Origin: Candidatus Omnitrophota bacterium
Lineage (GTDB): Bacteria; Omnitrophota; Gorgyraeia; Pluralincolimonadales; Pluralincolimonadaceae
Reading direction: 5' to 3'
Assembly (NCBI GenBank): GCA_028716565.1
Contig: JAQUPL010000009.1
Span: 1-51,225, forward strand
Length of the DNA: 51,225 bases
In this document: positions 1 through 51,225 of the stretch, piece after piece
How positions within the stretch are numbered: the first letter of the stretch is position 1
Layout: each line of letters opens with the position of its first letter
Position numbers and translations under genes: made by a program
Notes under the pieces: generated by a model
What the model saw: the letters and a program-made list of their open reading frames with translations, nothing else
The model's database searches: none
What the model was told of the DNA's origin: nothing

Positions 1-5
1 TGGAA

Positions 6-359
6 GTGGTCAGCCGTTTCAATCTCTATATCCCGCTGGGGTTTCAAGAGCTGATAACGTGCGATGTGATAATTGTCCCGGGAGGGACCGGCAACATGCG
101 GCGCAGCGTGGTGACGAACTGGGGAGGGCTTGCCAGCGGCGAGACATATAATGCTGTTGTCGATGGTATAGCCGCGGGAGAAGTGGCGGTGACGACGGAT
201 TGGATGATGGCCATCGATATCTCCGATGCGCTCCTCGGCGCTCCGCCTGCATCGCCGGGCGATGTAGTGGGCGTGGCCTTCACCCGGCATGGCGATCATG
301 CCAACGATACCGTGGGCGCCGACTGCTATCTTATAGGATTGAGACTGAGGTATGTGTAA
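6..359 (+). CDS. C-terminal part of beta-helix spike protein, continuing 50172..51225 across the circular junction
   Basis: GTG at 6 has no upstream SD in the window; it is in frame with the unterminated terminal ORF via the 6-nt overlap; its C-terminus resembles that of 359..958. Confidence 0.8.
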   Translation: MVSRFNLYIPLGFQELITCDVIIVPGGTGNMRRSVVTNWGGLASGETYNAVVDGIAAGEVAVTTDWMMAIDISDALLGAPPASPGDVVGVAFTRHGDHANDTVGADCYLIGLRLRYV

Positions 360-958
360 TGACAGGGGCACCGGTATATCGGGACAACGCAGGAGATATC
401 AGCGGAAAACCGATAACTCTGGGAGCAGGGGCTTTGGTTTACATTGAGTTGCGCCCGTCACTGGACTACACAACAATTATCGGCCAGGGCAAGCCTACCG
501 TGGTCTATAGAGGACTGTTTAAAGGTTTCTCCCTGCCGATATATTCAACAGACAACGAAGAAATATTTTTCACGGAGTGCGTTCCCCAACGATGGGACGC
601 CGCCAGCGATATCCTGGTACACGCGCATTGCTACCTGGATACAGCTAACACAACAAAGAACTTCCAGTTGCAGCTGGAGTGGGAGCACTTTACACCGGGG
701 GTGGATGTTGTGCCGGCCACAAGTAACACAGTGCCTGTGGAGACCCCTACCGGCACAGCGGCACAATTTAAAACGTTCTCAGTCACCTTTACGGTTGACT
801 ATGATATCGATACTCCGGATAACGTGGCTTACGACGATAACCTGAGCTTCAGGCTGCGCCGGATCGCGGCAAGTGCGAATGAGATAGCGGGTGAGGTGGT
901 AATCACACACCTGGGGATAATATTTAGAAGGAATAAGCTGGGAGCCCTTGCGATTTAG
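359..958 (+). CDS. virion protein, beta-sandwich (spike-associated)
   Basis: TAATG stop/start coupling at 357-361; beta-rich; C-terminus (NLSFRLRR..GEVVITHLGIIF) parallels 6..359 (VVGVAFTR..ADCYLIGLRLRY). Confidence 0.6.
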   Translation: MTGAPVYRDNAGDISGKPITLGAGALVYIELRPSLDYTTIIGQGKPTVVYRGLFKGFSLPIYSTDNEEIFFTECVPQRWDAASDILVHAHCYLDTANTTKNFQLQLEWEHFTPGVDVVPATSNTVPVETPTGTAAQFKTFSVTFTVDYDIDTPDNVAYDDNLSFRLRRIAASANEIAGEVVITHLGIIFRRNKLGALAI

Positions 959-966
959 GAGCTGAT

Positions 967-2940
967 ATGGCATACCAAAACAAAGGAGCAATGGCCGCAA
1001 CGATAGTGGTTGCCGCGAGCGACAGCCTGAACAAGGCCGCCGCGAACTACGTGTGCGACGGGACTGCGGATGACGTTGAGATCCAGGAGGCGATCGACGC
1101 GCTGCCGGCGGGGGGCGGGAAGGTTGTGCTGCTGGATGGGGTGTTTGTTATATCAAATAAAATAGAATACCCCTCAATATTTGAAATGCAAGGGCAGGGC
1201 ATAGCTACAATAATTAAACTAGCTAATAATACAAACCCTGATGGAGTACCATTGGGGGTTATAGGTCTTCTTACGAATAAAGATCAAGTGGCTGGTAATA
1301 ATAAAGTTTATATTCACGACCTGGCTATTGATGGTAATAAGTTAGGTGGAAATGGTGGTGGAAACTATAATTATGGTATTAGACATATAGTTGGCTCAGA
1401 TCTTAGATTTGAAGGTCTTTTTATTACAAGTGGTTCTGGTGTGGGGATATCTGTTTCGGATGCTACGGATATTGCTATCAAGGATAATAGAATAACAGAC
1501 ATGGGGGCTTGCGGTATTGGGGCGGATTATCTCAGAAGTTGTGTTATTATGGGCAATATTATAGACGATACTGATGATGAGGGAATAGACATAAACCACA
1601 CAGGAGGCGTTGGGGGAGATATAGTAATAAGTGGCAATATATTAAATTTATCCAACAATCACGATGAAAGCGGGATAGAGATTTCATATAACACTTATGG
1701 AATGCAAAGAATTATTATCACTAATAATATAATATCCGAGTATTATATTGGTATTTTTATAAAAGGCTCAAATGGCGATGTGGCAACCGGCAAACAAACA
1801 CAGGAAAGTATTATTGTATCGGGAAACCATACTTTCAGTAATCGTCTTCATGGTATATATTTACTAGCTCTCTATGGCGCAGTGGTTAGTAATAATATTT
1901 CGGAATTAAACGCTGATAATGGTATAAGAGTTACCGGAGATACGGTTACAAGGCTACGTGTAAATAGCTCTGTTCTAGGCAATATAGTAAGTCAGAATAT
2001 GCAAGAAGGTATATTTATAGAAAGAGCCGACAGCTGTACGGTCTCTGGTAACGATGTAGGACTAAACACAAAAGATGGTATATTCTTCAGTTATAGCCTA
2101 AACTCTATTTGTGTTGGTAATATAGTCTATAATAACAGCCAAGGCACTTATAACACATATAATGGAATAACTTTAAGTAGATTTGATTATGGTCTCTGTA
2201 GTGGAAACAGCGCAGATGATTGGGCTGCTGATCTGAGCGAATTACTTACGGCTGACGCTGCTGCGGGGACAAAAATTATCCAAGTAGCGTCTACTCTAGG
2301 CTTTAGGCCGAAGCAAACAGTGACCATATCTGACACCACCCCTGATACAGAGGATGGAGTAATAGCGAGTATTGATTCTTTAACACAGCTCACATTAGAG
2401 GCAAACCTGGTAAACAATTACGGAGTAGCCCAAGCCGCTCAAATTGATGGTAAAGTCATGCAACGGAGCGGTATTATGATTCTGGATACTTCAAATAATA
2501 ATAGTGTGAAGGGAAACGCCACTCAGGGTAACGTCTCACATATATTAAATGAAGGTTCGGCAATAGAATTTGATAAGGCACCTCACTCTATCGCTCTTGA
2601 CCTCACTGGTGCTGCCACAGATATTGAAACGTTCCATGCCTCTTGTCCATGTGTCCTGGTAGGGTACACTATACTCTACAGCGTGGCCACCGGCGGCGGA
2701 GCGGGCGTAGAGATAAGAGTCGGTCGGTATCAGGACGGCGTGGCGCTCGATGGCGACTACTTTGATACCTCTAATAGTGAGTTAAATAAAGCCAAAGGTT
2801 ATTCCAAAAACTTTGTCACAGCGGACTTAACTCAGGCGGTGATTGCGGCTGGGGATACGGTAACAGTAGGCACGGCTGGCGGTAAGGCTGATACCGGCTC
2901 AGTGATAGTGATCCTGCATATAGTGGAGATGGCAAACTAG
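967..2940 (+). CDS. right-handed parallel beta-helix (pectin-lyase-like) spike / receptor-binding protein
   Basis: Many N/G/I-rich PbH1-type repeats (IISGN, GIYL, VSNN); N-terminal VAASDS..CDGTADDVEIQEAIDALPAGGG shared with the 50172 ORF. Confidence 0.85.
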   Translation: MAYQNKGAMAATIVVAASDSLNKAAANYVCDGTADDVEIQEAIDALPAGGGKVVLLDGVFVISNKIEYPSIFEMQGQGIATIIKLANNTNPDGVPLGVIGLLTNKDQVAGNNKVYIHDLAIDGNKLGGNGGGNYNYGIRHIVGSDLRFEGLFITSGSGVGISVSDATDIAIKDNRITDMGACGIGADYLRSCVIMGNIIDDTDDEGIDINHTGGVGGDIVISGNILNLSNNHDESGIEISYNTYGMQRIIITNNIISEYYIGIFIKGSNGDVATGKQTQESIIVSGNHTFSNRLHGIYLLALYGAVVSNNISELNADNGIRVTGDTVTRLRVNSSVLGNIVSQNMQEGIFIERADSCTVSGNDVGLNTKDGIFFSYSLNSICVGNIVYNNSQGTYNTYNGITLSRFDYGLCSGNSADDWAADLSELLTADAAAGTKIIQVASTLGFRPKQTVTISDTTPDTEDGVIASIDSLTQLTLEANLVNNYGVAQAAQIDGKVMQRSGIMILDTSNNNSVKGNATQGNVSHILNEGSAIEFDKAPHSIALDLTGAATDIETFHASCPCVLVGYTILYSVATGGGAGVEIRVGRYQDGVALDGDYFDTSNSELNKAKGYSKNFVTADLTQAVIAAGDTVTVGTAGGKADTGSVIVILHIVEMAN

Positions 2941-2980
2941 AGTGCGGATGAAGAGGATGAAGCTGGTATCTGTATGACCG

Positions 2981-3472
2981 ATGTATACAATAGACGAACT
3001 GATAGCAATATCTGGGACAGCGGTTATCGGCGCGAGCATCCTGGTATGGTGCTGCAAGATGCAGTGGGATCAGCGTGCAATAGGCAAGATGGTCAAGGAA
3101 TGGAAGTCGCTCGCGGATGATAATAAGGAGAAGAACCAGCATATCGAATCAAAAGTGGAGATCGTGGAGGCGAAGTGTGAGCTTATGTGCGCGTTAGTTA
3201 TGGACGATGTAAAAAACAGAAGGCACGACCTTTTCGAGCATCATTCCCCCCTTCAGCCGACGGAGACCGCCCGGGCCATGGTGCCCGACGATATAATGGG
3301 GGCTTTGAAAAGCTATAACGGCAACGGCGGCGGGGACCAGTGCATGTTGAAGGCGATCCACATATCTCAAACCGTATCGATAGAGAGACTGAACGCTGCA
3401 GCCAGGGAGAAGGGCCTCTCTCTCCTTGAGTTCATGGCGATAATAACGGATGTGGAGGTGCCTCATGAGTAA
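2981..3472 (+). CDS. membrane protein, N-terminal TM helix
   Basis: Hydrophobic LIAISGTAVIGASILVWCC followed by a helical region. Confidence 0.55.
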   Translation: MYTIDELIAISGTAVIGASILVWCCKMQWDQRAIGKMVKEWKSLADDNKEKNQHIESKVEIVEAKCELMCALVMDDVKNRRHDLFEHHSPLQPTETARAMVPDDIMGALKSYNGNGGGDQCMLKAIHISQTVSIERLNAAAREKGLSLLEFMAIITDVEVPHE

Positions 3473-3713
3473 AGCATTGTGGTTTCTGGCCGGCGGCCTG
3501 GCGGCGCTGGGCGTCGGTTATGCTGTAAGAGGAAGCGGGATCCAGGGGCTGGGGCGCAACAGGGGCACAAGCCCGGGGGCCGGGCCCGGAGGCTATTGTG
3601 AATGTCCAAGCTGCGGAGCGGTCGAGCCTCATAAAACAGGAGTCCCTTGTTATTTAACGCCGTGCTCATCGTGTGGAGAAAAAATGATGGCGCGTTCTCA
3701 CGGAGGTTTGTAA
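3465..3713 (+). CDS. small TM protein with Cys-rich zinc-ribbon
   Basis: SD GGAGGTG before ATG 3465; TM helix, then GPGGYCECPSCG..H..GVPC...CSSCG. Confidence 0.65.
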   Translation: MSKALWFLAGGLAALGVGYAVRGSGIQGLGRNRGTSPGAGPGGYCECPSCGAVEPHKTGVPCYLTPCSSCGEKMMARSHGGL

Positions 3714-4054
3714 TGGGAGCAAATTTTGAACCAGGATCCAGCCATGTAGCACACGTCCAAGTAACGAACAAAGCGCGAAAGCCATATAACTACAGGCTGA
3801 CATTTATGCTTACGAGCGATTATGCCGCTATCGTGCCTCAAGTGCTTGGCTACAAAAATATATCACTGGAAGCCGGCGAGTCCGGAGTCATTGATATGGA
3901 GATCACGTTCTGGGGGTTTGAGGTTTTGACATATCTGCAGATATCTGGTTACGAGGAAACGACCGAAACGCCCCTGGGTGTGCTTTATGAAGAGGAAGTT
4001 AATCTGGAGATCGTCAGCCAACCAGAGGCTTCCATCACCCTGTATTGGGATTAA
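3713..4054 (+). CDS. single Ig-like domain protein ending in ASITLYWD
   Basis: SD GGAGGT, TAATG coupling; alternating beta pattern; starts ANFEPGSSH. Confidence 0.6.
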   Translation: MGANFEPGSSHVAHVQVTNKARKPYNYRLTFMLTSDYAAIVPQVLGYKNISLEAGESGVIDMEITFWGFEVLTYLQISGYEETTETPLGVLYEEEVNLEIVSQPEASITLYWD

Positions 4055-4073
4055 AAAAGTAGCGAGGTATATT

Positions 4074-4220
4074 ATGGAGAAGAAGAAGGCTATAGCATTA
4101 ACAGCAGTCGGCGTGGGATCAGCACTAGGCCTGGGATGGCTAATGTCTAGGCTTATAAAACCGGACGAGGGCGAAGGAGAAGAAACGCCGGAGCTATCAG
4201 TGAATATGTATTGGGATTAA
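4074..4220 (+). CDS. 48-aa membrane anchor ending in ELSVNMYWD
   Basis: SD GAGGT; KKK plus TM helix, acidic linker, YWD end. Confidence 0.65.
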   Translation: MEKKKAIALTAVGVGSALGLGWLMSRLIKPDEGEGEETPELSVNMYWD

Positions 4221-4231
4221 AGGAGTTTACT

Positions 4232-5530
4232 ATGCCGGTGTATTTTGACTCAGGAACAACTCACATACTGCGTATGGAGGTTTTAAACCCTACGTCGCGC
4301 AGTTGGCGCTATCGGATCGTTATTACGTCAGGTAGTAACTTGATAGACGATAAAGTTATTGATATAGACGCCGGTGCAACTAAGCGTTTAAGCACTGAAG
4401 TACAAATGCCTGAAGTGACAGAAACCACAACGGTAAATTTTAAAGCACACGTCTATGAAGTAAGCAGTACCCCCAACTATGATATGGGGGTCAAAGCTGA
4501 TATTGACGTTATAGTAATGAATATACCAGTAGGTAGCGAATATAATGCCGCCGCTTATTTTGACGACCAGCAAGGCGACTCATATTTGTTTGAATCTGGT
4601 ACGGAGCATAAAATCACTGTGAAGTTCACCAACCCTTACGATACCGCTCATCAATTCTATATTAGTGGCTTACTGGGATCTTTTAGCGCTATCGAGGAGT
4701 GGGGGTTCTTTACAGTCGCAGCAGGTCAGACGATCACCAAGGAAGCGATAATATTAATGGGTGACACACCGCAGGTAGTAGGGCCTGTTACTTTCAGTAT
4801 ACATTGTACGACAAAGGGGATTCCCGGCGTGGATGTGGCTACAGGGTCTCTCGAAATAGTGGAGTCGCAAACTGTACAGGACGGTACTATCGAGATGATC
4901 CCCCTGCAAATGTCGGTAGGCCAGGGGCGAGCTCTGGAGTTTGACGTAAAGATAACCAATCCCACTAATAAAAAGTGGTCTTATCAGTATACCGCTTGGA
5001 TACAGGATGCAAACGGCAAAAGCGTAGGGGGGATTACATCTACCCTTGGCGTCGGACCTTATAGCTCAGAAACTGCCAGATATAAGGTATCCGTCATATA
5101 TCCAAGTATGATATATCCGCCCGTAGGGATTGCATATCTTAAAACATCCTTCATGGGGGCATGGCAAAACCATGGAACCATTAACGTCACAAGTGCGAGC
5201 GAGCCGGGCGCTACTGCCACGTTAACAAATTACCAGTGGACCGACATAGAACGCTATATGTTCAAGGCCACAATTAAGAACACTTCCAGCATCCAGAAAC
5301 GATTCTACTTATATGGATATATATATGATGGCACTGACTTACAGACGTATGGAATACTTGGTACACTTGATTTAGCGGCGGGGCAGTCAGGTGCCGTAGA
5401 GAATCAACTGATGCCTTATAGCGTTGGATCATACAACGTTAAAGTTAAAGTCATAACCTATGAAGAAGGCACCTGGGTTGTGAGTGAGTTAGAGACTTTT
5501 AGCGCCGGCACGGTAAATATTTCAGGTTAG
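4232..5530 (+). CDS. multi Ig-like domain spike protein (about 4 domains)
   Basis: SD AAGGAG; repeated motifs VLNPT/FTNPY/ITNPT/IKNTS and FDSGTTH/FESGTEH. Confidence 0.7.
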   Translation: MPVYFDSGTTHILRMEVLNPTSRSWRYRIVITSGSNLIDDKVIDIDAGATKRLSTEVQMPEVTETTTVNFKAHVYEVSSTPNYDMGVKADIDVIVMNIPVGSEYNAAAYFDDQQGDSYLFESGTEHKITVKFTNPYDTAHQFYISGLLGSFSAIEEWGFFTVAAGQTITKEAIILMGDTPQVVGPVTFSIHCTTKGIPGVDVATGSLEIVESQTVQDGTIEMIPLQMSVGQGRALEFDVKITNPTNKKWSYQYTAWIQDANGKSVGGITSTLGVGPYSSETARYKVSVIYPSMIYPPVGIAYLKTSFMGAWQNHGTINVTSASEPGATATLTNYQWTDIERYMFKATIKNTSSIQKRFYLYGYIYDGTDLQTYGILGTLDLAAGQSGAVENQLMPYSVGSYNVKVKVITYEEGTWVVSELETFSAGTVNISG

Positions 5531-5551
5531 TAATATAAACTGAGCATCGAT

Positions 5552-5719
5552 ATGAAAACAGGTAGCGTTTTAGTCACAATAGCGGCGATCGCCGCGGCTT
5601 GCGGGATCGGCTATTACGTTGTGAAAAGGACGCAGTATGATAGCCAAGCAATCATCCCTGTAGTTAAGCTAGTGCCGGGAGCAACTGCGGTCGGCGCCAG
5701 GAGCATGGGGATATACTGA
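5552..5719 (+). CDS. 55-aa TM protein (not in ORF track)
   Basis: Translated by hand: MKTGSVLVTIAAIAAACGIGYYVVKR... Confidence 0.5.
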   Translation: MKTGSVLVTIAAIAAACGIGYYVVKRTQYDSQAIIPVVKLVPGATAVGARSMGIY

Positions 5720-5746
5720 ACGGAATGCTAGGAGCCGTGAGCCCCT

Positions 5747-6406
5747 ATGAAAATAACAGATCTCAAAAGCCAGGTGTGGACACAATACACCACCAAGATC
5801 CGCCCCGGTGATATAGGAGCCGTGGTCGATACCGGCATCGTCGCGCGCCTTTCCTCGAGGATGATACTGCCGTCGACCGACTTCCTCCACTTCTTCCTTT
5901 TCGCCGAATACGTCCCCGGAGAGAACGACTTCGTTATACTCGAGAGCATCCCGAGCCATGGTGTGGCCGTTGCCCGGGCGTCATGGTACCTGGATAAGAC
6001 GGTCGCTGTCTTCCGCCCAAGCCGCGAGCACGTACTGCTGGCCGGCGTCTTACCGAACAAGGCGACCGGTACGCACCTTTCCCCGGAGCAGCTCGGCCGG
6101 GAGGCGGTATGGCAGGCGACGAAGTGGGGGCGGTCGCGATATGATTATCGGATCTGCGTGGAGATCGGCTACCGGGCAATAACCGGATGCTTGCGTAATT
6201 GGATACAGGGAAAGGGCTTCACCGTGCACTTCACCGAGTTCCCCCTCTCGAGGGACAAAAGCCTGCTTTGCACGCAGCTCGTCGACGAGGCTTACTACGA
6301 GCTTTACCCGGTCTTCGACCGCTGTTATGAGGTGCTGCCGGCCAACTTCATGAGCCAGTACGCCGACGGCTACCTGGACTACATATGCGGATGGCCGGAG
6401 AAATGA
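5747..6406 (+). CDS. permuted papain-like amidase (NlpC/P60, YiiX/YaeF-like)
   Basis: IRPGDI start, N-terminal His (FLHFFLF), ESIPSHGV, C-terminal LLCTQLVDEAY (CSELV..AY-type). Confidence 0.7.
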   Translation: MKITDLKSQVWTQYTTKIRPGDIGAVVDTGIVARLSSRMILPSTDFLHFFLFAEYVPGENDFVILESIPSHGVAVARASWYLDKTVAVFRPSREHVLLAGVLPNKATGTHLSPEQLGREAVWQATKWGRSRYDYRICVEIGYRAITGCLRNWIQGKGFTVHFTEFPLSRDKSLLCTQLVDEAYYELYPVFDRCYEVLPANFMSQYADGYLDYICGWPEK

Positions 6407-6909
6407 ACACCGGACAAAAAACCGTCAGGATCCTGGGCGCTGCAGCCCTCGGCTATACCGCGTGGGCCATAGGTAATTTCTTCGCCACGCGCAGCCAGGC
6501 GCTTGCTACTGCCCGATCGCTGGCCATCGATAAAGGGATGATAAACCTCGGCGCCGGCTGCATGCGAGATCAGCTGACCATGGGGATCTGCGGCTTACCC
6601 GAGGTAGTAGTCAACGCCGATATCAACAGCGGCGGACCCAACAGCGTCGTCACCGACTTCGAGTCCGGGAGCCTGCCCTTCACCGACGGCGAGTTCGATG
6701 TAGCCTTCGCCAGCCACGTCCTGGAGCACATAGTGAACTGGGAACAGGCGCTGGATGAGTGGAACAGAATTGCGGACCGTGTTATAGTAGTGCTGCCCCA
6801 CCCGCTGAGCATAGCAGGCCGCCTGGCCCGGGAGCACGTTCAGCACTTCTCTCAGGCAGATGCCGCGGCGATCGAGGCCGCCTGGCCTAAAACCAAAGTG
6901 TTTATGTAG
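6403..6909 (+). CDS. class I SAM-dependent methyltransferase with N-terminal TM helix
   Basis: INLGAG motif I; SLPFTDGEFDVAFASHVLEH. Confidence 0.8.
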   Translation: MNTGQKTVRILGAAALGYTAWAIGNFFATRSQALATARSLAIDKGMINLGAGCMRDQLTMGICGLPEVVVNADINSGGPNSVVTDFESGSLPFTDGEFDVAFASHVLEHIVNWEQALDEWNRIADRVIVVLPHPLSIAGRLAREHVQHFSQADAAAIEAAWPKTKVFM

Positions 6910-6921
6910 TGCATAACCCCC

Positions 6922-6949
6922 TTGACAAACCTAAATAACCGTGTATAAT
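6922..6949 (+). promoter_or_regulatory. sigma70-type promoter flanked by two TTATGCAC boxes (6909-6916, 6952-6959, minus strand)
   Basis: TTGACA-N16-TATAAT upstream of the ParB-like gene. Confidence 0.8.
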
Positions 6950-7044
6950 GAGTGCATAACTGGTTTGGGTAGGTAATGAGAGACGAGAGACGTATTTAGG
7001 CATACACCACAGTGTGGGGTATGCCTATTTTTGTGGGAGGCTAC

Positions 7045-7695
7045 ATGGAAATCGTACACATGGCGATCCACCGGATCCAGGAGGAGCCGTGCTCCGCGCC
7101 CCGGGCGCTGGACGAAAGCATAAAGAAGTATGGCATACTTCACCCCATACTGCTTTACCAGGATGACGATGGTATATATATCCTGGTCGACGGACGCCGG
7201 CGGTTCTCGTGCGCCGTCAGGCAGGGGCTAAAGACCGTCCCCGCGATAATTCTCCCGGGCGACGTGTGCAAGGAGCTCGTCGGACTATCGGAGCACTACA
7301 GCCGGTCGCCATCACCGGCGATCGAGGCCGAATATTTTGCCGCCCTCATATCCGGAGGCATGACGCAGACGGAGCTGGCCGGCGCCCTGGGTATCAGCCA
7401 GGCCAAGATCAGCCAGCGCCTGGCGCTGCGCGAGAAACTTATCCCCGAGTTCTTCGAGATGCTGCGCGCCGGCACGCTCATAGCAACAGTGGCCAGAGAA
7501 ATCACTTCCCTCGATAGCCAGGCGCAGCGCACGTTGTTGAAACAGGCTGCGAAAGGCCAGAGGCTGACCATTAAGTATCTGAACGGCCTCAAGCGCGAGA
7601 AAATGATGGCGACGCTGGACCTGGTACCGGTCCCCGAGATCCCCACCAACAAAGGATCCTTAAAATCATGCCCGCACTGCGGGAAGGAGTTATAG
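7045..7695 (+). CDS. ParB/Spo0J-like protein (ParBc domain + HTH)
   Basis: SIKKYGILHPILL, ILVDGRRRFSCA, HTH MTQTELAGALGISQAKISQRL; SD GGAGG. Confidence 0.85.
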   Translation: MEIVHMAIHRIQEEPCSAPRALDESIKKYGILHPILLYQDDDGIYILVDGRRRFSCAVRQGLKTVPAIILPGDVCKELVGLSEHYSRSPSPAIEAEYFAALISGGMTQTELAGALGISQAKISQRLALREKLIPEFFEMLRAGTLIATVAREITSLDSQAQRTLLKQAAKGQRLTIKYLNGLKREKMMATLDLVPVPEIPTNKGSLKSCPHCGKEL

Positions 7696-7696
7696 T

Positions 7697-8080
7697 ATGT
7701 CGTTAAAGGAAACGTTTAAAACGATACTTCAGCGTGTGACTAGAGGATGCGATACATGTAAATATCCCCCAGCCGAGTGGCACAAAGGATTATGTGAAGA
7801 GTGTCAACTGGAAGATTTCGTCGCTGCAGCAGCCTCAGAACAAGATGAGAGTGTATGCGCAGCGACGATAGCTTTAGAAAAAAGTATCCGCGAGCATATC
7901 TATCAAAACGTGTGTGAGTTAGGAATAACGGTAAAGAATGACAAGGGTGAAGTGATACCGATAGAAGAGATGTCAGTGAAGTTCATAGTTAAGGTCTTAG
8001 TAGATGAGATAAAAAACAAGCGACACAACCGATCTGTAGACGATGCTCTTAATCGTGGTGATGGAACTTACCAGCCATAA
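7697..8080 (+). CDS. hypothetical protein, Cys4 zinc finger
   Basis: CDTC..CEEC. Confidence 0.5.
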   Translation: MSLKETFKTILQRVTRGCDTCKYPPAEWHKGLCEECQLEDFVAAAASEQDESVCAATIALEKSIREHIYQNVCELGITVKNDKGEVIPIEEMSVKFIVKVLVDEIKNKRHNRSVDDALNRGDGTYQP

Positions 8081-8107
8081 CGAATATTGTGCGAAGGAGA
8101 GGTCAAT

Positions 8108-8569
8108 ATGAGTAAAACTATAACAATATCAGACGAAGCCGCAGCATTTTTAGTCGAGCTGAACCGCAGATTAAAAACACAGGACAACCGAGCAACCCGT
8201 GCCCCATATTATTTTACCGTGCGGTGTGTTCATGAAGAGCCTGTACCTGATGGATTTACAGACGAAATACGTTACGTACACGATGGCACTCCTTTTACAG
8301 AGGAAGAGTTAAGAAAATACTGCGAAGATAACGATCTTGATTTTGAGCAATTTAAGGAGAATAGCTGCCGGGCGTATTGCGTTCGAGATGTCGAAGAGTT
8401 TAAAAATTTCTTCTTCACTGAGGAAGGTTATAACGAACACATGAAGCTGAATGGTCATAATTATCGTTACTGTAAGGAAGTTAACTCCTATGTTGACCAC
8501 GCCTTTAGAAACCCCGAAATTGAGCAGTTACTATCCGCTATTAAAGAAATAGGTAAGGCATTAGTCTAA
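8108..8569 (+). CDS. phage hypothetical protein (QDNRAT..PYY.V motif)
   Basis: SD GGAGAGG; 153 aa. Confidence 0.6.
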   Translation: MSKTITISDEAAAFLVELNRRLKTQDNRATRAPYYFTVRCVHEEPVPDGFTDEIRYVHDGTPFTEEELRKYCEDNDLDFEQFKENSCRAYCVRDVEEFKNFFFTEEGYNEHMKLNGHNYRYCKEVNSYVDHAFRNPEIEQLLSAIKEIGKALV

Positions 8570-8585
8570 GTAGCAAAGGAGAGAT

Positions 8586-8930
8586 ATGAAATTACAAGTT
8601 CGAAGCGAAGATACAGCCGTTTTTTATCCACTAGCAACATGGACGTGGAAACCAAAAGAGCAGATCTTAATCCAACGTATTCCTAAGATTAAAGAGGTGC
8701 GTATTTCCATACCTGGTAAGACACATACACCTTCATTGGATATACCACAACACTTACTTCGCCCGTCTCTTCAGACAGGCCAAGAGATACGCTTAGATGA
8801 GATTATTTATTATGTAGCCTATATAGAAATGGGTGACCTTAGTAATGGAATGATTGTTTTTACTTACACCCTATCACAACTTCCTCCTGCAGTACCAGCT
8901 TTTTGGTCTGTAGATGTAAGTGAGGAATAG
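8586..8930 (+). CDS. hypothetical protein
   Basis: SD AAGGAG; AT-rich. Confidence 0.5.
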   Translation: MKLQVRSEDTAVFYPLATWTWKPKEQILIQRIPKIKEVRISIPGKTHTPSLDIPQHLLRPSLQTGQEIRLDEIIYYVAYIEMGDLSNGMIVFTYTLSQLPPAVPAFWSVDVSEE

Positions 8931-8971
8931 TTTAGTTCGCACTATGTAAGTTATGTTTTTGATTTAAATGT

Positions 8972-9274
8972 AAGTAGGAGGCTAACAGTGGAAAAGGGAG
9001 CGGAATTCTTTATATTAGATGACCAAATGTACCATGTCAGCCAGATATTGTATCTGAAGTTAGCTGGAGGAGCTTATGGCTATGGCTGTTGGGGGAAGAT
9101 ACAGTTGATAGGTATGGAAGCGCCGGTTGATATAGGTGACGGTAGTTACAGAAATAGTATAACCCACATAAAGCACATGGTAGCTGGCGAGTACAATTTC
9201 AAAAGGCTGCGCAGAATTATGAGGGAATTCGGCGTAGAAAAAGAAAGCGAAGTAGGAGGCTAACAGTGGAAAAG
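8972..9274 (+). repeat. 25-nt direct repeat AAGTAGGAGGCTAACAGTGGAAAAG (8972-8996, 9250-9274)
   Basis: Identical copies at the starts of two consecutive genes. Confidence 0.9.
8988..9263 (+). CDS. hypothetical protein
   Basis: SD AGGAGG, GTG start. Confidence 0.55.
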   Translation: MEKGAEFFILDDQMYHVSQILYLKLAGGAYGYGCWGKIQLIGMEAPVDIGDGSYRNSITHIKHMVAGEYNFKRLRRIMREFGVEKESEVGG

Positions 9275-9601
9275 AATGACTGGAAACAAGCAGAGGCAAA
9301 GAAACGGGTCGATAGTATGATCGGCTTGCCGAACGTTAAGCTCCGCAAAGGAGTAGCGCGTAGCGGTGGGGCGCTGACCGGGTGGGTTGACTACAATTAC
9401 AAGATCCTCCGGGATGCGGACAGGCGCTGGACAATGTATGTCGAATGGGTAGATATGGAGGGGGAGGGCTTCCGGATCATCTTGCCGCACGAGCTGGTAG
9501 AAGCCGTGCGCCGTGCGACCGATTCGATAATGAAGCAGGCGCTGCGAGACCGCGCCCAGGCGGCGGCCACGACCCGGGCGAATAAGCAGAAGGAGGAATA
9601 A
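9266..9601 (+). CDS. hypothetical protein
   Basis: SD AGGAGG, GTG start; same 25-nt RBS block as the previous gene. Confidence 0.55.
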   Translation: MEKNDWKQAEAKKRVDSMIGLPNVKLRKGVARSGGALTGWVDYNYKILRDADRRWTMYVEWVDMEGEGFRIILPHELVEAVRRATDSIMKQALRDRAQAAATTRANKQKEE

Positions 9602-9603
9602 TT

Positions 9604-9744
9604 ATGAGCAAGTTAGTGAGAAAAATGAAGCGCGAGAAGGAAGAACAGGGTAAGCTCCTGCAGATCGGCATCGATCTCAGGAAGAAGAAGCCGAGCGTAG
9701 CGGAGAGACGTAGAAAACGCAATGGAGGCAGACATGGCAAGTGA
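9604..9744 (+). CDS. 46-aa basic protein (not in ORF track)
   Basis: SD GGAGG; MSKLVRKMKREKEEQ... Confidence 0.45.
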   Translation: MSKLVRKMKREKEEQGKLLQIGIDLRKKKPSVAERRRKRNGGRHGK

Positions 9745-10384
9745 AAGAGGATGCGGAACACGCAAGGCGGGCGGACTGTACCTATGCTGCGGGATGAGCC
9801 CATATGGCATGCCAGTGGAACATTTTCTCATCGACCCGGTGACCCCGATCGACCTGCAGGCATTCAGAACGCCGCGGATAATAGAGAAGGCCGGAGTAAA
9901 CCATGTCCTTATCTGGATAGGCAAGGAGTTCTATCCCAGCGTGCCGGCTTACATCGATGAGGCCAGGATACAGGGTATCAGCCGCCGGATACCGCGCAGT
10001 TTCCCGATAGAAAGGCTGACGACGGAAAGCAGGATGATGATGGTGCACGCCTGCGCCCGGGTGGCCGAGAGCGGTCACTACGGCAGCTATATCGGTATCT
10101 GCGAGGGCAACACTATCGACTGGTACTGTCCTAAAGGTGATATGTTGCACCGCCGCCCCGGAGCCGTCGACAGCGATACTCCACAGTGCATAGGCATGCT
10201 CTGGCCGCTATCAAAAGAGTTCGTCGACATGCGCTACGAGCCGCAGTACGCGACGGGCATCTTCGCCAGTTTCCCGATCACCAACATCGATTATGTGGTG
10301 GATCCGGAGCGCCCCGGTGTGCCGCGTGATATTGCGGACCGCGCCGGCAGAACGGACCTGCCGCTGAATCCGGTGGAGGAATAA
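9734..10384 (+). CDS. phage hypothetical protein
   Basis: SD GGAGG; GCGTRKAGGLYL N-terminus. Confidence 0.6.
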   Translation: MASERGCGTRKAGGLYLCCGMSPYGMPVEHFLIDPVTPIDLQAFRTPRIIEKAGVNHVLIWIGKEFYPSVPAYIDEARIQGISRRIPRSFPIERLTTESRMMMVHACARVAESGHYGSYIGICEGNTIDWYCPKGDMLHRRPGAVDSDTPQCIGMLWPLSKEFVDMRYEPQYATGIFASFPITNIDYVVDPERPGVPRDIADRAGRTDLPLNPVEE

Positions 10385-10385
10385 G

Positions 10386-11066
10386 ATGGCGAAAGTGAAG
10401 CAGTTTAAGATGGTATTAGGTTTAGACCCGGCGCGGCGCTACAAGGAAACGATTTTAACAATACATTATGATACTGGTCGTGGGTCTGATGTGCCAGACA
10501 ATAAAACAAGGTTCTATTTAAAGCTGCCGCAGATAATGGCCGATGCTCTAAACAAACCAGATATCCGGGGAGCTAGTGTTGAAGAGGTTAAGCGCTCTTT
10601 TGATGCTGCTTTGGAAGAATTCAAGAAGCTCAAGGTCGAGAAAAGTAAAGTCATCCTGTATGAATTTGAGTTAGACCCTCACCCAAATCCAAAAGAGCCG
10701 CGCTATAGTGGCCCTGCGCATTTTAACCGGGGATATGCAGTAACGGTAGTAGCCGCTGTGTATGAAGAAACGATAGCCATATCCGGCGTTGGTGAAAAGA
10801 TGTATTCGTATGAGCTGCAGGAAAGCAGCCTTAGTTATCCCGGGGGCGATAAGTTTCAGAATAGACAAGGATGGAATGGTCGCGGCAGGAGAGTCGAGAA
10901 TCAGATTCCGTGGACAGAGCGCGGCGAGGCTTTCTTTAAATGGGTTGCTGATAATATGCAGCAGCTGATAAGTGCTTTGGCTGATATAGAGTCCCCAAAT
11001 AAACTTATCGATATGGTGAATGCAGGCAGGCTGCTTCCGTTGGGTGGAGAGAAGGGGAAGGAATAA
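10386..11066 (+). CDS. hypothetical protein
   Basis: SD GGAGG; 226 aa, tightly packed in the operon. Confidence 0.6.
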   Translation: MAKVKQFKMVLGLDPARRYKETILTIHYDTGRGSDVPDNKTRFYLKLPQIMADALNKPDIRGASVEEVKRSFDAALEEFKKLKVEKSKVILYEFELDPHPNPKEPRYSGPAHFNRGYAVTVVAAVYEETIAISGVGEKMYSYELQESSLSYPGGDKFQNRQGWNGRGRRVENQIPWTERGEAFFKWVADNMQQLISALADIESPNKLIDMVNAGRLLPLGGEKGKE

Positions 11067-11395
11067 TGGCCTGCCGCAATGTTGGCAGTGGCACCCAGCT
11101 CGCTTTCGAGCTCGACAAAAGCCCAAGAGAGCAGGCATTTAAGATCGCCAAGGACGTTTATCGTTCTCTTATATTGAGAGGTGACTCTATTGAATATACC
11201 ATTAAAACACATTATGGAGGAACACACGAAGAGTACGAGTTTTCTACAGGATACTACCTTTGGACGAATGACGATGTGCGGGTTAAGATACCAAGCGGTA
11301 AAGTAGGTATCAAGTTAGAATCGAACGGCAGTATCCACATATTCAGTTTAAAGGAAATCTATAGTGCAGTATTAAAGGAAGAGGTTAAATTATGA
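11066..11395 (+). CDS. hypothetical protein
   Basis: TAATG coupling; SD AAGGA. Confidence 0.55.
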   Translation: MACRNVGSGTQLAFELDKSPREQAFKIAKDVYRSLILRGDSIEYTIKTHYGGTHEEYEFSTGYYLWTNDDVRVKIPSGKVGIKLESNGSIHIFSLKEIYSAVLKEEVKL

Positions 11396-11499
11396 AGATT
11401 GATAAGTGGGGTGCTTTTGAGTTTTGGTTTCTAGGGTTTCTATGTGGGATAACAACGTTAGTATTACTATCAGTAATTTGTAATTAAGGAGTCGCAGAT

Positions 11500-12027
11500 A
11501 TGAATATAATATCGTTTGCATGGACCACGCCGGCTATCGTCGCTTGCCATAAGACGCGGACGCGGCGCCAGTGGTCTAAGGATTACGCCCAGAAGTTTAA
11601 AGGGGGGTCCGCGTGCCAGGCTTACGATAAGGGGCCGCGGGTCGGTGGCAAGCTCATCCACATTATAAGGATATTGAAGGATCCGTGGATCCAGAATACC
11701 AGTGAAATGACAGAAGATGATTTCGAGGCCGAAGGTTTTCAGTACATGCAGGACCAGGGCTTTAAATTGAAAGGTCAAGACCTTCGAGAGTTCTTCGAAG
11801 CATGGAAGGCGGCTGCAGAAGACCTTTATGTAGTGGACTTCACTTATGTATGGGATATGGCCTTTGACGAAGGGTGTGCATACAGGGAAGGACACCTTCA
11901 CGCTATTGCTTGTGGAGTACCGGATGAACCAGAAAAGCTGCCGCGGCCCCTGGGCCAAATGTGCTACGAATGCAGAAAGTCTTGTGCGAGAAAGGTGCAG
12001 AACCTGTGCAGGATCGGTGTTAAATGA
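11500..12027 (+). CDS. ASCH-like domain protein with C-terminal Cys motif
   Basis: ISF......IVACHKTRTRR, G..CQAY, EMTEDDFEAEGF pattern typical of ASCH; CYECRKSC tail. Confidence 0.65.
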   Translation: MNIISFAWTTPAIVACHKTRTRRQWSKDYAQKFKGGSACQAYDKGPRVGGKLIHIIRILKDPWIQNTSEMTEDDFEAEGFQYMQDQGFKLKGQDLREFFEAWKAAAEDLYVVDFTYVWDMAFDEGCAYREGHLHAIACGVPDEPEKLPRPLGQMCYECRKSCARKVQNLCRIGVK

Positions 12028-12031
12028 TAAG

Positions 12032-12117
12032 TTATGCACACCCCCTGAACGTGACAGTGGTGAGTTATGCACACTTTAGGCCGAGTTATGCACATATCAC
12101 AAGGGGAGTTATGCACA
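12032..12117 (+). repeat. four TTATGCACA boxes (12032, 12065, 12086, 12109)
   Basis: Exact 9-mers, each preceded by AG; match the DnaA-box consensus TTATNCACA. Confidence 0.9.
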
Positions 12118-12129
12118 TGGTAGGTGACT

Positions 12130-12507
12130 ATGTTTAAAAAAGCCCGGGATATCATCAGCGAGCAGTGTGCCCTGGGAGCCCGCCCGGCGGAGATCCGGAA
12201 GAAGCTCATATCTGAAACTACTCTCTCGGTGGACGAGGTAAAGATGATAATGAAGGAGCTGCTGCCGGCAGAGGAAATGAAGCGGGCCCAGGCCATCTTC
12301 GATCAGATGATAAAGGAGAGCGGTCTCCCCGATATCATGGTCAAAGAGATCCTTTTGAAAGGCGGGCGCACAAAGACGATCGCGGCTCTGAGGACGGCGA
12401 TCCGCCGCCGGCTGAAGGCCGAGACCGGGCTGACGTTCGCTCAGATCAATAAGATGGTCGGCCTGGAGGAGGGCTCTCATCATCTTTCCGAGGACGTGAT
12501 GGGTTGA
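12130..12507 (+). CDS. DnaA domain IV (Bac_DnaA_C/TrpR-like HTH)-like protein
   Basis: EILLKGGRTKTIAALRTAIRRRLKAETGLTFAQINKMVG aligns by eye with DnaA [38 protein letters not shown]; no AAA+ domain. Confidence 0.6.
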   Translation: MFKKARDIISEQCALGARPAEIRKKLISETTLSVDEVKMIMKELLPAEEMKRAQAIFDQMIKESGLPDIMVKEILLKGGRTKTIAALRTAIRRRLKAETGLTFAQINKMVGLEEGSHHLSEDVMG

Positions 12508-12508
12508 G

Positions 12509-12525
12509 TTATGCACTTATGCACA
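12509..12525 (+). repeat. two overlapping TTATGCAC boxes just after the stop codon
   Basis: TTATGCACTTATGCACA. Confidence 0.85.
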
Positions 12526-12557
12526 GGCTTATTATTATTAGATAGAGGGAGGCTTTT

Positions 12558-12695
12558 ATGACAGAGATACTGGTTATAACGGTAATAGGCGTGGGTTTTA
12601 CCGCGGTGAACCTAATTATCCTGGGGCTGTGTCTTAAGCTTTATACGGAATACTTCAAAGACATGTCCCGGAGCAACAGGAAGGTAGTAAAATGA
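12558..12695 (+). CDS. 45-aa TM protein (not in ORF track)
   Basis: SD GGGAGG; hydrophobic ILVITVIGVGFTAVNLIILGLCL; ATGA overlap with the next gene. Confidence 0.55.
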   Translation: MTEILVITVIGVGFTAVNLIILGLCLKLYTEYFKDMSRSNRKVVK

Positions 12696-13018
12696 AAGAA
12701 TATCCTACTACTGATGAGTTAAATACAATCAGGGAATGGGACGTGCTGGGTAAAGGACCTATGGGACTGGTGGAATTTGTACAAAAGCTGTGGAAGTACG
12801 GCGAGGTAGTGGTTACCGGCAAGCGGGTGAAGTACCTGGCGTTGCACACATGCGGATGGTCCGGCAACGAGGAGATAGTCGATGCCCTTGAGGATAACCG
12901 CTTTTTCTGGACGTTCTACTGGCAGCAGTCGAAGAGGGGTGGACACCACTGGTTTAAAATAGATCTACATCACAGAGGGCAGCGTCCTGTAAATTGGCAG
13001 CCGGGGGTTAAGAAATGA
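12692..13018 (+). CDS. phage hypothetical protein (LHTxGWSGNEEI motif)
   Basis: ATGA coupling; conserved-looking W/G motifs. Confidence 0.6.
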   Translation: MKEYPTTDELNTIREWDVLGKGPMGLVEFVQKLWKYGEVVVTGKRVKYLALHTCGWSGNEEIVDALEDNRFFWTFYWQQSKRGGHHWFKIDLHHRGQRPVNWQPGVKK

Positions 13019-13171
13019 AAGATTATACCGGTGGTGGAATATATTTAGTAGCCGCAGGAATATGGACTACAGCAGCAATTTTAAGCTGGTATGTCGATTA
13101 CAATGCTGCTATGTGGTTCGCATGGGTGTTCGCGGCCCTTTCTATTCTATGTTGTTTTGGAGGAGAGTAAA

Positions 13172-13513
13172 ATGAAGAAAGAAAAAAGATTCGAATACCT
13201 CTTATTGAATGATCTCGAGAATGATATTCCTGACCCACTAGGATGTGGAATATGCCTCTGTAACTGGTGTAAGTTCGTCCAGTGGGAAGGCTGCTCATGC
13301 GATGAATCTTGGCCTGAATGTCATCATCCATTAATAGAAGCCTTTAAAGGATTTCATACTGAAGACGTATGGGATGGTGCCGACTGTTGGGGGTTCCGGC
13401 CAATGTATAAGCAATCCGACTGCGTAGATGTTGTTGGACTATGGCTACAGGGGAAACACGTCGATTTTGACACTATACCAGAAATTAGCGGGAAGAAATT
13501 AGCGGTAAAGTAG
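13172..13513 (+). CDS. Cys-rich hypothetical protein
   Basis: SD GGAGGAG; CGICLCNWC..CSC..C. Confidence 0.55.
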   Translation: MKKEKRFEYLLLNDLENDIPDPLGCGICLCNWCKFVQWEGCSCDESWPECHHPLIEAFKGFHTEDVWDGADCWGFRPMYKQSDCVDVVGLWLQGKHVDFDTIPEISGKKLAVK

Positions 13514-13521
13514 GTAGAAGG

Positions 13522-13989
13522 ATGACTCACGACGAGCTTGTATTACGCGGTAGAAACTGGTTAAAAAACAACCCTAATTCAAGAATGCGTTTTCCGATTA
13601 TCTTAACTGAATATAAGAGCTATGCTAATTCAGAACCAGACGTTCTAGGGTTAAATCATGCTCGAAGTGTTGTGATTGAATGCAAGGTGTCACGTTCAGA
13701 TTACTTCGCAGATCAGAAGAAGCGATGTATGCGAATGTCTACACGCCTTGGAAGCTACCGTTATTATCTTTGCCCCGCTGGTTTATTAAGGGTAGATGAT
13801 ATTAAAAATGGGTGGGGGTTACTCTATTGTCATCCCCATAAAATCACAATAGAGAAAGACGCCACATTCTACCCGCCGGAGGAAACTCGACCGGAGGAAT
13901 ATCAAATAATGTACTCAATCATTCGCAGGCTTATGTCGTTAGATGGGCACGATAAAACGTTGGATATGTTAAAGGGAAGGAGAAAGTAA
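13522..13989 (+). CDS. MmcB-like PD-(D/E)XK nuclease-fold protein
   Basis: EPDVLG..VVIECKVSRSDYFADQKK, YRYYLCP, WGLLY. Confidence 0.7.
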   Translation: MTHDELVLRGRNWLKNNPNSRMRFPIILTEYKSYANSEPDVLGLNHARSVVIECKVSRSDYFADQKKRCMRMSTRLGSYRYYLCPAGLLRVDDIKNGWGLLYCHPHKITIEKDATFYPPEETRPEEYQIMYSIIRRLMSLDGHDKTLDMLKGRRK

Positions 13990-13990
13990 A

Positions 13991-14755
13991 ATGAAGTGTC
14001 CCGATTGTAAAGACAAAGAGCTTCTACCGGCGCGCTCCCGGGAAGACTGTAAGGAGGTTGATGCCCTGAAATGCTCATACTGTTCAAAGATGTTCCAAAT
14101 GAATGAGAGTAACCATCTAAGGCCCCTGGAGCCCCAGGCAGCAACGCATACCGCCGCGATACTGACTTCGGCGCCGGTCAAGCCTGAAATATTGGAGCAG
14201 GCCGCACGGATCGCGGAGCATAGTTTAAAGCAGACAGGGCGGGACCGGCCCAGGACCTATCATAAGTTGTCTAAGGAAGAGATAGACATTGCCGTTGCCC
14301 GCCTCAAGAAAGGCGACCGGCCCGTCGATATCGCCCATGACCTAAAGTGTGATGCTGCGGCAATAGGATGGCACAAGAAGAAGCTGGTTAAAGCTGGATC
14401 GATCACGTCTCATAAGTATCGTCGGGAGAATAAGAAGCCTCCTGCGCCTGCCATTAACCCACCGAAGAAGCCAGCCAAGCCTATAAACAATATAGTTTAC
14501 GACAATACGCATCGTGGAAACCTTGCACTCCAGATGCTACGGCTGAAGCGCGGTGAACTCAGGCCAGAGACCACAAAAACCGTCATCCGTAGATACCACG
14601 CCATGTTGCAGTACGACCTCGATAAAGCTCAGGCCACAGTCCGGAAGATTAAGCAAGAGATGGCTCCCATAAACGATGCGTTGCGCGAGATAGATATCAT
14701 CGAGCAGGGCGAAAAGGCTATAATCGAGAAGGTTCTGGCGTCGGTAAGAAAATAA
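13991..14755 (+). CDS. zinc-ribbon + HTH + coiled-coil protein
   Basis: CPDC..CSYC; LKKGDRPVDIAHDLKCDAAAIGWH HTH-like; C-terminal heptads. Confidence 0.55.
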   Translation: MKCPDCKDKELLPARSREDCKEVDALKCSYCSKMFQMNESNHLRPLEPQAATHTAAILTSAPVKPEILEQAARIAEHSLKQTGRDRPRTYHKLSKEEIDIAVARLKKGDRPVDIAHDLKCDAAAIGWHKKKLVKAGSITSHKYRRENKKPPAPAINPPKKPAKPINNIVYDNTHRGNLALQMLRLKRGELRPETTKTVIRRYHAMLQYDLDKAQATVRKIKQEMAPINDALREIDIIEQGEKAIIEKVLASVRK

Positions 14756-14780
14756 AAGCTTAAGTAAAAAGGAGCGTAGC

Positions 14781-15194
14781 ATGTTTGAACCTAAAGGCTT
14801 CGTAATTGTTGATAAAGAGATAAAACACACAAAGCCGCCTCCGGAGAAAATACTGGGCTGTGACTACAATCTAAAGGAAGAATATTTCAACGCGATGCAG
14901 GGTAAGATGCTGAAGGTAGTGGACGTGGCTGTGGACGGCAGCGACTACCTGGTGCAAGCTGAAGGTAAGAAGGCGGGAGTATTTCTGTGGATGGTGGACA
15001 AGCGGGATACTATAGGCGAGATGATACCCTACTCCGTTATGAGACCGTTGTTAAAACCTATGCCTTTCAGAGATTTAATGAAGGCTGCCGGTATGGATGC
15101 TGACGCTTTTTCCGATGAGAACATCGAAAGAATGAGCAAGGCCGTCGGTGTCGATCTTAAGAAGATATTGGATATGCTGGAGGTAGACCTATGA
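14781..15194 (+). CDS. hypothetical protein
   Basis: SD AAGGAG. Confidence 0.55.
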   Translation: MFEPKGFVIVDKEIKHTKPPPEKILGCDYNLKEEYFNAMQGKMLKVVDVAVDGSDYLVQAEGKKAGVFLWMVDKRDTIGEMIPYSVMRPLLKPMPFRDLMKAAGMDADAFSDENIERMSKAVGVDLKKILDMLEVDL

Positions 15195-15673
15195 AAATCG
15201 TTACGGATATCGAGTACCTGCGGAAGCCGTGCAAAGACCTGACTGAAGCGCAGGATCTGGACATCATCGTCGAAACATTAAAGACTGAGATTTACTTAGG
15301 CGGCGTACAGCGCGGCGTGGGCCTGGCGGCGAACCAGATATATATCCCTTATCGCGTTTGCCTGATATCCGTAGGTATCATGGTGCCTCTTATACTGGTG
15401 AACCCGGTGATTGTTAAAGAGCAGAAGCCAAAGCTCGTGCGCGAGGGTTGCCTCTCCCTTCCCGGAGTCGATATCGAGATAGAGCGACCGATGTACGTTA
15501 AGGTCAAGGCGCTGGATGAGAGCCGGCGCCCGGTGAAGTATACGTTCACCGGAGAGCGCGCGCAGTGCGTGAGACACGAGATAGACCACCTGAACGGTAT
15601 ACTGATGATCGATTATCTCGATAAGGGTGAGAGGGCGGCTATCGAGAGCAGGTTAAGGCGGAGTCAGTCATGA
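15191..15673 (+). CDS. def: peptide deformylase
   Basis: All three PDF motifs: GVGLAANQI, EGCLS, HEIDH. Confidence 0.95.
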   Translation: MKIVTDIEYLRKPCKDLTEAQDLDIIVETLKTEIYLGGVQRGVGLAANQIYIPYRVCLISVGIMVPLILVNPVIVKEQKPKLVREGCLSLPGVDIEIERPMYVKVKALDESRRPVKYTFTGERAQCVRHEIDHLNGILMIDYLDKGERAAIESRLRRSQS

Positions 15674-15882
15674 TGCGCCACTGCTGTATAGCGCTGGACA
15701 CCCTTCTAAGGCTGACACTGGAGGGGCAGCAGGTGCTGGTAGACGCCGAAACAGGCGAACCCCTGGAGGAACGGGAGATATACGAGTTGGTCAAAGAAAT
15801 GAGGAAGGACGGCAACACAGTCTTTACCCCGGGCTGCGATAACGTTGACAAGCAGGGACGGTGTGCCGGACATAAGGAGTGA
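15670..15882 (+). CDS. hypothetical protein
   Basis: ATGA overlap; last gene of the plus arm. Confidence 0.5.
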   Translation: MMRHCCIALDTLLRLTLEGQQVLVDAETGEPLEEREIYELVKEMRKDGNTVFTPGCDNVDKQGRCAGHKE

Positions 15883-15887
15883 AATAA

Positions 15888-15917
15888 AAAAGGCCGGCGA
15901 GATCTCGCCGGCCTTTT
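15888..15917. terminator. bidirectional intrinsic terminator between convergent arms
   Basis: AAAAGGCCGGCGAGATCTCGCCGGCCTTTT, perfect palindrome with A/T tracts on both sides. Confidence 0.9.
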
Positions 15918-15930
15918 AGCATATCCGCGG

Positions 15931-16110
15931 TCAATGCCCCCAGTATAATTTCTTCAGAAGCCTGAGTGTTAAGTTTAAGTGTAACCTCGTTTCACGCTTG
16001 ATGAATGCGAGACTCTTTTTGTCGAACACAGGCGTCTTGTATGCTCTCGAGAGGCGTTCCGCGGACCTCTGCAGCAGTGTTACTTCCCTGGGCTCCTGAT
16101 TGCCAGTCAT
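15931..16110 (-). CDS. small basic hypothetical protein
   Basis: SD GTAGGGG before ATG 16110. Confidence 0.4.
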   Translation of the reverse strand: MTGNQEPREVTLLQRSAERLSRAYKTPVFDKKSLAFIKRETRLHLNLTLRLLKKLYWGH

Positions 16111-16118
16111 ATCGGCCC

Positions 16119-17210
16119 CTACTTCATCAGCCTGACATCCAGCGCCTCGAGGACGTTCCGGATATCGTTGCCGATCGTGATAGTATCGTTGCCGGCGAAC
16201 AACAGACAAACAGCGCGCCTCTGCTTGTCCAGGATAAGAGAGCCGCTATCGCCGCCGGCGGAGAACTGGCCGCCGATGCCGCTGATGATAACCTGGTCCT
16301 CAAAGATAGCATAATCTCCATCCCCCATATTGACGTTGACTATGTTATCGATACTGTTGATTTTGCCGCGGGTTATTTCAGTGGTGCGCCCCCGCTTCAT
16401 CACTTCCATTCCGACCTCCGGAGCCGCCACACCGGTAACAGATCCTATTTCCGGGATGAACGGGTCGATATCTGCGGGATCAACCGGTAGTGCAAGAGCG
16501 CAGTCTACTTTATTGGTCGCGCTGCGATAGCTTGTAAACCGCTCCCGGCTGCCAAATATCCTGGCCAGTCGGTCCCCCATCTTGATATAGAGTTTGGTAA
16601 GCGGGCAGTCGCTCGAGTTGACCGTCTCGATCTCCACGAAGTCGTCTAGTGTAGCGATAACGTCTCCGGGTTCTCTGCCTCCATCATAGTAGCCCTGCTG
16701 CAGGATGCTGTCGCCGACCTTCCCTTTATTGACGTTGGCCAGGACATGGTTATTACTCAGTATCATCGCGGTGCCGCTCTGGTTCTCGTAGACTACGGCA
16801 CCGAATGTGCCGGCGGTGATATCTTTATGCCCGATGCTGCAGCCGGGGTGCGCCGGTCGCTCTCTGGCCGTGATATCACGCATTGTGTACCCCAGTCTGC
16901 GATGCTCGATGGTCTCGACGACCTGGTGGCCTTTCCTCATCGTCTCTCGTTTTTTATCGAAACGCGGTTCATCCAAGCGCAGCTTGATCTCACCGCCGAC
17001 CTCTACTACATCCGTGCGCCGGCCCTTGATAACAACCGGCACCCGATCGCGCTTGGACAGCGCTGAAAGCGGCACCTTCCTCGCAACGCTGACCACAATA
17101 GCCGGCTGCCGTGTGTCGGTGCCATCGGTCTTCTTTGTGCCGCGGCCCACCGCCACGACATTCTTCTTCTTGAGCAGGTCCAGTGCTATTTGCCTTTCCT
17201 GTTTGTTCAT
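16119..17210 (-). CDS. trypsin-like (S1, Nal1-like) serine protease with N-terminal prodomain
   Basis: ILSNNHVLA (His), VDCAL (Asp), GRTT, GDSGS (Ser). Confidence 0.9.
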   Translation of the reverse strand: MNKQERQIALDLLKKKNVVAVGRGTKKTDGTDTRQPAIVVSVARKVPLSALSKRDRVPVVIKGRRTDVVEVGGEIKLRLDEPRFDKKRETMRKGHQVVETIEHRRLGYTMRDITARERPAHPGCSIGHKDITAGTFGAVVYENQSGTAMILSNNHVLANVNKGKVGDSILQQGYYDGGREPGDVIATLDDFVEIETVNSSDCPLTKLYIKMGDRLARIFGSRERFTSYRSATNKVDCALALPVDPADIDPFIPEIGSVTGVAAPEVGMEVMKRGRTTEITRGKINSIDNIVNVNMGDGDYAIFEDQVIISGIGGQFSAGGDSGSLILDKQRRAVCLLFAGNDTITIGNDIRNVLEALDVRLMK

Positions 17211-17246
17211 CGTTATAACTCCTTCCTGTATATTATCTGATTATAG

Positions 17247-17558
17247 TTACTGGTCCTTATTCACGTCAACGGCGCCCAGTTTTTCGCATATGGCCTTTCT
17301 TATCCCCAGGTACATTTCTCTTTCCCTCCGCGACTCGCCGCTGTTTACCGCGAATGCTGTTTGATTGAACCACAGTTTTAGCTCGCCCCTTGTCTTTCCC
17401 GGCCTGCGGTCGAATAGTATCCTTCCCGCGGCCTCGCCTTTTACTTCCACGTTCAGAAACCCGAGTTTTGCCTGCGGCCTTTCTACCTGAAGCAGACCCT
17501 TTGAGTCGATTGCTATCTTCTCCTCGAGTACCAGTGGCGGCTTCTTTTTTCTTCCCAT
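17247..17558 (-). CDS. hypothetical protein
   Basis: SD AAAGGAG upstream of ATG 17558. Confidence 0.55.
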   Translation of the reverse strand: MGRKKKPPLVLEEKIAIDSKGLLQVERPQAKLGFLNVEVKGEAAGRILFDRRPGKTRGELKLWFNQTAFAVNSGESRREREMYLGIRKAICEKLGAVDVNKDQ

Positions 17559-17787
17559 GGGAGATGCTCCTTTCTTTAGGTTTTACCGGGGGCTGCAGCC
17601 AGGCCTTGGGAAATTTATATCGCCGCCCCACATGGTCCTTAGCCTCCGGCTTAACACCTATGCGCTCGATGTCCCGCTGCAGTTTCTTGTTGCAGGTATA
17701 TACCAGGCAGTCAGGCTCGAGCTCGTTATATACAATTGTGGTCTCGCGCTCATAGAGGCAGTCAGCCCTCATTTTTTTCTTTACCAT
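17266..17787 (-). CDS. phage hypothetical protein with long basic tail overlapping the next gene
   Basis: SD AAGGAG; ERETTIVYNE..LVYTCNKKL..YKFPKAWL core. Confidence 0.5.
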   Translation of the reverse strand: MVKKKMRADCLYERETTIVYNELEPDCLVYTCNKKLQRDIERIGVKPEAKDHVGRRYKFPKAWLQPPVKPKERSISHGKKKEAATGTRGEDSNRLKGSASGRKAAGKTRVSERGSKRRGRGKDTIRPQAGKDKGRAKTVVQSNSIRGKQRRVAEGKRNVPGDKKGHMRKTGRR

Positions 17788-17797
17788 AAAAGGCTCC

Positions 17798-18040
17798 TTA
17801 GAAGTGTTTAAGGTTAGCAAGAGCAGCCAGAAAAGACCTCCTGTTTAAGTAGTGCCTCTGGATCCCGGCGGCATTCAATAGACAGTCGGTCATCACGATA
17901 CGCGGCAATGTAAGGTCGTTCGGGTAACTGCCTGTATCAAGGGCGCCGCTCCTCCACAGCTCCTCGGCCCGCTGCTTGATGTTCTTCTGAACGTCCTTTG
18001 TGAGTTGGGTGAACAGCTTATCGAATTCCTGTTTATCCAT
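17798..18040 (-). CDS. hypothetical protein
   Basis: SD AGGCGGTG. Confidence 0.5.
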   Translation of the reverse strand: MDKQEFDKLFTQLTKDVQKNIKQRAEELWRSGALDTGSYPNDLTLPRIVMTDCLLNAAGIQRHYLNRRSFLAALANLKHF

Positions 18041-18050
18041 GTCGCACCGC

Positions 18051-18803
18051 CTATATCTTTTCTCCGTTCAAGGTAACGGTTACCGGCTGCCCGTAAAGAC
18101 CGGTGCGGCTCACGCCGGCGAGGGCCTTGGCAATCTCTATGCTCACCCGCTTACGCCAAAACGTAAGTTCACCCGGGATGCCGTCGTCGTCGTCGTCGTT
18201 TGTCCTCATTACAATGTCTGCCAGATCAGTATCCGGAATAGTGGTGATGTCGAAAGTGGTCCAGACCTCCGGTTTATTGACGCCCATGTGCACTTCCAGT
18301 GCGTGATCATCGGGCTCGTCCTCCGGATCCGCCTCTGGCATTTTTATGCCCTTCATGGTGCTGCAGACTATCTTGGCGGCCTCTTTCTCTGTTAGGCCGA
18401 GGCGGGCGTTTCTCTCCTTCGCGCATTCTTCAGCAAGTGCGAAGTCTTTACCCCAGTACCAGTCGGTAGTGTAAAAACCTCTTTCCCCCTCAATGGCGAT
18501 AAGGGCTATATATTCACCCTTACAGTTCATTCGGGTCTCCATCACGAAGAACGCCATGCGCGGCGTCTTAGGAGCGTGGACAAAGCTCTTCCAGGTGAAC
18601 TGCGGACAATCGCATAATAAGCAATGGCCGTGACCTTGAACTATAGGGTTATCGTCCGCGTGCTCGCTGCGTAGGTTATCACAATGGCAGAGCTCATCGA
18701 TAATCTCACTCTCGCCCACACTGGCAAAATATTGACGGATATTATCCCTTCGCTTTTGGATATCCGCCTTTATATCTTCAGGTATCGTTTTGTCTTCAGA
18801 CAT
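18051..18803 (-). CDS. hypothetical multidomain protein (His/Cys motif + acidic region)
   Basis: SD GAGAGGA; CHC..H..GHGHC..CDC. Confidence 0.6.
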   Translation of the reverse strand: MSEDKTIPEDIKADIQKRRDNIRQYFASVGESEIIDELCHCDNLRSEHADDNPIVQGHGHCLLCDCPQFTWKSFVHAPKTPRMAFFVMETRMNCKGEYIALIAIEGERGFYTTDWYWGKDFALAEECAKERNARLGLTEKEAAKIVCSTMKGIKMPEADPEDEPDDHALEVHMGVNKPEVWTTFDITTIPDTDLADIVMRTNDDDDDGIPGELTFWRKRVSIEIAKALAGVSRTGLYGQPVTVTLNGEKI

Positions 18804-18824
18804 ATATCCTCTCTTTCTATAGTA

Positions 18825-18867
18825 GCCGGACCCGGGGCGGGGGTGCCTTTCTTACCCCGGGTCCGGC
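18825..18867. other. 13-bp perfect GC-rich intergenic hairpin
   Basis: GCCGGACCCGGGG / CCCCGGGTCCGGC; no U-tract. Confidence 0.7.
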
Positions 18868-18919
18868 CCACCATTACAGCGACGGGAAAAGGGGTATCTA
18901 AAACCGCCGCCGGCTGGTC

Positions 18920-19987
18920 TTAACTCGCGTCCGTGGTTGTCTCTGTCCGCCCGGGAGGCAGCGCCGGCACCTGGCCGCGCCCCTTGCGGCAGACCGGGCA
19001 GAATAGGGCGTGGCTGTCCTGGCTCTGAAATACCTCCGCAGCCTTGCGTGCCCGGGTTATGTGTTTGGAGTCGGTCAGAAGGTGGCTGGTGGCGTATGTT
19101 ATGAGGTTCAGTACGTCATATGATGTTCTAATGGGATTCTCGATCGCCATGGCCCGTACAGTGTCCCGGACATTATCCTTGAGCCCGGCCTCCTTTATCA
19201 TGGCCTCGAGCATCATGGCCCGCTGGTTCTCCGGGATCTCGTCGTTTACCATTTCCTGATAGCGTTCCACAACCTTGCCGTAAGACTGATAGGCGTCACG
19301 CAGCCCCTTACGCAGCCAGGACCATACCGAGTCCCGACCCTCTCCACCGCCACGCTGGCCACCACCACCATTGCCGCCACCGTAGCTGAATTCGCGGAGG
19401 ACCGTGTTTGAGGTCATACCGTTGGTGCATGCAAGCCTCAGAACGAAGCTCTGCACGCTCGGGTTAGTCAGGCCCAGCGGACTGAACCTCACCATGGCGC
19501 CGGCGCGCACCACATCACCGCGGGTGACCGGGGCCTTATCTATACCTACGATCTCAAGGGATACGCTCTGTGAGTCACCGACGATAACCCTGTTGTAATC
19601 GGGTTTTTCTATGACCTTCTCGATGGTCTCCAGGACTCGCGCCGCCGCCAGCGCATGACCGGTATGCTGCGTAGCGCAGCGGAAGCCTATTATCTTGCCG
19701 TCGCGCATGAGCAGCTCGAAGTTGTCATGCTTCTGTAGTAGGTCGTTGGCTACCATGCCACAGGTATTCGGTTGTATCTTGCCGGTCATGTCCGGCGGTA
19801 TGTGAAGGAAGCGGAACAGGTCACTAACGCTGTCCTTTTCGACCTCCAGAAGCCGCGCGCCTTTGCGCGGGCGCATGGTCACCATGTCCGGTGTTACTAT
19901 TATTTTGGTCGCCGGATCCCGATCCACCTTTTTTGTGGACACACTGGATACCGGTCTAAGTTTCTCCAGAACTTCATTTGCCTTCAT
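18920..19987 (-). CDS. DUF932-like protein
   Basis: GDVVRAGAMVRFS..SVQSFVLRLACTNGM; C-terminal TSYDVLNLITYATSH pattern. Confidence 0.7.
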   Translation of the reverse strand: MKANEVLEKLRPVSSVSTKKVDRDPATKIIVTPDMVTMRPRKGARLLEVEKDSVSDLFRFLHIPPDMTGKIQPNTCGMVANDLLQKHDNFELLMRDGKIIGFRCATQHTGHALAAARVLETIEKVIEKPDYNRVIVGDSQSVSLEIVGIDKAPVTRGDVVRAGAMVRFSPLGLTNPSVQSFVLRLACTNGMTSNTVLREFSYGGGNGGGGQRGGGEGRDSVWSWLRKGLRDAYQSYGKVVERYQEMVNDEIPENQRAMMLEAMIKEAGLKDNVRDTVRAMAIENPIRTSYDVLNLITYATSHLLTDSKHITRARKAAEVFQSQDSHALFCPVCRKGRGQVPALPPGRTETTTDAS

Positions 19988-20002
19988 TGTGTTTTTCCCC
20001 CT

Positions 20003-20803
20003 CTATTTTGTTTTCATGGCCCTCATAAGCTCTTCCACATCGAGCTCGGCCCAGGCCTTGCTCAGTTCCTCGCTCCAGAAACCGGGAAGATGGCATTTCA
20101 CTAAGCCCTTCTTCCCGTCCTCGAGGTCTATGACATAGGCCCACTTGATAGTTTGTTTCTGCGACATGATCGCATCTCTGGCTTCTTGTGTCCAAGGCGC
20201 CAGCTCCCTGCGCTCAAACATGATATGCGCCATTGAAGGTTTGCGGTAGATAAGCATCTTACAGTCCAGCACGGCCTCGATCTCAAGCATACGGCTGGTA
20301 TGAGCCACGAAGACTATAAGCTGGTCCCGCTGCCTGGCCAGTGCGTTGAGCCCGCCAAGCGCTACATTGTTGTCCGATTGGCTGCGCCGGCAGCTGTATC
20401 TCAGCGCCGCTTCATCGACCAGGACGAAGGCACCTTTCGGGATCTTGCGCAGGTCTTTCGCATGTTTGGCCCACCCGGGAGCATACTTCTGTGTTTTCTT
20501 CGGCATGCCGATAACGTATACGGCCCTGCCGGCGTTGTGCGCGATCTCAGCAAGCTGCCATGCGAGCGCAGACTTGCCTTTGCCCAGGTATCCGACGATA
20601 ACAGCGGTGCCGACCCGGGTTTGCTTCAGGATACTGGTCCAGCTTCCTATCTGGCCCGGTTTATGATTACTTGTGCGTAATATTGTCATGGCTTCCCGGA
20701 CCGCCGCCCGCTTCTCTTTACTCAGGCCCCTGTCCTGCGAAATGACAGACAGGATCTGCTCAGTTTTCGCGAAGTCGATGTCTTTACAAGACTTTTGTAC
20801 CAC
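20003..20803 (-). CDS. FtsK/HerA-superfamily (A32/Zot-like) ATPase, candidate genome-packaging ATPase
   Basis: Walker A GYLGKGKS, Walker B FVLVDEA, ARQR arginine motif followed by LIVFVAH. Confidence 0.75.
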   Translation of the reverse strand: MVQKSCKDIDFAKTEQILSVISQDRGLSKEKRAAVREAMTILRTSNHKPGQIGSWTSILKQTRVGTAVIVGYLGKGKSALAWQLAEIAHNAGRAVYVIGMPKKTQKYAPGWAKHAKDLRKIPKGAFVLVDEAALRYSCRRSQSDNNVALGGLNALARQRDQLIVFVAHTSRMLEIEAVLDCKMLIYRKPSMAHIMFERRELAPWTQEARDAIMSQKQTIKWAYVIDLEDGKKGLVKCHLPGFWSEELSKAWAELDVEELMRAMKTK

Positions 20804-20833
20804 GCAGGTACCCCCTTTCTAGTTTTTACTTTC

Positions 20834-21043
20834 TTATCTCGGTCGTCTATCACCCCCTCTGTATGGCGGATAAGCGTAATTTACTTCACGCCACTCGCCA
20901 GTGAACATGTATGTTGTTCTTGTTAGCTTGGTCCCACAGGTCGGGCAGTATGCGTCCTTTAAATCCCTCGGTGAAGAGAACCTGAATGCGACTTGGCATT
21001 TTGGACACTTACCCTGCTTTTTACCACTATTGCCCATTACCAA
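20834..21043 (-). CDS. zinc-ribbon protein
   Basis: CPKC..CPTCG. Confidence 0.6.
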   Translation of the reverse strand: MVMGNSGKKQGKCPKCQVAFRFSSPRDLKDAYCPTCGTKLTRTTYMFTGEWREVNYAYPPYRGGDRRPR

Positions 21044-21052
21044 AACCCCCTT

Positions 21053-21322
21053 TCACCCGAACATTTTAAACGCCGCCACGGCGTCATAGTAAAATTCAAA
21101 GACCAGCGCCCGACCATGGGGAAAATCGATATACTCTGCGGCGACTTTGAGTGGGCACATCTGTAGATATCCAAGAGTAAGTTTAGCTTCGATACGCTCG
21201 CGACACGGGGGAGTACCTGTAACCGCATGGTCGATCTGCGTGGCAATATCCGCCAGGCGCTTGGCCTTTCTAGAGGCCAGCTCCAGCAGCTGAATAAACT
21301 CTATGCAGTTATAGTCTTCCAA
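21053..21322 (-). CDS. hypothetical protein
   Basis: TTG start after AGGGGGTG; preceded by a bipartite motif copy. Confidence 0.5.
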   Translation of the reverse strand: MEDYNCIEFIQLLELASRKAKRLADIATQIDHAVTGTPPCRERIEAKLTLGYLQMCPLKVAAEYIDFPHGRALVFEFYYDAVAAFKMFG

Positions 21323-21334
21323 AATTCACCCCCT

Positions 21335-21367
21335 ATTCTACATATCCGCCGACACTAATTGACATAA
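21335..21367 (-). promoter_or_regulatory. bipartite motif copy 1 (TTATGTC-N15-ATATGTAG-AAT)
   Basis: Same spacing in five copies. Confidence 0.7.
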
Positions 21368-21393
21368 GTTATCGTTATTCTCGCAAAGTGATT

Positions 21394-21600
21394 TTATTCC
21401 GCATCCTTCTCTCTTTTTACCCTCTTCAGAACTCCCACCATACAACGAACGGCCATGGACTGTATCCTTCTCAGGTGCTCCACGACATCCATTTCGCATT
21501 TAGTGCACAGGTATACACCCTCAGAACCGGTGATACAGATGTCGAGATACCGAACCTTATCGTTCTCTTCTACACACTGGCAAATCGAACATTTCTTCAT
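21394..21600 (-). CDS. zinc-finger protein
   Basis: CSIC..CTKC. Confidence 0.55.
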   Translation of the reverse strand: MKKCSICQCVEENDKVRYLDICITGSEGVYLCTKCEMDVVEHLRRIQSMAVRCMVGVLKRVKREKDAE

Positions 21601-21615
21601 GTAAAAACCCCCCCT

Positions 21616-21648
21616 ATTCTACATATCGATTGACTCAGGTTGACATAA
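21616..21648 (-). promoter_or_regulatory. bipartite motif copy 2
   Basis: TTATGTC aacctgagtcaatcg ATATGTAG aat. Confidence 0.7.
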
Positions 21649-21655
21649 GTTATCG

Positions 21656-21925
21656 TTATTTTCGCAAAGTGATTTTGTTCCGCATCCTTTTATCCCGGAA
21701 GCAATCACATGATATAAGCTGACCGCCGCAGACCGGGCAGCGCTCCACGTCGCAGCCGAAGTGGTGGATCTCTCCGTGCTTTATCCCGCAGTCATGGCAC
21801 CGTCCGTTACTTTCGCCGAAGTGATCGCGCCGCCTGTCGAGCCATTTACCTTTATGATATATCTTGGCATGAGTACAGCCGTCCGCCGTCCTCATTTCCT
21901 GTTCGCAGTCAAGACAAACGCCCAT
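21656..21925 (-). CDS. Cys/His-rich zinc-binding protein
   Basis: CLDC..C..RCHDCG..H..GCDVERCPVCGGQLISCDC. Confidence 0.65.
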   Translation of the reverse strand: MGVCLDCEQEMRTADGCTHAKIYHKGKWLDRRRDHFGESNGRCHDCGIKHGEIHHFGCDVERCPVCGGQLISCDCFRDKRMRNKITLRK

Positions 21926-21938
21926 GAGATAAACTCCT

Positions 21939-22346
21939 TCATTTAGATTTTCGATGCTTCGCCCTTTGGTTCCAGAGCCACGATTTCAGCCTTCTTAATA
22001 TCGACATCTGATAATCCGATATCGACTCCAGGCGCAGCTCCGCCGGCGCCCGGTCACCCATAACCCGGGTAAATAAGTACGAGTAGATATTCGTCATGTC
22101 GTGATCCAGCGGACCGCAGAGCGATGCATTAGAGACATATGCCAGCGCCTCAACATCTGTGGCCAAGTCCTTTTCACCGCGAGCCACCTGCAGGAGACGC
22201 TGGGCCCGGATCTCATCGATGAGCCAGCCCGGAGTGTCTTCGCCCCATGCCTGGTTAAATACGATAATAGGGTCTGTGAGCGCCCGCGCCGCGTCGACAA
22301 GGGCTTTCTCCGTCACCTTGCTGCTTTTAGCCTTCTGTTTCGCCAT
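21939..22346 (-). CDS. hypothetical protein
   Basis: SD GAGAGG; helical. Confidence 0.55.
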   Translation of the reverse strand: MAKQKAKSSKVTEKALVDAARALTDPIIVFNQAWGEDTPGWLIDEIRAQRLLQVARGEKDLATDVEALAYVSNASLCGPLDHDMTNIYSYLFTRVMGDRAPAELRLESISDYQMSILRRLKSWLWNQRAKHRKSK

Positions 22347-22530
22347 TATAGGCCTCTTTCAGCTTCTCCTTCTCTAGGATTGGTAGGTTATCGATTCTTT
22401 CGCACTCCTGCCGCTGCCAGTCGCTCTTGGAGGTATATTCATACTCTCCGGAGGCGAATAGTTTCTTGGCCTCAGCTTTCGACACCCGGCTGATCTTCTT
22501 GGTCTTTTTATGTTGAATACATACAGCCAT
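22327..22530 (-). CDS. small hypothetical protein
   Basis: SD GAAGGAGA. Confidence 0.5.
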   Translation of the reverse strand: MAVCIQHKKTKKISRVSKAEAKKLFASGEYEYTSKSDWQRQECERIDNLPILEKEKLKEAYNGETEG

Positions 22531-22534
22531 CGCT

Positions 22535-22738
22535 CTAATCTCCTTCCTTCGTGATATATGTATACCCCATCTTGCGGGGCATCGCCCGGACCCGGCACAG
22601 CAGCTGCCACTGCAAATGCTGCGCGTTCCGCCGGGTCAAAGGCCTGTTATCACTATCATTAGGTACTCTGAGGATCCGGCACAGTTTATCGATCGCCACG
22701 CGCTGTTGAGGAGTAGCGTCATATTGTTCGACAACCAT
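22535..22738 (-). CDS. small hypothetical protein
   Basis: SD GAGGAGG. Confidence 0.5.
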   Translation of the reverse strand: MVVEQYDATPQQRVAIDKLCRILRVPNDSDNRPLTRRNAQHLQWQLLCRVRAMPRKMGYTYITKEGD

Positions 22739-22769
22739 AGGCGCCTCCTCATAGTTACTTACCGGCTTA

Positions 22770-23867
22770 CTAGACCACGTACATCGGCATCAGCAGGTGC
22801 ACATCGTGTCCGTATTTCACCATCGCGGGTCCTTTGTCAGATGTTGTCATCATCTTGATACTTGGTGCTGGAGAAAGCGACACGGTATCCCGCAGCAGTG
22901 AAGCGTTGAATGCTATCTTTCCGGATCCTTTACCCTGCACCATGAATTCCAATTTATGGCCATCCCCATCCTGTGACCATACCTTCACCCCGCCGCCGCG
23001 CTTGGTCTCTAAACGTAGAGGATGCAGCTTGAATTCCTTCTGCTTAATGACCGCCTTCAAGGCGTCCAGCATCTCGCCCCGGTCGAAGGTCATCGGCTTC
23101 AGGTTCTTGGGATCCGGATATATCTGCTTGTAGTCGGGGTAAGTGCCTTGTATCGGCCCTGTGCCTATAACGATATCCGGCGTGGAGAACGTCAGGTAAT
23201 TATCGCCGATGCACATAACTATCTTGTCCCGCTCGAAGGCCTTGAACAGCCGGATGGCTTCACCAGGGATTATGTACTGCCGGGGATCTCCCTTCTTGAA
23301 TTTATGGGCGGTGGTATACTTGACCCTCGTCGTCGCCATACGGAAACCGTCCGCGGCGCAGAGCTCTATCTCGCCGTCGAGGAACTTCAGACTCATGCCT
23401 GAGAGCACGGGTCGCGTGTCTTCAGTCGCCATCGCATAGGCCACCTTATTCACTGCCGGCACCAGCGCCGATATGATGATGGGCTTGGCCTTTTTCATGA
23501 TGAGCTTGTCCTTGAAATCAGGGAATTCTTTACCCGGCATGATATCGGTGATACACAGCGCCGTGCCCGAAGATATCTCCATCATCTTATCTTTCGAGAG
23601 GAGCGTCACGCTGGGCGTTTTCAGCGTATCCAGGAGGAGGAGCACCTTATCCGGGGAAACGCAGCAGCTGTCTCCTTTGGCCACGATCTTGGCCTTGACT
23701 TTGGTGGTTATCACCGCCGTCAGATCTGTGCAGGTTAGCTGCAGGCAGCCGTCAGCTGCCGCCAGCAGCACCATTTGCAGGATCGGCAGCGCCGAACGCT
23801 TAAACCGCGCCGCCCTCACCGTCTTGAGCGCCGATATGAGCGCTATTCTATTTACTGCTACTTTCAA
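22770..23867 (-). CDS. dnaN: DNA polymerase III beta sliding clamp
   Basis: 365 aa; LPILQMVLL, EDTRPVLSG, AADGFRM, GTYPDYKQI, IAFNASLL, LLMPM C-terminus. Confidence 0.92.
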   Translation of the reverse strand: MKVAVNRIALISALKTVRAARFKRSALPILQMVLLAAADGCLQLTCTDLTAVITTKVKAKIVAKGDSCCVSPDKVLLLLDTLKTPSVTLLSKDKMMEISSGTALCITDIMPGKEFPDFKDKLIMKKAKPIIISALVPAVNKVAYAMATEDTRPVLSGMSLKFLDGEIELCAADGFRMATTRVKYTTAHKFKKGDPRQYIIPGEAIRLFKAFERDKIVMCIGDNYLTFSTPDIVIGTGPIQGTYPDYKQIYPDPKNLKPMTFDRGEMLDALKAVIKQKEFKLHPLRLETKRGGGVKVWSQDGDGHKLEFMVQGKGSGKIAFNASLLRDTVSLSPAPSIKMMTTSDKGPAMVKYGHDVHLLMPMYVV

Positions 23868-23882
23868 TTTACACCCCCTTTG

Positions 23883-24101
23883 TTATTTTCCCCTGAAGAA
23901 CTTCAGGGCTTCATCTTTTGTTGTACCGATCACGTGGCCGCATTCCGGGCAGTCGTATGTGCTCTGTTGACAATCGCACCGCGGCTTATCCGGATAAAAC
24001 AGCAAGCCAGAGCGCGACGGATACGCTTCCTGCTGACTCGTATACACGGCGTGAAACCTGAGACGATTCAGAATCGCGCCGCAACTTGGACATTTAGGCA
24101 T
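23883..24101 (-). CDS. zinc-ribbon protein
   Basis: CPSCG..CPECG. Confidence 0.6.
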   Translation of the reverse strand: MPKCPSCGAILNRLRFHAVYTSQQEAYPSRSGLLFYPDKPRCDCQQSTYDCPECGHVIGTTKDEALKFFRGK

Positions 24102-24104
24102 ACG

Positions 24105-24584
24105 TCACCCCCTTCCAATTTTATGCAAAGGCGCCGGTGCGCCCCATTCAGCGCTCTCATACTTGGGCAGCGCCGTTATCGCCAAATGAATTAGGTGCTC
24201 AATAAAGGCGTGCGCTTCCGACGCCATCCACCCATCGTGCTCGCATGATTGGTAAGAGTAGCAGTTGCAGCACTTTATAACCTGTGTCGGCTCATATATT
24301 GGCCACATCATTTGACAGTCGCGCTCATCTATAACGTATGTCTCGCCAACTTCTCCCGGCAGGTTTGCGTAGTCGGCGTCGGGATACCTTGCGCGCACTG
24401 ACTTTATATTCTCCTGCCAGAGCATGTTAGCGACTCCAATCTGGCTGGATATCTCGCAGCGGTCAAGAGTATGGCGCTCTTCATTCCAATACCATGAGAA
24501 ATCTCCGCCGGACTTCATCCCGAAGAGTATGGCCGCCTTAATCATATACATGATTTCGTACCTGCTAGTTATAAAACAACTCAT
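24105..24584 (-). CDS. phage/plasmid hypothetical protein (CYSYQSCEH..W motif)
   Basis: SD AGGAGG; preceded by a bipartite motif copy. Confidence 0.6.
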   Translation of the reverse strand: MSCFITSRYEIMYMIKAAILFGMKSGGDFSWYWNEERHTLDRCEISSQIGVANMLWQENIKSVRARYPDADYANLPGEVGETYVIDERDCQMMWPIYEPTQVIKCCNCYSYQSCEHDGWMASEAHAFIEHLIHLAITALPKYESAEWGAPAPLHKIGRG

Positions 24585-24598
24585 AGCTTAACCCTCCT

Positions 24599-24631
24599 AT
24601 CTTACATATCGATTGACTCAAATTGACATAA
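24599..24631 (-). promoter_or_regulatory. bipartite motif copy 3, just downstream of a small terminator-like hairpin
   Basis: TTATGTC aatttgagtcaatcg ATATGTAA gat. Confidence 0.7.
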
Positions 24632-24656
24632 AAGCCGGTTCCGGCAACTATCGCCG

Positions 24657-24980
24657 TTAGCATATTAGGTTTATAATGTCGCCCACCGTCTTCAACTCTT
24701 GCGTCCGGCCAAGTTCAACAATGCGATATCCTGGCGAGTCTTCTTCAAAAGCATCCTTATCTACACTTTTATCAAGGTGCCGGCGCGGGTGCATCCTGCC
24801 TTCACCCCACCATTTCTTCATCAGTTTCCGGGCTTTGTTATCAGCGGACTCCGATGTTCTAGCCCAAAATATTCCAGAGGAGTCATATTCATACTCTCCG
24901 TCGTGCTGAATAAATTCAACATAGAACGGCTTCAGCCCGCCCTTTTTCGTCCCGATCGGTGCGTCCGGATTGTACCTCAT
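24657..24980 (-). CDS. hypothetical protein
   Basis: Start moved to ATG 24980 (SD GGGGGTG). Confidence 0.5.
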   Translation of the reverse strand: MRYNPDAPIGTKKGGLKPFYVEFIQHDGEYEYDSSGIFWARTSESADNKARKLMKKWWGEGRMHPRRHLDKSVDKDAFEEDSPGYRIVELGRTQELKTVGDIINLIC

Positions 24981-24982
24981 AG

Positions 24983-25360
24983 CTATTTCACCCCCGCTTT
25001 CTCCTTCCTTCTGAAGGTTATGCCGTAATGCCCCTGACAGGCGCGGCAATATGTGTCACTCCTATCTCCGCCACACTCTGTTATCTCTCCCGTTTTTTGG
25101 TTCTGCCAAGCTCTGATATCAACGTCGTCCGACCCACAGTTATCGCAAGTCGCAATCTGCTCCTCGTCCACGGCGTCGGACAGCGCAAGCAACATCGACT
25201 CCCTGGCGCTCTTTGCCACGCGTTCAGACCCGAACATATGAGCGCCATCCATCATCTGGAAGACACACTCGCATACTTCCAGCGCTTTGCCCTCTTTGCA
25301 GGCGTCAATGAGCGTCTTGAAGCGAAAATACCAGGAATTACCTCTCTTATTGTTAGCCAT
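24983..25360 (-). CDS. hypothetical protein with C-terminal zinc ribbon
   Basis: SD AGGGGG; CDNCG..CRAC. Confidence 0.55.
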   Translation of the reverse strand: MANNKRGNSWYFRFKTLIDACKEGKALEVCECVFQMMDGAHMFGSERVAKSARESMLLALSDAVDEEQIATCDNCGSDDVDIRAWQNQKTGEITECGGDRSDTYCRACQGHYGITFRRKEKAGVK

Positions 25361-25589
25361 CGTTGTTGCCCCCTTCTGAACAATCGTCAACGCTTTGAAT
25401 ACCGTCACCTTCCCATTCCCCTTCGACTTCAGCATTACAAACAGAACACCGATAGTCAGATTGCTGGGGGAAAATGTCGGCGGGTTCATACCTCTGAAGT
25501 TTGTCATCCCAGACATACTCGTCGTCGTCTCGGTGCATGTTGACGGTATCGATTTCACCGCAGTTCGGACACTTTATCTTGCCTGCCAT
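25353..25589 (-). CDS. zinc-ribbon protein
   Basis: CPNCG..CSVC. Confidence 0.55.
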   Translation of the reverse strand: MAGKIKCPNCGEIDTVNMHRDDDEYVWDDKLQRYEPADIFPQQSDYRCSVCNAEVEGEWEGDGIQSVDDCSEGGNNDG

Positions 25590-25634
25590 TCAGAACCCCC
25601 TTTAACATATTCAGTGGCACATTACACCCCTTCT

Positions 25635-25673
25635 AAACAAAAGTAGCGGACAACGAACCGCTGCCCGCTACTT
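25635..25673 (-). terminator. intrinsic terminator
   Basis: GTAGCGG..CCGCTAC stem with G-U extension on the minus strand, then TTTTGTTT. Confidence 0.75.
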
Positions 25674-25758
25674 AAATATCCACCAGCCCATGGAGCTTAC
25701 GCGGCACTCGCCACTGTCCGTAATATCTGATAGCTGGCGGCTATTACCACCTATACTA

Positions 25759-26181
25759 TTAATTTATATCTAGGGCTACGATAACGCCCTTGTCCTTCAT
25801 GTCCTCTAACTCGGCTTTTAACTCTTTGTTCTCGGCCTCGGCATCCTCATCCACTTCAGCGTTATCATCGTCAATAATGATGGCTTGGAGCCCTGTCCGC
25901 CCGTACACATCATCGACCACGCCGCCGGAGACACAGATATAGATTTTCTCGACAGGATAAACATTGCCGACTTCGACACCGGCATAAATCGAGCTTCGCC
26001 GGAAGTTATCAGTCCATTTCTTATCGCACGCATTGCAAGTCATGTTTTGACTAGCTATTTCGCCGTCAACCTCAATAGAACCGCCTTCTATCTGGTCACT
26101 CTCACAAAAGGGACAATTTGCACCGCCGCTTTCGATATAGTCACCAACTTGCTCCGATGTTAGACTGCACTTTTTAGGCAT
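25759..26181 (-). CDS. zinc-ribbon + acidic hypothetical protein
   Basis: CPFCES..CNAC. Confidence 0.55.
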   Translation of the reverse strand: MPKKCSLTSEQVGDYIESGGANCPFCESDQIEGGSIEVDGEIASQNMTCNACDKKWTDNFRRSSIYAGVEVGNVYPVEKIYICVSGGVVDDVYGRTGLQAIIIDDDNAEVDEDAEAENKELKAELEDMKDKGVIVALDIN

Positions 26182-26362
26182 AGGTCACCCCTTCTCCTGT
26201 TTTGGTTTTATAGGTATTATCTTCAATACCCGCGAGACCACAGTATTGGGTACAGGTTGCTCTACTTTTCGACCTGTGACGTGGTAAAAGAAGTCCTGCA
26301 TATTCCTGCGCGTCTTGTCGGTTACCACCATTCCTAAATTATCATCCACAGTACACCCCCTG

Positions 26363-26605
26363 TTAAAAACCTAATTCATGCGCATTAATAGCGTCAGTTT
26401 CCTCTTGAGTATACGGGTAGAACTCCATCTCGGTCATAAGATGCAGGCGGTCAACAATGACCTCTTGCACGGCTTCCCGCACGATGTCTATAATCTCCAT
26501 ATCGTGCTCTATCTCTTTACCAGACAGCTCTCTGAGCAGCTCCTCAATGGCGCTTTCTACACAGTCCTGCCTGTCAATCTGGTTGGATGTCAGCTCTTCT
26601 GCCAC
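26363..26605 (-). CDS. acidic hypothetical protein
   Basis: SD AAGGGGGTG. Confidence 0.5.
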   Translation of the reverse strand: MAEELTSNQIDRQDCVESAIEELLRELSGKEIEHDMEIIDIVREAVQEVIVDRLHLMTEMEFYPYTQEETDAINAHELGF

Positions 26606-26616
26606 AGCACACCCCC

Positions 26617-26820
26617 TTATTTAGTTATAACCAGCTCGCTCGTCTCTTCGAGATTATACCCTCTGTTGTGGAGCTCATTCTGAAGGGCTGTGAGTAATAC
26701 CATGTCTCTCGGATTGTAACACTCCAACTTGTAGATAGCGGAGTACATCGCTCGCGCTTCAGACTTCAGCTCGGCATCAGTCCGAATCTTGGCATATTGG
26801 TCATAGGTAATAACCGACAT
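26617..26820 (-). CDS. small hypothetical protein
   Basis: SD AAGGGGGGTG. Confidence 0.5.
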   Translation of the reverse strand: MSVITYDQYAKIRTDAELKSEARAMYSAIYKLECYNPRDMVLLTALQNELHNRGYNLEETSELVITK

Positions 26821-26989
26821 GAATATCACCCCCCTTGAATCGGCCTATTCGTTGAAAGCCCGCCCACCACGTCAAGGTCAGGCCGTCGGGCAGGGATGTA
26901 GGGGGATGTCCCCCAGTTAAAGAGAGTCCCCCATTGTCAAGGGCAAAGCCCTAATATTTACGCATAGTCCACCCCCTTTTTATACGCCA

Positions 26990-27255
26990 AGTTGTACGCT
27001 GCGCCCGGGCGGATCCGGCAGGGCGCACGGTCGATCCGATCTATTGGTGTTCTTGGTGGGTCGCGAGCCCGCACTTCCCTTCTCACTTTTGCCGAGTTTA
27101 TGACGGTATAGCGACCACGCATAGCAGTCGCAAACAGTCGGTCTCGGTCTGGTGATACCTGGTGCTTGAACCAAGACACCCCCTGCGAGCTAATAGCCCA
27201 CCCGCTACCGCCATCGACTATATGCCAGTGACCAGGCCTGATGGCGGCAGACGGC
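26990..27255. ncRNA. structured intergenic region, candidate ncRNA
   Basis: Nested stems 27046-57/27170-80, 27091-96/27143-48, 27111-15/27127-31, plus hairpin 27205-15/27240-50. Confidence 0.4.
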
Positions 27256-27261
27256 GTGCGG

Positions 27262-27444
27262 TTAGCTGCCGATGGCAACTGCGCCGATTACCTGGTACTT
27301 CTGCCCCGTAGCTGGGTCGATAACCTGCCCGAAGAAGCCCTTCTTGCCCGTGCTGAAGGTCTTCTCATAGGCGGCGGTCACAACGAGCTGGTTAATCCCC
27401 AGACGCTGTGCTTTCGGCTTGTCTTCTGCTTTCTTCGTTGGCAT
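27262..27444 (-). CDS. 60-aa basic beta-rich protein
   Basis: SD AAGGGGGTG; KTFSTGKKGFFGQV..KYQV. Confidence 0.6.
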   Translation of the reverse strand: MPTKKAEDKPKAQRLGINQLVVTAAYEKTFSTGKKGFFGQVIDPATGQKYQVIGAVAIGS

Positions 27445-27575
27445 ATAACACCCCCTTATTAAATTCTTGGCCTGATAGGCCTACTGCTGGGCGCAAAGCG
27501 CTCAGGCGGCAGTGAAGACATTACATCTTCTGCCCCGTTCTACGCCTTGTGCCCAGAGATAGGGTATCAGCAAGG

Positions 27576-27917
27576 CTACGCCGCACAGCGTGCAAATAGC
27601 GCCTTCATCTTCTTGATTTGGCTCCTGTCATACCCTTCACAATACTGATTGAGGTTGACCGTGATACCCTTCGGAAGGGTATCAGGATTTTTAAAAACAC
27701 GTTCCGCATTGTACATCTGAGAACCACCCTGTTTCTTCACGGGCTTGAGCGCAATCACGACGCCCCGATAAGTGAGGTACTTGTAAACCTCGTCCTTGCC
27801 GGATCTCGCCCTCTTCTGCGCTTCAATCTGGTCACTGCATTGTTTGCAGTATCCAGCTTTAACGCCCATTGCAACTGGGCGGGACTCGCAGATGATACAC
27901 TTCCTTCGTTCTCTCAT
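27576..27917 (-). CDS. zinc-finger basic protein
   Basis: SD AAGGGGG; CIIC..CKQC. Confidence 0.6.
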   Translation of the reverse strand: MRERRKCIICESRPVAMGVKAGYCKQCSDQIEAQKRARSGKDEVYKYLTYRGVVIALKPVKKQGGSQMYNAERVFKNPDTLPKGITVNLNQYCEGYDRSQIKKMKALFARCAA

Positions 27918-27999
27918 CGCGAACCCCCTTATTCAATTTTAGTGTTCTTGAACCTGTTGAAAGCCTTAACCGAAGTCAAGGCCTTCCGCAGTGCCAAGA

Positions 28000-28830
28000 A
28001 TGACACAGCGCCCCCTAATCATCAGAGGGGGACTGTCTCACGATACAGAACCTAATGAAAGTCCTTTGACCGCTTGAGCACGACCGTCTAGGACTGCTAA
28101 AGACGGGTACTTCCCTTATCGGTCGGGGTCTTAAGGGCTTGCTACCGCCCACGTCTACTCCGTTTGTCCTATACTCACTGTGAACCCTACAGAGCCTCTA
28201 CATGAGGGTATAGGAGCGAGTAAAGGGCTTCGCAGACCGCACCCCATCCTCTTGGTTGGTGGGGGAAATCCACCACAGCCGTATAAGGGCGCATCGTGCC
28301 CTATCCCTACCGCTTTAAGGAAGGGTAGAGGATATGTACCACTCCTCGACGTTTTAGCGACTCGTCGTGCGTCGGGTCTTTTTGTTGATTTAGGCCAACA
28401 AGTCCCCGTGTCTTAGCCGTTTCGCATAGTACCAGCCTATACGCACGTGCAGGCAAGCAACACGGCTACCTGCCTATACCTAGTCCTTATCCCCGCCGGC
28501 GCAGCTCCACCGTAGAACCCCTAGATAGGCATCAGGGTTGCGATCGGCGGGTGTCCCAACGTATAGCCCCAGGGTTAGCATGAAGTCCTAAGTCCCCCGT
28601 CATAGAGACCAGCCCGCAGGTGGTGACATTCCGGGCTTAGGATCGTCGTCCCCTGGATCAAGGGACGATGGGATGAGACTCTTGAGCCTAACGGCTCATA
28701 GATGGCTATATGCGTTGCAATTGATTCACTTACGCCTATCCCTATGGGATAGAATGCCTTAATTAAGATTTGCGCAAGCTATCAAAGGTCGCATATAGCC
28801 ATCTATCAACCGATAGACGTTTGCATTGCT
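28000..28830. ncRNA. large highly structured non-coding region, candidate long ncRNA(s)
   Basis: No credible ORF; at least 12 hairpins including a 17-bp perfect IR (28698-28714/28790-28806) and GUGA and UAAC tetraloops. Confidence 0.55.
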
Positions 28831-28833
28831 CCT

Positions 28834-28866
28834 ATACTACATATCGCAGGAGCATAATCGACATAA
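28834..28866 (-). promoter_or_regulatory. bipartite motif copy 4, pointing into the structured region
   Basis: TTATGTC gattatgctcctgcg ATATGTAG tat. Confidence 0.7.
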
Positions 28867-28895
28867 TAAAGCGGTAGTCCTATTGACTACCGCTT
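28863..28895 (-). terminator. intrinsic terminator after the sigma-like gene
   Basis: 11-bp stem AAGCGGTAGTC/GACTACCGCTT followed by TATTAT on the minus strand. Confidence 0.7.
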
Positions 28896-28918
28896 CACTA
28901 TACCGTTTTGTGCCGTCT

Positions 28919-28951
28919 ACTATACCTATCGACTAGGCATAATTGACATAA
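28919..28951 (-). promoter_or_regulatory. bipartite motif copy 5, overlapping the 3' end of the sigma-like gene
   Basis: TTATGTC aattatgcctagtcg ATAGGTAT agt. Confidence 0.6.
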
Positions 28952-29616
28952 GTGCTATACTCTGTGAGTATATTCGGGCGTGATGCAATCCATCGGCGCA
29001 TTATGCTTTGTTCTAGTTTGGAAGTCGCATATCCAGACAATCTCTTATTTACGATGGACTGTATATGCTTTGGTAGTTTGTTATATAGCAACCTTGCGTC
29101 TATACGTGCTTCACACTCTATTTCCCCCATAAGCAATTCCGAGTGATATGCCATGCGGTCGATAGCATCTTGACCGTAGTTTCCGCCGTCTTCTGCATCC
29201 GCCATACGTTCAATAGAATCTAGGTTGTATTGGCTATGTAGTTTGAAGGCCTTCCAAAAATCCTTCCAATCACATCTAGCTATAGCGTAAGCCAATTTCT
29301 CATCCTTTACACGTTTTGTTAATAGTGTAAGTGATAATTCTTGCATTAAGTCGGCGCGTTCCTCCTTCGGCGCTTTGCGACTGAAGATATACGCATATTT
29401 GAGCGCTATGCGTTGTTCTCTTGGGAGTTTGTTTATCTGCTGTAGAAATTCGTTGACGTGTCCTTCGAATTCCCCTTCAATTTGTATAGCACTGGAAAGC
29501 ATTTTTGCTATGCTTCTATAGGTTGTATCGTGCTTTTGGATTGCCTCCGGTTGTGCTTTGAAGGCCGTTTTTAACTCTGTTTTTGTTGCTTTGCGACTGA
29601 TAACCTTGCTATTCAT
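28933..29616 (-). CDS. RNA polymerase sigma-factor-like protein (ECF/group 3-4-like)
   Basis: ERADLMQELSLTLL and AYAIARCDWKDFWK resemble region 2 (EDLxQE, W/Y..IARN...D..R); LYNKLPKHIQSIVNKRL resembles the region 4 entry; region 4 HTH looks degenerate. Confidence 0.5.
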   Translation of the reverse strand: MNSKVISRKATKTELKTAFKAQPEAIQKHDTTYRSIAKMLSSAIQIEGEFEGHVNEFLQQINKLPREQRIALKYAYIFSRKAPKEERADLMQELSLTLLTKRVKDEKLAYAIARCDWKDFWKAFKLHSQYNLDSIERMADAEDGGNYGQDAIDRMAYHSELLMGEIECEARIDARLLYNKLPKHIQSIVNKRLSGYATSKLEQSIMRRWIASRPNILTEYSTYVNYA

Positions 29617-29699
29617 TTTGATACCCCTTTTTTTAATTTTTGATACGTTCGAACCTGTATTCAATTGTGTTTTCCGTCGGAGCACCTCCCATATCAAAA

Positions 29700-29728
29700 A
29701 TATTACATCGTATTTCGTGATAAGTCAA
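29700..29728 (-). promoter_or_regulatory. sigma70-type promoter of the sigma-like gene
   Basis: TTGACT-N17-TAATAT. Confidence 0.7.
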
Positions 29729-29812
29729 TATACTTCAAAGTATATGATTCGATATATCGAATAGCTATATAAACGGATTTCCGACGAATTTTAGAAACGT
29801 GGGGCAACGTAC

Positions 29813-29842
29813 ACAAAAAAACCGCCACATATAGCATGGCGG
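29813..29842 (-). terminator. intrinsic terminator
   Basis: CCGCCA/TGGCGG stem followed by TTTTTTTG. Confidence 0.75.
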
Positions 29843-29878
29843 ATACTGTATCGGCTATTCTCTATGCTCTGAGGTAGG

Positions 29879-30217
29879 CTACTTGTCCAGTTGAGGGGGG
29901 CGCACTCCTGTTATACGTATAGTGTGCTTTTTACCAGGCGTGACTATCTTCGTGTTGAAGGGGCAGGTGTCTACGGGCTTGATCTTGCGCTCCATCGCCC
30001 GGAGCCGGGTGTAGTAGTCCGGGAGCTCGTCCAGGTGGCGGAGGGCGATCTTCGCTATTCCGATATGATCGTCCGGGGCGAGGACGCGGTAGCGCGGATC
30101 GTCAGTGTGCTCAGTCTCAACCTCCAACCCCTGGCGGAGCTGATCGACATCGACCATCTTCCAGTCTACGTTCAACTGGTCGCCGATCCGCCGGGCGTCC
30201 TCCGTGGTGTACTTCAT
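29879..30217 (-). CDS. DUF5661-like protein
   Basis: QGLEVETEH..D...IAKIALRHLDELPDYYTRL. Confidence 0.7.
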   Translation of the reverse strand: MKYTTEDARRIGDQLNVDWKMVDVDQLRQGLEVETEHTDDPRYRVLAPDDHIGIAKIALRHLDELPDYYTRLRAMERKIKPVDTCPFNTKIVTPGKKHTIRITGVRPPQLDK

Positions 30218-30221
30218 TTTA

Positions 30222-30575
30222 CTAGGCTCGAACGGCGCTGCTGTAATAATAGATAGCACCGTCTGTTGTGACTATCGCTTTGCCCTGCTTGACCAACTTT
30301 ATAACGATATCCCCGTTACAGAGTGTTTCCAGTATATCGCCGCCGCCGCCATATTTAATGGCTCTTTCAAAAGTATCACGCTGTTTTGGGAATTGCACCC
30401 AGGTATCACCCTCTTTTTCAAAACCACATTCAAGCGCTAGTTTTCCCAGCGCTTCCATCCCCTCGCGGTGTATTTGTGTTTCAGGTGGTGAGTATTCTTT
30501 GATATGTTTCTCGATAGCTCCGAGAAAACCCGGCCATATAATCTGACATACAGGATCTAGATTCTTTACTCCCAT
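30222..30575 (-). CDS. hypothetical protein
   Basis: SD GGAGCGTGAG; 117 aa. Confidence 0.55.
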   Translation of the reverse strand: MGVKNLDPVCQIIWPGFLGAIEKHIKEYSPPETQIHREGMEALGKLALECGFEKEGDTWVQFPKQRDTFERAIKYGGGGDILETLCNGDIVIKLVKQGKAIVTTDGAIYYYSSAVRA

Positions 30576-30578
30576 AAC

Positions 30579-30950
30579 TCACGCTCCGTATTTCTTCTTT
30601 GGATCAGGGATTATTCTCCCATGAAGATCTTTTTGAGCTCTACCTATTAACTCTCGTTTCCCAGATCTCCACTCCGCGCCGCAAACCTTCATCCGGGCGG
30701 CGGCTTCCTCCCTGCCATGTATGTTTCCGGCTTTCATGCACTTCGAGACAAAGAGGTTATAAGGCGTCGGCGCCCGCTTCTCCCCGCCCCGCCGGCTGCG
30801 CGCCCCCCCAGGTACGCGGCAGATCACCACGCCGGCGCGGTCCGGACAGTCCGGGATCCCGGCCAACGTTTCCTCGAGATCCGGAACCTTCTCCAAGATG
30901 ATCCCCTTGATCGTTTTACCCAGGCATGGTACACATTTAGCTACTACCAT
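30579..30950 (-). CDS. HMG-box/YABBY-like DNA-binding protein with N-terminal Cys pairs
   Basis: KRAPTPYNLFVSKCM...RMKVCGAEWRSGK; CVPC and CPDC. Confidence 0.6.
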   Translation of the reverse strand: MVVAKCVPCLGKTIKGIILEKVPDLEETLAGIPDCPDRAGVVICRVPGGARSRRGGEKRAPTPYNLFVSKCMKAGNIHGREEAAARMKVCGAEWRSGKRELIGRAQKDLHGRIIPDPKKKYGA

Positions 30951-31131
30951 AACCGTCCTCTATCTCTTCCACCTTCTCTTCTTTACGCGCGTTCCAGGCG
31001 TCAAACACAGCTTTGACACTCAAGAATCCTATGGCCATTGCGGCTCCCGTGGCAATCGTTCTGACAAAATCTTTAACAAACATCGCTGGCCTCGTTCTAT
31101 TACATTGTAATACATCAGGGTATTTTGTCAA
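30937..31131 (-). CDS. small TM protein
   Basis: IATGAAMAIGFLSVKAVF. Confidence 0.5.
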   Translation of the reverse strand: MTKYPDVLQCNRTRPAMFVKDFVRTIATGAAMAIGFLSVKAVFDAWNARKEEKVEEIEDGYGSS

Positions 31132-31134
31132 CTT

Positions 31135-31163
31135 AAAACAAAGAAGCCGCCCTGCCGGCGGCC
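31135..31163 (-). terminator. intrinsic terminator
   Basis: GCCGCC/GGCGGC stem followed by TTCTTTGTTTT. Confidence 0.7.
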
Positions 31164-31188
31164 TCCTCGCTTGCTTGGTCAGTAAACG

Positions 31189-31446
31189 TCAGGAGCTATC
31201 CCTGGCGCATAACTCGGGTTTAACAGTGACTTTCATCTTCCGGCTCCGGATCCGGCGGACCACAGACGCAGCGCTCTTCACAATATCTTCCTTTAGGAGG
31301 AAGACGCCATGCAGGCCGCCGGCGATCCCCGCCAGGACGGGCCCGGGCTCCCGCCCTGTGAAAGCCATGCCGATGAGGCTGAGATCGATTATCAAGATGA
31401 GGAAGAGCTGGAAACGGAGAACCATAAGTTTGATTCTGTCATCCAT
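31189..31446 (-). CDS. two-TM protein with basic C-tail (holin-like topology)
   Basis: SD AAGAAGGA; two hydrophobic helices, RRIRSRKMK tail. Confidence 0.5.
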   Translation of the reverse strand: MDDRIKLMVLRFQLFLILIIDLSLIGMAFTGREPGPVLAGIAGGLHGVFLLKEDIVKSAASVVRRIRSRKMKVTVKPELCARDSS

Positions 31447-31646
31447 AGAATCCTTCTTTATAGTAAGGGTGGGATAAGGTCCTTCCCCACCAGGCTTACA
31501 GGTCGCATTAGGACCGTTGCCCCCTGCAAACCAAGCCCTACGGGCTAGATTACGGGCATGCACCACCACCGAGACGTTCAGTGGTGGTGCACGGCGTGTG
31601 TGTGGGAGGCTAACCCAGACACTGGCGACGGTTTAAGTCTACACTA

Positions 31647-32201
31647 TCACCGCGGCGGAATCAACCTGCCAGTCACCCCACCAAACCCAGAAGGCCCTAG
31701 CGGCGGCATCATCCTCGCAGCCTGCGGCCTGGTCGCGGCCTGCGTCAGCGCGTTCTGCATACCCATGGTCAGCAGCTGCAGCATTAAGGTCATCTCGAGT
31801 ATCCCCTTACCTTCAGGACGAGTTATATTGTAGCAATGAACTTCCTCATCATCATCGTCCTCTTTTAATACGATAATGATAGCCCTGATATATTCCAGGT
31901 GTTCTACTTTCTCCGGCTGCGCTTCGTCCGCGTGGATATCGATGGCCAGAGTGACTTCTTTATTCGTCTTTTTTATAAAATCTCTATCCATCCATAGATC
32001 GCTATCAAGACACTCTCTTATGGCGCCCAACGCCTCAGTAATAGACATCCCCAGCGCCACCATCCCGCAATCGCCATTCTTGTTCACAGTCACCATTAAC
32101 GCGCGATCGCCAAGGATATCGCCGGAGTTGACCACCTCAAACTCTGGTTTTTTAAGATCTCCTTTTACCTTTTTTAACTGCCATGTAATTTTTACCATCA
32201 C
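31647..32201 (-). CDS. hypothetical protein
   Basis: SD AAGGAGG; 184 aa. Confidence 0.55.
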   Translation of the reverse strand: MMVKITWQLKKVKGDLKKPEFEVVNSGDILGDRALMVTVNKNGDCGMVALGMSITEALGAIRECLDSDLWMDRDFIKKTNKEVTLAIDIHADEAQPEKVEHLEYIRAIIIVLKEDDDDEEVHCYNITRPEGKGILEMTLMLQLLTMGMQNALTQAATRPQAARMMPPLGPSGFGGVTGRLIPPR

Positions 32202-32215
32202 GCCTCCTTCTACAT

Positions 32216-32644
32216 CTATGGTCCTTTAACTATAAGAGATACTGCCTTCATCTGCCCGGCCAGGACGCCGGCGCTCAACTCCATGTTCTTCACAACCACC
32301 TTTGCCTTATTCTTTATATCACGATCGCTTGTCTTACGGGAGATCTCGCGATAGGACTGTGCCTGGTGGTTTATAGTATTCAGTTGCTCCTCGATGCTGG
32401 TCCGCAGCCCTTTCAGCGCTTCAATCATGTCGCGGTCGACCTCGAACTGCAATGTTGTTCTGAGTGTTTTTCTCTCATGCCTACCATTGAACTCACGCGG
32501 CCTGCCTTTATAATCCGGGAAGATGAGGGCATCGATATCGTATTTTTGACGGAGGGGACAATATTTACAGGCTGCTTCGCCCGTTCTGCTATCTATTATC
32601 CAGTAATGACCGCCACCCGAGTTCCCAGGACAACCTGCTGGCAT
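32216..32644 (-). CDS. Cys/His motif + coiled-coil protein
   Basis: C..HYW..CKYC; C-terminal heptads. Confidence 0.55.
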   Translation of the reverse strand: MPAGCPGNSGGGHYWIIDSRTGEAACKYCPLRQKYDIDALIFPDYKGRPREFNGRHERKTLRTTLQFEVDRDMIEALKGLRTSIEEQLNTINHQAQSYREISRKTSDRDIKNKAKVVVKNMELSAGVLAGQMKAVSLIVKGP

Positions 32645-32652
32645 CTCGCCCC

Positions 32653-33108
32653 CTAAGTGGTTTTCTTCTTGCTCTGTTTCCTCTTCACTTTTGTTTTCTC
32701 CTCCACCTGGCCGCTAAGAAGTGATTCGTTGATATTATCTACACGTACCCGGATAACGTCGACGACGTTTTTATACTGCTCGCTGCGCGGATCCGTGATA
32801 TCCCGGTAGTCCATCACGCCAGGCGCCTCTTTGCTTTTGTGCCCGGGCTTTGTACCGCGCGGCGCCGGCAGGCGCCCGCCGAAAGTCTGTTCAAAGAACT
32901 GCAGCTCCGGAGACGCCTCCAGGAAGTTTTTATATTCGGTCATCATACTACATAGTGGGCAGCGAAGTCGAGTCACCGTCTGCGGCGCGCGCGGCGGCGG
33001 GGCCGCCTTGAATCGCGGCTTCTTCTTTGGCAGCTTAACGGGCGGCGCTTTCGGCACAACCCGCGCCGGCACGCCGCCGGTCCGCTTCTTCCTAGTTTGT
33101 TTTGGCAC
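32653..33108 (-). CDS. basic, Pro-rich protein with CPLC motif
   Basis: K/R/P-rich termini. Confidence 0.55.
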   Translation of the reverse strand: MPKQTRKKRTGGVPARVVPKAPPVKLPKKKPRFKAAPPPRAPQTVTRLRCPLCSMMTEYKNFLEASPELQFFEQTFGGRLPAPRGTKPGHKSKEAPGVMDYRDITDPRSEQYKNVVDVIRVRVDNINESLLSGQVEEKTKVKRKQSKKKTT

Positions 33109-33426
33109 CTAAAACTCCAGATTTCTTGTATCCGGCTTACACTTAAAGCATTTGGCACCATTGACCATAATTTCATCTGCCGTCAGTGGTGTAGTACAGT
33201 CTTTGCATTTGCACATACCCATAGCCTCCATCATCTTGTAAAGCGGGGTCATTGGATCCTTTGATGGGGCAAGCGGTGGCAGTATCATGGGCGCTACTCC
33301 AGTGAACCTTAATGCGTCTCCTATTATAAACTTTACTGCCTCCTCTACCTCCAGCCCCCTCTCACTGGCAAAAATACACACCTTCTCATAAATCTCGTCG
33401 TGCAACGATAGCGTCAGCTCTTTCAT
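33109..33426 (-). CDS. ribbon-helix-helix-like regulator with zinc finger
   Basis: MKELTLSLHDEIYEKV..GLEVEEAVKFII; CKDC..CFKC. Confidence 0.55.
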   Translation of the reverse strand: MKELTLSLHDEIYEKVCIFASERGLEVEEAVKFIIGDALRFTGVAPMILPPLAPSKDPMTPLYKMMEAMGMCKCKDCTTPLTADEIMVNGAKCFKCKPDTRNLEF

Positions 33427-33440
33427 TCTGCTCTCCTTCC

Positions 33441-33653
33441 TTAAAACGTAGTATAACTATATTCTCCCGAATGGCGGCTACGGTGGCACTCCTTTATCAT
33501 TTCTACGCTAATACAACAGCCTATATCGTGTCCCCATCTGAATTTAAAGGCTAATAAAATACCAGATGGCGTTAAATATACACAATCTGTGATACGAAGC
33601 CAACCTTGGCTTTTTACATAATCTGCCAGTTCGCCTAAAGTCAAGTCGCTCAC
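33441..33653 (-). CDS. small hypothetical protein
   Basis: SD GAGGAGG. Confidence 0.45.
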   Translation of the reverse strand: MSDLTLGELADYVKSQGWLRITDCVYLTPSGILLAFKFRWGHDIGCCISVEMIKECHRSRHSGEYSYTTF

Positions 33654-33662
33654 TGTTCCTCC

Positions 33663-33860
33663 TCATTTTTCGGTTATTAGAGACTTACCACATCTTGGAC
33701 ACTGCGTTAGTGGCAGAACGACCAGTTTATATGGCATAGGGCATTTTATACTATCACAACTCATCATATCTTTTAATGTTGCTAACGCCTCCTTATCTAC
33801 TTCCCAGTATTCTTTAACATATACACACCCAAATATCATACATATCAATTTTTTTAACAT
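33663..33860 (-). CDS. small Cys-rich protein
   Basis: SD GGAGG; C...GC..CPRCGK. Confidence 0.5.
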   Translation of the reverse strand: MLKKLICMIFGCVYVKEYWEVDKEALATLKDMMSCDSIKCPMPYKLVVLPLTQCPRCGKSLITEK

Positions 33861-33862
33861 TT

Positions 33863-34726
33863 CTAATCCTCCCATACCTTCAAAAAGGGGTGCTCCGCAA
33901 ACACCTTGTCGTCGATATTATAGTCTTCCCCCGAGATCTCGCGCGTCACATCGTCCATGCCGACAAATTGCGTAGCCATGTACCGCTGCGCCATGGTCGA
34001 GGCTCCCCACCTAAAGAATTTCTTCACCTCGAGCTCGGAGCAATACCTGCCGACCAGCGTGACCAGCGTGCGCCGGATCGAATGGAATCCGGTGCCGTCG
34101 ATGTGCGGAACGCCGGCGGCCTCCTCGATCGACAAATATATTCTGGTAACCATGTCCTCGCTGCGGCCCGGGAAAGGGTATTCCTGGATCCACGGAACGA
34201 TCTCCCCGGGTATCTTATGCCAGCGCTCCCGGCCATGCTTCAAAGTCTTTACCAGCAGCAGGCCGCTCCCCAGGTCAATGTCTGCGATCTGCGTGCCGGC
34301 CAGCTCACCGCGGCGGTGGCCGTATGTCGTCGACAACGCGAGGAATGCCGCCTGCTCCGCTGTAAGCTCGCCGGCATGAGCAGCAGTTATAAACTTCTTT
34401 ATTAGCTCCGGGTGCATCGCCGGCGCGTAAACCTCGCTTTCGCGGACCCGGGGCGTCTCATTGCTGCGGAACGGCCACTCGAGGCCGTTCACGATGAAGA
34501 AGCGGCGCAGCGTGCGCCACTTCAAGTTGATACTGCTGTCCGCGTAGTCCTCTTTGTGGAGGTAAGCTATATACGCCATGACCGCGGCCCTGTTCGGCTC
34601 GCGGTACTTTATCTTCTCCAGGAAGTCCCTACAGAAGCTCACCAAAAGGCCTTTCGTATGCTCGTCGCTGGAAAGCGAGTCGCTATACTTCTGCAGCATA
34701 TTCTCTTTTTGTGTTTTAGTTAACAT
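33863..34726 (-). CDS. tyrosine recombinase (XerD/integrase family)
   Basis: SAM-like N domain; TYGHRRGEL (R), LKHG (K), FHSIRR (HxxR), RWG..TMAQRY (W, Y). Confidence 0.85.
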   Translation of the reverse strand: MLTKTQKENMLQKYSDSLSSDEHTKGLLVSFCRDFLEKIKYREPNRAAVMAYIAYLHKEDYADSSINLKWRTLRRFFIVNGLEWPFRSNETPRVRESEVYAPAMHPELIKKFITAAHAGELTAEQAAFLALSTTYGHRRGELAGTQIADIDLGSGLLLVKTLKHGRERWHKIPGEIVPWIQEYPFPGRSEDMVTRIYLSIEEAAGVPHIDGTGFHSIRRTLVTLVGRYCSELEVKKFFRWGASTMAQRYMATQFVGMDDVTREISGEDYNIDDKVFAEHPFLKVWED

Positions 34727-34946
34727 CTCTTCCCTGTCTTAAACAATAAACAGTGTGATACCACCGATATAATAATAACCTTTCCCTAGGCCCTGGAAAC
34801 ATACTATCAATCCATCTGTAGTCAAACCAAACACTTGTTATAGATCGAGCAATTTTAGAAAGGTTGCCAGATTGCGTCATTGCGGCGTTTCTCTTCGCCC
34901 TCCTAGTAACCTGTAATATCTTTGAAAAATCCGACTTATTAAACAT
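34716..34946 (-). CDS. hypothetical protein
   Basis: SD GGAGAG; fills the gap in the operon. Confidence 0.4.
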   Translation of the reverse strand: MFNKSDFSKILQVTRRAKRNAAMTQSGNLSKIARSITSVWFDYRWIDSMFPGPRERLLLYRWYHTVYCLRQGRDVN

Positions 34947-34947
34947 A

Positions 34948-35271
34948 TCAGCTCTCCTTCACCGCGCGCAGCTCTATGCTATAACCACCATCGAGCCCCT
35001 CCCATATGGCCGCCGACATCTTTTTTCTCTCAGTAGAATATACCGGCGTCAGCGGGCCGGCCCGCTTAAGGTCAAGGTACGTTACCAGCTGCGCCAGATC
35101 ATCGAGGGTATTAATCGCCATTTCTCTTTTTTTAACACTGCATGGTGTCTCCGGAAATTTCAGTGTGCGCGGGTCCTCTTCCATAACATCGACAAAACCT
35201 GTTCCATGACAAAAGTTACATACGTTTATAATTTTCCCTGTTCCGTGGCATAACGGACATTGTTTCAGCAT
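34948..35271 (-). CDS. DnaJ-type CxxCxGxG zinc-finger protein
   Basis: CPLCHGTG and CNFCHGTG. Confidence 0.65.
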   Translation of the reverse strand: MLKQCPLCHGTGKIINVCNFCHGTGFVDVMEEDPRTLKFPETPCSVKKREMAINTLDDLAQLVTYLDLKRAGPLTPVYSTERKKMSAAIWEGLDGGYSIELRAVKES

Positions 35272-35386
35272 TACGTTAACCTCCTATTTATCCAACACCA
35301 GGTCCACGCCAGGCCATAAAGCGCCAGGCCGACGACCGCAACTACCATACACACAACGCATATAGCCAGCCAGCGCAGGTCCTCCT

Positions 35387-36100
35387 TCATACTATCGGCC
35401 ACTCCTGTCTCAGGCTATCGACACCAAGGAGCGGCTTCAGGTTATCTTTCAAAAAGAGCGCTACACTCTCGTTATCGGTAGCATGGAAGATCTCGAGGAC
35501 GCTTTCCTTAGACGGCGGCCTATAAGGCTGCGTCTGGGCTCCTATAATTATCCAGGATATCCGGCCCAGCGCAAGCGCCGTGCCGAACCAGTCCATCTGT
35601 GTATGCTTGTCCCACTTCAAAAGAGGCTCGAGGCTCAGGAACTTCACCGGGGCGACTACCGACGCGAGCTCCGCGCAGGCCGTCAGCAGCTCGTCCTCAC
35701 ACGTCACACTAACGCCGACCCAGCAGTTATCCGGGAAAGGGGACCAGCGGTTTAGGTTTTGAGATTGCTTTGTGAGAGTGATAAATGTCTGATCCGGACA
35801 TTTCTTGACGGTCCTTAAAACTTCATAGGTCCAATTCTCGTAATTATCCGCGTAAAGCTCTCCCATGGAGCACACGAATATCTTTCGACCTTTTTCCTTG
35901 AGGTAGAAAGGGGCCGTCAGTCTGTCTACATGTATGGTCGGCTCGAAGCCGCTGGGGAAGGAAGGAGTACCACGGAAGCGCTCTGCGATCCGCCTGGCGT
36001 AGCAATAAGGGCAGCCGTTAGTGCAACCGGTGATGGGGTTCCAGGTGCAGTCACACCACTCGATTTTTGTCCTATTTATCCCGCGTGGTAAAGAACGCAT
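35387..36100 (-). CDS. DUF5131 / phage Gp37-Gp68 family (radical-SAM-like)
   Basis: TKIEWCDCTWNPITGCTNGCPYCYA, IFVCSMGEL, LTKQ, FLSLEPLL, WIIIGAQT. Confidence 0.9.
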   Translation of the reverse strand: MRSLPRGINRTKIEWCDCTWNPITGCTNGCPYCYARRIAERFRGTPSFPSGFEPTIHVDRLTAPFYLKEKGRKIFVCSMGELYADNYENWTYEVLRTVKKCPDQTFITLTKQSQNLNRWSPFPDNCWVGVSVTCEDELLTACAELASVVAPVKFLSLEPLLKWDKHTQMDWFGTALALGRISWIIIGAQTQPYRPPSKESVLEIFHATDNESVALFLKDNLKPLLGVDSLRQEWPIV

Positions 36101-36333
36101 TAAGTCTCTTCCCTTCTGAAGTCGTGTGAAGTCGCATACCTATCGAGATCGTCCTGAGCTTCCTTTTCTGTTGCCCGGATCGGCAGCGCTTGGCTCTTTA
36201 GCCGGTGCGTGCCTTTCGTGTATGGGTGCTTTTGATATAGCGTCATCCACTTGTCATCCCTGCAGCTGATTCCTGTACTTACAAAAACGAGTCTGGGTGG
36301 ATTCTCTGGGGTGTAATATCTAATTCCTACCAT
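36100..36333 (-). CDS. hypothetical protein
   Basis: SD GGGAGG; first gene after the divergent promoter. Confidence 0.5.
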   Translation of the reverse strand: MVGIRYYTPENPPRLVFVSTGISCRDDKWMTLYQKHPYTKGTHRLKSQALPIRATEKEAQDDLDRYATSHDFRREET

Positions 36334-36349
36334 AGTAGCCTCCCTTCAC

Positions 36350-36389
36350 TTGACAAAGCCACGATACACGATTATAATCCCCTTGTCAA
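36350..36389. promoter_or_regulatory. overlapping divergent sigma70 promoters
   Basis: Plus TTGACA(36350)-N17-TATAAT(36373); minus TTGACA(36389)-N17-TATCGT(36366). Confidence 0.8.
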
Positions 36390-36421
36390 TATACCATTAG
36401 GTATATGAACGGGAGGCTAAA

Positions 36422-36811
36422 ATGCGGTTATTGAAACTACGAAGAAAGCTCGGTGAGTTCATGTTCCCCAACCTCACCAATATGGTTAAAACTCACGATG
36501 AGATGACTAAACTACAGGAACAACTACAATCCCTCCTTAGTGAGATAGAGAAAGCGAAACGTGAAATTCAGGCTTCGGGTAAAGATATTATTATTAAAGG
36601 CCCAGTCGTTTTCCTCGGCAGCATCGCAGCCTGTCAGGTTAAACTCCAGCCGGAAATCCATCAGAAATTTGTGCTGGGCCAGGTAGATTTGCAATCACTT
36701 CTCTCAATGAATGGTTCTCACCAAACCGTAACCAATTCTGTATTCGAGAACGACTCTAAAAAGACGGCTTCAGTAGAAGTGTTTATGAAGGAGAAGAAAA
36801 TAGATGCTTAA
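36422..36811 (+). CDS. hypothetical protein with coiled coil
   Basis: SD GGGAGG. Confidence 0.55.
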   Translation: MRLLKLRRKLGEFMFPNLTNMVKTHDEMTKLQEQLQSLLSEIEKAKREIQASGKDIIIKGPVVFLGSIAACQVKLQPEIHQKFVLGQVDLQSLLSMNGSHQTVTNSVFENDSKKTASVEVFMKEKKIDA

Positions 36812-37098
36812 CAACATGAATATCAACAGACTGAAACTCGCTATGATCCTCCTCCGCTTCCATGTGATAAAGTCTTTTGAGTTGGCCGAAACCGGAGAGA
36901 TCCGTTTTATCTGGCCGTGGATGTGGTAGAATACAAACGGGAGGCAGGTAATGGAAGAGAACAAAGATAAAGCCACTGGTAAGGGAGAACCGGACAACCT
37001 GGCGGACCGCGCCGCGGACATTCTGGACAATGTAGAGCGTTCCGGGATAATATCTACAGGGAAGCAATTTTTGCGATCGTTAGGTAGGTTGTTCGGTA

Positions 37099-37491
37099 AT
37101 GGCGAAGAAGAAACCACGAAGGACTAAAATCGACGACGTAAGCGACGGGCTGAAGATCTTCAACGATTTTATCGATTCTTTAACAAAGAACGCGCCGCAG
37201 ATCGCCGATACCATGCAGCGGATCTTCAACTCCTTCGGCGCTCCCGCGCAGGAGCAGCTGCCGCCTCCTTATGAGCGCCGCTTTAATATCATACCGCCGG
37301 CGCCGCCGGCATCGATATCGCCATACGAGCTCTTCGGGCTGCGGCCCGACGCTCCCCAGGACACTTTCAAACAGCGTTACCGGGACCTTATGAAGATATA
37401 CCACCCGGACACCGGCACGCAGAACGACGCCATGGCCAAGCGGTTAAACGCCGCATGGGAGATGATAAGGAAAGATAAAGGCTGGACGTAA
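37099..37491 (+). CDS. C-terminal J-domain (DnaJ-like) protein
   Basis: SPYELFGL..FKQRYRDLMKIYHPD..AKRLNAAWE. Confidence 0.85.
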   Translation: MAKKKPRRTKIDDVSDGLKIFNDFIDSLTKNAPQIADTMQRIFNSFGAPAQEQLPPPYERRFNIIPPAPPASISPYELFGLRPDAPQDTFKQRYRDLMKIYHPDTGTQNDAMAKRLNAAWEMIRKDKGWT

Positions 37492-37937
37492 TGCCGAAGA
37501 AAACTTTAAAACAACTTCTGTATGAGGTTGATCCGGATCTTAACATCGTTTCGAATTCCCAGCACCGGCACGGATCAGGTGCGTTCCCCCTGCCGCCATC
37601 CGTCCAGGAGCTCTATAACATCGCCGAGGCCCAGGAGAAGCGCCTTGAGCGCGTAGAGCGCATACTGAAGTTGATACCTGAGAATGTTATAGAAGAGATC
37701 GATACCCAGGGCGAAGACGACCTTTCTGGAGAAGAGCCGCAGCGCATTCTCGCGCAGTTGCGATCTCTGGAAGAGCGCAAGGGGATCACTATACACAATA
37801 GGATAAAGATTAGTAACGTGGTGCTTTCTATTATAAATAACGACTGCCGGTGCCTGAGACCTGAGAGCTTCGGGCGCATCTGCCCATGCGACGATCCGTT
37901 GGCCAACGGCTGCAATTTTTTTAATCCTCGGAGGTAG
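37491..37937 (+). CDS. coiled-coil protein with ferredoxin:thioredoxin-reductase-like Cys cluster
   Basis: CRC-x10-CPC-x7-C-x-FF resembles the FTR catalytic chain CPC..CPC..CHC.LF. Confidence 0.4.
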   Translation: MPKKTLKQLLYEVDPDLNIVSNSQHRHGSGAFPLPPSVQELYNIAEAQEKRLERVERILKLIPENVIEEIDTQGEDDLSGEEPQRILAQLRSLEERKGITIHNRIKISNVVLSIINNDCRCLRPESFGRICPCDDPLANGCNFFNPRR

Positions 37938-38427
37938 GTTGTTCTTCGGCCTGGTCCTCCGGCGGCAGATCGCACGTGATAACCACAACTTGCTGCTCTT
38001 CATCGATACCCAGCTTACACGTTTTCCCATTGTATTTCGCTGTGGGCACCGCGTCGACGCCGGCCTCGCCGATCTCCCGGAATCCTTCGTCGCTCGTCAC
38101 GTCAATGAGGTCGACCGGGACATCACCCTCGATATTGGACTCAAACCGGCCCTTATTGAGCAGATCTACCGCCTGGTGGCACGAATCGCAATGAGGTGAA
38201 TGATAAACCTTGATTACCTTCTTCTCAGACATAGCCTCCCCTTTCCGCTGCTTATAAAACTCAGGGACACACGTATTCATCTTTTCAAGCAGCTCGCTTC
38301 TGGTCATCCCTTTACGGATCCCGCAGGCCTCCGCGGCGTCCTTCATCAACTTCTGTTGGGAAGTTAGCTCGTAGCTAGACGGCAGCCTGTGTACAGAAAA
38401 TCCCTTTTTACCTCTTGTCTCACTCAC
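37921..38427 (-). CDS. small helical domain fused in frame to a glutaredoxin/thioredoxin-like CxxC domain
   Basis: IKVYHSPHCDSCH..AGVDAVPT; internal SD GGGGAGG before MSEKK. Confidence 0.65.
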   Translation of the reverse strand: MSETRGKKGFSVHRLPSSYELTSQQKLMKDAAEACGIRKGMTRSELLEKMNTCVPEFYKQRKGEAMSEKKVIKVYHSPHCDSCHQAVDLLNKGRFESNIEGDVPVDLIDVTSDEGFREIGEAGVDAVPTAKYNGKTCKLGIDEEQQVVVITCDLPPEDQAEEQPTSED

Positions 38428-38433
38428 GACATC

Positions 38434-38461
38434 ATTATAACAAAATAAGACGAGGGGTCAA
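38434..38461 (-). promoter_or_regulatory. sigma70-type promoter embedded in a hairpin, likely leaderless transcript
   Basis: TTGACC-N16-TATAAT; predicted start site coincides with the GTG at 38427. Confidence 0.45.
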
Positions 38462-38475
38462 ACCCCTCGTCTTAT
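38442..38475 (-). terminator. 13-bp hairpin / terminator
   Basis: ATAAGACGAGGGG/CCCCTCGTCTTAT. Confidence 0.65.
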
Positions 38476-38506
38476 GTCCTATTCTACTGCCTCACCGGCT
38501 GTCTAT

Positions 38507-38749
38507 TTAAAACTTGCCCGGGATGCAGGTGCGCATCGCTGTTACCAGCGCGGCGCGGCTCATGCCTTTCTTGATCCCGCAAGCGGCAGCGGCGTCGCGG
38601 ACCTTCCGCTGGGCCGAGTTGATGGGATAGGGCTTCGGGTTTGCAGCGATAACCATTCCGGCATGCTGCTTGGTCATAATGCCCTCGAGTTTATGTGCCC
38701 TGGGGCGGGACTTCAGATAACCAACGGACCTGAAACTTGTGATTATCAT
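38507..38749 (-). CDS. small basic protein paralogous to the N-terminus of 37921..38427
   Basis: DAAAACGIKKGMSRAALVTAMRTCIP versus DAAEACGIRKGMTRSELLEKMNTCVP. Confidence 0.65.
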   Translation of the reverse strand: MIITSFRSVGYLKSRPRAHKLEGIMTKQHAGMVIAANPKPYPINSAQRKVRDAAAACGIKKGMSRAALVTAMRTCIPGKF

Positions 38750-38822
38750 TAGAGCGCTCCTTCTTTTATTTACTCCTGTAACCCCGGAGTGGTGGTGGCC
38801 TTATGCCTAGATGGCCGTCTGC

Positions 38823-39068
38823 CTACCCGACCTTTACACCGCCATTATCCTGTACTTCGCTGTGAATGTCAATACAGTTCCACGCCTTGCATCTTTTACA
38901 CTTCACCACCATACAGCCATCGATAATAGCGTAAAGCGCCAGGACCCGCCTGCAACCGCCGCACTTGAATTCCACCAGGGGTATATTCAGTTTATCCGGA
39001 GCTTCTATCTTTACTACCTGCGCGCTTGCTGCTTCTACTATAACGTCTGATTTCTTCTCATCTCCCAC
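38823..39068 (-). CDS. Mu Com-like zinc-ribbon regulator
   Basis: FKCGGCRRVLA..VVKCKRCKAWN. Confidence 0.65.
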   Translation of the reverse strand: MGDEKKSDVIVEAASAQVVKIEAPDKLNIPLVEFKCGGCRRVLALYAIIDGCMVVKCKRCKAWNCIDIHSEVQDNGGVKVG

Positions 39069-39070
39069 GT

Positions 39071-39106
39071 TAGCCTCCTTTAGCTATGTAGCCTCCTTTA
39101 GCTATG
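39071..39106. repeat. 18-bp tandem duplication of stop + SD
   Basis: TAGCCTCCTTTAGCTATG x2. Confidence 0.85.
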
Positions 39107-39769
39107 TGCCAGCTGCATGCCGAAAACCTGCATCCTGTAACCCTCGCGCAACTTCTTGACATCGGCGGCCAGCTGCAGCAGATCGTCCGGGGATTGCAGG
39201 TCGCTGAGCCGGTGCCTGATGGTCCTGGAGTCCTGAGTCATGGCGGAGATGATATACTGCTCTTCCTCCGGGAGCGCCGCTATCTTATCCGGGGCGGCGT
39301 CGACGCGCTCGAAAGCGTTGAGCTCGTCCTCCGCCAGGCTGATCCGCTTGACTACCTCGGGATCGGCAATATCGGAGGACCGTGCGAAGCGCATAGCCTC
39401 CGCCAGGAGACCGCTCACTGTGGAAAAATGGTCATTACCGCACGGAATGCACGCGCGGCCAGCGGCGCTAAGCTGTGACGTGCCGGCGTGGGGTGCGGTG
39501 TCATCTTCAAACCCGGGCGCCGGCGCGGGCCCGGCCATAGCGGACACGGCGGCGTCGATCGGTTTTTTACCACGGATAATATTAAGGCCGAACTCTTCGT
39601 TTAGATCGCCGCCGTTGACGGCCTGCTCCACCTTCGCGGCATGTTCGATCGCAGAGTCGTACATCTTTAAACTGGCACGATTTCTCGCCCGGACGGTAAA
39701 CTCAGTTATGATGGTATCTATGCCCATACCCAGGACATTTACACAGAACTTAACTATTGAAGGATGCAT
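39098..39769 (-). CDS. helical hypothetical protein with CIPC motif
   Basis: SD GGGAGGT before ATG 39769. Confidence 0.6.
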   Translation of the reverse strand: MHPSIVKFCVNVLGMGIDTIITEFTVRARNRASLKMYDSAIEHAAKVEQAVNGGDLNEEFGLNIIRGKKPIDAAVSAMAGPAPAPGFEDDTAPHAGTSQLSAAGRACIPCGNDHFSTVSGLLAEAMRFARSSDIADPEVVKRISLAEDELNAFERVDAAPDKIAALPEEEQYIISAMTQDSRTIRHRLSDLQSPDDLLQLAADVKKLREGYRMQVFGMQLAHS

Positions 39770-39834
39770 TTTATACCTCCCGAAGCCTCTTTGAACATAG
39801 CATAAAACCACAGCCTGGTCAAGGCCGCAGGGGG

Positions 39835-40300
39835 TGTGCATAATATGTGCATAACTCTGTGCAAAACTCCCGGAAGGCTTTTCACCCAAAAACTTTTACA
39901 CAGTCCACCCGGGCCCCTGAGTTATATTTCTGCACAAACTCTGCACAAACTCTGCACATTTTTAAGTAACTTATGCACATATTATGCACTTCGTGTGGTT
40001 CGCACTATGTTGTTTTTTTTCTAAACTACGATTGTGGTTCGCACTATGTTGTTTTGCTATATCTTCGTAAAATGGCTATTTTTGTTACCAAAAATCTTAT
40101 AGACATAAAGTAGTATAATATGTAAAGTTATAATCGTGAGAACTCCATTACATAATATTTTCCACCAACCACAACACCAAACCCCTTATTATTATGACTT
40201 ACATTTCATGTTATATATCGCTATCTGATACTTCGTAATTGTAATGTAGTGCTAATAACAGGGGGTGTGCATAACTTAAAAAACTGGTAAAACTTGACAA
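39835..40300. other. putative replication origin (box cluster + AT-rich region)
   Basis: Five exact TTATGCAC plus four TGCACA variants, mostly at 11-bp pitch; 23-nt direct repeat (39994, 40033); AT-rich; point of gene divergence. Confidence 0.7.
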
Positions 40301-40322
40301 ATTTAATCTAACTGTTTATTCT
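40294..40322 (+). promoter_or_regulatory. sigma70-type promoter, box at 40266-40274 just upstream
   Basis: TTGACA-N17-TATTCT, then SD AAAGGAGG. Confidence 0.75.
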
Positions 40323-40346
40323 GTTGCCAGTGAAAGGAGGCTAATC

Positions 40347-41009
40347 ATGACGAAAGTTAATGTGCTCCCCGGGCCTTCAAACCCCTCAAAAGAAGAAAAC
40401 CTCAAATTTATTGAGTCTGGCGCCAGCCAAAATAAAAGGAGCCAAAAAAGTAGTCTCAAAAAGGAGCCAGAAATAACTCCAGAGCGTATACTTGTATGGC
40501 GGTGTTTATGCAACGCCGAAAGCGACAGGTTCGGCAAGGACTACATAGCTCACATCAGGGAAGCAAAAGAAAAAGGCGAGAAGGATAAGCATAAATGGCG
40601 GCTGGTCGACGCCGAAACAGGAGAGGTTCTGGCCGACAATATGCGGCAGGCGAACCTCCTCGGTCTATCCGCCACGAAAGTAGCTCACCCCCCCCAGCTC
40701 GCCTGGGGCAGCGGCCAGAAGAATAAAGATGAGGATAAAGAGGAAAAACCTGACTGGAAGCCGAGATCGCCGCTTGTCGCAAAGTGGGTCGCGGCCACCG
40801 ATGAGCTGCCCGCGGAGCTCCTCCTTCTTTATAAACTATTCTGTGATAGATGCGTAGCCATGGGTATGGAGCCGCCCAGCCGCGGAGAGTGGATAACGCA
40901 GACAATAACACAGTTTTACCTGGAACACGCCAAAGACTTCGACCTAAGAGGGATGGCCGGCGAGTTTTGCGTTAAAGTATGTGGAGGCAGTGAGAATGGA
41001 CAAAGATAA
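40347..41009 (+). CDS. hypothetical protein, first gene after the origin
   Basis: Strong SD; 220 aa. Confidence 0.65.
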   Translation: MTKVNVLPGPSNPSKEENLKFIESGASQNKRSQKSSLKKEPEITPERILVWRCLCNAESDRFGKDYIAHIREAKEKGEKDKHKWRLVDAETGEVLADNMRQANLLGLSATKVAHPPQLAWGSGQKNKDEDKEEKPDWKPRSPLVAKWVAATDELPAELLLLYKLFCDRCVAMGMEPPSRGEWITQTITQFYLEHAKDFDLRGMAGEFCVKVCGGSENGQR

Positions 41010-42201
41010 TAAAAAAGCTACAGTGAGTGATGTTATACCCTTCAGGCCGGTAGGCGGCGATAGCAGCGATCAGCCGGCACTAAAAAAGAAGGTAACCGCC
41101 GATGATATATTGGCGAGCCTAAACGAACAACTTGAGATAGCAAAGATCGGTAAGATCGGGCAGGCGATGGGCGCGTTTGATTCGCCTTATTCTAATAGAG
41201 TGGCGTCGTCGGTCGGAGAGAATAACCTCGAGCAGCTGGCAAAAGTCGGCAATATGCTCGGTATCGACTTTACCAAAATAAGCGAGATAAGGCAGAGGGA
41301 AACCGAGGCTTTGCGCTCCGAGTTGGATCAAGAACGACGGGCTAACCTCGAGATGAGGTTAGGCACCATCGACAGCGTAGTGGCTCGCATGTACGAGACT
41401 ATGCAGGCCTTCGTTAAGAGCCAGAATGAGGCTAGAAACAATTCCGGGGCGTCCGGGTTGTTTGGCCTGGCCGACCAGGTAACAGGTAACGCCTTGACCA
41501 CGGCAGCGGTCAATAAGCTACTTAACCTGGATCAGGCGGCTACAAAACCCAAGGATCCGGTAGATGAGATATTAGACAGATTATCGCTTGGAGATAGGTT
41601 AAAGAGAGCTTTAGGGGTTGAAGAGCCGCAGCGCACGGCTTTGGATCCCAGTAGTATAGCCAGTATAGGCCGGCTTGAGGTCGCCCGTCTATTATTAGAC
41701 GATGACCGAGAACGTGAAAGAATGAGACAGACCCAGGATTTACAGAAGATGAAGATGGAGAAGCTCGGCAGCTTCTTCGAGATGGTGCAGAGTTATATGC
41801 CTGATATACTTGCAGCGGTCTCTCCAAAAAGGGGCGGCGAAAAAGATGAGGGTGAAGAAACATCTACTGATGTGACGGCGCCGCGGCCTGCCCCGCGCCC
41901 TCAGCCTAAAAGGTCTTCAGTGAAACATCAGGAGCCGCCATCTGAACCAGACCGCGCCCAAGCTGTGGTAGCAACCAAGAATACACCGCTCCCTGAGCAA
42001 TTTATTATCGAAGAAGTAGCCTGTCCACACCCGGGCTGCGGTAAGCCGTTAAAATTCCCTGTAAATATACCTGCCGGCTATGGTGTTGTTTGCCCCCACT
42101 GTAATCGGGATGTCGTAAAAGGTCCGGACGCCGAAGCGCCGGTAGACGACAGCGCACCGGATCAGGCCGATGAAAGCAAAGAAAAAGACAGAAAGGGGTA
42201 G
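40996..42201 (+). CDS. long coiled-coil protein with C-terminal zinc ribbon (possible internal virion/scaffold protein)
   Basis: SD GGAGG; heptads; CPHPGC..CPHC. Confidence 0.6.
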   Translation: MDKDNKKATVSDVIPFRPVGGDSSDQPALKKKVTADDILASLNEQLEIAKIGKIGQAMGAFDSPYSNRVASSVGENNLEQLAKVGNMLGIDFTKISEIRQRETEALRSELDQERRANLEMRLGTIDSVVARMYETMQAFVKSQNEARNNSGASGLFGLADQVTGNALTTAAVNKLLNLDQAATKPKDPVDEILDRLSLGDRLKRALGVEEPQRTALDPSSIASIGRLEVARLLLDDDRERERMRQTQDLQKMKMEKLGSFFEMVQSYMPDILAAVSPKRGGEKDEGEETSTDVTAPRPAPRPQPKRSSVKHQEPPSEPDRAQAVVATKNTPLPEQFIIEEVACPHPGCGKPLKFPVNIPAGYGVVCPHCNRDVVKGPDAEAPVDDSAPDQADESKEKDRKG

Positions 42202-42210
42202 TTGACGGCC

Positions 42211-42624
42211 ATGGTATCAGAGAACAGTTTTATAACACGCCTGGTAACATCCAGGATAACAAGGCCGATAGCTGAGTTTATTGCTTACTACCTGGGCGCG
42301 CTGGAGGCGCAGGAACTCGAGAGACGTATCAATGAAGGGTGGAGTCTTGTGGATATGCTGAAACAGCGACCGCGGGAGGAGCTGCTTCTGGTGGTGGACA
42401 CGATCCTTGAAGGTTACCCGGATATCAAAAGACGAATAGATAAGTCAAGGAAAGCCGGCGCGCCGGCGGCAAAAAACAAAGGGTTGGAACTACTGGAGAA
42501 TATCAGTGTAGACAGGTTGATATTTCTGATATCGGATAAGCTGCCGGCACAGGGCGCGGTCCTTGCCAGACACCCAGGATGGGTCCAGGGTGAGCTGAAG
42601 TCCGTGGGCACTCTGTTAGTTTGA
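42211..42624 (+). CDS. helical hypothetical protein
   Basis: Operon position; 137 aa. Confidence 0.55.
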   Translation: MVSENSFITRLVTSRITRPIAEFIAYYLGALEAQELERRINEGWSLVDMLKQRPREELLLVVDTILEGYPDIKRRIDKSRKAGAPAAKNKGLELLENISVDRLIFLISDKLPAQGAVLARHPGWVQGELKSVGTLLV

Positions 42625-42650
42625 CAACAGCGGATATAAGGCGATATATT

Positions 42651-42684
42651 TAGGGCGTAGGTGATACCTTCGCCCTATTTTTTT
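42651..42684 (+). terminator. intrinsic terminator
   Basis: TAGGGCG..CGCCCTA stem followed by TTTTTTT. Confidence 0.75.
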
Positions 42685-42698
42685 ATGTTGGTGATAAG

Positions 42699-43352
42699 AT
42701 GGATTATCCTGTTTATGGCAAGCGCTTCGGTAATGAGTACCTCGATATCCGCGAATTCGTGACGCCATTTACCCCGAGCGTCCGGGACGTGCTCGCCGGG
42801 ATCAGCGCAGAGGGCGACAGGATATGGAACTGCTGGGATTGGGTATGCCATAACATTAAGTATCCGCCTTCATGTAATGATGTACAGGACTTCCACGAAA
42901 AAGTCAGCTTCCTTCGCGGCTGCCCCATCATCAGGATGCCGGTGAAACGCTCCAGTAAGATCGATGACTTCTGGGAGCTGCCGTGGGAAACGCTGGATCC
43001 ACCGCGCTACGGCGACTGTGAAGGGTCGGCAACGGTCCTTGTATCATTATTAAGAAACTTCATGCCGGAGAATGAGGTTTATTGCACCGTCGGCACTTAC
43101 ACCGGGTGGGGACACGCCTGGGTATCGATAGTACAGGGATCTAGCTTCTTTACCCTGGACACGACAATACCAGAAGCTAAAATTGAAGGAGTGAGCGCTG
43201 TGGCAGAGGGCGACCCTTACGTTCCATATATCAGGTTTAACGATAAGCTGGTTATAGAGGAGCGGGATGGGTGGCAGGACTTTTGTAACTTCCCGCGTAA
43301 TAAGCAGGCCAAGATGGATGCATTATACGCGCATTACAGGATACAAAGGTGA
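42699..43352 (+). CDS. transglutaminase-like cysteine protease fold protein
   Basis: WDWVCHNIKY, YGDCEGSA (Cys), GHAWV (His), LDTT (Asp). Confidence 0.85.
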   Translation: MDYPVYGKRFGNEYLDIREFVTPFTPSVRDVLAGISAEGDRIWNCWDWVCHNIKYPPSCNDVQDFHEKVSFLRGCPIIRMPVKRSSKIDDFWELPWETLDPPRYGDCEGSATVLVSLLRNFMPENEVYCTVGTYTGWGHAWVSIVQGSSFFTLDTTIPEAKIEGVSAVAEGDPYVPYIRFNDKLVIEERDGWQDFCNFPRNKQAKMDALYAHYRIQR

Positions 43353-43386
43353 TTATTACGCCGTAATAACGCGAGGATGGTGAGAC

Positions 43387-43920
43387 ATGAATGTATCTAT
43401 AAGCGATATGCAGGCCCCTGAGACCGCTGGTACAGGTGATGAGATTCGACCCTACTGCACCGTGCATCTGGCGGACGGCGCGCCTGCAGTAGGATTCGGG
43501 CTTGGGTGGTATGACGACGTGCAGGGCTCCCAGATTGAGTATGACGGCATAACAATCCTCAGCCCTAACCATGAGGATGAAGTATTGCGTCCCGAGGGAA
43601 GGCCGATGCCTAACACGCAGAGCGCGACTTTTAAAGTAGCCATCTTCCTCCCAATCTATAGCGACGAGCTTGGATACAGCGACCAAGAGATCGCCGAGCT
43701 GGAGGCCGCAGGGATCCTTTGGATTAGAACAGATGTAACGCAGAGTTTCACGGTGAAAAACACCGATTTTCAGGATATACCCGATGACGGTGATGAAAAT
43801 GGCGGGGAAGAGGAAGTCGATGGTAGTTTTTGGAAGAAATGGTGGATACCTGTTACCGCAGGCCTGGCGGTGGCCGCGTCCGCTATCGGCATAGGTGTGT
43901 ACCTGAAACGGAGGTCGTAA
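43387..43920 (+). CDS. beta-rich protein with C-terminal TM anchor
   Basis: Acidic linker, then WKKWWIPVTAGLAVAASAIGIGVYLKRR. Confidence 0.65.
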   Translation: MNVSISDMQAPETAGTGDEIRPYCTVHLADGAPAVGFGLGWYDDVQGSQIEYDGITILSPNHEDEVLRPEGRPMPNTQSATFKVAIFLPIYSDELGYSDQEIAELEAAGILWIRTDVTQSFTVKNTDFQDIPDDGDENGGEEEVDGSFWKKWWIPVTAGLAVAASAIGIGVYLKRRS

Positions 43921-45158
43921 TGGCAGAAGAAGAGAAAGCACCTGCACCTTCTCCACCCCAGGCGTTTATTATGAGGTCCGCCGGAGGCGGGATTCTGCCT
44001 CTTGTTGTCGGCGGCGTTGTGGCCGGCGCCATCATCGGCGGCGTTGTTTGGTTTGTAATGCGCGGCGGCGTTGAGGATCTCACTTATTTTGATATCTCTG
44101 TTGAGATAGTGGACCCGGTACTTCCGCGGGGAGGCGTCGCCGAGGTTGAAGTTACAATCACTAATAAATCAGAGTCGGTGCAATCGCCGATCTTGCGCCT
44201 GGATATGTGGGGTACCGGCATATTTGAGTCCCCGATCGAGGGGGCTCCCCAGTCGGTCGGAGCCCTGCAGCCCGGAGAAACCGCGAACGTCATAATCAGT
44301 TATACGCTGCCGGGGGACTGGGGTCCGGGGAAACAGTTGAACGCACAGCTTATTCTGCTTGGCGTCAGCGGGCCGGTATGGACCGCCAGCGCGGCGTTCG
44401 CTATCCAGAGCGATACAGGGGACACGGGCATACTTGAGATAGTTAGTGTGAGGGCCGTTAACCCGTCGCTTGTCGTGGGGAAGGTTCAGCAGGCTCAGGT
44501 TGAGGTTATTGTGAATAACAGCACTCAATCGAATCTCTTACGCACGTTCAGGCTGGACTTAATAGCAGAAAATAAATTAACGCCTTATGAAGGTCAAGAT
44601 AAGTTAATATCTCTACCCGCCGGAGAGCCGACGACATTTACTTTAAGCTGTAACGTACCGATGGACTGGACCGAGCAGCAATCTCCAGTAGCTGCCAAAA
44701 TACAGAACATTGGAGAAGAAGGACCATTCTGGGGCGATGTGGGCGGCAGTGAAGAATTTGAGATATTTACGCTGTTGAACGAGGGAGCTGATTTCCAGGA
44801 TACTGAAAACCTTATCATGACCTCAAAGACGCCGGCGAGCGGACTGCTTTCCAACGGCCAGGCGTTTAGTGTAACGATGAATGTTATTTATAAGGGAGGG
44901 GGAGCTTTTCTGTTTGGCGCCGGGCTGAAAGATGGCAGTGAGGACGGCGTGTGGGCTACTGCGAATGCTCTACTCCCAAGCTCGAGCGATTGGGCTACTG
45001 TGAGCGTGACGATGACAGGAGTGTTCTATTCCACCCTCGGATCAGGTCGTAGCATCGATATGATTAAAGCCGTACAAAAGGTCGGCGGCGACCTGAACAT
45101 CGGTGGCGGCGGTATGATTAAAGCGGATTGGGACAGGGACGTATTTAAAGTAGCGTAG
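43920..45158 (+). CDS. N-terminally anchored multi Ig-like (CARDB-like) membrane protein
   Basis: TM ILPLVVGGVVAGAIIGGVVWFV; EVEVTITNKSE..LQPGETANV repeats. Confidence 0.7.
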   Translation: MAEEEKAPAPSPPQAFIMRSAGGGILPLVVGGVVAGAIIGGVVWFVMRGGVEDLTYFDISVEIVDPVLPRGGVAEVEVTITNKSESVQSPILRLDMWGTGIFESPIEGAPQSVGALQPGETANVIISYTLPGDWGPGKQLNAQLILLGVSGPVWTASAAFAIQSDTGDTGILEIVSVRAVNPSLVVGKVQQAQVEVIVNNSTQSNLLRTFRLDLIAENKLTPYEGQDKLISLPAGEPTTFTLSCNVPMDWTEQQSPVAAKIQNIGEEGPFWGDVGGSEEFEIFTLLNEGADFQDTENLIMTSKTPASGLLSNGQAFSVTMNVIYKGGGAFLFGAGLKDGSEDGVWATANALLPSSSDWATVSVTMTGVFYSTLGSGRSIDMIKAVQKVGGDLNIGGGGMIKADWDRDVFKVA

Positions 45159-45172
45159 CTGGAGGATAAAGG

Positions 45173-45331
45173 ATGAAGAATAATATCAATATCGGCGTTC
45201 TTTTAGGTACGTTTAGTTTGATATTAGGTATATCCAGCGTGACGCTTGGTGTTATATCGCTTTTTAGAAAGCCAGATATAAACGATACTGCGTTCGAATA
45301 TGATATAGATGAGCTTTCACCAGCGGAATAA
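45173..45331 (+). CDS. 52-aa TM protein (not in ORF track)
   Basis: Translated by hand: MKNNINIGVLLGTFSLILGISSVTLGVISLFRK... Confidence 0.55.
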   Translation: MKNNINIGVLLGTFSLILGISSVTLGVISLFRKPDINDTAFEYDIDELSPAE

Positions 45332-45336
45332 CACTA

Positions 45337-45365
45337 TTGACAAACTTTTAATAATCGGATATCGT
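45337..45365 (+). promoter_or_regulatory. sigma70-type promoter of the capsid operon
   Basis: TTGACA-N17-TATCGT. Confidence 0.7.
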
Positions 45366-45371
45366 TCAAAT

Positions 45372-45434
45372 TGAGCCCAGAGACTGTTCGTATTAGGAAA
45401 GGTCTGGGCTCATTTCTTTTTACGACAGTCTCTG
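45372..45434 (+). promoter_or_regulatory. leader with two overlapping alternative stems (attenuator or pseudoknot)
   Basis: 45372-81/45403-12 followed by TTTCTTTT, versus 45378-92/45421-34. Confidence 0.5.
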
Positions 45435-45509
45435 CGGACTCAAAATAAATATCGGTGAGCGTTTTGACGTAACCGTAAAATGAGCGCGTACCGGAGAAAG
45501 AAGGACACC

Positions 45510-45884
45510 ATGGCAGCAAAGGTAAATGTGGTCGCAGGAAGTGCGGGAGCCAAAGCCATCGTCCTCGGGGGCGCTTTCGTCACAGGGCTCGCAATGAGCC
45601 AGCTCGTCAAAGCGAGACCGACATGGGGCATGCCGCTGACCCTTCTCCTGGGAGCAGGAGGTGTCGCGGGCGCCATGTATCTGGACGGTGTTCCGGGTGA
45701 AGCATCAATGGGTATCGCCGCGGCGAGCGTGGCCACCCTCGGTGCGTCACTGCCCTCACTGATGAGTGGCACCAGCACCGGCAGACGGGCCGGGTCCCCG
45801 GTAGCGTTACCGGCGGCCAGGCGCGCAGGGTTACCTGTGGCTTATGACTGGCGCGACACCCAGCCGATAAAACCGCAGGTATAG
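45510..45884 (+). CDS. putative major membrane protein
   Basis: SD AAGAAGGA; three G/A-rich hydrophobic helices; immediately precedes the capsid-like genes. Confidence 0.6.
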   Translation: MAAKVNVVAGSAGAKAIVLGGAFVTGLAMSQLVKARPTWGMPLTLLLGAGGVAGAMYLDGVPGEASMGIAAASVATLGASLPSLMSGTSTGRRAGSPVALPAARRAGLPVAYDWRDTQPIKPQV

Positions 45885-45943
45885 TCAGGGATGATGAGAA
45901 TCAACCCCCAGTATTAACTTATACTTAGAAGGAGGAACCAACC

Positions 45944-46537
45944 ATGGGACTGTTAGATGATCCAAAATATAAGGGAGCATCATTTTCCACTTTCATACCG
46001 TCGGGTGAGCTGACGGTAACAGATCAGAAGAACATGAAGGAATCCGCGATAGCAGCGGGTATGGACCGCGCTATTTACAAGAAGCTTGGCGCAAATGGCG
46101 CTGAGCTCGCAGTACGCGAGATACGCCCGAGTATCGACCTGCCTACAGCCTTCGCCGCCGGCGATCGCTGGATATTCCCGGCGCCCGCAGCCGCGGTAGC
46201 CGCGGCCTTCACCGTCACCAACTGGATCAACGAGCGCGTGCCCGTAAACACAATCCTGGTGTTCTTCGGCGCCGCTTTCGAAGCCGCTGCCCCGGAGATC
46301 TCCGAGATATTCTTCCGCAGCGGCCCCGGCGGAGCTGGTCGCACCGCGGCAGTTGTCAATGTTGAGAGCTGCTACACCAAGATGGAGAGCGACGGGTACT
46401 TCGGTGTCCCTGTCACATACGACCCGCAGGAGAACTGCTTCATCCAGGTGACGAACAGGATCCCAATCGGCGCTGCCGGCACGATCCTTATCCTCAAGGG
46501 GTACGCGATCGAGCCACGCCGCGAGCAGGTCAGCTAA
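45944..46537 (+). CDS. putative single jelly-roll major capsid protein 1
   Basis: Strong SD AAGGAGG; 197 aa; N-terminal helix then about 8 beta strands (ILVFFG, EIFFR, YFGVPVTY, LILKGYAIEP). Confidence 0.5.
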   Translation: MGLLDDPKYKGASFSTFIPSGELTVTDQKNMKESAIAAGMDRAIYKKLGANGAELAVREIRPSIDLPTAFAAGDRWIFPAPAAAVAAAFTVTNWINERVPVNTILVFFGAAFEAAAPEISEIFFRSGPGGAGRTAAVVNVESCYTKMESDGYFGVPVTYDPQENCFIQVTNRIPIGAAGTILILKGYAIEPRREQVS

Positions 46538-46577
46538 CCACTGTGTCCATTAAATTTAGAGAGAGGAGTACAAGCTA

Positions 46578-47039
46578 ATGGGAGTACCACAGGAAACAAA
46601 GGCAACATATAAGACTCTTGTAGAGAGCGACCTTATCCGTTATACCGTTCAGCCGGTCGGTGCGCCGACAGCAGCAGTGTCAGATGCGGCTGCGGGCGCC
46701 TGGGTCTGGTCTGCATACGTGCAGATCGTGGCCGCGGCGGCTGTGCCTAATCCGTGCTGGTTATGCGGAGTGTTCATAACGACTCCAGTCGTGGAGGCGT
46801 TCCTGGCAGACTTCGCCATCGCCAGCGGTGTAGCGTTGGCTGAAGTAGATCTGGCAATGGTCCACTTCGGCAGCGAGCTGTTCGCCGTGGTAGAGGGCAA
46901 AAACACGCCGTATATGCTGCCCCATCCTATACGGATAGTCGGCAGCCCCCGCCTCGCGGTCCGGGTGCGCAAGAGCACAGCCGCGAGCCTTGCAGGCGCA
47001 AGCATGAAATTGCTAATCGCAGCGGCAGTAGGCACATAA
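46578..47039 (+). CDS. putative jelly-roll capsid/vertex protein
   Basis: SD GAGGAG; 153 aa, all-beta pattern. Confidence 0.45.
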   Translation: MGVPQETKATYKTLVESDLIRYTVQPVGAPTAAVSDAAAGAWVWSAYVQIVAAAAVPNPCWLCGVFITTPVVEAFLADFAIASGVALAEVDLAMVHFGSELFAVVEGKNTPYMLPHPIRIVGSPRLAVRVRKSTAASLAGASMKLLIAAAVGT

Positions 47040-47060
47040 GCCTAATATAAGTAGCAACCG

Positions 47061-47087
47061 AGTGGGGGCGGGTCTCCCGCCCCCACT
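47061..47087 (+). terminator. 12-bp GC hairpin between capsid gene pairs (terminator or mRNA stabiliser)
   Basis: AGTGGGGGCGGG/CCCGCCCCCACT; weak U-tract. Confidence 0.6.
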
Positions 47088-47237
47088 ATTCCAGACAATT
47101 GAATACAGACCATTTCAAGGAATGAAGGAACAATGAGAATGGTTGAAACCGCAATACATAAATCAATAGCAATCATAGAGCAGAGGTCAAACCCCCAGCC
47201 GGAGAGCCGCGGGGTTTTATTGTTTTAAAACAGGAGG

Positions 47238-47813
47238 ATGGACATGGCAGAAAGATTGTATGCTGCAAAGGCTGGGCCGATTGACCCCATCGCACTGGTG
47301 AACGAGAACGTGGCGATTTGGATGAAAGCCATGTGGCACCTGTACCGGGTTATGTTCGTTGAGCCGATGCCGCGGTCACAAGCGATGATCTTCGACCAGG
47401 GCGCGCTCGCAGCGCTGGCTAATTCCGGTGATGTGAGACTCATTAACCTGGACCAGCAAACGACACCGCCGGGCATGATACAACTCAGGTGTTTCCCGCT
47501 GGACGATATCCAGGTGGAGGTGAAGCTCGGCAGGGCGGAAAGCAGGTTCACCGCCGCCAATATCTCAGCGCGTGTCGACAGGTTCACAGAGATTAGCGAT
47601 CCGTGCCTGCACACTACCGAGATCGTAATACTGCAGGACAACTCGATATGGGTCAACTGCACCAATCCAACAGCCTATGCCACAGCGATGTCACGGATAG
47701 CGTTCTTCGGCTACCGATACATGCTCGAGGATATGAAGATCGCTGAGAAGACACCTAACGAAGTCAAGCAGAAAGTTAACCAAGTGGTATTCGTGCCGTC
47801 TGGCAGCGATTAG
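47238..47813 (+). CDS. putative single jelly-roll major capsid protein 2
   Basis: SD CAGGAGG; 191 aa, beta-rich; C-terminal RIAFFGYRY parallels LILKGYAIE of 45944..46537. Confidence 0.5.
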   Translation: MDMAERLYAAKAGPIDPIALVNENVAIWMKAMWHLYRVMFVEPMPRSQAMIFDQGALAALANSGDVRLINLDQQTTPPGMIQLRCFPLDDIQVEVKLGRAESRFTAANISARVDRFTEISDPCLHTTEIVILQDNSIWVNCTNPTAYATAMSRIAFFGYRYMLEDMKIAEKTPNEVKQKVNQVVFVPSGSD

Positions 47814-47837
47814 CCGATAACATGAGGAGGTTTGACC

Positions 47838-48188
47838 ATGGTTCAGAATAGATCGGGAATCAGAAAGCAGTCTGCGGTAGTCGTATCGCCGGTAACCGGC
47901 GCGGCTGCTGCACTGTACAATATCACACCGGGCAGGACCGCCATCATCCGCAGGATAATGTGGACCAACGCCTGCGGCGCCGGCTCCAACTTGAGCTTGG
48001 GACAGGGGCTTGCCGGCGCCTTCGCCGCCGTGCTGCCGCCGATAGTGACGCTCACCGGATTAGACGGGCAACTTGAGGAGGGAGACTTCCCAAACGTCGA
48101 GATCCAGTGGACCGCCGCGCTACCCGCGATAACGTTCGAATCGACAGTGCTCGGTATCAGTGTTACTATCGAAGTCGAAGAAATTTAA
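47838..48188 (+). CDS. small jelly-roll-like virion protein
   Basis: SD GAGGAGG; alternating beta pattern ending VTIEVEEI. Confidence 0.5.
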   Translation: MVQNRSGIRKQSAVVVSPVTGAAAALYNITPGRTAIIRRIMWTNACGAGSNLSLGQGLAGAFAAVLPPIVTLTGLDGQLEEGDFPNVEIQWTAALPAITFESTVLGISVTIEVEEI

Positions 48189-48200
48189 AGGAGGCCTCTC

Positions 48201-48704
48201 ATGGCAAAGCAGACAGGGCCTCGTATACCGTTCTCAGTACCGGGAGGAGGAGGCAATTTCCTCGACAAATATATGTCGGCTGATGATAAACTGAAGGTGG
48301 TTGGCGAGCAACTGGAATCATTAACGAATTACTTACAGGAGCTGGGAGGTGAACAAATGACCATGGGAAGAACACAGGAAGTGCCCTTCCAGCAGATATT
48401 AGTTCCAGGGCAAGCGTTAAGGCTGAGCGTCCAATCTCCTTATCCGGGTAAAGTTAGAAAGATACTAAGGCATTGGCCGGCAGGCTGCAATGCCCTGGTC
48501 GATGTCGCCGTAGGCATCGGTAATAAGCGTATACTGCCCGAGACAGGCTTCGTTGCGCTTAATGACGCGACCCCGGTATTTGACAACCTTAATATCCCAG
48601 TGGCCCAGGAGGAAAACATTTGGGTAGATATGCAAAACGGCGACGCGATTAACCCGCACACGATCACTGTGACAGTCACCGTGGAGGAGGATATCAGTGG
48701 CTAG
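48201..48704 (+). CDS. virion protein: N-terminal helix + jelly-roll-like domain (penton-like)
   Basis: SD AAGGAGG; HWPAGCNALVDV..NPHTITVTVTVEE. Confidence 0.5.
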   Translation: MAKQTGPRIPFSVPGGGGNFLDKYMSADDKLKVVGEQLESLTNYLQELGGEQMTMGRTQEVPFQQILVPGQALRLSVQSPYPGKVRKILRHWPAGCNALVDVAVGIGNKRILPETGFVALNDATPVFDNLNIPVAQEENIWVDMQNGDAINPHTITVTVTVEEDISG

Positions 48705-49476
48705 TATCGCGAGAGAATGGACAATAGAACCACGCGGCGTAGGCCTCCCGGACTACTCATCCCAGGCTCCGATCGGCGGGGTGCCGCAGGGGAGCATATA
48801 CACAAACAACGATAACGGCGAGCTGGCCACGCGCCTGGGTGCCTATAACTCCATCGACAGGCGCGGCAGTGTGGTCATCCACGACAACTTTGAGAACGGA
48901 TTATCTTCCTGGGTGCCGACACTTGGGGCCGGCGCGGGCAGTGATTGCGAGTGGAGCACGGAGAGCTTCAGGAACGGCGGATTCAGTATGAAGCTCAGCG
49001 GCGGTCTGGCCACGAATTCTAGTGTGCGGCGTAGTTGGGGCGTAGACAACCCTAACAAAGCGGGTATGGAGTTCTCCTTCGCGATAGAGCTCTTTAATAT
49101 ACTGTCCGGCATCAGTTATTACTCGGATAACGTCAACCAGTATTACGCCATGTGGTACCTGGTGGGGGCACAGCTCTATGTTTTTGATGCTACCGCCGGC
49201 GCAGTCCTTGTTAGTAATGACGTTGAAGCGCTCTTCGACGACCAGAGCTACAATACTATAAAGATGGTATGGGATACTCAGACCGCACTCTATACACGCA
49301 TTTTATTCAACCAGAACGAGTTTGATATCACCCAGCGCAGTGTGCCTTTCTTGCCCGCACCGATAGCCGGTAAGCATATGGCCGCAGAGTTCCAGATAGC
49401 AAGCGCCGCAGCCAGGAATGATTATACTTACCTGGATGATTTTATAGCGACGATCAACGAGCCAAATAACACTTAA
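48697..49476 (+). CDS. virion protein with lectin/carbohydrate-binding-like beta sandwich
   Basis: HDNFENGLSSW..YLDDF bracket typical of laminin-G/ConA-like domains. Confidence 0.5.
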   Translation: MASIAREWTIEPRGVGLPDYSSQAPIGGVPQGSIYTNNDNGELATRLGAYNSIDRRGSVVIHDNFENGLSSWVPTLGAGAGSDCEWSTESFRNGGFSMKLSGGLATNSSVRRSWGVDNPNKAGMEFSFAIELFNILSGISYYSDNVNQYYAMWYLVGAQLYVFDATAGAVLVSNDVEALFDDQSYNTIKMVWDTQTALYTRILFNQNEFDITQRSVPFLPAPIAGKHMAAEFQIASAAARNDYTYLDDFIATINEPNNT

Positions 49477-49486
49477 GAGGTGGGGT

Positions 49487-50161
49487 ATGTCAGCAGGAAG
49501 TAAGATATTTGGGAAGGATTATTTAAGCTCAACTCCTGGTCGTGAAGTTTGGATACCACTGCGCCTGCTTCCGGATGGCTCGATATCCACCATCTCAAGC
49601 GTAGTAGTAGATGAGGGGGTGGCAACTGGGGGCACTAACCTTACCCTTATCGATACCACAAAGAACTGGGGTGTCGATATCATGGAAGGCAGAACGGTTG
49701 AGATTACTCATATTGCTACCGGCATAAGCTACCAGCGATACATAACCACCAATGCAGCTACCGCAATCAGCTTTGACGATCTTGGAGTAGCTGTACTTGC
49801 TGGAGATACTTACCGTATTCTGATCGCCAATAGCCCCATGGAGCCGCAGGTGAGGGCTACCGTACACAACACGGCTTACCTTACTCCGGCCGATTTTCTT
49901 GGAGCGGCCCTGGCGCCTATAATCAGCCCGTCGCTCTTCCGTTGCCAGGTGGCGTGCACCGTTAGCGGAATATTTTACGTGACCATTACCCGCGCCGGCA
50001 ATACCCAGACAGTGGCTTATAACCATGCTGTAGCACTGCCTGCAGGCGCGCTTTTTGAGTTTGATACGCTGGTAGCGGACGGCGATACTATCAATTATCA
50101 ATACGGTATCAACTGCACTATCCAGACATTCAAGGTTTTAGAGATCCCGTCAGCGATTTAA
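49487..50161 (+). CDS. virion/spike adaptor protein
   Basis: SD GAGGTGGG; beta-rich. Confidence 0.5.
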   Translation: MSAGSKIFGKDYLSSTPGREVWIPLRLLPDGSISTISSVVVDEGVATGGTNLTLIDTTKNWGVDIMEGRTVEITHIATGISYQRYITTNAATAISFDDLGVAVLAGDTYRILIANSPMEPQVRATVHNTAYLTPADFLGAALAPIISPSLFRCQVACTVSGIFYVTITRAGNTQTVAYNHAVALPAGALFEFDTLVADGDTINYQYGINCTIQTFKVLEIPSAI

Positions 50162-50171
50162 GGAGTGAGCG

Positions 50172-51225
50172 ATGGCTAAAGGAGGAACACCGTCACAAGG
50201 CCTTTGGATGCCGCCGAGAGTGGCAACTCTTTTTGTGGCGGCTTCCGATTCGCTGGACAAGTGCCGCGCCCAGGCGGACTATATCTGCGACGGCGTGGCG
50301 GACGAAGTTCAGATCAACGCGGCTTTGGCAGATCTGCCGGCGGGCGGCGGGCGAGTGGTGCTCTCCGAGGGTAATTTTATACTGGCGGATCCCATAATAG
50401 TTCCCGGCGATTACATTACTATCGAAGGGCAAAACTTTGCCACCGCAATAGATGGCGCCGGGTTAGCCACCGGCGAGCACGGTATCGTTATCAGTGGTAT
50501 AGCAGGATCAAAGGTAAAAAATCTCGTAATATATACGAGAGGCGGTGGCGGTAAAGTATGCCACTGTATCTTCATAGAAGCCGCCTACGATACTACTTTA
50601 GTTGAAGATGTAGCTATAGTAGAGAGTGATAGCGATGGCATACATATAGAAGGCACGGAATCCGATAATATTGTTATTAGAGGCTGCTGGATAGCTTCTA
50701 CGGATAACCACGGCATTAACATAGTGCCTGATGTAACCGAGCAGAGTCTCAGGTTCTCTATATACAATAACTTTATTACAGCTACAGGAGCCAGCGGTAT
50801 CAATTTTGGTCAGTGTGTGGGGCACTATTACCACAAGATATACAATAACCTGATGACTTCCATCGGGGACAATGGCATAGATTACGGTATCGCTACCGTG
50901 CCGACGTTCGGCCTGATGGAGAGCGAGATCAAAGACAATTATATCTACGGTGCTATCGCCAATGGTATAAGGCTGCTCTCCGACTCCAATAACAACTTCT
51001 TCGAGAACAACTTCATAAGCTCCTGCGGCGGTTACGGTATCAATATCGGCGGTCCCACCTGTATCAATAATCGCCTCATGAACAATGTACTGATCGGTAA
51101 CGTTTCCGGCGCGGCACAGGACTTAGGCGTAGGCACGCAGCTGCCGTTCATCTTCATACCGGTGCCTAATCCCTCGACCAACATCGGCGCGCACCCCGCC
51201 GAGCAGCTCACCGACGACCTGGAAG
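50172..51225 (+). CDS. beta-helix spike protein, N-terminal part (continues at 6..359; 468 aa joined)
   Basis: SD AAGGAG; VAASDS..CDGVADEVQINAALADLPAGGG; PbH1 repeats; no stop before the window end. Confidence 0.85.
   Translation, partial: MAKGGTPSQGLWMPPRVATLFVAASDSLDKCRAQADYICDGVADEVQINAALADLPAGGGRVVLSEGNFILADPIIVPGDYITIEGQNFATAIDGAGLATGEHGIVISGIAGSKVKNLVIYTRGGGGKVCHCIFIEAAYDTTLVEDVAIVESDSDGIHIEGTESDNIVIRGCWIASTDNHGINIVPDVTEQSLRFSIYNNFITATGASGINFGQCVGHYYHKIYNNLMTSIGDNGIDYGIATVPTFGLMESEIKDNYIYGAIANGIRLLSDSNNNFFENNFISSCGGYGINIGGPTCINNRLMNNVLIGNVSGAAQDLGVGTQLPFIFIPVPNPSTNIGAHPAEQLTDDLE

Follow-up and report, generated by a model that had tools for sequence, protein, structure and literature searches.

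What would a virus-like element gain from a gene that resembles a fragment of the bacterial initiator DnaA, and which protein reads the DnaA-box-like repeats that enclose it? The gene in question, called mini-DnaA here, encodes 125 amino acids behind an AGGTGA Shine–Dalgarno sequence (12130..12507, plus strand) and lies in a window, i.e., the whole analysed stretch of DNA, of 51,225 nucleotides. The sequence-only reading of this window had proposed a viral initiator fragment with its own, shifted box specificity. In the following, the homology of the protein, the identity of the boxes, and the layout of the loci are examined before the possible roles of the gene are weighed.

The Mini-DnaA Family and Its Relation to DnaA

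Among relatives, the pN/pS ratio of the mini-DnaA gene lies between 0.12 and 0.41 at a pS of about 0.5, and the open reading frame (ORF) is judged to be a real gene under purifying selection. Homologues of about 70% identity occur on contigs of about 52 kb. An exhaustive HMMER search together with a second, word-index search gave a family of 27 proteins of 67–145 amino acids. No relatives were returned by a scan of IMG/VR with the family alignment or by a scan of GTDB genomes with query A1, megablast of 15 kb against a phage collection gave no match, and in PHROGs the family appears under no functional name. Upstream of the window gene, no sigma70-like promoter was found, and a search for RNA evidence turned up landfill metagenome DNA runs only.

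Pfam and PHROGs searches with the window protein gave no DnaA match, nor did sequence-profile searches of the PDB with the queries A1, A2, and P0009. The gathering score of the Pfam family of DnaA domain IV (PF08299, Bac_DnaA_C) is 31.5 bits; the window protein has no match, and the best family members reach 18.5–25.2 bits. Three remote members match PF08299 below threshold (E=1.7e-5 to 2e-3, model positions 3–57 of 69), and for member P0028 a precomputed PF08299 match exists. While these databases are blind to the window protein itself, the relationship emerges at the family level. Comparison of the 27-member family by hhalign with genuine DnaA domain IV, taken from full-length, Pfam-verified DnaA proteins recovered in the same analysis, gave a probability of 96% over 59 columns (P=3.9e-9); with DnaA domains I–III as the control, P was 0.94. 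Furthermore, the family HMM retrieves real DnaA proteins.

The predicted fold may point in the same direction. With the full-length AlphaFold model, Foldseek found nothing significant. The C-terminal module (pLDDT 71) placed the DnaA domain IV–DNA complexes of E. coli (1J1V) and M. tuberculosis (3PVP) at ranks 1 and 2, with TM scores of 0.66 and 0.64, respectively, and E-values of 3–9, which are not significant; such weak E-values are expected for about 70 helical residues. Aquifex DnaA (1l8q) reaches a TM score of 0.69, likewise at a nonsignificant E-value, and superposition of the module on DnaA domain IV structures gives 2.0 Å over 59 columns. On the family-level profile comparison, and with DnaA domain IV complexes ranking first among the fold matches, mini-DnaA is best described as homologous to DnaA domain IV, standing alone and lacking an AAA+ domain. 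Both the alignment with domain IV and the missing AAA+ domain, as put forward in the sequence-only reading, are thus borne out.

Architecture of the Protein

Within the family, conservation peaks in the motif GGRTKTIAxLR, which aligns with the basic loop of DnaA. R80 of its RTKT stretch corresponds to R399, the minor-groove arginine, and R88 to R407; both are invariant or nearly so in the family. The module homologous to domain IV comprises residues ~53–125 and spans helices 1–4 and the basic loop, so that mini-DnaA retains the minor-groove loop (R80-T-K-T) and the first helix of the helix-turn-helix (HTH). In contrast to DnaA, it has neither domains I–III nor the last helix of domain IV, and it ends inside the recognition helix. 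All family members terminate soon past the turn of the HTH: the window protein keeps about 11 recognition-helix residues, ending 11 residues past the position of D433, and P0020 and some other members keep only about three. As had been claimed, the recognition signature is replaced, with hhalign setting LEEGSHH against G-RD(H/Y)(T/S)T. The D-H-T-T signature reads E-G-S-H, and the positions of the base-contacting residues D433, H434, T435, and H439 are occupied by E, G, S, and S. In the AlphaFold model, residues 110–125 are disordered. Given the short recognition helix, the replaced contact residues, and this modelled disorder, sequence-specific box binding by mini-DnaA is uncertain.

A further peculiarity is found at the N-terminus. 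The forms of 120–125 amino acids are internal duplications, in which residues 1–50 represent a degenerate second copy of the module that has lost helix 2 and the basic loop by a clean deletion. This segment matches the short forms of 67–87 amino acids with P=3.9e-10 and its own C-terminal half with P=2.4e-7.

DnaA Boxes in the Window and at Chromosomal Origins

The octamer TTATGCAC occurs in 13 exact copies in the 51-kb window, compared with 1.75 expected, and none of 100 shuffles attained this number. At least 13 copies in three clusters had been claimed, and all 13 are indeed grouped: at the parB promoter (6909 and 6952, minus strand), on both flanks of the mini-DnaA gene (12032, 12065, 12086, 12109, 12509, and 12517, plus strand), and in the region around 40 kb (39836, 39847, and 40267, minus strand; 39971 and 39982, plus strand). 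Upstream of the gene, four direct boxes AGTTATGCACA (12032..12117, plus strand) follow each other at pitches of 33, 21, and 23 bp, the spacings given earlier. The conserved unit exceeds the octamer and reads (A/G)AGTTATGCACA. Position 5 was described as constantly G, which applies to 13 of 13 window boxes; sorted by N, the TTATNCACA words of the window count nine with G, one with T, and none with A or C. In relatives with a pS of about 0.5, the flanking boxes are exact and the spacers between them diverge. The preservation of the boxes against diverging spacers and synonymous sites argues that the boxes are under selection.

The question of whether G at position 5 is a viral trait was addressed by a scan of prokaryotic genomes, one for each species, in which three TTATGCAC copies were sought at the pitch seen in the window. 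More than 120 loci were obtained, most of which were set aside as unrelated tandem or coding repeats. Fourteen arrays have a full-length dnaA in the fetched locus (five of them Pfam-checked), and 12 of these 14 lie within about 180 bp downstream of the dnaA stop codon. They belong to Methylococcales and other proteobacteria, Bdellovibrionota, Treponema and other Spirochaetes, Dehalococcoidia, and Bradymonadales. In this set, which was selected for the TTATGCAC octamer, 72 of 85 boxes carry G at position 5, and the origins are made almost wholly of TTATGCACA. Chromosomal arrays and window share an AG 5′ flank and an AGG(C) 3′ flank, and pitches of 12, 21, and 33 bp are found at chromosomal oriCs beside dnaA. 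In the TTWTNCACA consensus, position 5 is the degenerate N (PMC7561715). Since G-type boxes build chromosomal origins beside dnaA, the G is not a viral peculiarity; the window boxes are ordinary DnaA boxes of a common chromosomal subtype, and the proposed shift in specificity loses its ground. As TTATGCACA boxes form chromosomal oriCs in several groups, it is plausible that the boxes of the host are of the same type, and host DnaA would then be able to explain those of the window.

Further arrays were noticed. In a Candidatus Omnitrophica MAG (L130), three exact TTATGCACA boxes lie at a 22-bp pitch in intergenic DNA (5737–5789). No DnaA-like ORF was detected in this 8-kb locus, so that the array is possibly a cluster of DnaA boxes separate from oriC. 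A recurring array that contains the octamer is found in Microcoleus, Lyngbya, and other filamentous cyanobacteria (L036, L039, L053, L061, L103, L105, L113, and L120), where a conserved leader ending in agtaaaaataaattttcatca is followed by three to six tandem 21-bp units TTATGCACGGAGCTAGACTGA.

The Element Behind the Stop Codon

Directly past the stop codon of the mini-DnaA gene, two tandem boxes, TTATGCACT and TTATGCACA, stand at an 8-bp pitch (12509..12525, plus strand). They are followed by a GC cluster, GGC, and four DnaA-trio-like triplets, TTA x4 (12526..12540, plus strand), which read 3′-AAT-5′ on the opposite strand. The published rule for a basal unwinding system (BUS) calls for a DnaA box and, after no more than 16 bp of spacer, three or more triplets whose central A lies on the 5′-tail strand (PMC8287927). 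A scan for BUS-type sites found the post-stop site as the sole match in the window (0.15 expected per 51 kb). Its boxes TTATGCACT and TTATGCACA at 12509 and 12517 form the preferred tandem pair and stay within the two mismatches allowed for a box, and GGC and TTA x4 follow in the correct polarity. The polarity is that of the C. difficile trios, 5′-CAC CTA CTA CTA TTA... (PMC7561715), and of the chromosomal origins L072 and L104. The latter, a Spirochaetaceae oriC, also shares the 8-bp double box: its sequence TTATGCAC-ATATGCACA-GCCC-CTA x5 has its counterpart in TTATGCAC-TTATGCACA-GGC-TTA x4 of the window.

In the window and in the distant members L014 and L015, a box, a 3-nt GC cluster, and TTA TTA YTR TTA come after the gene, and the element is kept in these two members despite their differing boxes. 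The weight of the BUS evidence lies in this fixed position behind the gene in independent lineages; L007, from the same virus group as the window, lacks the element. Read-through of the stop codon into boxes and trios was considered and rejected: the frame in L015 differs from that in the window and L014, which argues for a noncoding element. A long AT-rich unwinding element was found nowhere next to the trios in the window clade, where about 17 AT-rich bases precede the ribosome-binding site (RBS) of the next gene; in L013 and L014, AT-rich DNA is present past the gene. The next gene, directly past the trio element (12558–12695), encodes a predicted membrane peptide of 45 amino acids and is syntenic in the window clade (44–45 amino acids in L001, L004, and L006).

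By its sequence, the post-stop element matches the chromosomal unwinding module of DnaA boxes and DnaA-trios. The whole locus looks like a bipartite origin in miniature, with an initiator gene of which a part of domain IV is left.

The parB Promoter and the 40-kb Region

The promoter of the ParB-like gene (7036..7695, plus strand; ParB_N and HTH_ParB domains) corresponds to the sigma70 consensus at 12 of 12 positions, TTGACA(6922)-16-TATAAT(6949). Two minus-strand boxes, 6909–6916 and 6952–6959, bracket it (6909..6959, plus strand), one ending 5 nt upstream of the −35 hexamer and the other beginning 2 nt downstream of the −10 hexamer, a placement that suggests the geometry of a repressor site. 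In relatives, two to four boxes at a 21–22-bp pitch occupy the same position. At the parB promoter of the window, a run of five C is found on the other side of the box (GTGCATAACCCCC-TTGACA) than in the 16-nt motif TTATGCACACCCCCTG described below. No canonical parS was found in the window. In a phylogenetic profile of ParB, all close relatives have both gene and boxes, and the lone distant relative is cut off, which makes the comparison uninformative.

The third cluster lies in an oriC-like region (39794..40322) with box arrays, repeats, and AT-rich DNA between two divergent promoters, TTGACC-17-TATGTT leftward (39822–39794, minus strand) and TTGACA-17-TATTCT rightward (40294–40322, plus strand). 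The minus-strand boxes at 39836 and 39847 are accompanied by a degenerate one at 39858. Opposed to them, a plus-strand array (39926–39989) begins with three degenerate CTCTGCACA copies at an 11-bp pitch and grades into the exact boxes at 39971 and 39982. The region is completed by AT-rich DNA over about 200 bp and by the minus-strand box at 40267. Two direct repeats of 23 nt, TGTGGTTCGCACTATGTTGTTTT (about 39994–40016 and 40033–40055), separate the box array from the AT-rich stretch and could be sites for a second origin-binding factor; the first of them holds a small GC hairpin that was flagged as terminator-like. The first box of the array upstream of the mini-DnaA gene is extended to a 16-nt motif, TTATGCACACCCCCTG, which occurs three times in the window: 12032–12047 (plus strand), 39843–39828 (minus strand), and 40274–40259 (minus strand). 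Of these copies, only the one at 40274 precedes TTA TTA gca CTA and then an AT-rich region, a weaker BUS-like arrangement oriented into AT-rich DNA.

The cumulative GC skew, which is confounded with gene orientation, has its minimum in the 40-kb region and its maximum near 16 kb, and the gene strand switches at 40 kb. Besides ParB, the 30 ORFs scanned include a homologue of the DNA polymerase III beta-clamp (22770..23867, minus strand), the only recognizable replisome gene found, a DUF5131 protein, and a tyrosine recombinase. An initiator, a helicase, or a primase was not recognized among them.

Linkage of Gene and Boxes Across the Family

Box-like 9-mers accompany the gene in every mini-DnaA locus examined. 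In the window, L001–L007, L013–L015, and L136–L140, three or four direct boxes precede the gene at a pitch of 20–33 bp, and in L008–L012 the boxes lie within the gene's own TTGACA promoter. Close relatives keep the four upstream and the two post-stop boxes, and a relative of 50% identity has three boxes at a 33-bp pitch. Members of 29–34% identity, in phage backgrounds that encode DnaB, carry exact or degenerate boxes in the TTGACA promoter. Even the minimal members of 67–87 amino acids, on unrelated contigs, have three direct upstream boxes at a 20–21-bp pitch. On the 5–6-kb contigs L013–L015, near-consensus boxes are concentrated around the gene.

The box itself varies by lineage: it is TTATGCAC in L013, TTGTGCACA in L014, and TTATCAAC or TTATCCAC in L015. 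The sequence-only reading had suggested looking for co-variation of box and recognition helix; this line of evidence was given up, since L013 has the window's box and another protein tail, and differences between hosts explain the variants equally well. The variants (TTATGCACA, TTGTGCACA, and TTATCAAC) could therefore be due to different hosts rather than to different mini-proteins.

The genomic surroundings offer some further observations. In three phages of the subfamily with 122 amino acids (L009, L011, and L012), genes for dockerin and PKD-domain proteins adjoin the mini-gene on its upstream side, which hints at cellulosome-producing Clostridia as possible hosts. The 52.6-kb relatives L001 and L002 carry an RVT_1 reverse transcriptase gene (L001/L002:1118-2125) upstream of spike-like genes, possibly part of a diversity-generating retroelement.

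Comparison With Known Systems

DnaA-related proteins reduced to one part are known. Hda has the AAA+ domain only and is the mirror image of mini-DnaA, which has domain IV only. A precedent for a domain IV homologue on its own is GafY (=HdaB, CCNA_01111) of Caulobacter, which binds numerous promoters of a gene transfer agent derived from a phage (PMC9632790). The sequence-only reading had missed that such proteins exist. Like mini-DnaA, GafY and the N-terminal part of Rhodobacter GafA combine a stand-alone domain IV homologue with a phage-like element. However, GafY acts jointly with GafZ in activation and anti-termination, and no report places it within DnaA-box arrays; next to the window mini-gene, where the 45-residue membrane peptide is encoded, no GafZ-like partner was seen. 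The likeness of GafY and mini-DnaA is one of domain type rather than of direct sequence comparison.

P1 oriR, pSC101, F, and RK2 have DnaA-dependent origins with host-type DnaA boxes, and these replicons encode their own Rep initiator with iterons. The window element is likewise a mobile replicon with host-type boxes at its origin, but it has no recognizable Rep, and mini-DnaA is its only initiator-related gene. An iteron–Rep replicon would combine direct repeats at a pitch of about 21 bp with a neighboring gene for a winged-helix Rep initiator; repeats at a 20–33-bp pitch are indeed there, but the protein is DnaA-IV-like and not Rep-like. In E. coli, datA and the DARS loci (for DARS, PMC6868365) are DnaA-box clusters outside oriC that modulate DnaA. 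The comparison of the window boxes with these loci covers their clustering.

For the layout of the mini-gene locus, the bipartite oriC of B. subtilis offers a parallel, in which incAB-dnaA-incC carries DnaA boxes and DnaA-trios (PMC6669920, PMC8287927). The window shows the same succession of a box cluster, an initiator-type gene, and a second box cluster with a 3-nt GC cluster and four triplets. It differs in that its "dnaA" is part of domain IV, a long AT-rich DNA unwinding element (DUE) is missing in the window clade, and the locus, carried by a virus-like element of 51 kb, is remote from the origin indicated by GC skew.

Against this background, stand-alone domain IV homologues as such are already known (GafY/HdaB). 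What is new is the truncated and duplicated protein architecture, the close enclosure of the gene by DnaA boxes throughout the family, the oriC/BUS-like layout of the cassette, and its presence on an element without a recognizable initiator.

Possible Roles of Mini-DnaA

We favor, tentatively and with a probability of roughly 0.45, a replicon that depends on host DnaA and on which mini-DnaA competes for, or represses at, the same boxes. Full-length DnaA of the host would recognize the TTATGCACA boxes and open an origin of the element, which would most likely be that at 40 kb. Mini-DnaA, devoid of the AAA+ domain, would be unable to oligomerize or to unwind DNA and would compete or repress by sitting on the same boxes. 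It might autoregulate through the boxes flanking its own gene, shut the strong parB promoter and the two promoters flanking the origin, and thereby set the amount of host DnaA able to load. We infer the DNA binding that this requires, and competition with host DnaA is the leading model. Several findings speak against it: the recognition helix is truncated and its contact residues D433/H434/T435/H439 are replaced, host DnaA alone could account for every box, the window mini-gene has no promoter that was found, and no long AT-rich DUE follows the trios in the window clade.

The main alternative, possible if on balance unlikely, is that host DnaA alone binds all boxes. The gene would then be regulated by DnaA, as dnaA itself is, and its product would be a GafY-like transcription factor acting elsewhere or a modulator working by protein–protein contacts. 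The boxes are indeed indistinguishable from chromosomal DnaA boxes, the graded 11-bp arrays at 39926–39989 resemble sites for a cooperative oligomer of full-length DnaA, and the trio-like triplets require the AAA+ domain that the mini-protein is missing; doubt that the mini-protein binds at all stems chiefly from its truncated recognition helix. Yet the most conserved motif of the family is precisely the DNA-contacting basic loop of DnaA, and HTH proteins with their own sites on either side are usually autoregulatory. Moreover, the link between gene and boxes persists in L008, L010, and L011, phages with their own DnaB-type module that need no DnaA origin. A private system in which a mini-DnaA of shifted specificity serves viral boxes not preferred by host DnaA is very unlikely. 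It would account for the G in place of C at position 5 in 13 of 13 window boxes and for the replaced RDHTTV signature, but 72 of 85 boxes at 14 chromosomal origins are of the same type, with the same flanks and beside dnaA, at a position that is the degenerate N of TTWTNCACA (PMC7561715), and the mini-protein has no DNA-opening domain of any kind. Least probable of all is that the boxes are centromere or operator sites of a ParB-like protein rather than DnaA sites: they bracket the parB promoter, and no canonical parS presents itself as ParB's own site, but the same boxes are found at chromosomal dnaA loci, flank the mini-gene on contigs without a called ParB gene (L008–L015), and fit the DnaA consensus exactly.

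A different question is where the element would be opened. That the mini-gene locus (12.0–12.55 kb) is the functional unwinding site, and the 40-kb region mainly a pair of divergent promoters controlled by DnaA, is rather improbable, even though the former holds the sole BUS-type site of the window and its order of boxes, gene, boxes, and trios mirrors incAB-dnaA-incC. The AT-rich DNA past the gene in L013 and L014 and the chromosomal arrays directly past the dnaA stop codon favor this assignment as well. It conflicts with the GC-skew minimum and the gene-strand switch, which are at 40 kb and not at 12.5 kb, with the mere ~17 AT-rich bases between the trios and the next RBS, and with the absence of the post-stop element from L007 of the same virus group. 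An equally doubtful but more far-reaching proposal sees in the cassette a portable, miniaturized chromosomal origin on uncultured viruses, whose "dnaA" would be a 60-residue half-domain that, in place of a full recognition helix, uses its basic loop and helix cap to bind boxes and gates the loading of host DnaA and unwinding. If true, the DnaA fold would have a new mode of DNA recognition, and viruses a new way of taking over the initiator of their host.

Significance

The boxes carry a message for chromosomes as well as for viruses. Whole chromosomal origins in several phyla work with TTATGCACA as their DnaA box instead of the textbook TTATCCACA, a point of relevance for tools that predict origins. 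Should mini-DnaA bind DnaA boxes, as the competition model supposes, nature would have provided a minimal competitor of the initiator that bacteria universally share. The protein would then show how little of domain IV suffices for box recognition and could serve as a tool to probe or to block initiation. The cassette further suggests that some viruses without an initiator of their own replicate from captured oriC-like modules by means of host DnaA. Such modules would bear on the prediction of hosts and on the movement of origins between chromosomes and mobile elements.

Follow-up and report, generated by a model that had tools for sequence, protein, structure and literature searches.

Candidate private promoters and a divergent sigma-like protein point to a probable transcription cascade in an uncultivated landfill virus

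Phage sigma cascades are a classic paradigm, of which only a few have, to our knowledge, been characterised. Among described systems, those nearest to the locus reported here are phiEco32, with the gp36 element tAATGTAtA, and Salmonella phage 7-11, with gp47 promoters of the form GTAAtg-16-aCTA (PMC8948821). The ECF sigma factors, including E. coli RpoE and B. subtilis SigW, SigX and SigM, provide a second comparison, with promoter rules of AAC at -35, CGT or CGAC at -10, a spacer of 14-17 nt and a T-tract (PMC5758882).

Our locus lies in a 51,225-nt stretch of DNA (hereafter the window) from an uncultivated landfill virus; the sequencing runs that hold this sequence are landfill and wastewater DNA metagenomes only. 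The layout has the pattern of a phage cascade, with a host-type promoter on a sigma-like gene and an over-represented coding-strand motif before other viral genes. Judging from sequence, we think it reasonably probable that the virus runs a temporal transcription cascade through a divergent sigma-like factor and private promoters. We grade the cascade as likely but not proven because the sigma signals are weak and no sigma fold was found, while the host-type promoter is conserved. As with gp36 and gp47, the viral sigma-like gene would be expressed by the host holoenzyme, and host polymerase would be redirected to a few near-identical promoters of later genes. The targets differ, being late structural genes for gp36 and gp47 but, as proposed here, genes of replication ('middle' genes) along with a large non-coding RNA; neither protein has detectable sequence similarity to the 227-aa product of the window's sigma-like gene (P0001).

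A bipartite motif kept in related viruses

The motif copies and the hairpin that separates two of them are as follows:

21332..21367, minus strand: motif copy 1, TTATGTCAAT-N-CGGATATGTAGAATAGG, abutting the SD and TTG start (21322) of an 89-aa gene
21613..21648, minus strand: motif copy 2, abutting the SD and ATG start (21600) of a 68-aa gene
24596..24631, minus strand: motif copy 3, abutting the SD and ATG start (24584) of a 159-aa gene
28831..28866, minus strand: motif copy 4, after the hairpin and at the head of a structured RNA
28863..28902, minus strand: strong hairpin ending in a U-rich tail, separating copy 5 from copy 4 (dG -26.8, z -6.3)
28916..28951, minus strand: motif copy 5, at the 3' end of the sigma-like gene, upstream of the hairpin

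The motif TTATGTC-N15-ATAKGTA has exactly five exact matches in the window, all on the minus strand (21339-21367, 21620-21648, 24603-24631, 28838-28866 and 28923-28951). This recovers exactly the five copies and fixed 15-nt spacer of the initial annotation, whose start coordinates counted in the trailing nnRTAG. The chance mean is 0.65, and none of 100 shuffles reached five. Weaker copies were not found in the window, where allowing three mismatches added matches at chance level only, and a PWM of the core scored the five copies at 18-28 bits and the next-best site at a background level of 13. Copies 1 and 2 have a further ~40 nt of upstream identity in common and so represent a local duplication, not fully independent sites.

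Copies 1-3 abut the SD of the next gene, as had been claimed; copies 4 and 5, unlike these, directly precede no gene. Copy 3 heads a gene block of which the DNA pol III beta clamp gene is part; this gene was the sole neighbour identified by Pfam and PHROGs. Two copies had been placed after terminator hairpins, which is borne out for copy 4; the 'terminator' before copy 3 is merely a weak GCCGG-AA-CCGGC stem that the scan did not list. The copy said to lie within the 3' end of the sigma-like gene is copy 5: its upstream element, TTATGTCAAT, doubles as coding sequence for the last residues (..YVN..) of the protein, and the core stands after the stop codon. This arrangement at the gene's 3' end also occurs in the distant relatives L007, L010 and L023. 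The hairpin that follows, whose stem is preserved by compensatory changes in relatives, would terminate transcripts of the sigma-like gene and is a possible 3' end for a ~50-nt RNA from copy 5.

The motif is genuine, with position and orientation both conserved. It is kept at matching positions in five metagenomic relatives (L001, L002, L003, L005 and L006) in which the flanking DNA has diverged. Copy 1, for instance, is kept at the orthologous 89-aa gene in L001-L006 between flanks that can no longer be aligned, and copy 3 has counterparts at matching positions in L001 (14208) and L002 (14237). In the comparison with relatives, every site has coding-strand orientation and precedes a start codon by 24-47 nt. 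The part invariant across the window and related metagenomic viruses is (C/G)GAT(A/T)(A/T)G-TAG-ATAGG, preceded in the window's clade by the hexamer TGTCAA 11-12 nt 5' of the core (11 in the window). The core ATATGTAG resembles the phiEco32 gp36 element, although the upstream element merely 11-12 nt away sets this clade apart from both the gp36 and gp47 systems; the bipartite gp47 promoters are closer in form to the TGTAAC-17-CGAT sites of the window's relatives. Cross-clade conservation refutes the idea that the motif is no more than a recent repeat, and a T7-like single-subunit polymerase promoter is rejected because the window's ORFs do not exceed 657 aa and it has no polymerase gene.

The 227-aa protein and its promoter

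The gene and its upstream region comprise the following features:

28933..29616, minus strand: sigma-like gene encoding P0001 (227 aa)
29700..29728, minus strand: host-type promoter of this gene, TTGACT-17-TAATAT, kept in L001-L006
29728..29762, minus strand: two palindromes, ATTCGATATATCGAAT and ATATACTTTGAAGTATAT, conserved in L001-L006

In P0001 a disordered linker joins a helical, region-2-like domain at the N terminus to a helix-turn-helix-like domain at the C terminus. The protein shares with ECF sigma factors a size of two domains (190-230 aa), a D-L-x-Q-E motif like that of region 2.2, here E-R-x-D-L-x-Q-E, and a region 2.3/2.4-like aromatic helix, here AYAIARCDWKDFW. A profile of the P0001 family matched seven PDB entries, all of them sigma factors and all on region 2 (E 0.19-1.3), and hhalign against residues 31-94 of E. 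coli RpoE gave a P value of 5.8e-4 (probability 29%). The Pfam family Sigma70_r2 ranked first among relatives, with sub-threshold matches in 13 of 72 (best E 2e-4). Across 72 diverse members the region 2.2 D-x-x-Q-E motif is present with D89 invariant and Q92 in at least 90%, and both residues are invariant in closer relative sets; they align with the D and Q of RpoE DVVQEAF. The putative sigma identity of P0001 draws solely on sub-threshold sequence signals, which are weak but specific.

Structure and annotation searches set P0001 apart from the ECF factors. It has no Pfam match at threshold (PF04542 gathering score) and no PHROG match, and region 4 (PF08281/PF04545) was not detected, with stray sub-threshold matches in three to four relatives only and one in P0001 that falls on residues 56-78, outside the C-terminal domain. 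Against the PDB, Foldseek returned nothing at E<=0.001 for the full model (sigH 6kop_F ranked 21st, E 7.6) and no sigma factor among 36 weak matches for the region-2-like domain model (pLDDT 91.9); against a viral library, the full model matched no sigma or other significant fold. The sigma-like label of the initial annotation has sub-threshold sequence signals in region 2 behind it and no fold match. Tblastn of P0001 against 50,697 deposited phage records gave no match, nor did searches of deposited phages and plasmids by megablast and tblastn, and a search seeded with E. coli RpoE for an ECF profile was of little use, retrieving near-identical RpoE proteins only. By eye only, an LPxxIxxIVxKRLxG motif and two helices at the C terminus of P0001 have some likeness to region 4.

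The annotated TTGACT-17-TAATAT promoter is present upstream, and host-type promoters precede the sigma-like gene in close and distant relatives alike. The palindrome ATATACTTTGAAGTATAT overlaps its -35, and both palindromes are probably operators. In contrast to ECF loci, no anti-sigma gene is evident, and the sigma-like gene lacks an autoregulatory promoter on its upstream side, a motif copy standing in its 3' end instead.

Proposed cascade and competing readings

In the cascade that we propose, host sigma-70 RNA polymerase would transcribe the 227-aa gene from TTGACT-17-TAATAT under the two flanking palindromic operators. The product would be a very divergent sigma-like factor whose N-terminal region 2.2-like motif contacts core polymerase and whose C-terminal helix-turn-helix reads the upstream element. 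On host core polymerase this factor would initiate at the five private promoters, with the invariant CGATATG as -10-like element, TTATGTCAAT as upstream element and a start site close to the conserved ATAGG, immediately ahead of the SD. Its targets would be the short hairpin RNA, the 0.8-kb RNA together with the zinc-ribbon operon, and the replication ('middle') genes. We infer the sigma function, the polymerase binding, the start sites and the dependence of the motif on P0001. The private circuit first suggested for this locus is supported in part. Comparison with relatives bears out a coding-strand footprint, the host-type promoter and the copy that leads into the structured region; Foldseek gave no sigma fold, the 11-nt distance from upstream element to core in the window departs from normal -35 spacing, and the -10 hexamers that had been named are probably not the functional ones.

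An unlikely alternative is that host sigma fires the motif promoters and that the 227-aa protein is a DNA-binding activator akin to lambda CII, which binds the upstream element and recruits host holoenzyme to a weak core. That Foldseek retrieved no sigma fold, even from a domain model of high confidence, would suit such a protein, and a tethered activator would tolerate the varying distance between upstream element and core (11, 12, 13 and 17 nt); several copies also carry GTCAAT-N4-GTCAAT direct repeats at a 10-bp pitch in the upstream element, and the core contains the sigma-70-like hexamers TAGAAT and TATAGT. However, TAGAAT-type hexamers, which the initial annotation had read as -10-like, are rejected as -10 because the start would fall inside or after the SD; for that reason CGATAT is more likely to be the functional -10. 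The upstream element is, as had been stated, unlike TTGACA, and no TTGACA-like -35 stands at the motif, although sigma-70 promoters of perfect consensus occur elsewhere in the virus, which makes the motif a distinct class. An activator would also fail to account for the region 2.2/2.3-like motifs or for PDB matches confined to sigma factors.

The sites of sister clades weigh further against an activator. There, TGTAAC, TGTGAC, TGTCAC or TGCAAC stands exactly 17 nt before (C/G)GAT(A/T)(A/T)G at no fewer than 19 unique sites, and the upstream hexamer, at the -35 position, is often followed by a T-tract. In sequence, these TGTAAC-N17-CGAT sites match textbook ECF-sigma geometry (TGTAAC or TGCAAC with a T-tract at -35, CGA or CGT at -10, a 17-nt spacer) and not activator-dependent sigma-70 promoters. 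The window's own TGTCAA at N11 is outside the 14-17-nt range, and a rigid -35/-10 reading is doubtful because the spacing is 11 in the window and 13 in L006 and because L005 mixes both types.

Since the relatives' sites fit general ECF rules, a host ECF sigma factor might read the motif, the adjacent viral protein being unrelated. We regard this as very unlikely: three classes of upstream element track three classes of the neighbouring protein's C-terminal helix (a tracking confounded by phylogeny, with L028 a partial exception), the motif is embedded in and beside the sigma-like gene in all clades, and TGTCAA-N11 misfits ECF spacing. Least probable of all is that the motif is a repressor operator, a site for replication or packaging, or an element acting at the RNA level (translational operator or processing site), for which the core abutting the SD in three copies and the TCGATAT within the palindrome that precedes the promoter of the sigma-like gene would speak, but two copies precede no gene, the strict coding-strand orientation and the placement after terminators fit promoters, the bipartite form in relatives matches ECF geometry, and the absence of a common RNA fold among three copies (z -0.2, +1.6 and -0.25) rules out a structured RNA element.

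If the cascade holds, metagenomic comparison alone has yielded a near-complete promoter grammar for a protein family missed by Pfam, PHROGs and Foldseek. It would consist of an invariant -10-like core, at least three upstream-element classes that track the protein's C-terminal helix, and an unusual short-spaced class. Sigma-like proteins and promoters would then form a natural set of orthogonal factor/promoter pairs.

The structured RNA downstream

Two further features complete the locus:

27945..28830, minus strand: structured non-coding RNA, with a conserved core (27945-28693) and a variable 5' segment (28694-28830)
27576..27917, minus strand: 113-aa CxxC zinc-ribbon-like protein, 36-41% identical to same-position genes in L007 and L009

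One motif copy had been said to lead into a structured non-coding region, and copy 4 stands at the head of it. The RNA is ~0.8 kb long (0.75-0.9) and covariation-supported, and copy 4 likely drives it. Like GOLLD, ROOL and OLE (PMC12286853), it is large, highly structured and mobile or viral; unlike them, it is strictly linked not to tRNAs but to a preceding sigma-like gene and a following zinc-ribbon gene, and has no Rfam match, with none at gathering score in the window and nothing relevant even at E<=10 in 27400-29000. A scan of IMG/VR for the RNA pattern gave 0 matches, and the window holds no tRNA or tmRNA genes.

In all 29 informative loci the sigma-like gene is followed directly by the RNA, and the zinc-ribbon-like protein is the third conserved member of the module. 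It is conceivable, though quite unlikely, that the 0.8-kb RNA works as a single unit with the sigma-like protein and the ~110-aa zinc-ribbon protein, being more than a leader and acting with or on the factor; this would explain why the RNA follows the gene at all informative loci, including those that have lost other synteny. Within such a unit the RNA may, for example, act on the viral holoenzyme as a decoy or timer in the manner of 6S RNA, or it may scaffold an RNP that controls transcription. As proposed, a widespread uncatalogued 0.8-kb structured RNA would be tied to a sigma-like factor and transcribed from that factor's promoter, and the promoter and partner genes would give a concrete handle on this large RNA. 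As for its strand, the gene strand folds better in six of six sequences, and an alifold energy of -261, against -215 for the plus strand, rules out the latter.

Five copies of a minus-strand motif

The window, from a landfill metagenome, covers nearly all of one contig belonging to an uncultivated virus-like element. Its recognisable genes encode a DNA polymerase III beta clamp (22770-23867), beta-helix spike-like proteins, an integrase-like protein and DUF5131, and a search of deposited phages and plasmids found no sequence resembling it. The initial annotation had described five copies of TTATGTC-N15-ATAKGTA, all on the minus strand, and we recovered exactly five exact matches in that orientation (0.65 expected by chance; five reached in 0 of 100 shuffles):

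21339-21367, minus strand, motif copy 1
21620-21648, minus strand, motif copy 2
24603-24631, minus strand, motif copy 3
28838-28866, minus strand, motif copy 4
28923-28951, minus strand, motif copy 5

Allowing three mismatches in the window added matches at chance level only and, with a PWM of the downstream core, the five copies scored 18-28 bits and all other sites at most 13 bits, the shuffle background. The extended minus-strand consensus reads TTATGTCAAT-N10-(T)CGATATGTAG(n)ATAGG. Three copies are directly followed by an SD and start codon, as first described (starts 21322, 21600 and 24584). A strong hairpin precedes copy 4 (dG -26.8 kcal/mol, z -6.3); copy 5 lies upstream of that hairpin and, as had been noted, overlaps the final codons of the sigma-like gene (28933..29616, minus strand; 227 aa). 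Copies 1 and 2 share a further ~40 nt of near-identical upstream sequence (21368-21410 and 21649-21690, minus strand; AGGATGCGGAAyAAAATCACTTTGCGArAATAACGATAAC), coding in one copy and largely past the stop codon in the other, which marks them, on sequence comparison, as a recent local duplication. A degenerate motif-like stretch, TGTAAT-N10-ATATGTTAAAGGGGG (25596-25626, minus strand), stands ahead of an ATG at 25589 and is preceded by a strong terminator (25641-25673); it scores under the PWM cut-off and is a possible, weak sixth promoter candidate.

Metagenomic homologues of the 227-aa protein form more than 140 clusters, and our comparison set comprised nine related contigs fetched via this protein and 37 more via an RNA-only DNA pattern (related contigs and loci carry L numbers). 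The closest relatives, L001 and L002 (71-73% protein identity), retain the motif at the same four places. Orthologues of the 89-aa gene 3' of copy 1 occur in L003, L005 and L006 (28% identity, E = 4e-11), each with the motif retained directly ahead of the SD and the remaining intergenic DNA unalignable. Every motif site lies on the coding strand, 24-47 nt ahead of a start codon. No shared RNA fold was found for the motif, which argues that it acts as DNA; the intergenic copies in the window and an L031 site downstream of the stop codon likewise indicate that the DNA element matters by itself. At the 3' end of the 227-aa gene, TTATGTCAAT also codes for ..YVN and is therefore under dual constraint.

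Probable promoter grammar across clades

The cross-clade invariant core is (C/G)GAT(A/T)(A/T)G, with TAG(n)ATAGG after it in most clades, and the upstream hexamer varies from clade to clade. Exactly 17 nt upstream of the core stands TGTAAC (L003, L005, L006, L013, L019), TGTGAC (L009), TGTCAC (L028, L035, L042) or TGCAAC (L037), at least 19 unique sites, and a T-tract often comes after the hexamer. The same architecture is found in ECF promoters, which combine AAC at -35, CGT/CGAC at -10, a 14-17-nt spacer and a -35-proximal T-tract (PMC5758882). TGTCAA occurs just 11-12 nt upstream of the core in the window's clade, L010, L033 and L031 (14 unique sites). Both forms are present in L005, and one L006 site has a 13-nt spacer resulting from a 4-nt deletion.

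CGATAT is the best candidate for the -10 element, because transcription would then start near ATAGG and the SD would stay in the mRNA. The TAGAAT-type hexamers originally put forward as -10-like were rejected, since transcription would begin within or past the SD. Perfect sigma-70 consensus promoters are also present in the virus (TTGACA-17-TATAAT at 36350 is one), which sets the motif apart from the host's standard promoter as a probable class of its own. Divergent host-type promoters occupy both strands of 36329-36389, a probable early control region, and include the perfect TTGACA-17-TATAAT of the plus strand.

The 227-aa protein and the proposed cascade

The private circuit initially proposed, in which the sigma-like protein fires the motif promoters, has partial support: promoter function and a tie to this protein are likely from the sequence comparisons, and its sigma identity is plausible, although the fold test gave no sigma match. 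A profile of the 72-member family gave seven matches in the PDB at E<=10, all to sigma factors and all on region 2, and hhalign aligned residues 72-129 with E. coli RpoE 31-94 (P = 5.8e-4). Among relatives, the Pfam family hit most often is Sigma70_r2 (13 of 72, best E = 2e-4); JGI annotates some relatives as sigma-24 family. In the E-R-x-D-L-x-Q-E motif, D89 and Q92 are fully or almost fully invariant, and the AYAIARCDW helix fits the region 2.3/2.4 pattern. None of the hits reached a curated threshold, region 4 was not detected, and Foldseek found no sigma fold with either the full model (pLDDT 71.7) or a model restricted to the domain at residues 30-131 (pLDDT 91.9). We lean towards a very divergent sigma-like factor; the main rival is an activator working with a host sigma factor.

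The helix at the extreme C terminus of the protein comes in classes that follow the type of upstream element: (R/K/N)PxxLA(S/E/Q)Y pairs with TGTCAA-N11/12, GYKLLI with TGTCAC or TGCAAC at N15-17, and HSxILAE(F/Y)(R/K) with TGTAAC or CTAACA at N16-17. L028 departs in part from this pattern and the helix classes coincide with clades, so the pairing is suggestive of a factor-promoter link, not proof.

Upstream of the sigma-like gene lie:

29728-29700, minus strand, host-type promoter TTGACT-17-TAATAT
29728-29762, minus strand, two palindromes, ATTCGATATATCGAAT and ATATACTTTGAAGTATAT, upstream of or overlapping the promoter's -35

The promoter, already recognised in the initial annotation, and both palindromes are conserved in L001-L006. 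ATATACTTTGAAGTATAT overlaps the -35 and ATTCGATATATCGAAT, the first palindrome, includes the motif-core heptamer TCGATAT; both are probable operators. Distant relatives have different host-type promoters ahead of the gene (for example, TGTTATAAT in L009). These conserved elements fit an order in which host polymerase would produce the sigma-like factor, which would then fire the motif promoters. There are precedents in phiEco32, where gp36 has a single element, tAATGTAtA, and a start 6-8 bp downstream, and in phage 7-11, where gp47 has GTAAtg-16-aCTA promoters (PMC8948821).

A structured RNA linked to the sigma-like gene

The most novel element is the structured RNA linked to the sigma-like gene. 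A gene-free gap of ~1 kb 3' of this gene is kept in all relatives and, as anticipated for one motif promoter, copy 4 leads into a covariation-supported RNA on the minus strand:

28863-28915, minus strand, putative ~50-nt RNA between motif copies 5 and 4
27945-28693, minus strand, strongly covarying structured RNA of ~0.8 kb, plus a variable 5' part as far as 28830
27576-27917, minus strand, 113-aa CxxC...CxxC protein, no family match

A six-sequence alignment has compensatory changes in 70 of 236 predicted pairs. The RNA belongs to the minus strand, the strand of the gene, rather than to the plus strand: the gene strand outfolds its opposite in 6/6 sequences (alifold, -261 vs -215). Using nhmmer, we detected it in the distant loci L007-L009, and a 142-position covariance model of one domain recovered 38 copies (33 distinct), with 91.5% of cells paired versus ~43% in slid controls and compensatory change in 20/27 pairs. 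No Rfam family matches.

In every one of the 29 loci where at least 900 nt of sequence precedes the RNA, a same-strand sigma-like ORF lies immediately upstream; 20 of these loci were found via the RNA alone. Directly 3' of the RNA, the window, L007 and L009 encode a CxxC protein of ~110 aa, the window's being 36-41% identical to those following the RNA in distant relatives. This shared arrangement defines a conserved module of sigma-like gene, motif promoter, RNA and zinc-ribbon gene. Distant relatives have a single promoter in the 3' end of the sigma-like gene, followed by the hairpin and the structured RNA; in the window's clade the promoter is duplicated, one on each side of the hairpin. 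The intervening 28863-28915 combines a conserved A-rich stretch (AACAGAAUA in relatives), a hairpin maintained through compensatory changes and a U-rich tail, and may be an RNA of ~50 nt; distant relatives have this hairpin as the 5' part of the large-RNA transcript. At individual loci, the RNA 3' end in L007 has a LAGLIDADG endonuclease gene on the opposite strand (11307-11750), and L006 carries an inserted IS605 OrfB/TnpB gene upstream of the module (2363-3424).

Follow-up and report, generated by a model that had tools for sequence, protein, structure and literature searches.

A family of large, pseudoknotted RNAs absent from Rfam 15, carried by 38-51 kb mobile elements from anaerobic habitats

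The stretch of DNA analysed here, 51,225 nucleotides of a contig assigned to a Candidatus Omnitrophota bacterium (JAQUPL010000009.1) and referred to below as the window, contains an ORF-free gap of ~1 kb at positions 27918-28932. The gap lies between two minus-strand genes, which encode a protein of 113 amino acids on the downstream side and one of 227 amino acids on the upstream side (Table 1). It almost certainly encodes a member of a family of large, highly structured RNAs that is absent from Rfam 15 and would be read from the minus strand, in the sense orientation relative to the flanking genes. Its members fold into three domains of several helices each, with over 30 helices that covary and two pseudoknots, and the sequences of loops and junctions are strictly conserved.

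Both neighbouring genes accompany the RNA in related elements. The downstream protein carries a CxxC...CxxC zinc ribbon at its N terminus, followed by a basic linker and a C-terminal part rich in beta structure (AF2 pLDDT 72); all four cysteines are invariant and basic residues are present. An orthologue of 101-127 amino acids is found directly 3′ of the RNA in each of the 42 distinct loci with enough sequence. Searches with this protein returned no match in Pfam, PHROG or PDB sequences and no significant fold match, the top hit, the phi28 gp11 packaging ATPase (E=0.065, TM 0.31), being treated as noise. The upstream protein is all-helical and has 49 homologues in a collection of 5.8 billion proteins, many of them encoded on contigs of 38-51 kb. 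The succession of upstream gene, ORF-free gap of 740-1100 nt and gene for a protein of ~110 amino acids was seen in nine of the nine loci inspected. A reading made earlier from the letters of the DNA, here called the sequence-only reading, had described the upstream protein as sigma-like. This description is not upheld: among 25 members, only three matched Sigma70_r2 and r4_2, at E ~0.02 and below the cut-off, the family profile found nothing in the PDB at E<=1, and a Foldseek search with the AF2 model (pLDDT 72) returned no sigma factor, with a best E-value of 1.5.

The carrier element encodes a DNA polymerase III beta-type clamp, a tyrosine integrase, DUF5131, DUF5661 and beta-helix proteins, and little else that is recognisable; in relatives, a clamp-loader-like ATPase is also present. 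The family as a whole occurs on mobile elements of 38-51 kb from anaerobic habitats, whose contigs were binned with Dehalococcoidia, Portnoybacteria and Methylococcales, and the carrier is probably extrachromosomal or viral. The GC skew of the window turns at ~16 kb and at 39-40 kb. A primer RNA at an origin, comparable to ColE1 RNA II, was considered and rejected, as these turning points (~16 and 40 kb) do not fall at the RNA.

Homologues were collected with a scan pattern taken from the most conserved block of the RNA, in domain III (GGCTGTGRTGN{3,6}CCCCCAN{3,7}CAAGAG). The scan yielded 4 loci in species-representative genomes and 60 in JGI metagenomes, 62 of these 64 being true members. L012 and L022 are chance pattern matches, with only a marginal nhmmer match of 99 nt (E=8e-4). 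A core profile built from 44 homologues recognizes 73 of the 75 loci examined as family members and matches the window once, on the minus strand (28676->27945, E=1.2e-124). The core measures ~730 nt in the window and 637-767 nt in the homologues. Removing duplicated and truncated entries left 45 distinct sequences of full length, 47-84% identical to the window; the 44 true sequences used below are these 45 minus L012. A shorter pattern, GGCRGTAGCAAGNCCC, gave at least ~200 loci in genome and viral contigs, all of them chance matches, since the family nhmmer profile matches none. Family members come from landfill, wastewater, groundwater and sediment, and runs from wastewater, groundwater and sediment include contigs that match parts of the gap at 85-95% identity. 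In two landfill samples (runs X1 and X2), 82-100% of the sampled words of the element were present. In IMG/VR, the domain III pattern found 0 loci and neither neighbour protein has relatives; blastn at a distant setting against phage and plasmid collections, including INPHARED, gave no match to the RNA.

Across the three closest relatives, the columns of the gap are on average 88% identical, and long invariant blocks persist to relatives whose flanking proteins are only ~42% identical. A conserved reading frame is absent, as the 44 homologues share neither the strand nor the frame nor the position of their longest open stretch. Known RNA families are not recognized either. Scanning the whole window with Rfam 15 at the gathering threshold gave 0 matches, and a permissive scan (E<=10) of 27700-29100 returned nothing but a chance match to RT-12, at 16.5 bits against a threshold of 44.2 and outside the core. 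A permissive Rfam scan of 15 homologue loci produced no consistent weak match, and the search for tRNA and tmRNA genes found none. No description of the family was found in Rfam 15 or in the papers searched, the candidate viral and phage structured RNAs of PMC10690425 aside.

The evidence for an RNA structure comes from covariation. From the 44 true sequences, RNAalifold derives a consensus with 35 helices and a total of 177 nested pairs. On alignment A3, the nested pairs are standard in 90.6% of cells, as against 75.6% in column shuffles and 37-47% when the 3′ partner is slid by 1-3 columns; 130 pairs are changed on both sides, with 1176 such cells versus 370 in the shuffles, a level reached in 0 of 500. 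A scan for complementary column stacks crossing the nested structure revealed two pseudoknots, PK-A and PK-B. With both included, the structure has 174 pairs and 91.1% of cells are paired (75.4% in shuffles, 36-46% with slid partners). The examination of covariation in collected homologues, which the sequence-only reading had proposed as a check, came out positive: compensatory changes occur at 129 of these 174 pairs, with 1213 double-change cells against 377 in shuffles, and again 0 of 500 shuffles reach the observed value. Base pairs are kept by compensatory substitutions beyond what shuffled and slid controls yield, as is characteristic of a structured RNA. The alignment is a MAFFT alignment and not structure-based, and some of the weak helices (70-80% paired) may be wrong.

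Table 1. Features of the locus, with positions in the window given in the 5′ to 3′ direction of the RNA where strands of helices are listed.
Feature	Position	Strand	Description or basis
Upstream gene	28933..29616	minus	227-aa all-helical protein; directly 5′ of the RNA
Motif copy 5	28917..28931	minus	CGATAGG-TATAGT-AG; directly 3′ of the upstream-gene stop codon (28933-28935)
Terminator-like hairpin after motif copy 5	28856-28908	minus	
Motif copy 4	28832..28846	minus	CGATATG-TAGTAT-AG; likely RNA promoter
Variable 5′ leader	28683..28827	minus	Start near 28827 inferred from promoter motif
Conserved RNA core	27945..28676	minus	nhmmer profile, covariation, strand test; sole copy in the window
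Domain I	28673-28554	minus	Closing helix 28673-28669/28558-28554
Domain I, 9-bp helix	28644-28636/28592-28582	minus	Consensus structure
Domain I, short helices	CCC/GGG 28635-33/28615-13; GUC/GAC 28609-07/28601-599	minus	Consensus structure
Domain I, conserved junction	28582-28572	minus	CAUGCUAACCC
Domain II	28551-28492	minus	CCCGCCG/CGGCGGG 28551-45/28498-92; loop forms PK-A
PK-A (pseudoknot)	28530-28525 (GCCUAU, domain II hairpin loop) with 28477-28472 (AUAGGC)	minus	Covariation
PK-B (pseudoknot)	28598-28593 (GGGGGA, domain I) with 28032-28027 (UCCCCC), 560 nt downstream	minus	Covariation
Central helix	28465-60/28411-06	minus	Carries variable insertion
Central hairpin	28400-28395/28388-28383	minus	Nearly invariant loop (G)CCUAAA(U)
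Variable stretch	28380-28302	minus	Subgroup-specific hairpins
Domain III	28301-28076	minus	Best conserved, multi-branched; helices 19-31, four-way region
Domain III, invariant segment	28280-28249	minus	GGCUGUG...CCCCCA...CAAGAG
Domain III, hairpin	28150-28135	minus	GGGC-GGUAGCAA-GCCC
Hairpin H33	28000..28041	minus	GC-rich; CCCCCUC 28031-25 / UAGGGGG 28017-11, extended by ACAG/CUGU
Final stem	27946..27999	minus	24-27 bp; ends ~17 nt before the downstream-gene RBS
Downstream gene	27576..27917	minus	113-aa protein; RBS AAGGGGGU at 27929-27922; ATG at 27917

The leader contains an element of ~110 nt, closed by the inverted repeat 28688-28714/28790-28816, which is found only in the window and in one other locus (L001) and is an indel relative to three others (L002, L003 and L005). 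The leader hairpin UGAGCC/GGCUCA at 28698-28683 (helix 1) is 80% paired, with covariation. In domain I, helices 2-6 are 86-96% paired with changes on both sides in most pairs, while the two central helices, 14 and 15, reach 92-94% with five of six pairs covarying in each. Domain III has two long closing helices, of 8 and 10 bp. Towards the 3′ end, hairpin H33 is 93.6% paired, its apical pairs covary and its energy ranges from -13 to -25 kcal/mol; the long final stem (helix 33/34) shows changes on both sides in 23 of its 24 pairs, with 90.7% of cells paired. As regards the pseudoknots, PK-A is 94% paired with compensation at five of six pairs (e.g. GC17 UA10 AU8). PK-B is 98% paired; its flanking pair covaries (UA32 AU5 CG5 UG2) and the rare internal changes of its G/C run are compensated.

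Part of what the sequence-only reading had said about the folding of this region agrees with the comparative structure. The region is free of ORFs, no conserved frame existing in the 44 homologues, and its dense pairing goes far beyond chance as judged by the shuffled and slid controls. Four of the helices it had drawn recur in the covariation-supported structure: the one proposed at 28257-62/28270-75 as GGUGG/CCACC at 28255-28276, the CCCGCCG/CGGCGGG closure in domain II, the hairpin at 28611-28637 as 28633-28635/28613-28615, and the hairpin at 28684-28697 as GAGCC-GUUA-GGCUC at 28683-28698. A fifth, the local hairpin at 28287-28301, is replaced by long-range covarying helices (28301-28294/28083-28076 and 28290-28279/28122-28112). 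Compared with its extent of 28000-28690, the core (28676-27945) reaches slightly farther at the 3′ end. The suggestion of a large, densely structured RNA on the size scale of GOLLD and ROOL is borne out, as is the remark that no family could be assigned, the Rfam scans being without a match.

The question of the strand had been answered differently by that reading, which placed the RNA on the plus strand, antisense to all flanking genes. As Watson-Crick helices look alike on both strands, the strand was judged from wobble pairs. In GU-blind, strand-neutral folds of the family, the non-Watson-Crick cells comprise 359 G·U on the minus strand versus 126 A·C, a ratio of ~3:1. The GU-blind fold of the plus strand gives the mirror count, 121 G·U versus 368 A·C, and even when G·U is allowed on the plus strand, A·C cells (445) still outnumber G·U (397). 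Of the pairs of the consensus structure as projected onto the window, 137 are Watson-Crick, 18 are G·U when read on the minus strand and 4 are A·C. The wobbles had been described as G-U on plus and A-C on minus; the reverse is found, both in the window and in the family. Folding energies point the same way, with consensus values of -285.6 kcal/mol for the minus and -237.1 kcal/mol for the plus strand and single-sequence minima of -281.2 and -252.2 kcal/mol, respectively. Comparison with dinucleotide shuffles, also suggested beforehand as a check, gives a z-score of -3.81 for the minus strand, which favours a structured RNA, and only -1.67 for the plus strand (20 shuffles), which speaks against the strand originally proposed. 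The G·U/A·C bias, together with the orientation of the promoter motif, indicates that the RNA is probably a minus-strand transcript, like all flanking genes; the counts, the consensus energy and the z-scores contradict an antisense RNA. With the RNA on the minus strand, the two motif copies near its 5′ end (copies 4 and 5), taken earlier to be convergent with it, lie upstream in the sense orientation and are likely promoters.

The window has this motif, CGATWNGTANNNTAG, at 21333, 21614, 24597, 28832 and 28917, invariably on the minus strand; ~1.65 occurrences would be expected by chance, and five were reached in 3 of 100 shuffles. It holds a -10-like TAnnnT (TAGAAT, TAAGAT, TAGTAT, TATAGT), and a TTATGTC(A/G)A-like element lies ~18 nt upstream in at least four of the five copies, those at 21333, 21614, 28832 and 28917. 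The copies at 21333 and 21614 each stand immediately ahead of a small gene's SD and ATG, which fits a promoter. In at least 24 of 42 homologue loci, the strict motif is present in the sense orientation 385-660 nt upstream of the anchor, with 0 antisense occurrences in the region scanned; the remaining loci have looser variants in the alignment. In the proposed mechanism, the RNA would be transcribed from this bipartite promoter motif of the element (copies 4 and 5), would share its transcript with the downstream zinc-ribbon gene, and would be delimited at its 3′ end by the terminator-like hairpin and the stem of 24-27 bp. This combination of own promoter, co-transcription and 3′ delimitation is likely.

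Two small metatranscriptomes hold contigs of relatives that overlap the RNA, with direction absent, low depth and possible DNA carry-over. The first contig takes in 28065-28316 as well as the boundary to the downstream gene; the second, 99% identical to L033:540-779, covers the promoter region and the 5′ end of the RNA, and the runs matching L033 are mostly DNA-like. These contigs demonstrate no more than the presence of such sequences in RNA libraries.

At the 3′ end, a run of five C residues is common to H33 and PK-B and can pair either locally or with the G-run 560 nt upstream. Because the two helices share these five residues and both covary, they must represent alternative states or form sequentially. 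H33 is directly followed by UUUU(A/G) in most homologues, which gives it a terminator-like appearance. Of 38 distinct sequences, 11 have at least five U residues within the 8 nt after H33, compared with three in the window; termination at H33 is therefore doubtful in the window's own subgroup, where the U-tract after the hairpin is weak. These U residues double as the 5′ strand of the long final stem. The 3′ module might operate in one of two ways: H33 would gate transcription into the downstream genes, or the co-transcript would be cleaved within the long stem, where RNase III-type processing is plausible by analogy. The choice of the C5 run between PK-B and H33 may couple correct global folding to 3′-end formation or read-through.

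As to function, the explanation preferred overall, and on balance a plausible one, is a large structured minus-strand RNA with its own promoter that is stable and works as a ribonucleoprotein with the zinc-ribbon protein. An elaborate tertiary fold acting as RNA is argued from the size, the invariant loops and junctions, and conservation that extends to relatives with flanking proteins only ~42% identical. A stable and compactly folded molecule of this kind would act at the RNA level during early or replication-module expression of the element, most likely as a ribonucleoprotein with the co-located basic zinc-ribbon protein. The partnership itself, for which the evidence is synteny, is a first choice made tentatively. 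It is ranked first because the constant association with a zinc-ribbon protein that is small and basic is reminiscent of OLE RNA and oapA; profile and fold searches with the protein revealed no recognisable RNA-binding fold.

The main rival is a giant cis-regulatory leader of the attenuator or riboswitch-like type, in which a G-run displayed by the folded 5′ domains would capture the C5 run (PK-B), block H33 and gate read-through into the downstream genes. Mutually exclusive helices that both covary would be well explained in this manner, as would a GC-rich hairpin followed by UUUU in most homologues, an RNA that in every locus immediately precedes the same gene in the same orientation, and a metatranscriptome contig spanning the 3′ end of the RNA and the start of that gene. 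Against this stands the size: known cis-regulators measure up to ~300 nt, and no precedent is known for a sensor of 640-770 nt with ~30 helices and invariant loops. Moreover, the U-tract is weak in the window's subgroup, pairing in the 24-bp stem places a further constraint on its U residues, and no ligand or signal is suggested. Such a leader is an unlikely, if still serious, explanation. The genes to be gated under it would be the zinc-ribbon gene and the ~12-kb co-directional block behind.

A protein-independent RNA, either a new ribozyme or an RNA-only multimer of the ROOL/GOLLD type on a mobile element, appears rather improbable. ROOL and GOLLD are phage-associated. Both are large RNAs described as homo-oligomers by cryo-EM (10.1101/2024.12.08.627333). 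The size, the pseudoknots and the strictly conserved unpaired nucleotides of the present RNA are likewise typical of an intricate tertiary structure; inspection of the alignment, however, showed no palindromic hairpin loop that would suggest multimerisation through kissing loops, no Rfam ribozyme model is similar, and there is no substrate or exon context, both flanking genes being intact. Still less probable, to a degree that makes it very hard to maintain, is that the conserved gap is not an RNA at all and represents a DNA-level element (origin, packaging site or binding-site array) or a decayed protein gene. Such an element could be expected in an intergenic position of a mobile element beside repeated motifs, but it would not account for compensatory changes in more than 120 pairs or for the G·U strand bias, no conserved frame exists, and the turning points of the GC skew lie elsewhere. 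Finally, an RNA transcribed from the plus strand, in antisense orientation to its neighbours and converging with the motif copies, profits from the strand symmetry of Watson-Crick helices, which lets the plus strand fold as well (still -237 kcal/mol by alifold), but scarcely survives the ~3:1 preference for minus-strand G·U in GU-blind folds, the excess of A·C even with G·U allowed, the weaker z-score and the 0 antisense motifs in the 800 nt scanned, which lie on one side and not where a plus-strand RNA would begin.

A broader reading is possible, though speculative: the RNA would be a new class of large ornate RNA, comparable to OLE, GOLLD and ROOL, serving as an RNP subunit or a ribozyme peculiar to an undescribed lineage of 38-51 kb elements, with its fold read out through the competition between PK-B and H33. 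The element lineage would be virus- or plasmid-like and belong to uncultivated anaerobic bacteria.

To our knowledge, few bacterial or phage RNAs longer than 500 nt have an architecture proven by covariation, namely rRNA, group I/II introns, RNase P, tmRNA, OLE, GOLLD, ROOL, HEARO and raiA, and each of these large RNAs has either opened up a ribozyme or RNP mechanism or posed a problem that is still open. The present family adds a large RNA with unusually clean evidence, in the form of 45 diverse sequences, more than 120 compensated pairs and two pseudoknots. Its fixed gene neighbourhood supplies a candidate protein partner, the competing helices PK-B and H33 are directly testable in vitro, and at ~240 kDa the RNA is an obvious target for cryo-EM. 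In addition, it provides a nucleotide marker for mobile elements that are widespread yet unannotated in the communities of landfill, wastewater, groundwater and sediment.

Several known systems share part of these features. Transcription attenuators, riboswitch expression platforms and the cis-acting antitermination RNAs HK022 put and EAR resemble the window RNA in having a shared segment that pairs upstream or in a terminator-like hairpin 5′ of genes. The window RNA is 5-10-fold larger than any of these elements, and its competing upstream strand is 560 nt distant, the resulting pseudoknot involving an internal loop of domain I. Group I/II introns and RNase P RNA have in common with it the size class, the multi-domain layout and the long-range pseudoknots, whereas there is no Rfam match and no interrupted host gene, and inspection by eye showed no domain V-like or P4/P7-like signature. 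GOLLD (RF01998) and ROOL (RF03087), like the window RNA, measure 580-800 nt, have many covarying helices and pseudoknots and were discovered by comparative genomics; they differ in that neither is matched through Rfam, even at E<=10 on 1.4 kb, that no tRNA genes lie near the window RNA, and that its family is absent from the copies of IMG/VR and INPHARED searched. OLE RNA (RF01071) is an ornate, operon-embedded RNA of ~600 nt found in anaerobes, whose biochemical function long remained unknown and whose gene is directly followed by that of its binding protein, oapA. Rfam scans revealed no match to OLE in sequence or structure; its host is a Firmicutes chromosome and its neighbour a membrane protein, whereas the window RNA resides on a mobile element of 38-51 kb beside a small, soluble-looking zinc-ribbon protein. 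The family is placed among the large ornate RNAs of bacteria or mobile elements, a kind that is itself loosely defined.

A shorter variant of the RNA, ~640 nt long, occurs at three of the related loci (L010, L011 and L038), which lie on elements of ~40 kb. Its match to the nhmmer profile built from the RNA core is restricted to profile positions 206-685; domain I is reduced, domain II is absent and domain III is kept. Pseudoknot PK-B, which joins a G-run to a C-run of the RNA, is also retained and shows a doubly compensated change (GGGAGCUC/GAGCUCCC/GGGGAGCU).

Both G5 runs of the RNA have the same sequence as the usual Shine-Dalgarno of the element (AAGGGGGU), which is found at a further site and, in a looser version, at another (see table). 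It is conceivable that the G5 and C5 runs act by SD/anti-SD mimicry or by sequestering the downstream RBS, two proposals on which covariation is uninformative since all of these runs are invariant.

Features of the window
Feature	Position	Strand	Remark
Promoter-like motif	21333-21347	minus
Promoter-like motif	21614-21628	minus
Promoter-like motif	24597-24611	minus
Promoter-like motif	28832-28846	minus
Promoter-like motif	28917-28931	minus
G5 run	28598-28594		within RNA; invariant
G5 run	28015-28011		within RNA; invariant
C5 run	28031-28027		within RNA; invariant
G5 of downstream RBS	27927-27923		invariant
Usual Shine-Dalgarno	27450-27465
Looser Shine-Dalgarno	29623-29638
~110-nt element	28688-28816
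Zinc-ribbon protein	27576-27917	minus	downstream
All-helical protein	28933-29616	minus	upstream

The promoter-like motif, present in five copies, is bipartite, with a TTATGTC(A/G)A-like element followed after ~18 nt by CGATWNG-TAnnnT-AG. Small CxxC-rich genes lie next to the copies at 21333 and 21614, with their Shine-Dalgarno (GGGGG) and start codon adjoining the motif; a 21-nt repeat, AATAACGATAACTTATGTCAA, precedes each of these genes.

Directly after the promoter motif, most homologues carry a hairpin followed by a U-run (AAAACAAGCCUCGA...UCGAGGCUUUGUUUU), located 5′ of the RNA core in columns 76-175 of the homologue alignment A3 (L019, L020, L026, L033, L041, L045, L063 and L065, among others). 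The sequence of its 5′ arm, AAGCCUCGA, is repeated downstream of the hairpin in most homologues, so that two alternative pairing partners would be available to the 3′ arm. The arrangement may represent a 5′ attenuator; alternatively, it may be the upstream gene's terminator, with a promoter embedded in it. The ~110-nt element of the window, closed by a 27-nt inverted repeat, is found only there and in L001, while a short hairpin takes its place in L002, L003 and L005; it is thus a variable insert of the 5′ leader, outside the conserved core.

The upstream protein is all-helical and conserved in 49 homologues. Its proposed ‘sigma-like’ identity failed every sigma test tried; the Pfam sigma match is marginal (3/25 members), and neither a PDB profile search nor Foldseek returned a match for this protein. 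The small, basic zinc-ribbon protein downstream is strictly syntenic with the RNA (window and 42 loci); its top Foldseek match falls short of significance (phi28 gp11 packaging ATPase; E=0.065, TM 0.31).

Contigs of the element family (window and L001-L075) cluster at 38-51 kb, and the bins that hold them are assigned to Dehalococcoidia (three contigs, two MAGs), Portnoybacteria and Methylococcales. The carrier element is probably extrachromosomal or viral.

Follow-up and report, generated by a model that had tools for sequence, protein, structure and literature searches.

The DNA analysed here (the window) is the whole of contig C9, 51,225 bp long, in an assembly of 18 contigs and 1.73 Mb. 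An ORF that leaves the 3' end of the contig resumes in frame at base 3, and on that ground the contig was taken to be a closed circle; this 51,225-bp circle is a virus-like element. Few of its some 60 ORFs were recognisable in searches of Pfam and PHROGs, and most have no known function. Those recognised encode a beta-helix spike-like protein, a parB-like protein with ParB_N/HTH_ParB matches (7012-7695), a protease, a beta-clamp (22770-23867, with 22.5% identity to the DnaN of the binned host), a tyrosine recombinase, a DUF5131 protein and a DnaJ-domain protein. The beta-clamp is the sole recognisable replication gene on the circle, and the same searches of the approximately 60 ORFs found no initiator, helicase, primase or polymerase. 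Rightward genes extend from 40347 to about 15.7 kb, crossing the contig junction at which base 51225 meets base 1, and leftward genes from 39772 to about 16.1 kb, so that the gap of approximately 575 bp between them is the point at which the two transcription arms diverge. The features of this gap are as follows.

39794..39822, minus strand: P_L, a sigma-70-type promoter from a promoter scan, with -35 TTGACC (39822-39817), a 17-nt spacer and -10 TATGTT (39799-39794)
39835..39866, minus strand: array of boxes TGTGCATAA, TGTGCATAA and TGTGCAAAA, at pitches of 11 and 12 bp
39894..39902, plus strand: isolated box TTTTACACA, converging on the last minus-oriented box
39928..39958, plus strand: three degenerate boxes, TTCTGCACA, CTCTGCACA and CTCTGCACA, at an exact 11-bp pitch
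39971..39990, plus strand: strong tandem TTATGCACA-TA-TTATGCACT, 11-bp pitch, CACA end toward the AT-rich DNA
39994..40055, plus strand: two direct repeats TGTGGTTCGCACTATGTTGTTTT, with the conserved core TGGTTCGCAC[T/A]ATGTT
40058..40257, no strand: AT-rich candidate unwinding zone, 72% A+T
40165..40195, plus strand: inner candidate module, consisting of the weak box CCAACCACA (3 mismatches), an 11-nt spacer and the T-centred trios CTT ATT ATT AT
40253..40274, minus strand: right-edge composite TAA TAA CAG - GGGG - TGTGCATAA, facing the AT-rich zone
40294..40322, plus strand: P_R, a sigma-70-type promoter with TTGACA, a 17-nt spacer and TATTCT

The TTATGCACA-type boxes fit the bacterial DnaA box consensus, TTATNCACA. 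An earlier note on this DNA had described an origin-like region with minus-oriented boxes starting at 39835, 39846 and 39858 and plus-oriented boxes starting at 39928, 39939, 39950, 39971 and 39982; these coordinates are right, the boxes being, in the same order, those listed above, and a further plus-oriented box at 39894 was absent from that description. The gradient from degenerate to exact boxes that it saw in the plus array is borne out and is kept in eleven relatives, the degenerate boxes of 39928..39958 being candidate low-affinity sites. Its two 23-nt repeats are 100% identical (39994-40016 and 40033-40055), and about 200 AT-rich nt do follow them, ending at a box (TGTGCATAA) at 40266. 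The position of this last box as the closing element thus stands, but its role proved to be larger, since it makes up a conserved composite together with a GC spacer and trios. The strong tandem forms part of a 19-nt perfect inverted repeat with 39836-39854, the boxes that adjoin the AT-rich DNA turn their CACA/TGTG ends toward it from either side, and the two opposed arrays would sit on one face of the helix. The GGTTCGCAC stretch of the 23-nt repeat has no further occurrence on the contig, and the repeat core differs from a DnaA box at three or four positions and is not a clear box. A hairpin or terminator reading of this repeat was rejected, as one arm is altered in relatives without compensation.

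The concentration of boxes is well beyond what the remainder of the contig would predict, with nine within one mismatch of TTATNCACA in the gap against an expected 0.47 (Poisson P ~2e-9), and at least ten within two mismatches, four of them exact. The 51-kb contig carries 9 of the 15 exact copies of TTATGCACA in the assembly. Nowhere else in the 1.73 Mb do three or more exact boxes fall within 600 bp, and no other origin-like repeat cluster was found on the circle.

The binned host has its dnaA at C2:69388-70749, and domain IV of the encoded protein carries the canonical recognition motifs. The 11-mer AGTTATGCACA occurs twice in the dnaA-dnaN gap of this host, the pair recurs with identical 61-bp spacing in a genome of the same genus, and TTATTCACAATTTATTCACA, just upstream of the host dnaA, makes up two boxes at an 11-bp pitch. 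Given the presence of AGTTATGCACA in the host gap, the box of the element is a host-type DnaA box, flank included. The basal unwinding system of Bacillus subtilis and Helicobacter pylori consists of one or more boxes, a short GC-rich spacer, DnaA-trios (3'-GAT-5') and AT-rich DNA (PMC8287927, PMC8235120). The host dnaA-dnaN gap (C2:69163-69387) is a textbook arrangement of this kind, with an AT-rich tract, TAGCAGTAGAAGTAGTAA (six A-centred trios), a 12-nt spacer, TGTGGACAA and four more boxes, and is likely to be an Omnitrophota oriC.

Element and host are linked solely by binning and by the identity of the box; a comparison of contig C9 with the rest of the assembly found neither a CRISPR spacer match nor an att-like one. 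A 14-kb contig of the same element family (L030, JBAZEO010000057.1) is binned with a Dehalococcoidia genome, so that host assignment by binning is inconsistent across the family. The TGCACA core of the box is four-fold depleted in host contigs C1-C8 (observed/expected 0.25, with 0.52 for TGCA and 0.22 for GTGCAC), whereas depletion in contig C9 is much milder (1.21 for TGCACA, 0.85 for TGCA and 0.54 for GTGCAC). The depletion in the host contigs may reflect restriction avoidance and may be relevant to host assignment. Since the trio grammar described below requires the AAA+ domain of DnaA, host DnaA is the natural candidate for the reader of the boxes. All strong boxes in every relative have G at position 5, a base that host DnaA would not be expected to need and that hints at a reader encoded by the element.

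Eleven relatives of the gap were recovered by way of the 406-aa protein encoded just to its right, and its layout is kept in all of them even though this protein is merely 32-57% identical. On the left, the shared order is P_L, three to five minus-oriented boxes built on the 11-nt unit ATGTGCATAAC, one plus-oriented box and a GC-rich spacer; in the middle, three weak plus boxes at an 11-bp pitch, two strong plus boxes, and TGGTTCGCAC[T/A]ATGTT once or twice; and on the right, the AT-rich zone with fixed blocks, TAATAATAAG, three or four G/C bases, TGTGCAWAA and P_R. A non-coding alignment of nine elements has a mean column identity of 68%. The weak plus array (39928..39958) is conserved in it as TnTGCACAAACTCTGCACCnACTnTGCAC, and the strong tandem (39971..39990) is nearly invariant among the relatives. 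The position of the 39894 box is occupied by an exact TTATGCACA or TTATACACA in L018, L020, L021, L030 and L033 and by the one-mismatch TTTTGCACA in L017. The core of the 23-nt repeat is kept in all relatives, as a single copy in L016, L020, L021 and L033. To the left of the gap, the 224-aa protein of gene 39098-39772 is highly conserved; it is modelled as a helical bundle, with no informative fold match and no match to Rep or winged-helix proteins. Among viral contigs, no close relatives were found with either flanking protein or with a profile of the 406-aa family, and a BLASTN search of the gap region against a phage collection found nothing.

Of all 200-bp windows of the circle, 40058-40257 has the lowest stability (z = 3.3). 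The earlier note had named melting or SIDD prediction as a check on its unwinding element, and such a prediction, made with a single-bubble model of stress-induced opening, agrees with it: a bubble is predicted at 40064-40144 (p = 0.99), one of four sites on the circle with p > 0.9. The other three (1683-1764, 29691-29773 and 33806-33867) have no DnaA boxes. Conserved DNA blocks in the AT-rich zone are CGTAAAA, ACATAAAGTA, ATTTACATAA, CACCAACCAYAAC and CTTATTATTA. A comparison of the zone with Rfam gave a chance-level match only, with no conserved RNA fold or covariation; an RNA gene was therefore rejected, and the conserved AT-rich blocks are best read as DNA-level signals.

At the right edge of this zone, the composite reads TAATAACAG-GGGG-TGTGCATAA on the top strand and, on the opposite strand, box, four G/C bases and then CTG TTA TTA. 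By the trio rule of PMC8287927 (a trio array no more than 16 nt away from a box and on the proper side and strand), 40253-40274 has three trios beyond a 4-nt spacer, and the box at 39982 has five trios beyond a 16-nt spacer. This published rule is permissive, with 22% of random host boxes satisfying it. Only 3 of 900 host boxes passed a stricter rule, against 3 of the approximately 21 boxes in the three clusters of contig C9, and the composite at 40253..40274 is among those that pass. Ten of 12 elements have the form TTWTGCACA-[G/C]3-4-CTTATTATT at this edge, with variants in the window (CTGTTATTA) and in L033 (TTATTGTTA); L016 lacks the composite, and L017 has CCCCTACATAAC in place of the trio block. 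The distant relatives L016 and L035 carry CTTATTATT on the plus side of the AT-rich zone, where it comes 2 nt after a true box.

On contig C9, CTTATTATT itself occurs only twice, at 40185 and 2 nt past a pair of boxes at 12509-12525. As the first of these lies 11 nt past the weak box CCAACCACA, two modules may face each other across 40196-40252. The second belongs to TTWTGCACA-[G/C]2-4-CTTATTATT, which also lies directly past a small gene (12509-12540) in the window, L022 and L023; no AT-rich zone adjoins it there, and a composite of this kind need not mark an origin.

Promoters flank the gap on both sides. P_L is predicted to drive gene 39098-39772, and the nine-element alignment shows both of its hexamers to be conserved. 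P_R, the best promoter match of the region (10 of 12 positions), is predicted to drive the operon that starts at 40347, and its AACTTGACAAAATC is conserved. In 10 of 11 elements, 18-20 nt separate the last box from the P_R -35 hexamer downstream of it. The minus array stands anywhere from 11 to 57 nt from the P_L -35 hexamer, depending on the relative, which argues that this array is not a fixed promoter operator, and no box of the gap overlaps a core hexamer of P_L or P_R. Boxes occur at two further loci on the circle.

6908..6959, plus strand: consensus promoter TTGACA-17-TATAAT before the parB-like gene, bracketed by AGTGCATAA at 6908 and 6951
12032..12540, plus strand: second box cluster, with four exact plus boxes before gene 12124-12507 and, after the gene, TTATGCACTTATGCACA, GG and CTTATTATTATTA

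The arrangement at 6908..6959 is kept in L023 and also in L022, where a third box falls within the spacer, and the four boxes before gene 12124-12507 extend to its ribosome site. Because boxes bracket the one promoter and surround the other gene, they appear also to act as operators, and part of their role is thus transcriptional. The 125-aa protein of gene 12124-12507 has no match to DnaA domain IV (PF08299) in Pfam at E <= 1, reaches no better than E = 27 against host DnaA domain IV in BLASTP, and gave no DnaA in a profile search of PDB sequences. Its model is confident and all-alpha (pLDDT 79), and Foldseek aligns it to DnaA chain 8btg_A over 63 columns at 2.0 A, but with a weak E-value of 8.9.

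Cumulative GC skew is lowest near 40 kb. The skew falls to about zero at four-fold degenerate sites, so that the minimum reflects coding-strand composition, and the skew was rejected as origin evidence. Depth, taken from the contig word depth of runs X1 and X2 and not from reads, is flat around the circle in these two landfill metagenomes, with no peak at the gap: for X1, 39.5-43 around the circle, with 41 at 39.3-45.9 kb against 47.9 at 12.7-15.9 kb, and for X2, 24.7-29.5, with 26.5 against 24.7 at the same two places. Flat depth lends an origin no support, and it has no bearing on one if the sample consists mostly of virions or resting copies.

The layout invites comparison with cellular origins. 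The DnaA-binding region of E. coli oriC has as its hallmark a left and a right half in which clusters of low-affinity boxes run in opposite orientations, with strong boxes as their anchors (Rozgaja et al. 2011, as cited). Like it, the gap has two opposed arrays in which close-set weak boxes lead to strong anchors, with TGTG/CACA toward the unwinding DNA; unlike it, the element has boxes on the far side of the AT-rich zone as well, carries two 23-nt repeats between this zone and the other boxes, is bordered by an outward promoter at either end, has no nameable IHF site, and lies on a viral circle rather than beside cellular origin genes. The inward orientation of the boxes is that of R1 in E. 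coli, of the host dnaA-dnaN gap and of the H. pylori description (PMC8235120). With the basal unwinding system the element shares, in the same orientation, a box, two to four G/C bases, at least three central-T trios (A on the bound strand) and AT-rich DNA. It departs from that system in having trios of the TAA/AAT type instead of TAG, only three or four of them, and a single right-edge box, and also in that its second composite, at 12.5 kb, adjoins a ribosome site but no AT-rich zone. 'Bilateral' oriC regions, with box clusters on either side of the unwinding element, exist and work (PMC13643167); the boxes of the element likewise flank AT-rich DNA on both sides and face inward, but on its right there is a single box, or a pair in L016 and L035, and no cluster.

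Mobile replicons and promoters offer other comparisons. The origins of P1 (oriR), pSC101, F and RK2 use DnaA boxes as helpers. To our knowledge, P1, F, pSC101, RK2 and lambda all encode an initiator of their own, which binds several iterons. The lambda origin also has DnaA boxes as helpers (PMC3985674). The element resembles these replicons as a mobile element with host DnaA boxes beside repeats and AT-rich DNA; it differs in having no recognisable initiator gene and in that DnaA boxes outnumber its only other repeat by about 5:1. The dnaA promoter is autoregulated, and other promoters are repressed by DnaA. As at such promoters, boxes of the element lie at or beside promoters, most clearly at 6908-6959 and before 12124, but no box of the gap covers a core promoter, and the spacing and orientation of the gap boxes exceed what repression needs. 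DnaA boxes on mobile replicons are thus already known; what is new is an oriC-like site on a virus that has no recognisable initiator, reused as a promoter code.

On these sequence comparisons, the resemblance to oriC that the earlier note pointed out is real, particular to the lineage of the host and maintained by selection: the host-type boxes, the opposed arrays, the gradient and the trio composite all uphold it. Origin function itself is a prediction. The reading that we favour, with about even confidence, is that the gap is the main cis-control region of the element and most likely holds an oriC-type origin run by host DnaA. DnaA-ATP would occupy the strong boxes at 39971/39982 and at 40266 first and would then spread cooperatively across the weak boxes spaced by 11 bp, until the filament of its AAA+ domains reached the trio strand and opened the DNA at some point within 40064-40260. 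Loading of the host helicase and polymerase would come next, aided by the beta-clamp of the element. In E. coli oriC, the minus-oriented array would correspond to the right half of the DnaA-binding region. With box operators at the promoter of the parB-like gene and at the 12.1-kb gene, replication and some early transcription would be tied to the same DnaA-box binders, which may be host DnaA and possibly also the small protein of the element.

The alternative to which we give most attention is that the gap is a transcription switch and nothing else, its boxes being operators that set the output of P_L and P_R, with replication beginning elsewhere and with host DnaA as a transcription factor, or the 12124-12507 protein, as the regulator. 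The boxes that bracket the TTGACA-17-TATAAT promoter before the parB-like gene, one of them inside the spacer in L022, speak for it, as do the four that reach the ribosome site of the small gene, the fixed 18-20 nt between the last box and the P_R -35, the position-5 G in all strong boxes, and the flat depth and lack of replication skew. Yet the distance from the minus array to P_L is not fixed (11-57 nt), the cores of P_L and P_R are free of boxes, and a switch leaves unexplained both a weak-to-strong array at 11-bp pitch aimed at the least stable DNA and the conserved trio composites; moreover, neither an initiator gene nor a further repeat cluster resembling an origin was found on the circle. 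We consider a switch alone possible but doubtful. An iteron-type origin, in which an unrecognised protein of the element would bind TGGTTCGCAC[T/A]ATGTT and open the AT-rich DNA, the DnaA boxes giving assistance only, as they do at P1 oriR, pSC101 or F, is unlikely. The repeat is unique to the gap, abuts the predicted bubble at 40064-40144 and has a core conserved in all relatives, DnaA boxes lie on both sides as at P1 oriR, and most ORFs, being without known function, leave room for such a protein; against this, there are only two copies of the repeat, and only one in four relatives, the adjacent 224-aa protein is modelled as a helical bundle with no Rep or winged-helix match, and Pfam and PHROGs searches detected no Rep family in the flanking genes or in any scanned ORF.

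Two further readings would also dispense with an origin. The site might be a sink or modulator like datA or DARS, titrating or recharging host DnaA during infection. Each copy of the element brings about ten high-quality boxes against only about five in the host oriC, and datA and DARS are likewise clusters of oriented boxes, with an IHF site that is essential at datA; but an AT-rich zone, trios and 23-nt repeats would be superfluous in a sink, its placement between promoters would be unexplained, and we regard this as very improbable. Least probable of all, and hardly to be expected, is a partition site (centromere) for the parB-like protein. Its model would be parC of plasmid R1, where two arrays of 11-bp repeats surround a promoter, and the element indeed has arrays at an 11-bp pitch beside promoters and encodes a ParB_N/HTH_ParB protein (7012-7695). 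The repeat, however, is the DnaA box of the host origin and not a palindromic parS, no ParA or ParM partner was found, and the parB-like gene lies 33 kb away with boxes of its own arranged as operators.

To return to an origin run by host DnaA, a more specific form of this idea, which we offer only tentatively, is that a double-stranded DNA virus without its own initiator behaves as a DnaA-only minichromosome, its origin copying the grammar of the host oriC and its boxes being reused as operators of early promoters. The opposed arrays and two inward-facing modules of box, GC spacer and trios would then surround the unwinding DNA. If so, copy number and expression would follow the DnaA-ATP cycle of the host, with the small box-associated protein tuning access, and a natural virus that depended solely on host DnaA and a full oriC-like site would represent a different kind of replication takeover. 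The presence of boxes at three loci suggests a regulon in which DnaA status is a general input to viral gene control. We know of no cultured model for the phylum Omnitrophota, and the gap would serve as a compact, conserved test piece for its origin grammar. The type of box may also hint at the host of this uncultured virus family.

Several structural variants were noted in passing. In L012 (8796-8848), the minus array has grown to five of the 11-nt units, compared with three in the window, which suggests slippage within the array. L020 (8880-8908) and L021 (815-843) are near-identical elements in which the 27-nt spacer between the last minus box and the next plus box is inverted, flipping a TTGACC hexamer; the inversion is flanked by boxes that form a 12-nt inverted repeat, GTGCATAACTTA/TAAGTTATGCAC. 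In L018 (6829-8733) and L019 (70-1974), the 224-aa left protein contains a LAGLIDADG intein of about 410 aa between ACIP and CGNDH. Elsewhere in the window, two 92-nt direct repeats (21322-21413 and 21603-21694), 84% identical, lie within an ORF-poor kilobase. At 39071-39106, a perfect 18-nt tandem duplication, two copies of TAGCCTCCTTTAGCTATG, covers a minus-strand ribosome site and start codon, and a related strain in run X3 has one copy fewer.

Follow-up and report, generated by a model that had tools for sequence, protein, structure and literature searches.

A complete circular 51-kb genome with a conserved jelly-roll gene module, a candidate new lineage of tailless viruses

Results

The window analysed here, a stretch of 51,225 nucleotides, is the complete circular genome of an uncultured element. 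Both of its ends carry the same six nucleotides (TGGAAG), and merging this overlap gives a true circle length of 51,219 bp. In an assembly of run X1 made independently, a contig of 3,310 bp spans positions 48951-51225 and 1-1041 and bridges the two ends, while a beta-helix ORF (470/468 aa) reads in frame through the circle junction, so that an earlier note's claim of a complete genome is borne out. The genome comes from landfill leachate; binning grouped it with an Omnitrophota MAG (metagenome-assembled genome), and grouped its relatives with one of Dehalococcoidia.

That note had also claimed that terminase, portal, HK97 capsid and tail genes are absent and that dnaN and def are present. Searches of 81 ORFs with three HMM libraries (Pfam, PHROGs and NCBIfam) upheld the absence: no terminase, portal, HK97 capsid or tail-tube/sheath family was found among the matches listed (the best 25 of 41 matched families for PHROGs, and the best 25 of 35 for NCBIfam), and the only 'tail' labels in the genome were one tail-spike and one 'minor tail protein' PHROG. 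Inspection of all window ORFs revealed no unannotated ORF both sufficiently large and otherwise unexplained, and the large ORFs of distant relatives likewise yielded none of the hallmark families. Significant matches confirmed dnaN (2.5e-15 and 9e-14) and def (5.5e-31). ParB, a tyrosine integrase and DUF5131 were confirmed as well. The genome also has a weakly matching Lar-like protein, an origin-like repeat region and a very basic 184-aa protein at 17266-17820. No replication polymerase was recognised in the genome, and its ORFs encode no secretion system. Given ParB, the origin and the integrase, a plasmid-like lifestyle also fits.

A block of forward-strand genes at 45.5-50.2 kb, for which no database match was obtained, begins with a Gly/Ala-rich hydrophobic protein of 124 aa (45510..45884), a candidate membrane or sub-capsomer protein with 2-3 moderately hydrophobic segments. 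A like protein lies directly 5' of the 197-aa family gene in all relatives, distant ones included (L001, L007, L009, L018, L019 and L020), in agreement with the earlier placing of a membrane-type protein beside small beta proteins. The following gene (45944..46537) encodes jelly-roll protein A of 197 aa, which AlphaFold2 folded from a deep alignment into a jelly roll (pLDDT 90.7, pTM 0.86). Its best full-length Foldseek match was the SPV1 capsid chain 6oj0_A (prob 1.0, TM 0.46/0.50), a 178-aa chain not assigned to VP4 or VP10; IBDV VP2, CCMV and P23-77 VP16 (prob 0.97, TM 0.31) were also matched, and Ena endospore-appendage pilins stood among the top matches (prob 0.99). The protein is 62-93% identical in close relatives, and an exhaustive search across 1.8 billion representative proteins gave a family of 195 clusters, four members of which are natural tandem duplications of the whole domain (331-427 aa). 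Such a tandem fusion is the step from single to double jelly roll that has been proposed for capsid proteins (PMC8812541). The gene is preceded by a consensus-type Shine-Dalgarno (ribosome-binding) sequence, GAAGGAGGA, which, combined with a terminator after the pair of 197- and 153-aa genes, is expected of a strongly expressed coat gene. Protein A is the best candidate for the major capsid protein.

The second gene of this pair (46578..47039) encodes a hypervariable 153-aa protein, a candidate exposed capsid or decoration protein, with at least two allele classes (32-37% or 59-63% identity) between flanking genes that are 75-93% identical; homologues were found in the distant relatives L018 and L019. 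The intergenic region behind it (47061..47225, forward strand; fold z = -2.5) contains a 12-bp GC hairpin at 47061-47087 and, at about 47190-47225, a hairpin that resembles a terminator and precedes a U-run, and relatives keep a gap of 166-200 nt at this place. Jelly-roll protein B of 189 aa (47244..47813), the second conserved capsid candidate, was also folded as a jelly roll from a deep alignment (pLDDT 83.8, pTM 0.77). Its top Foldseek matches were the coat proteins of SBMV, TYMV, BMV, CMV and SeMV, all weak (E >= 2e-3, TM 0.25-0.36), and it has 48 homologues down to about 27% identity. The earlier note had proposed five all-beta proteins of 120-200 aa, and the proposal holds for A and B, the two of the five that were folded. 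Next come a conserved 116-aa protein (47838..48188), a candidate vertex (penton) protein that is 65-84% identical in close relatives and detected in L018, L019 and L020, and three further conserved proteins of 167, 259 and 224 aa (48201..50161) without family matches, whose genes keep their synteny in close relatives as well as in L020, a 75-kb relative from IMG/VR. The fold matches of both jelly rolls are weak (E about 1e-3, TM at most 0.5). Many are viral coat proteins (SPV1, IBDV VP2, P23-77 VP16, sobemo-, tymo- and bromoviruses), but jelly rolls of non-viral origin (CBMs, Ena pilins, GOLD domains and cupins) are matched too, and the fold by itself is no proof that the proteins form a capsid.

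This block is embedded in a longer forward-strand late module. Upstream, three conserved opening genes (40347..42624; 220, 406 and 140 aa) gave no Pfam or PHROG match but are syntenic and 23-69% identical in L001, L002, L004, L007, L014, L016 and L017; the 406-aa product, with its coiled-coil, low-complexity sequence and C-terminal zinc ribbon, is possibly a scaffold or internal protein. They are followed by a transglutaminase-like protein (Cys-His-Asp; 42699..43352), 36-79% identical in all relatives. An earlier assignment to this class gained support: the match to Pfam Transglut_core stayed below the cut-off (E=0.005), yet hhalign aligned the protein with the SSIP-1 structural protein gp34 at 95.3% probability (E=2e-8), and it is probably a virion-associated enzyme. 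Membrane-anchored proteins occupy 43387..45331, namely a 177-aa protein with a C-terminal TM segment, a protein of about 412 aa, probably starting at 43920, that combines Ig-like repeats with an N-terminal TM segment, and a TM peptide of 52 aa; PKD-domain proteins take this position in relatives, and 43369-44538 is replaced in a related strain.

Beta-helix spike 1 crosses the junction, with its N-terminal part at 50172..51225 and its C-terminal part at 1..359, the first 6 nt of which repeat the last 6 nt of the window; it matches Pfam Beta_helix (1.8e-8) and is 58-72% identical in relatives. The distal genes (359..5719, forward strand) have homologues in L001, L002, L004 and L020. They encode a 199-aa protein, the 657-aa beta-helix spike 2 (967-2940), an N-terminal-TM protein (2981-3472), Ig-like proteins with weak CARDB/Fn3 matches (3647-4054 and 4232-5530) and small TM peptides (3450-3713 and 5552-5719), and their Pfam matches include Beta_helix (1.4e-17) and NosD (3e-16). 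Two beta-helix proteins and, by hydropathy, several single-TM proteins are thus confirmed in the module, as the earlier reading of TM-anchored proteins and spikes had it. Inspection of the module sequences, beta-helix spikes included, showed no N-terminal signal peptide, indicating cytoplasmic assembly rather than cell-surface display.

On the reverse strand lie two further genes of interest. The sole Walker-A ATPase of the genome (20003..20803, 266 aa) sits far from the capsid-candidate genes. It had been taken for a FtsK/HerA-type enzyme but is not recognisable as such: it matched only nSTAND, AAA_16 and Zot, weakly, gave no PDB or phage match, and had nothing in common with P23-77 ORF13 or PRD1 P9 beyond the P-loop. 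No homologue was present in the 39 kb examined of a distant relative's 49-kb contig, and no packaging ATPase was recognised in the genome or beside the jelly-roll genes. The other gene encodes a trypsin-like (Nal1/S64-type) serine protease (16119..17210; phrog_20754, 9e-59, and Pfam S64/Nal1). In the distant relative L025 a homologue (6e-28) is encoded within the jelly-roll module, and the protein is a candidate maturation protease.

Synteny of the block was seen in over 20 contigs, which come from metagenomes of landfill, sediment and other sources, among them contigs of 44, 49, 50, 54.5 and 75 kb, one being an IMG/VR viral genome. In L018 and L019 the 197-, 153-, 189- and 116-aa genes are the only window genes detected, and L025 shares nothing with the window but the protease and the 197- and 189-aa families. 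The two jelly-roll genes are the most conserved of the module (61-93% identity). Relatives also carry HNH, VRR-NUC and primase phage-type genes, and one distant relative has a lytic transglycosylase within the module.

Discussion

We favour, with moderate confidence, a new lineage of tailless viruses with a jelly-roll capsid and a complete circular dsDNA genome; it would be a bacterial virus, probably a temperate one. The module families and the lineage are named in no database and are probably undescribed, which supports the earlier suggestion of a new lineage, but 'unusually large' was an overstatement, given that SSIP-1, a tailless membrane phage in culture, has a circular genome of 43.8 kb and the relatives found here reach 75 kb.

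Among known systems, SPV1 (Portogloboviridae) provides the closest fold. Its tailless particle is built of small single-jelly-roll VP4 hexamers and VP10 pentamers over a lipid layer (PMC8459092), and it has no packaging ATPase (PMC8812541). Both genomes are circular dsDNA, and a packaging ATPase is recognised in neither. By contrast, SPV1 has a hyperthermophilic archaeal host and 20 kb of DNA whereas the window has 51 kb with bacterial-type dnaN and def, and the TM of 0.5 is a fold-level likeness without sequence similarity. The particle of SSIP-1 is icosahedral and tailless, encloses a membrane and uses coat proteins of two types (PMC6356626). Like the virus proposed here, SSIP-1 belongs to bacteria, has circular dsDNA of similar length and is almost without database matches. 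However, the gp34 link may reflect a common enzyme domain, and the virion modules may not share descent: the four core jelly-roll-module families showed no detectable similarity to any SSIP-1 ORF, and its giant 2,319-aa structural protein is absent from the window.

The earlier note had seen the layout of the Halopanivirales (Helvetiavirae; Thermus phage P23-77, SH1 and HCIV-1), whose tailless particles combine a pair of small jelly-roll coat proteins with numerous small membrane proteins, as proposed here. In P23-77 the gene for membrane-associated VP15 directly precedes that of the small coat protein VP16, as the 124-aa gene precedes the 197-aa gene. Nevertheless, this assignment was not supported. 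Profile comparison with P23-77 VP15, VP16, VP17, VP11 and the ATPase found nothing; the fold of protein A is nearer to SPV1 than to VP16; the window's jelly-roll genes are separated by the hypervariable gene and a terminator, with no FtsK/HerA ATPase beside them; and the genome is 2-3 times larger. The tailless, membrane-containing Bamfordvirae with vertex spikes (PRD1 and PM2) can be likened to the proposed particle in architecture, and the tandem members of the 197-aa family formally resemble double-jelly-roll coat proteins, although the window's own protein is single-domain, profile comparison found no similarity to PRD1 P9 or P31, and prokaryotic double-jelly-roll virus genomes are below 20 kb (PMC8812541).

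A virus might instead lack an icosahedral jelly-roll shell, being pleomorphic, enveloped or a membrane-wrapped nucleoprotein core, with the jelly rolls serving as spikes, lectin-like adhesins or sub-membrane proteins. Numerous TM proteins, the missing packaging ATPase, a basic 184-aa protein that could condense DNA, and jelly-roll matches to carbohydrate-binding modules and tail-fibre domains would all suit such a particle. We regard it as unlikely, since receptor-binding proteins are usually variable while both jelly-roll genes top the conservation of the module, the beta-helix and Ig-like proteins already provide separate spike candidates, the tandem fusions resemble double-jelly-roll capsomers, and coat proteins feature prominently in both top-match lists. 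We also consider it rather improbable that the genome belongs to a non-viral mobile element such as a plasmid, perhaps a phage-plasmid using a helper's capsid, whose module would form a structure on the cell surface, for example a jelly-roll fibre of the Ena kind, an adhesin or an S-layer. ParB, the origin-like repeats, the integrase and the Ena matches agree with it, as does the lack of a recognised replication polymerase or packaging motor; the module proteins, however, have no signal peptide and the genome no secretion system, IMG/VR holds one relative as a viral genome, and the transglutaminase-like protein has a homologue in the SSIP-1 virion. Phage-like organisation (a long co-directional late operon, DUF5131, the weak Lar-like match, def and depolymerase-type spikes) and the lytic transglycosylase and phage-type genes of the relatives also speak against it.

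Many ORFs lack annotation and HMMER-level searches can miss very remote homologues, so a highly divergent tailed phage (Duplodnaviria) with HK97 capsid, portal and terminase below detection was considered as well. TerL proteins measure about 400 aa or more, with ATPase and nuclease domains, whereas the single Walker-A protein has 266 aa. All ORFs of at least 250 aa are either explained or compositionally unlike portal and HK97 proteins (beta-helix, Ig repeats, coiled coil, DnaN, protease and integrase), no ORF has the size of a tape measure, and relatives of 44-75 kb equally lack the hallmarks, making this reading highly improbable.

For the favoured tailless jelly-roll virus, the module from about 40.3 kb through the junction to about 5.7 kb would specify a probably icosahedral particle, with the jelly-roll proteins as its putative capsid. 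The shell would consist of small single-jelly-roll proteins, with the 197-aa protein as major and the 189-aa protein as second subunit, the 153-aa protein as an exposed component and the 116-aa protein at the vertices. An internal membrane is plausible by hydropathy and analogy, and a lipid layer under the shell could hold the small TM proteins and the 124-aa protein. What the protease and the ATPase do, and how the DNA is packaged, we can only infer; the protease and the transglutaminase-like enzyme would serve maturation or entry. For its replication and maintenance the virus would depend on host machinery, recruited via the viral DnaN clamp, ParB, the origin region and the tyrosine integrase. 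The surface would be formed by the two beta-helix (depolymerase-like) spikes and the Ig-like proteins. In the relative L004, the spike region also carries a reverse-transcriptase gene.

Circular genome and gene content

The two ends of the window are joined by a contig of 3,310 bp, assembled independently from a landfill-metagenome run; its positions 1036-3310 correspond to window 48951-51225 and its positions 1-1041 to window 1-1041. The hexamer TGGAAG, found at both window ends (1-6 and 51220-51225), occurs as a single copy in this bridging contig, and the true circle is therefore 51,219 bp. Similarly, the ORF starting at 50172 runs without a stop to the window end and continues in frame into 3-359, with the single-copy redundancy giving a junction spike protein of 468 rather than 470 amino acids. 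The window is thus a complete circle, as an earlier note had assumed in calling it a complete genome. Read depth was even along the element in two landfill leachate runs, X1 and X2 (~27x in one and ~41x in the other). Contigs of X2 skip window 8098-8563 (464 bases) and 43369-44538 (1,168 bases), and several further stretches are without X2 coverage, indicating that a co-occurring strain has indels or replacements relative to the window, including one where the TM-anchored Ig proteins are encoded. No tRNA was found in the genome, and the window sequence was not found in any RNA run. The MAG holding the window is assigned to Omnitrophota, while two relatives (L016 and L017, contigs of 14 and 50 kb) share one Dehalococcoidia MAG from a landfill well; such contradictory bins make bin-based host calls unreliable for this group.

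Pfam, PHROGs and NCBIfam were searched with 81 non-overlapping ORFs, the families listed covering 25 of the 41 matched in PHROGs and 25 of the 35 matched in NCBIfam. Recognised by HMM-library match were a DnaN clamp (22770-23867, minus strand) and a peptide deformylase (def, 15191-15673), the two bacterial genes the earlier note had named, together with ParB (7012-7695), a tyrosine integrase (33863-34726, minus strand) and DUF5131 (35387-36100, minus strand). A methyltransferase, a thioredoxin-like protein, a DnaJ-domain protein, DUF5661 and two right-handed beta-helix proteins (967-2940 and the junction ORF) were also recognised. Among the listed matches of the 81 ORFs there was no terminase, portal, HK97 capsid, tail tube or sheath, or tape-measure family, bearing out the claim that the genome has no terminase, portal, HK97 capsid or tail; the HK97 capsid or terminase that was to speak against a tailless virus did not appear by profile search in the three libraries. 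'Tail' labels among the listed matches were confined to two PHROGs, one annotated as tail-spike and the other as 'minor tail protein' (the latter at 8.6e-9), and all ORFs of at least 250 amino acids were either annotated or compositionally unlike portal, terminase or HK97 proteins (Ig repeats, coiled coil).

A trypsin-like Nal1/S64 protease (16119-17210, minus strand) matched phrog_20754 at 9e-59, its homologues in deposited phage and virus genomes being only those of Aeropyrum coil-shaped virus (Spiraviridae; 30% identity) and a 484-kb uncultured phage. The adjoining gene (17266-17820, minus strand) codes for a strongly basic protein of 184 aa, the C-terminal half of which is extremely rich in Lys and Arg; speculatively, this protein might condense DNA in the core. 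Near an origin-like region, an 80-aa ORF (38507-38749, minus strand) is better conserved between the window and its relative L001 than any other gene compared, its 96% identity (78-79% to relatives L002 and L004) exceeding that of the coat candidates. A 263-aa gene adjoining the origin-like region (39098-39889, minus strand) has a 627-aa homologue in L004 (770-2653, minus strand) with a weak LAGLIDADG_3 match, and the extra length would suggest that an intein or a homing endonuclease has been inserted into what may be a replication protein.

A conserved module shared with relatives

Genes within 45480-50161 matched neither Pfam nor PHROGs. The 197-aa product (45944-46537) has 14 close homologues of 62-93% identity, and the contigs carrying them share one syntenic module. 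It begins with three conserved unknown genes, followed by a transglutaminase-like gene, genes for TM/Ig (or PKD) proteins and that of a ~120-aa hydrophobic protein; the 197-aa gene and a ~156-aa gene come next and, after a gap of ~170-200 nt, genes for proteins of 189, ~117, ~167, ~260 and ~222 aa and then beta-helix spikes. Contigs of the relatives include ones of 44.3, 49.2, 50.1, 54.6 and 74.9 kb, the largest being an IMG/VR viral genome. Scans of IMG/VR with the single 197-aa and 191-aa proteins gave no match, and the 191-family alignment (A4) retrieved one relative, the 75-kb viral genome. The proteins best conserved relative to the window are those of 197, 189 and 116 aa (61-93% identity), and in the distant relatives L018 and L019 only four families (197, 153, 189 and 116 aa) were detectable. 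Profile-profile comparison of the module proteins with one another gave no mutual homology. Genes in 46578-48704 are in a common reading frame and can be read through as one chain.

The 153-aa gene (46578-47039) is 32-37% identical in four relatives (L001, L002, L009 and L010) and 59-63% identical in five others (L004 and L011-L014). These allele classes diverge though flanking genes are 75-93% identical, with neighbours at ~90% in L010, for example, and from this pattern we suspect either an exchange of cassettes or diversifying selection acting on an exposed protein. Similar behaviour is shown by the 259-aa gene (48697-49476), with identities of 33-88%. In the 75-kb viral genome (L020), paralogue arrays lie between the two jelly-roll genes (L020:2037-7631), consisting of two plus three ~160-aa genes and three ~300-aa genes; its five 158-166-aa genes, in two paralogue groups, showed no detectable relation to the 153-aa family of the window. 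In L004, a reverse-transcriptase (RVT_1) gene that is absent from the window occupies the spike region (L004:18445-19452), ~300 nt downstream of a 521-aa gene; we take it as a probable diversity-generating retroelement that targets a receptor-binding protein.

Predicted jelly-roll folds of two module proteins

The earlier note had named five all-beta proteins of 120-200 aa for a jelly-roll check, and the two of them that were modelled, the 197- and 189-aa products (the latter at 47244-47813), both gave jelly rolls, the AlphaFold2 models being built from alignments of 80 and 48 sequences, respectively. In the 197-aa model (pLDDT 90.7, pTM 0.86), residues 25-45 form an N-terminal helix that leads into an eight-stranded sandwich. 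Its Foldseek matches in the PDB included IBDV VP2 (E=1e-3) and, over essentially the whole length, the SPV1 chain 6oj0_A (prob 1.0, TM 0.46/0.50, 12% identity), along with Ena pilins, CCMV coat protein, a weak match to P23-77 VP16 (prob 0.97, TM 0.31) and many carbohydrate-binding modules, with weak, generic jelly-roll matches in BFVD. The 189-aa model (pLDDT 83.8) is all-beta, with top PDB matches to SBMV, TYMV, BMV, CMV, PMV and SeMV coat proteins as well as to GOLD, cupin and CBM domains, all of them weak (E 2e-3 to 2e-2, TM 0.25-0.36); tblastn of this protein against 50,697 phage records gave no match. Both proteins are thus modelled as jelly rolls with viral coat proteins prominent among their matches, and Foldseek against the PDB (and BFVD for the 197-aa protein) gave no specific structural relative of either one. 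Sequence-profile searches of the PDB with the four core families gave only noise.

A possible packaging ATPase

A single Walker-A protein of 266 aa is coded by the genome (20003-20803, minus strand), in a minus-strand cluster ~25 kb from the candidate coat genes. Its designation as FtsK/HerA-type in the earlier note is unsupported, its matches being sub-threshold ones to nSTAND_NTPase5 and AAA_16 (~7e-3), Pfam Zot (0.025) and a Zot-like PHROG (2.5e-4), and similarity to P23-77 ORF13 being limited to the Walker A motif; comparison with PRD1 P9 by hhalign, which had been suggested as a check, gave no similarity. No match was obtained in the PDB or, by tblastn, in the 50,697 phage records. Positions 10-49 kb of the 49-kb L018 contig hold no homologue, and L018 carries other ATPases instead (AAA+/MCM-like/AAA_25). 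Given the distance from the coat genes and the result for L018, a role of the 266-aa protein as packaging enzyme is unproven. Packaging ATPases are absent from SPV1 and FLiP (PMC8812541), and lack of one would therefore be compatible with a jelly-roll virus. Candidate coat genes without a conserved packaging ATPase alongside raise the question of how at least 50 kb of DNA gets inside.

A probable virion module rather than a surface structure

The element is probably an undescribed bacterial virus, tailless and with a jelly-roll capsid, whose genome is complete here. A quite unlikely alternative is a non-viral plasmid-like element whose module builds a surface structure, for which the Ena pilins among the fold matches could be a precedent. 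The Ena endospore-appendage fibre is made by a spore-forming Firmicutes host. However, the window has no Pfam match to the Ena pilin family (DUF3992), the similarity is at fold level only (TMq ~0.3), and the context is that of a phage-like late operon. Sequence inspection revealed no N-terminal signal peptide in the module proteins, including both beta-helix spikes and the small beta proteins. Furthermore, the transglutaminase-like protein, already recognised as such in the earlier note, belongs to a family homologous to gp34 of SSIP-1, a cultured tailless membrane phage in which gp34 is annotated as a structural protein (hmmsearch 2.7e-7; hhalign 95.3%, E=2e-8). Also arguing against a surface structure are a lytic transglycosylase inside the module of a distant relative, the reverse-transcriptase gene that a close relative carries in its spike region, and the remaining genome of a distant relative, with its phage-type primase zinc ribbon, AAA_25, VRR-NUC, HNH and N6/N4 methyltransferase. 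Expression signals point the same way: the 197/153 gene pair is followed by a GC hairpin of 12 bp and by a terminator-like hairpin that has a U-run, and a consensus-type Shine-Dalgarno sequence precedes the 197-aa gene.

Among viral readings, a cryptic tailed phage would belong to Duplodnaviria, which differ in possessing an HK97-fold capsid, portal and large terminase that were not found among the listed Pfam, PHROGs and NCBIfam matches of the window, with its single 266-aa Walker-A protein, and this reading is very improbable. A virus of another morphology is unlikely. Returning to the tailless jelly-roll virus, the gene immediately upstream of the 197-family gene codes in every relative, even in distant ones in which similarity is lost, for a Gly/Ala-rich, moderately hydrophobic protein (~120-160 aa), and six or more proteins or peptides with a single TM pass are encoded in the module (at 43387, 43920, 45173, 2981, 3450 and 5552). 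This resembles P23-77, with membrane-associated VP15 ahead of VP16 and several small structural proteins after it (PMC12429598). By this analogy an internal membrane would be plausible, the likeness being suggestive only.

Relationship to known virus groups

The earlier note had matched the element to Halopanivirales, whose general plan it would follow, with small predicted jelly-roll proteins as candidate coat proteins, membrane proteins and no tail. By contrast, hhalign of P23-77 VP16, VP17 and VP11 against the 197-, 189-, 153-, 116- and 167-aa alignments gave probabilities of at most 1% throughout, leaving no coat-protein sequence or profile homology to VP16/VP17-type MCPs. Halopanivirales also carry a FtsK/HerA ATPase block with their MCP genes, unlike the window, whose genome is 2-3 times larger. 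The specific match thus fails in both sequence homology and ATPase block; the underlying observations were largely confirmed, with two of the five folds covered and the ATPase class excepted, and their interpretation is partly supported. Portogloboviridae (SPV1) provide the best full-length fold match and the shared lack of a recognised motor, a resemblance at fold level without sequence homology, but SPV1 has an archaeal (Sulfolobales) host and a ~20 kb genome in contrast to the bacterial-type dnaN/def and 51.2 kb of the window. SSIP-1, which infects bacteria, possesses a membrane, two coat types and a circular genome of 43.8 kb, and gp34 is its only virion protein with a match in the window; however, the candidate coat proteins of the window showed no detectable similarity to it. 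Bamfordvirae, characterised by a double-jelly-roll MCP and an A32/P9-type ATPase, differ in that the window has no two-domain coat gene and no similarity to PRD1 P9, tandem homologues occurring only in other members of the 197-aa family. The element is therefore placed outside Halopanivirales, Portogloboviridae and SSIP-1-like viruses; it would work most like them, and the most fitting description is a new lineage of broadly similar type.

To our knowledge, bacterial tailless jelly-roll viruses are represented by only a handful of isolates, mostly with genomes below 20 kb. Searches based on tailed-phage marker genes are blind to viruses of this kind, and the element with its relatives would add a large-genome (44-75 kb) lineage from anoxic, engineered and subsurface habitats, with candidate coat-protein families absent from Pfam, PHROGs, NCBIfam and, at sequence level, the PDB. 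As marker profiles, the family alignments A2 and A5 could help to retrieve the group from metagenomes.

Breadth of the 197-aa family and tandem fusions

With the 197-aa alignment as query, an HMM search run exhaustively over 1.84 billion representative proteins retrieved 195 clusters at E<=1e-3 (81 at <=1e-10), nearly all of 170-215 aa, and none of 80 diverse members matched any PHROG. Four longer members (P0051, P0142, P0144 and P0156; 331-427 aa) each contain two full domain copies, representing tandem duplication of the whole jelly-roll domain. The route from single- to double-jelly-roll capsids is currently disputed (PMC8812541), and tandem fusions within one family make the proposed SJR-to-DJR route testable on these sequences. 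A bolder reading, which we regard as possible but doubtful, is that the 197-aa family marks an unrecognised, widespread, high-rank lineage of bacterial dsDNA viruses (44-75 kb) with tailless SJR shells, sequence-unrelated to classified viruses; without a conserved packaging motor, encapsidation would proceed by condensation and co-assembly, as proposed for SPV1, and the coat gene would have been repeatedly duplicated and fused into a DJR-like protein. If true, repeated coat-gene fusion would show in extant viruses the SJR-to-DJR transition that is under debate for Varidnaviria. On the contig of the distant relative L025, a tandem gene (L025:12-1214) is followed by a single-domain paralogue, a 189-family gene and a homologue of the Nal1-like protease (6e-28), indicating that the protease travels with the module in some lineages.
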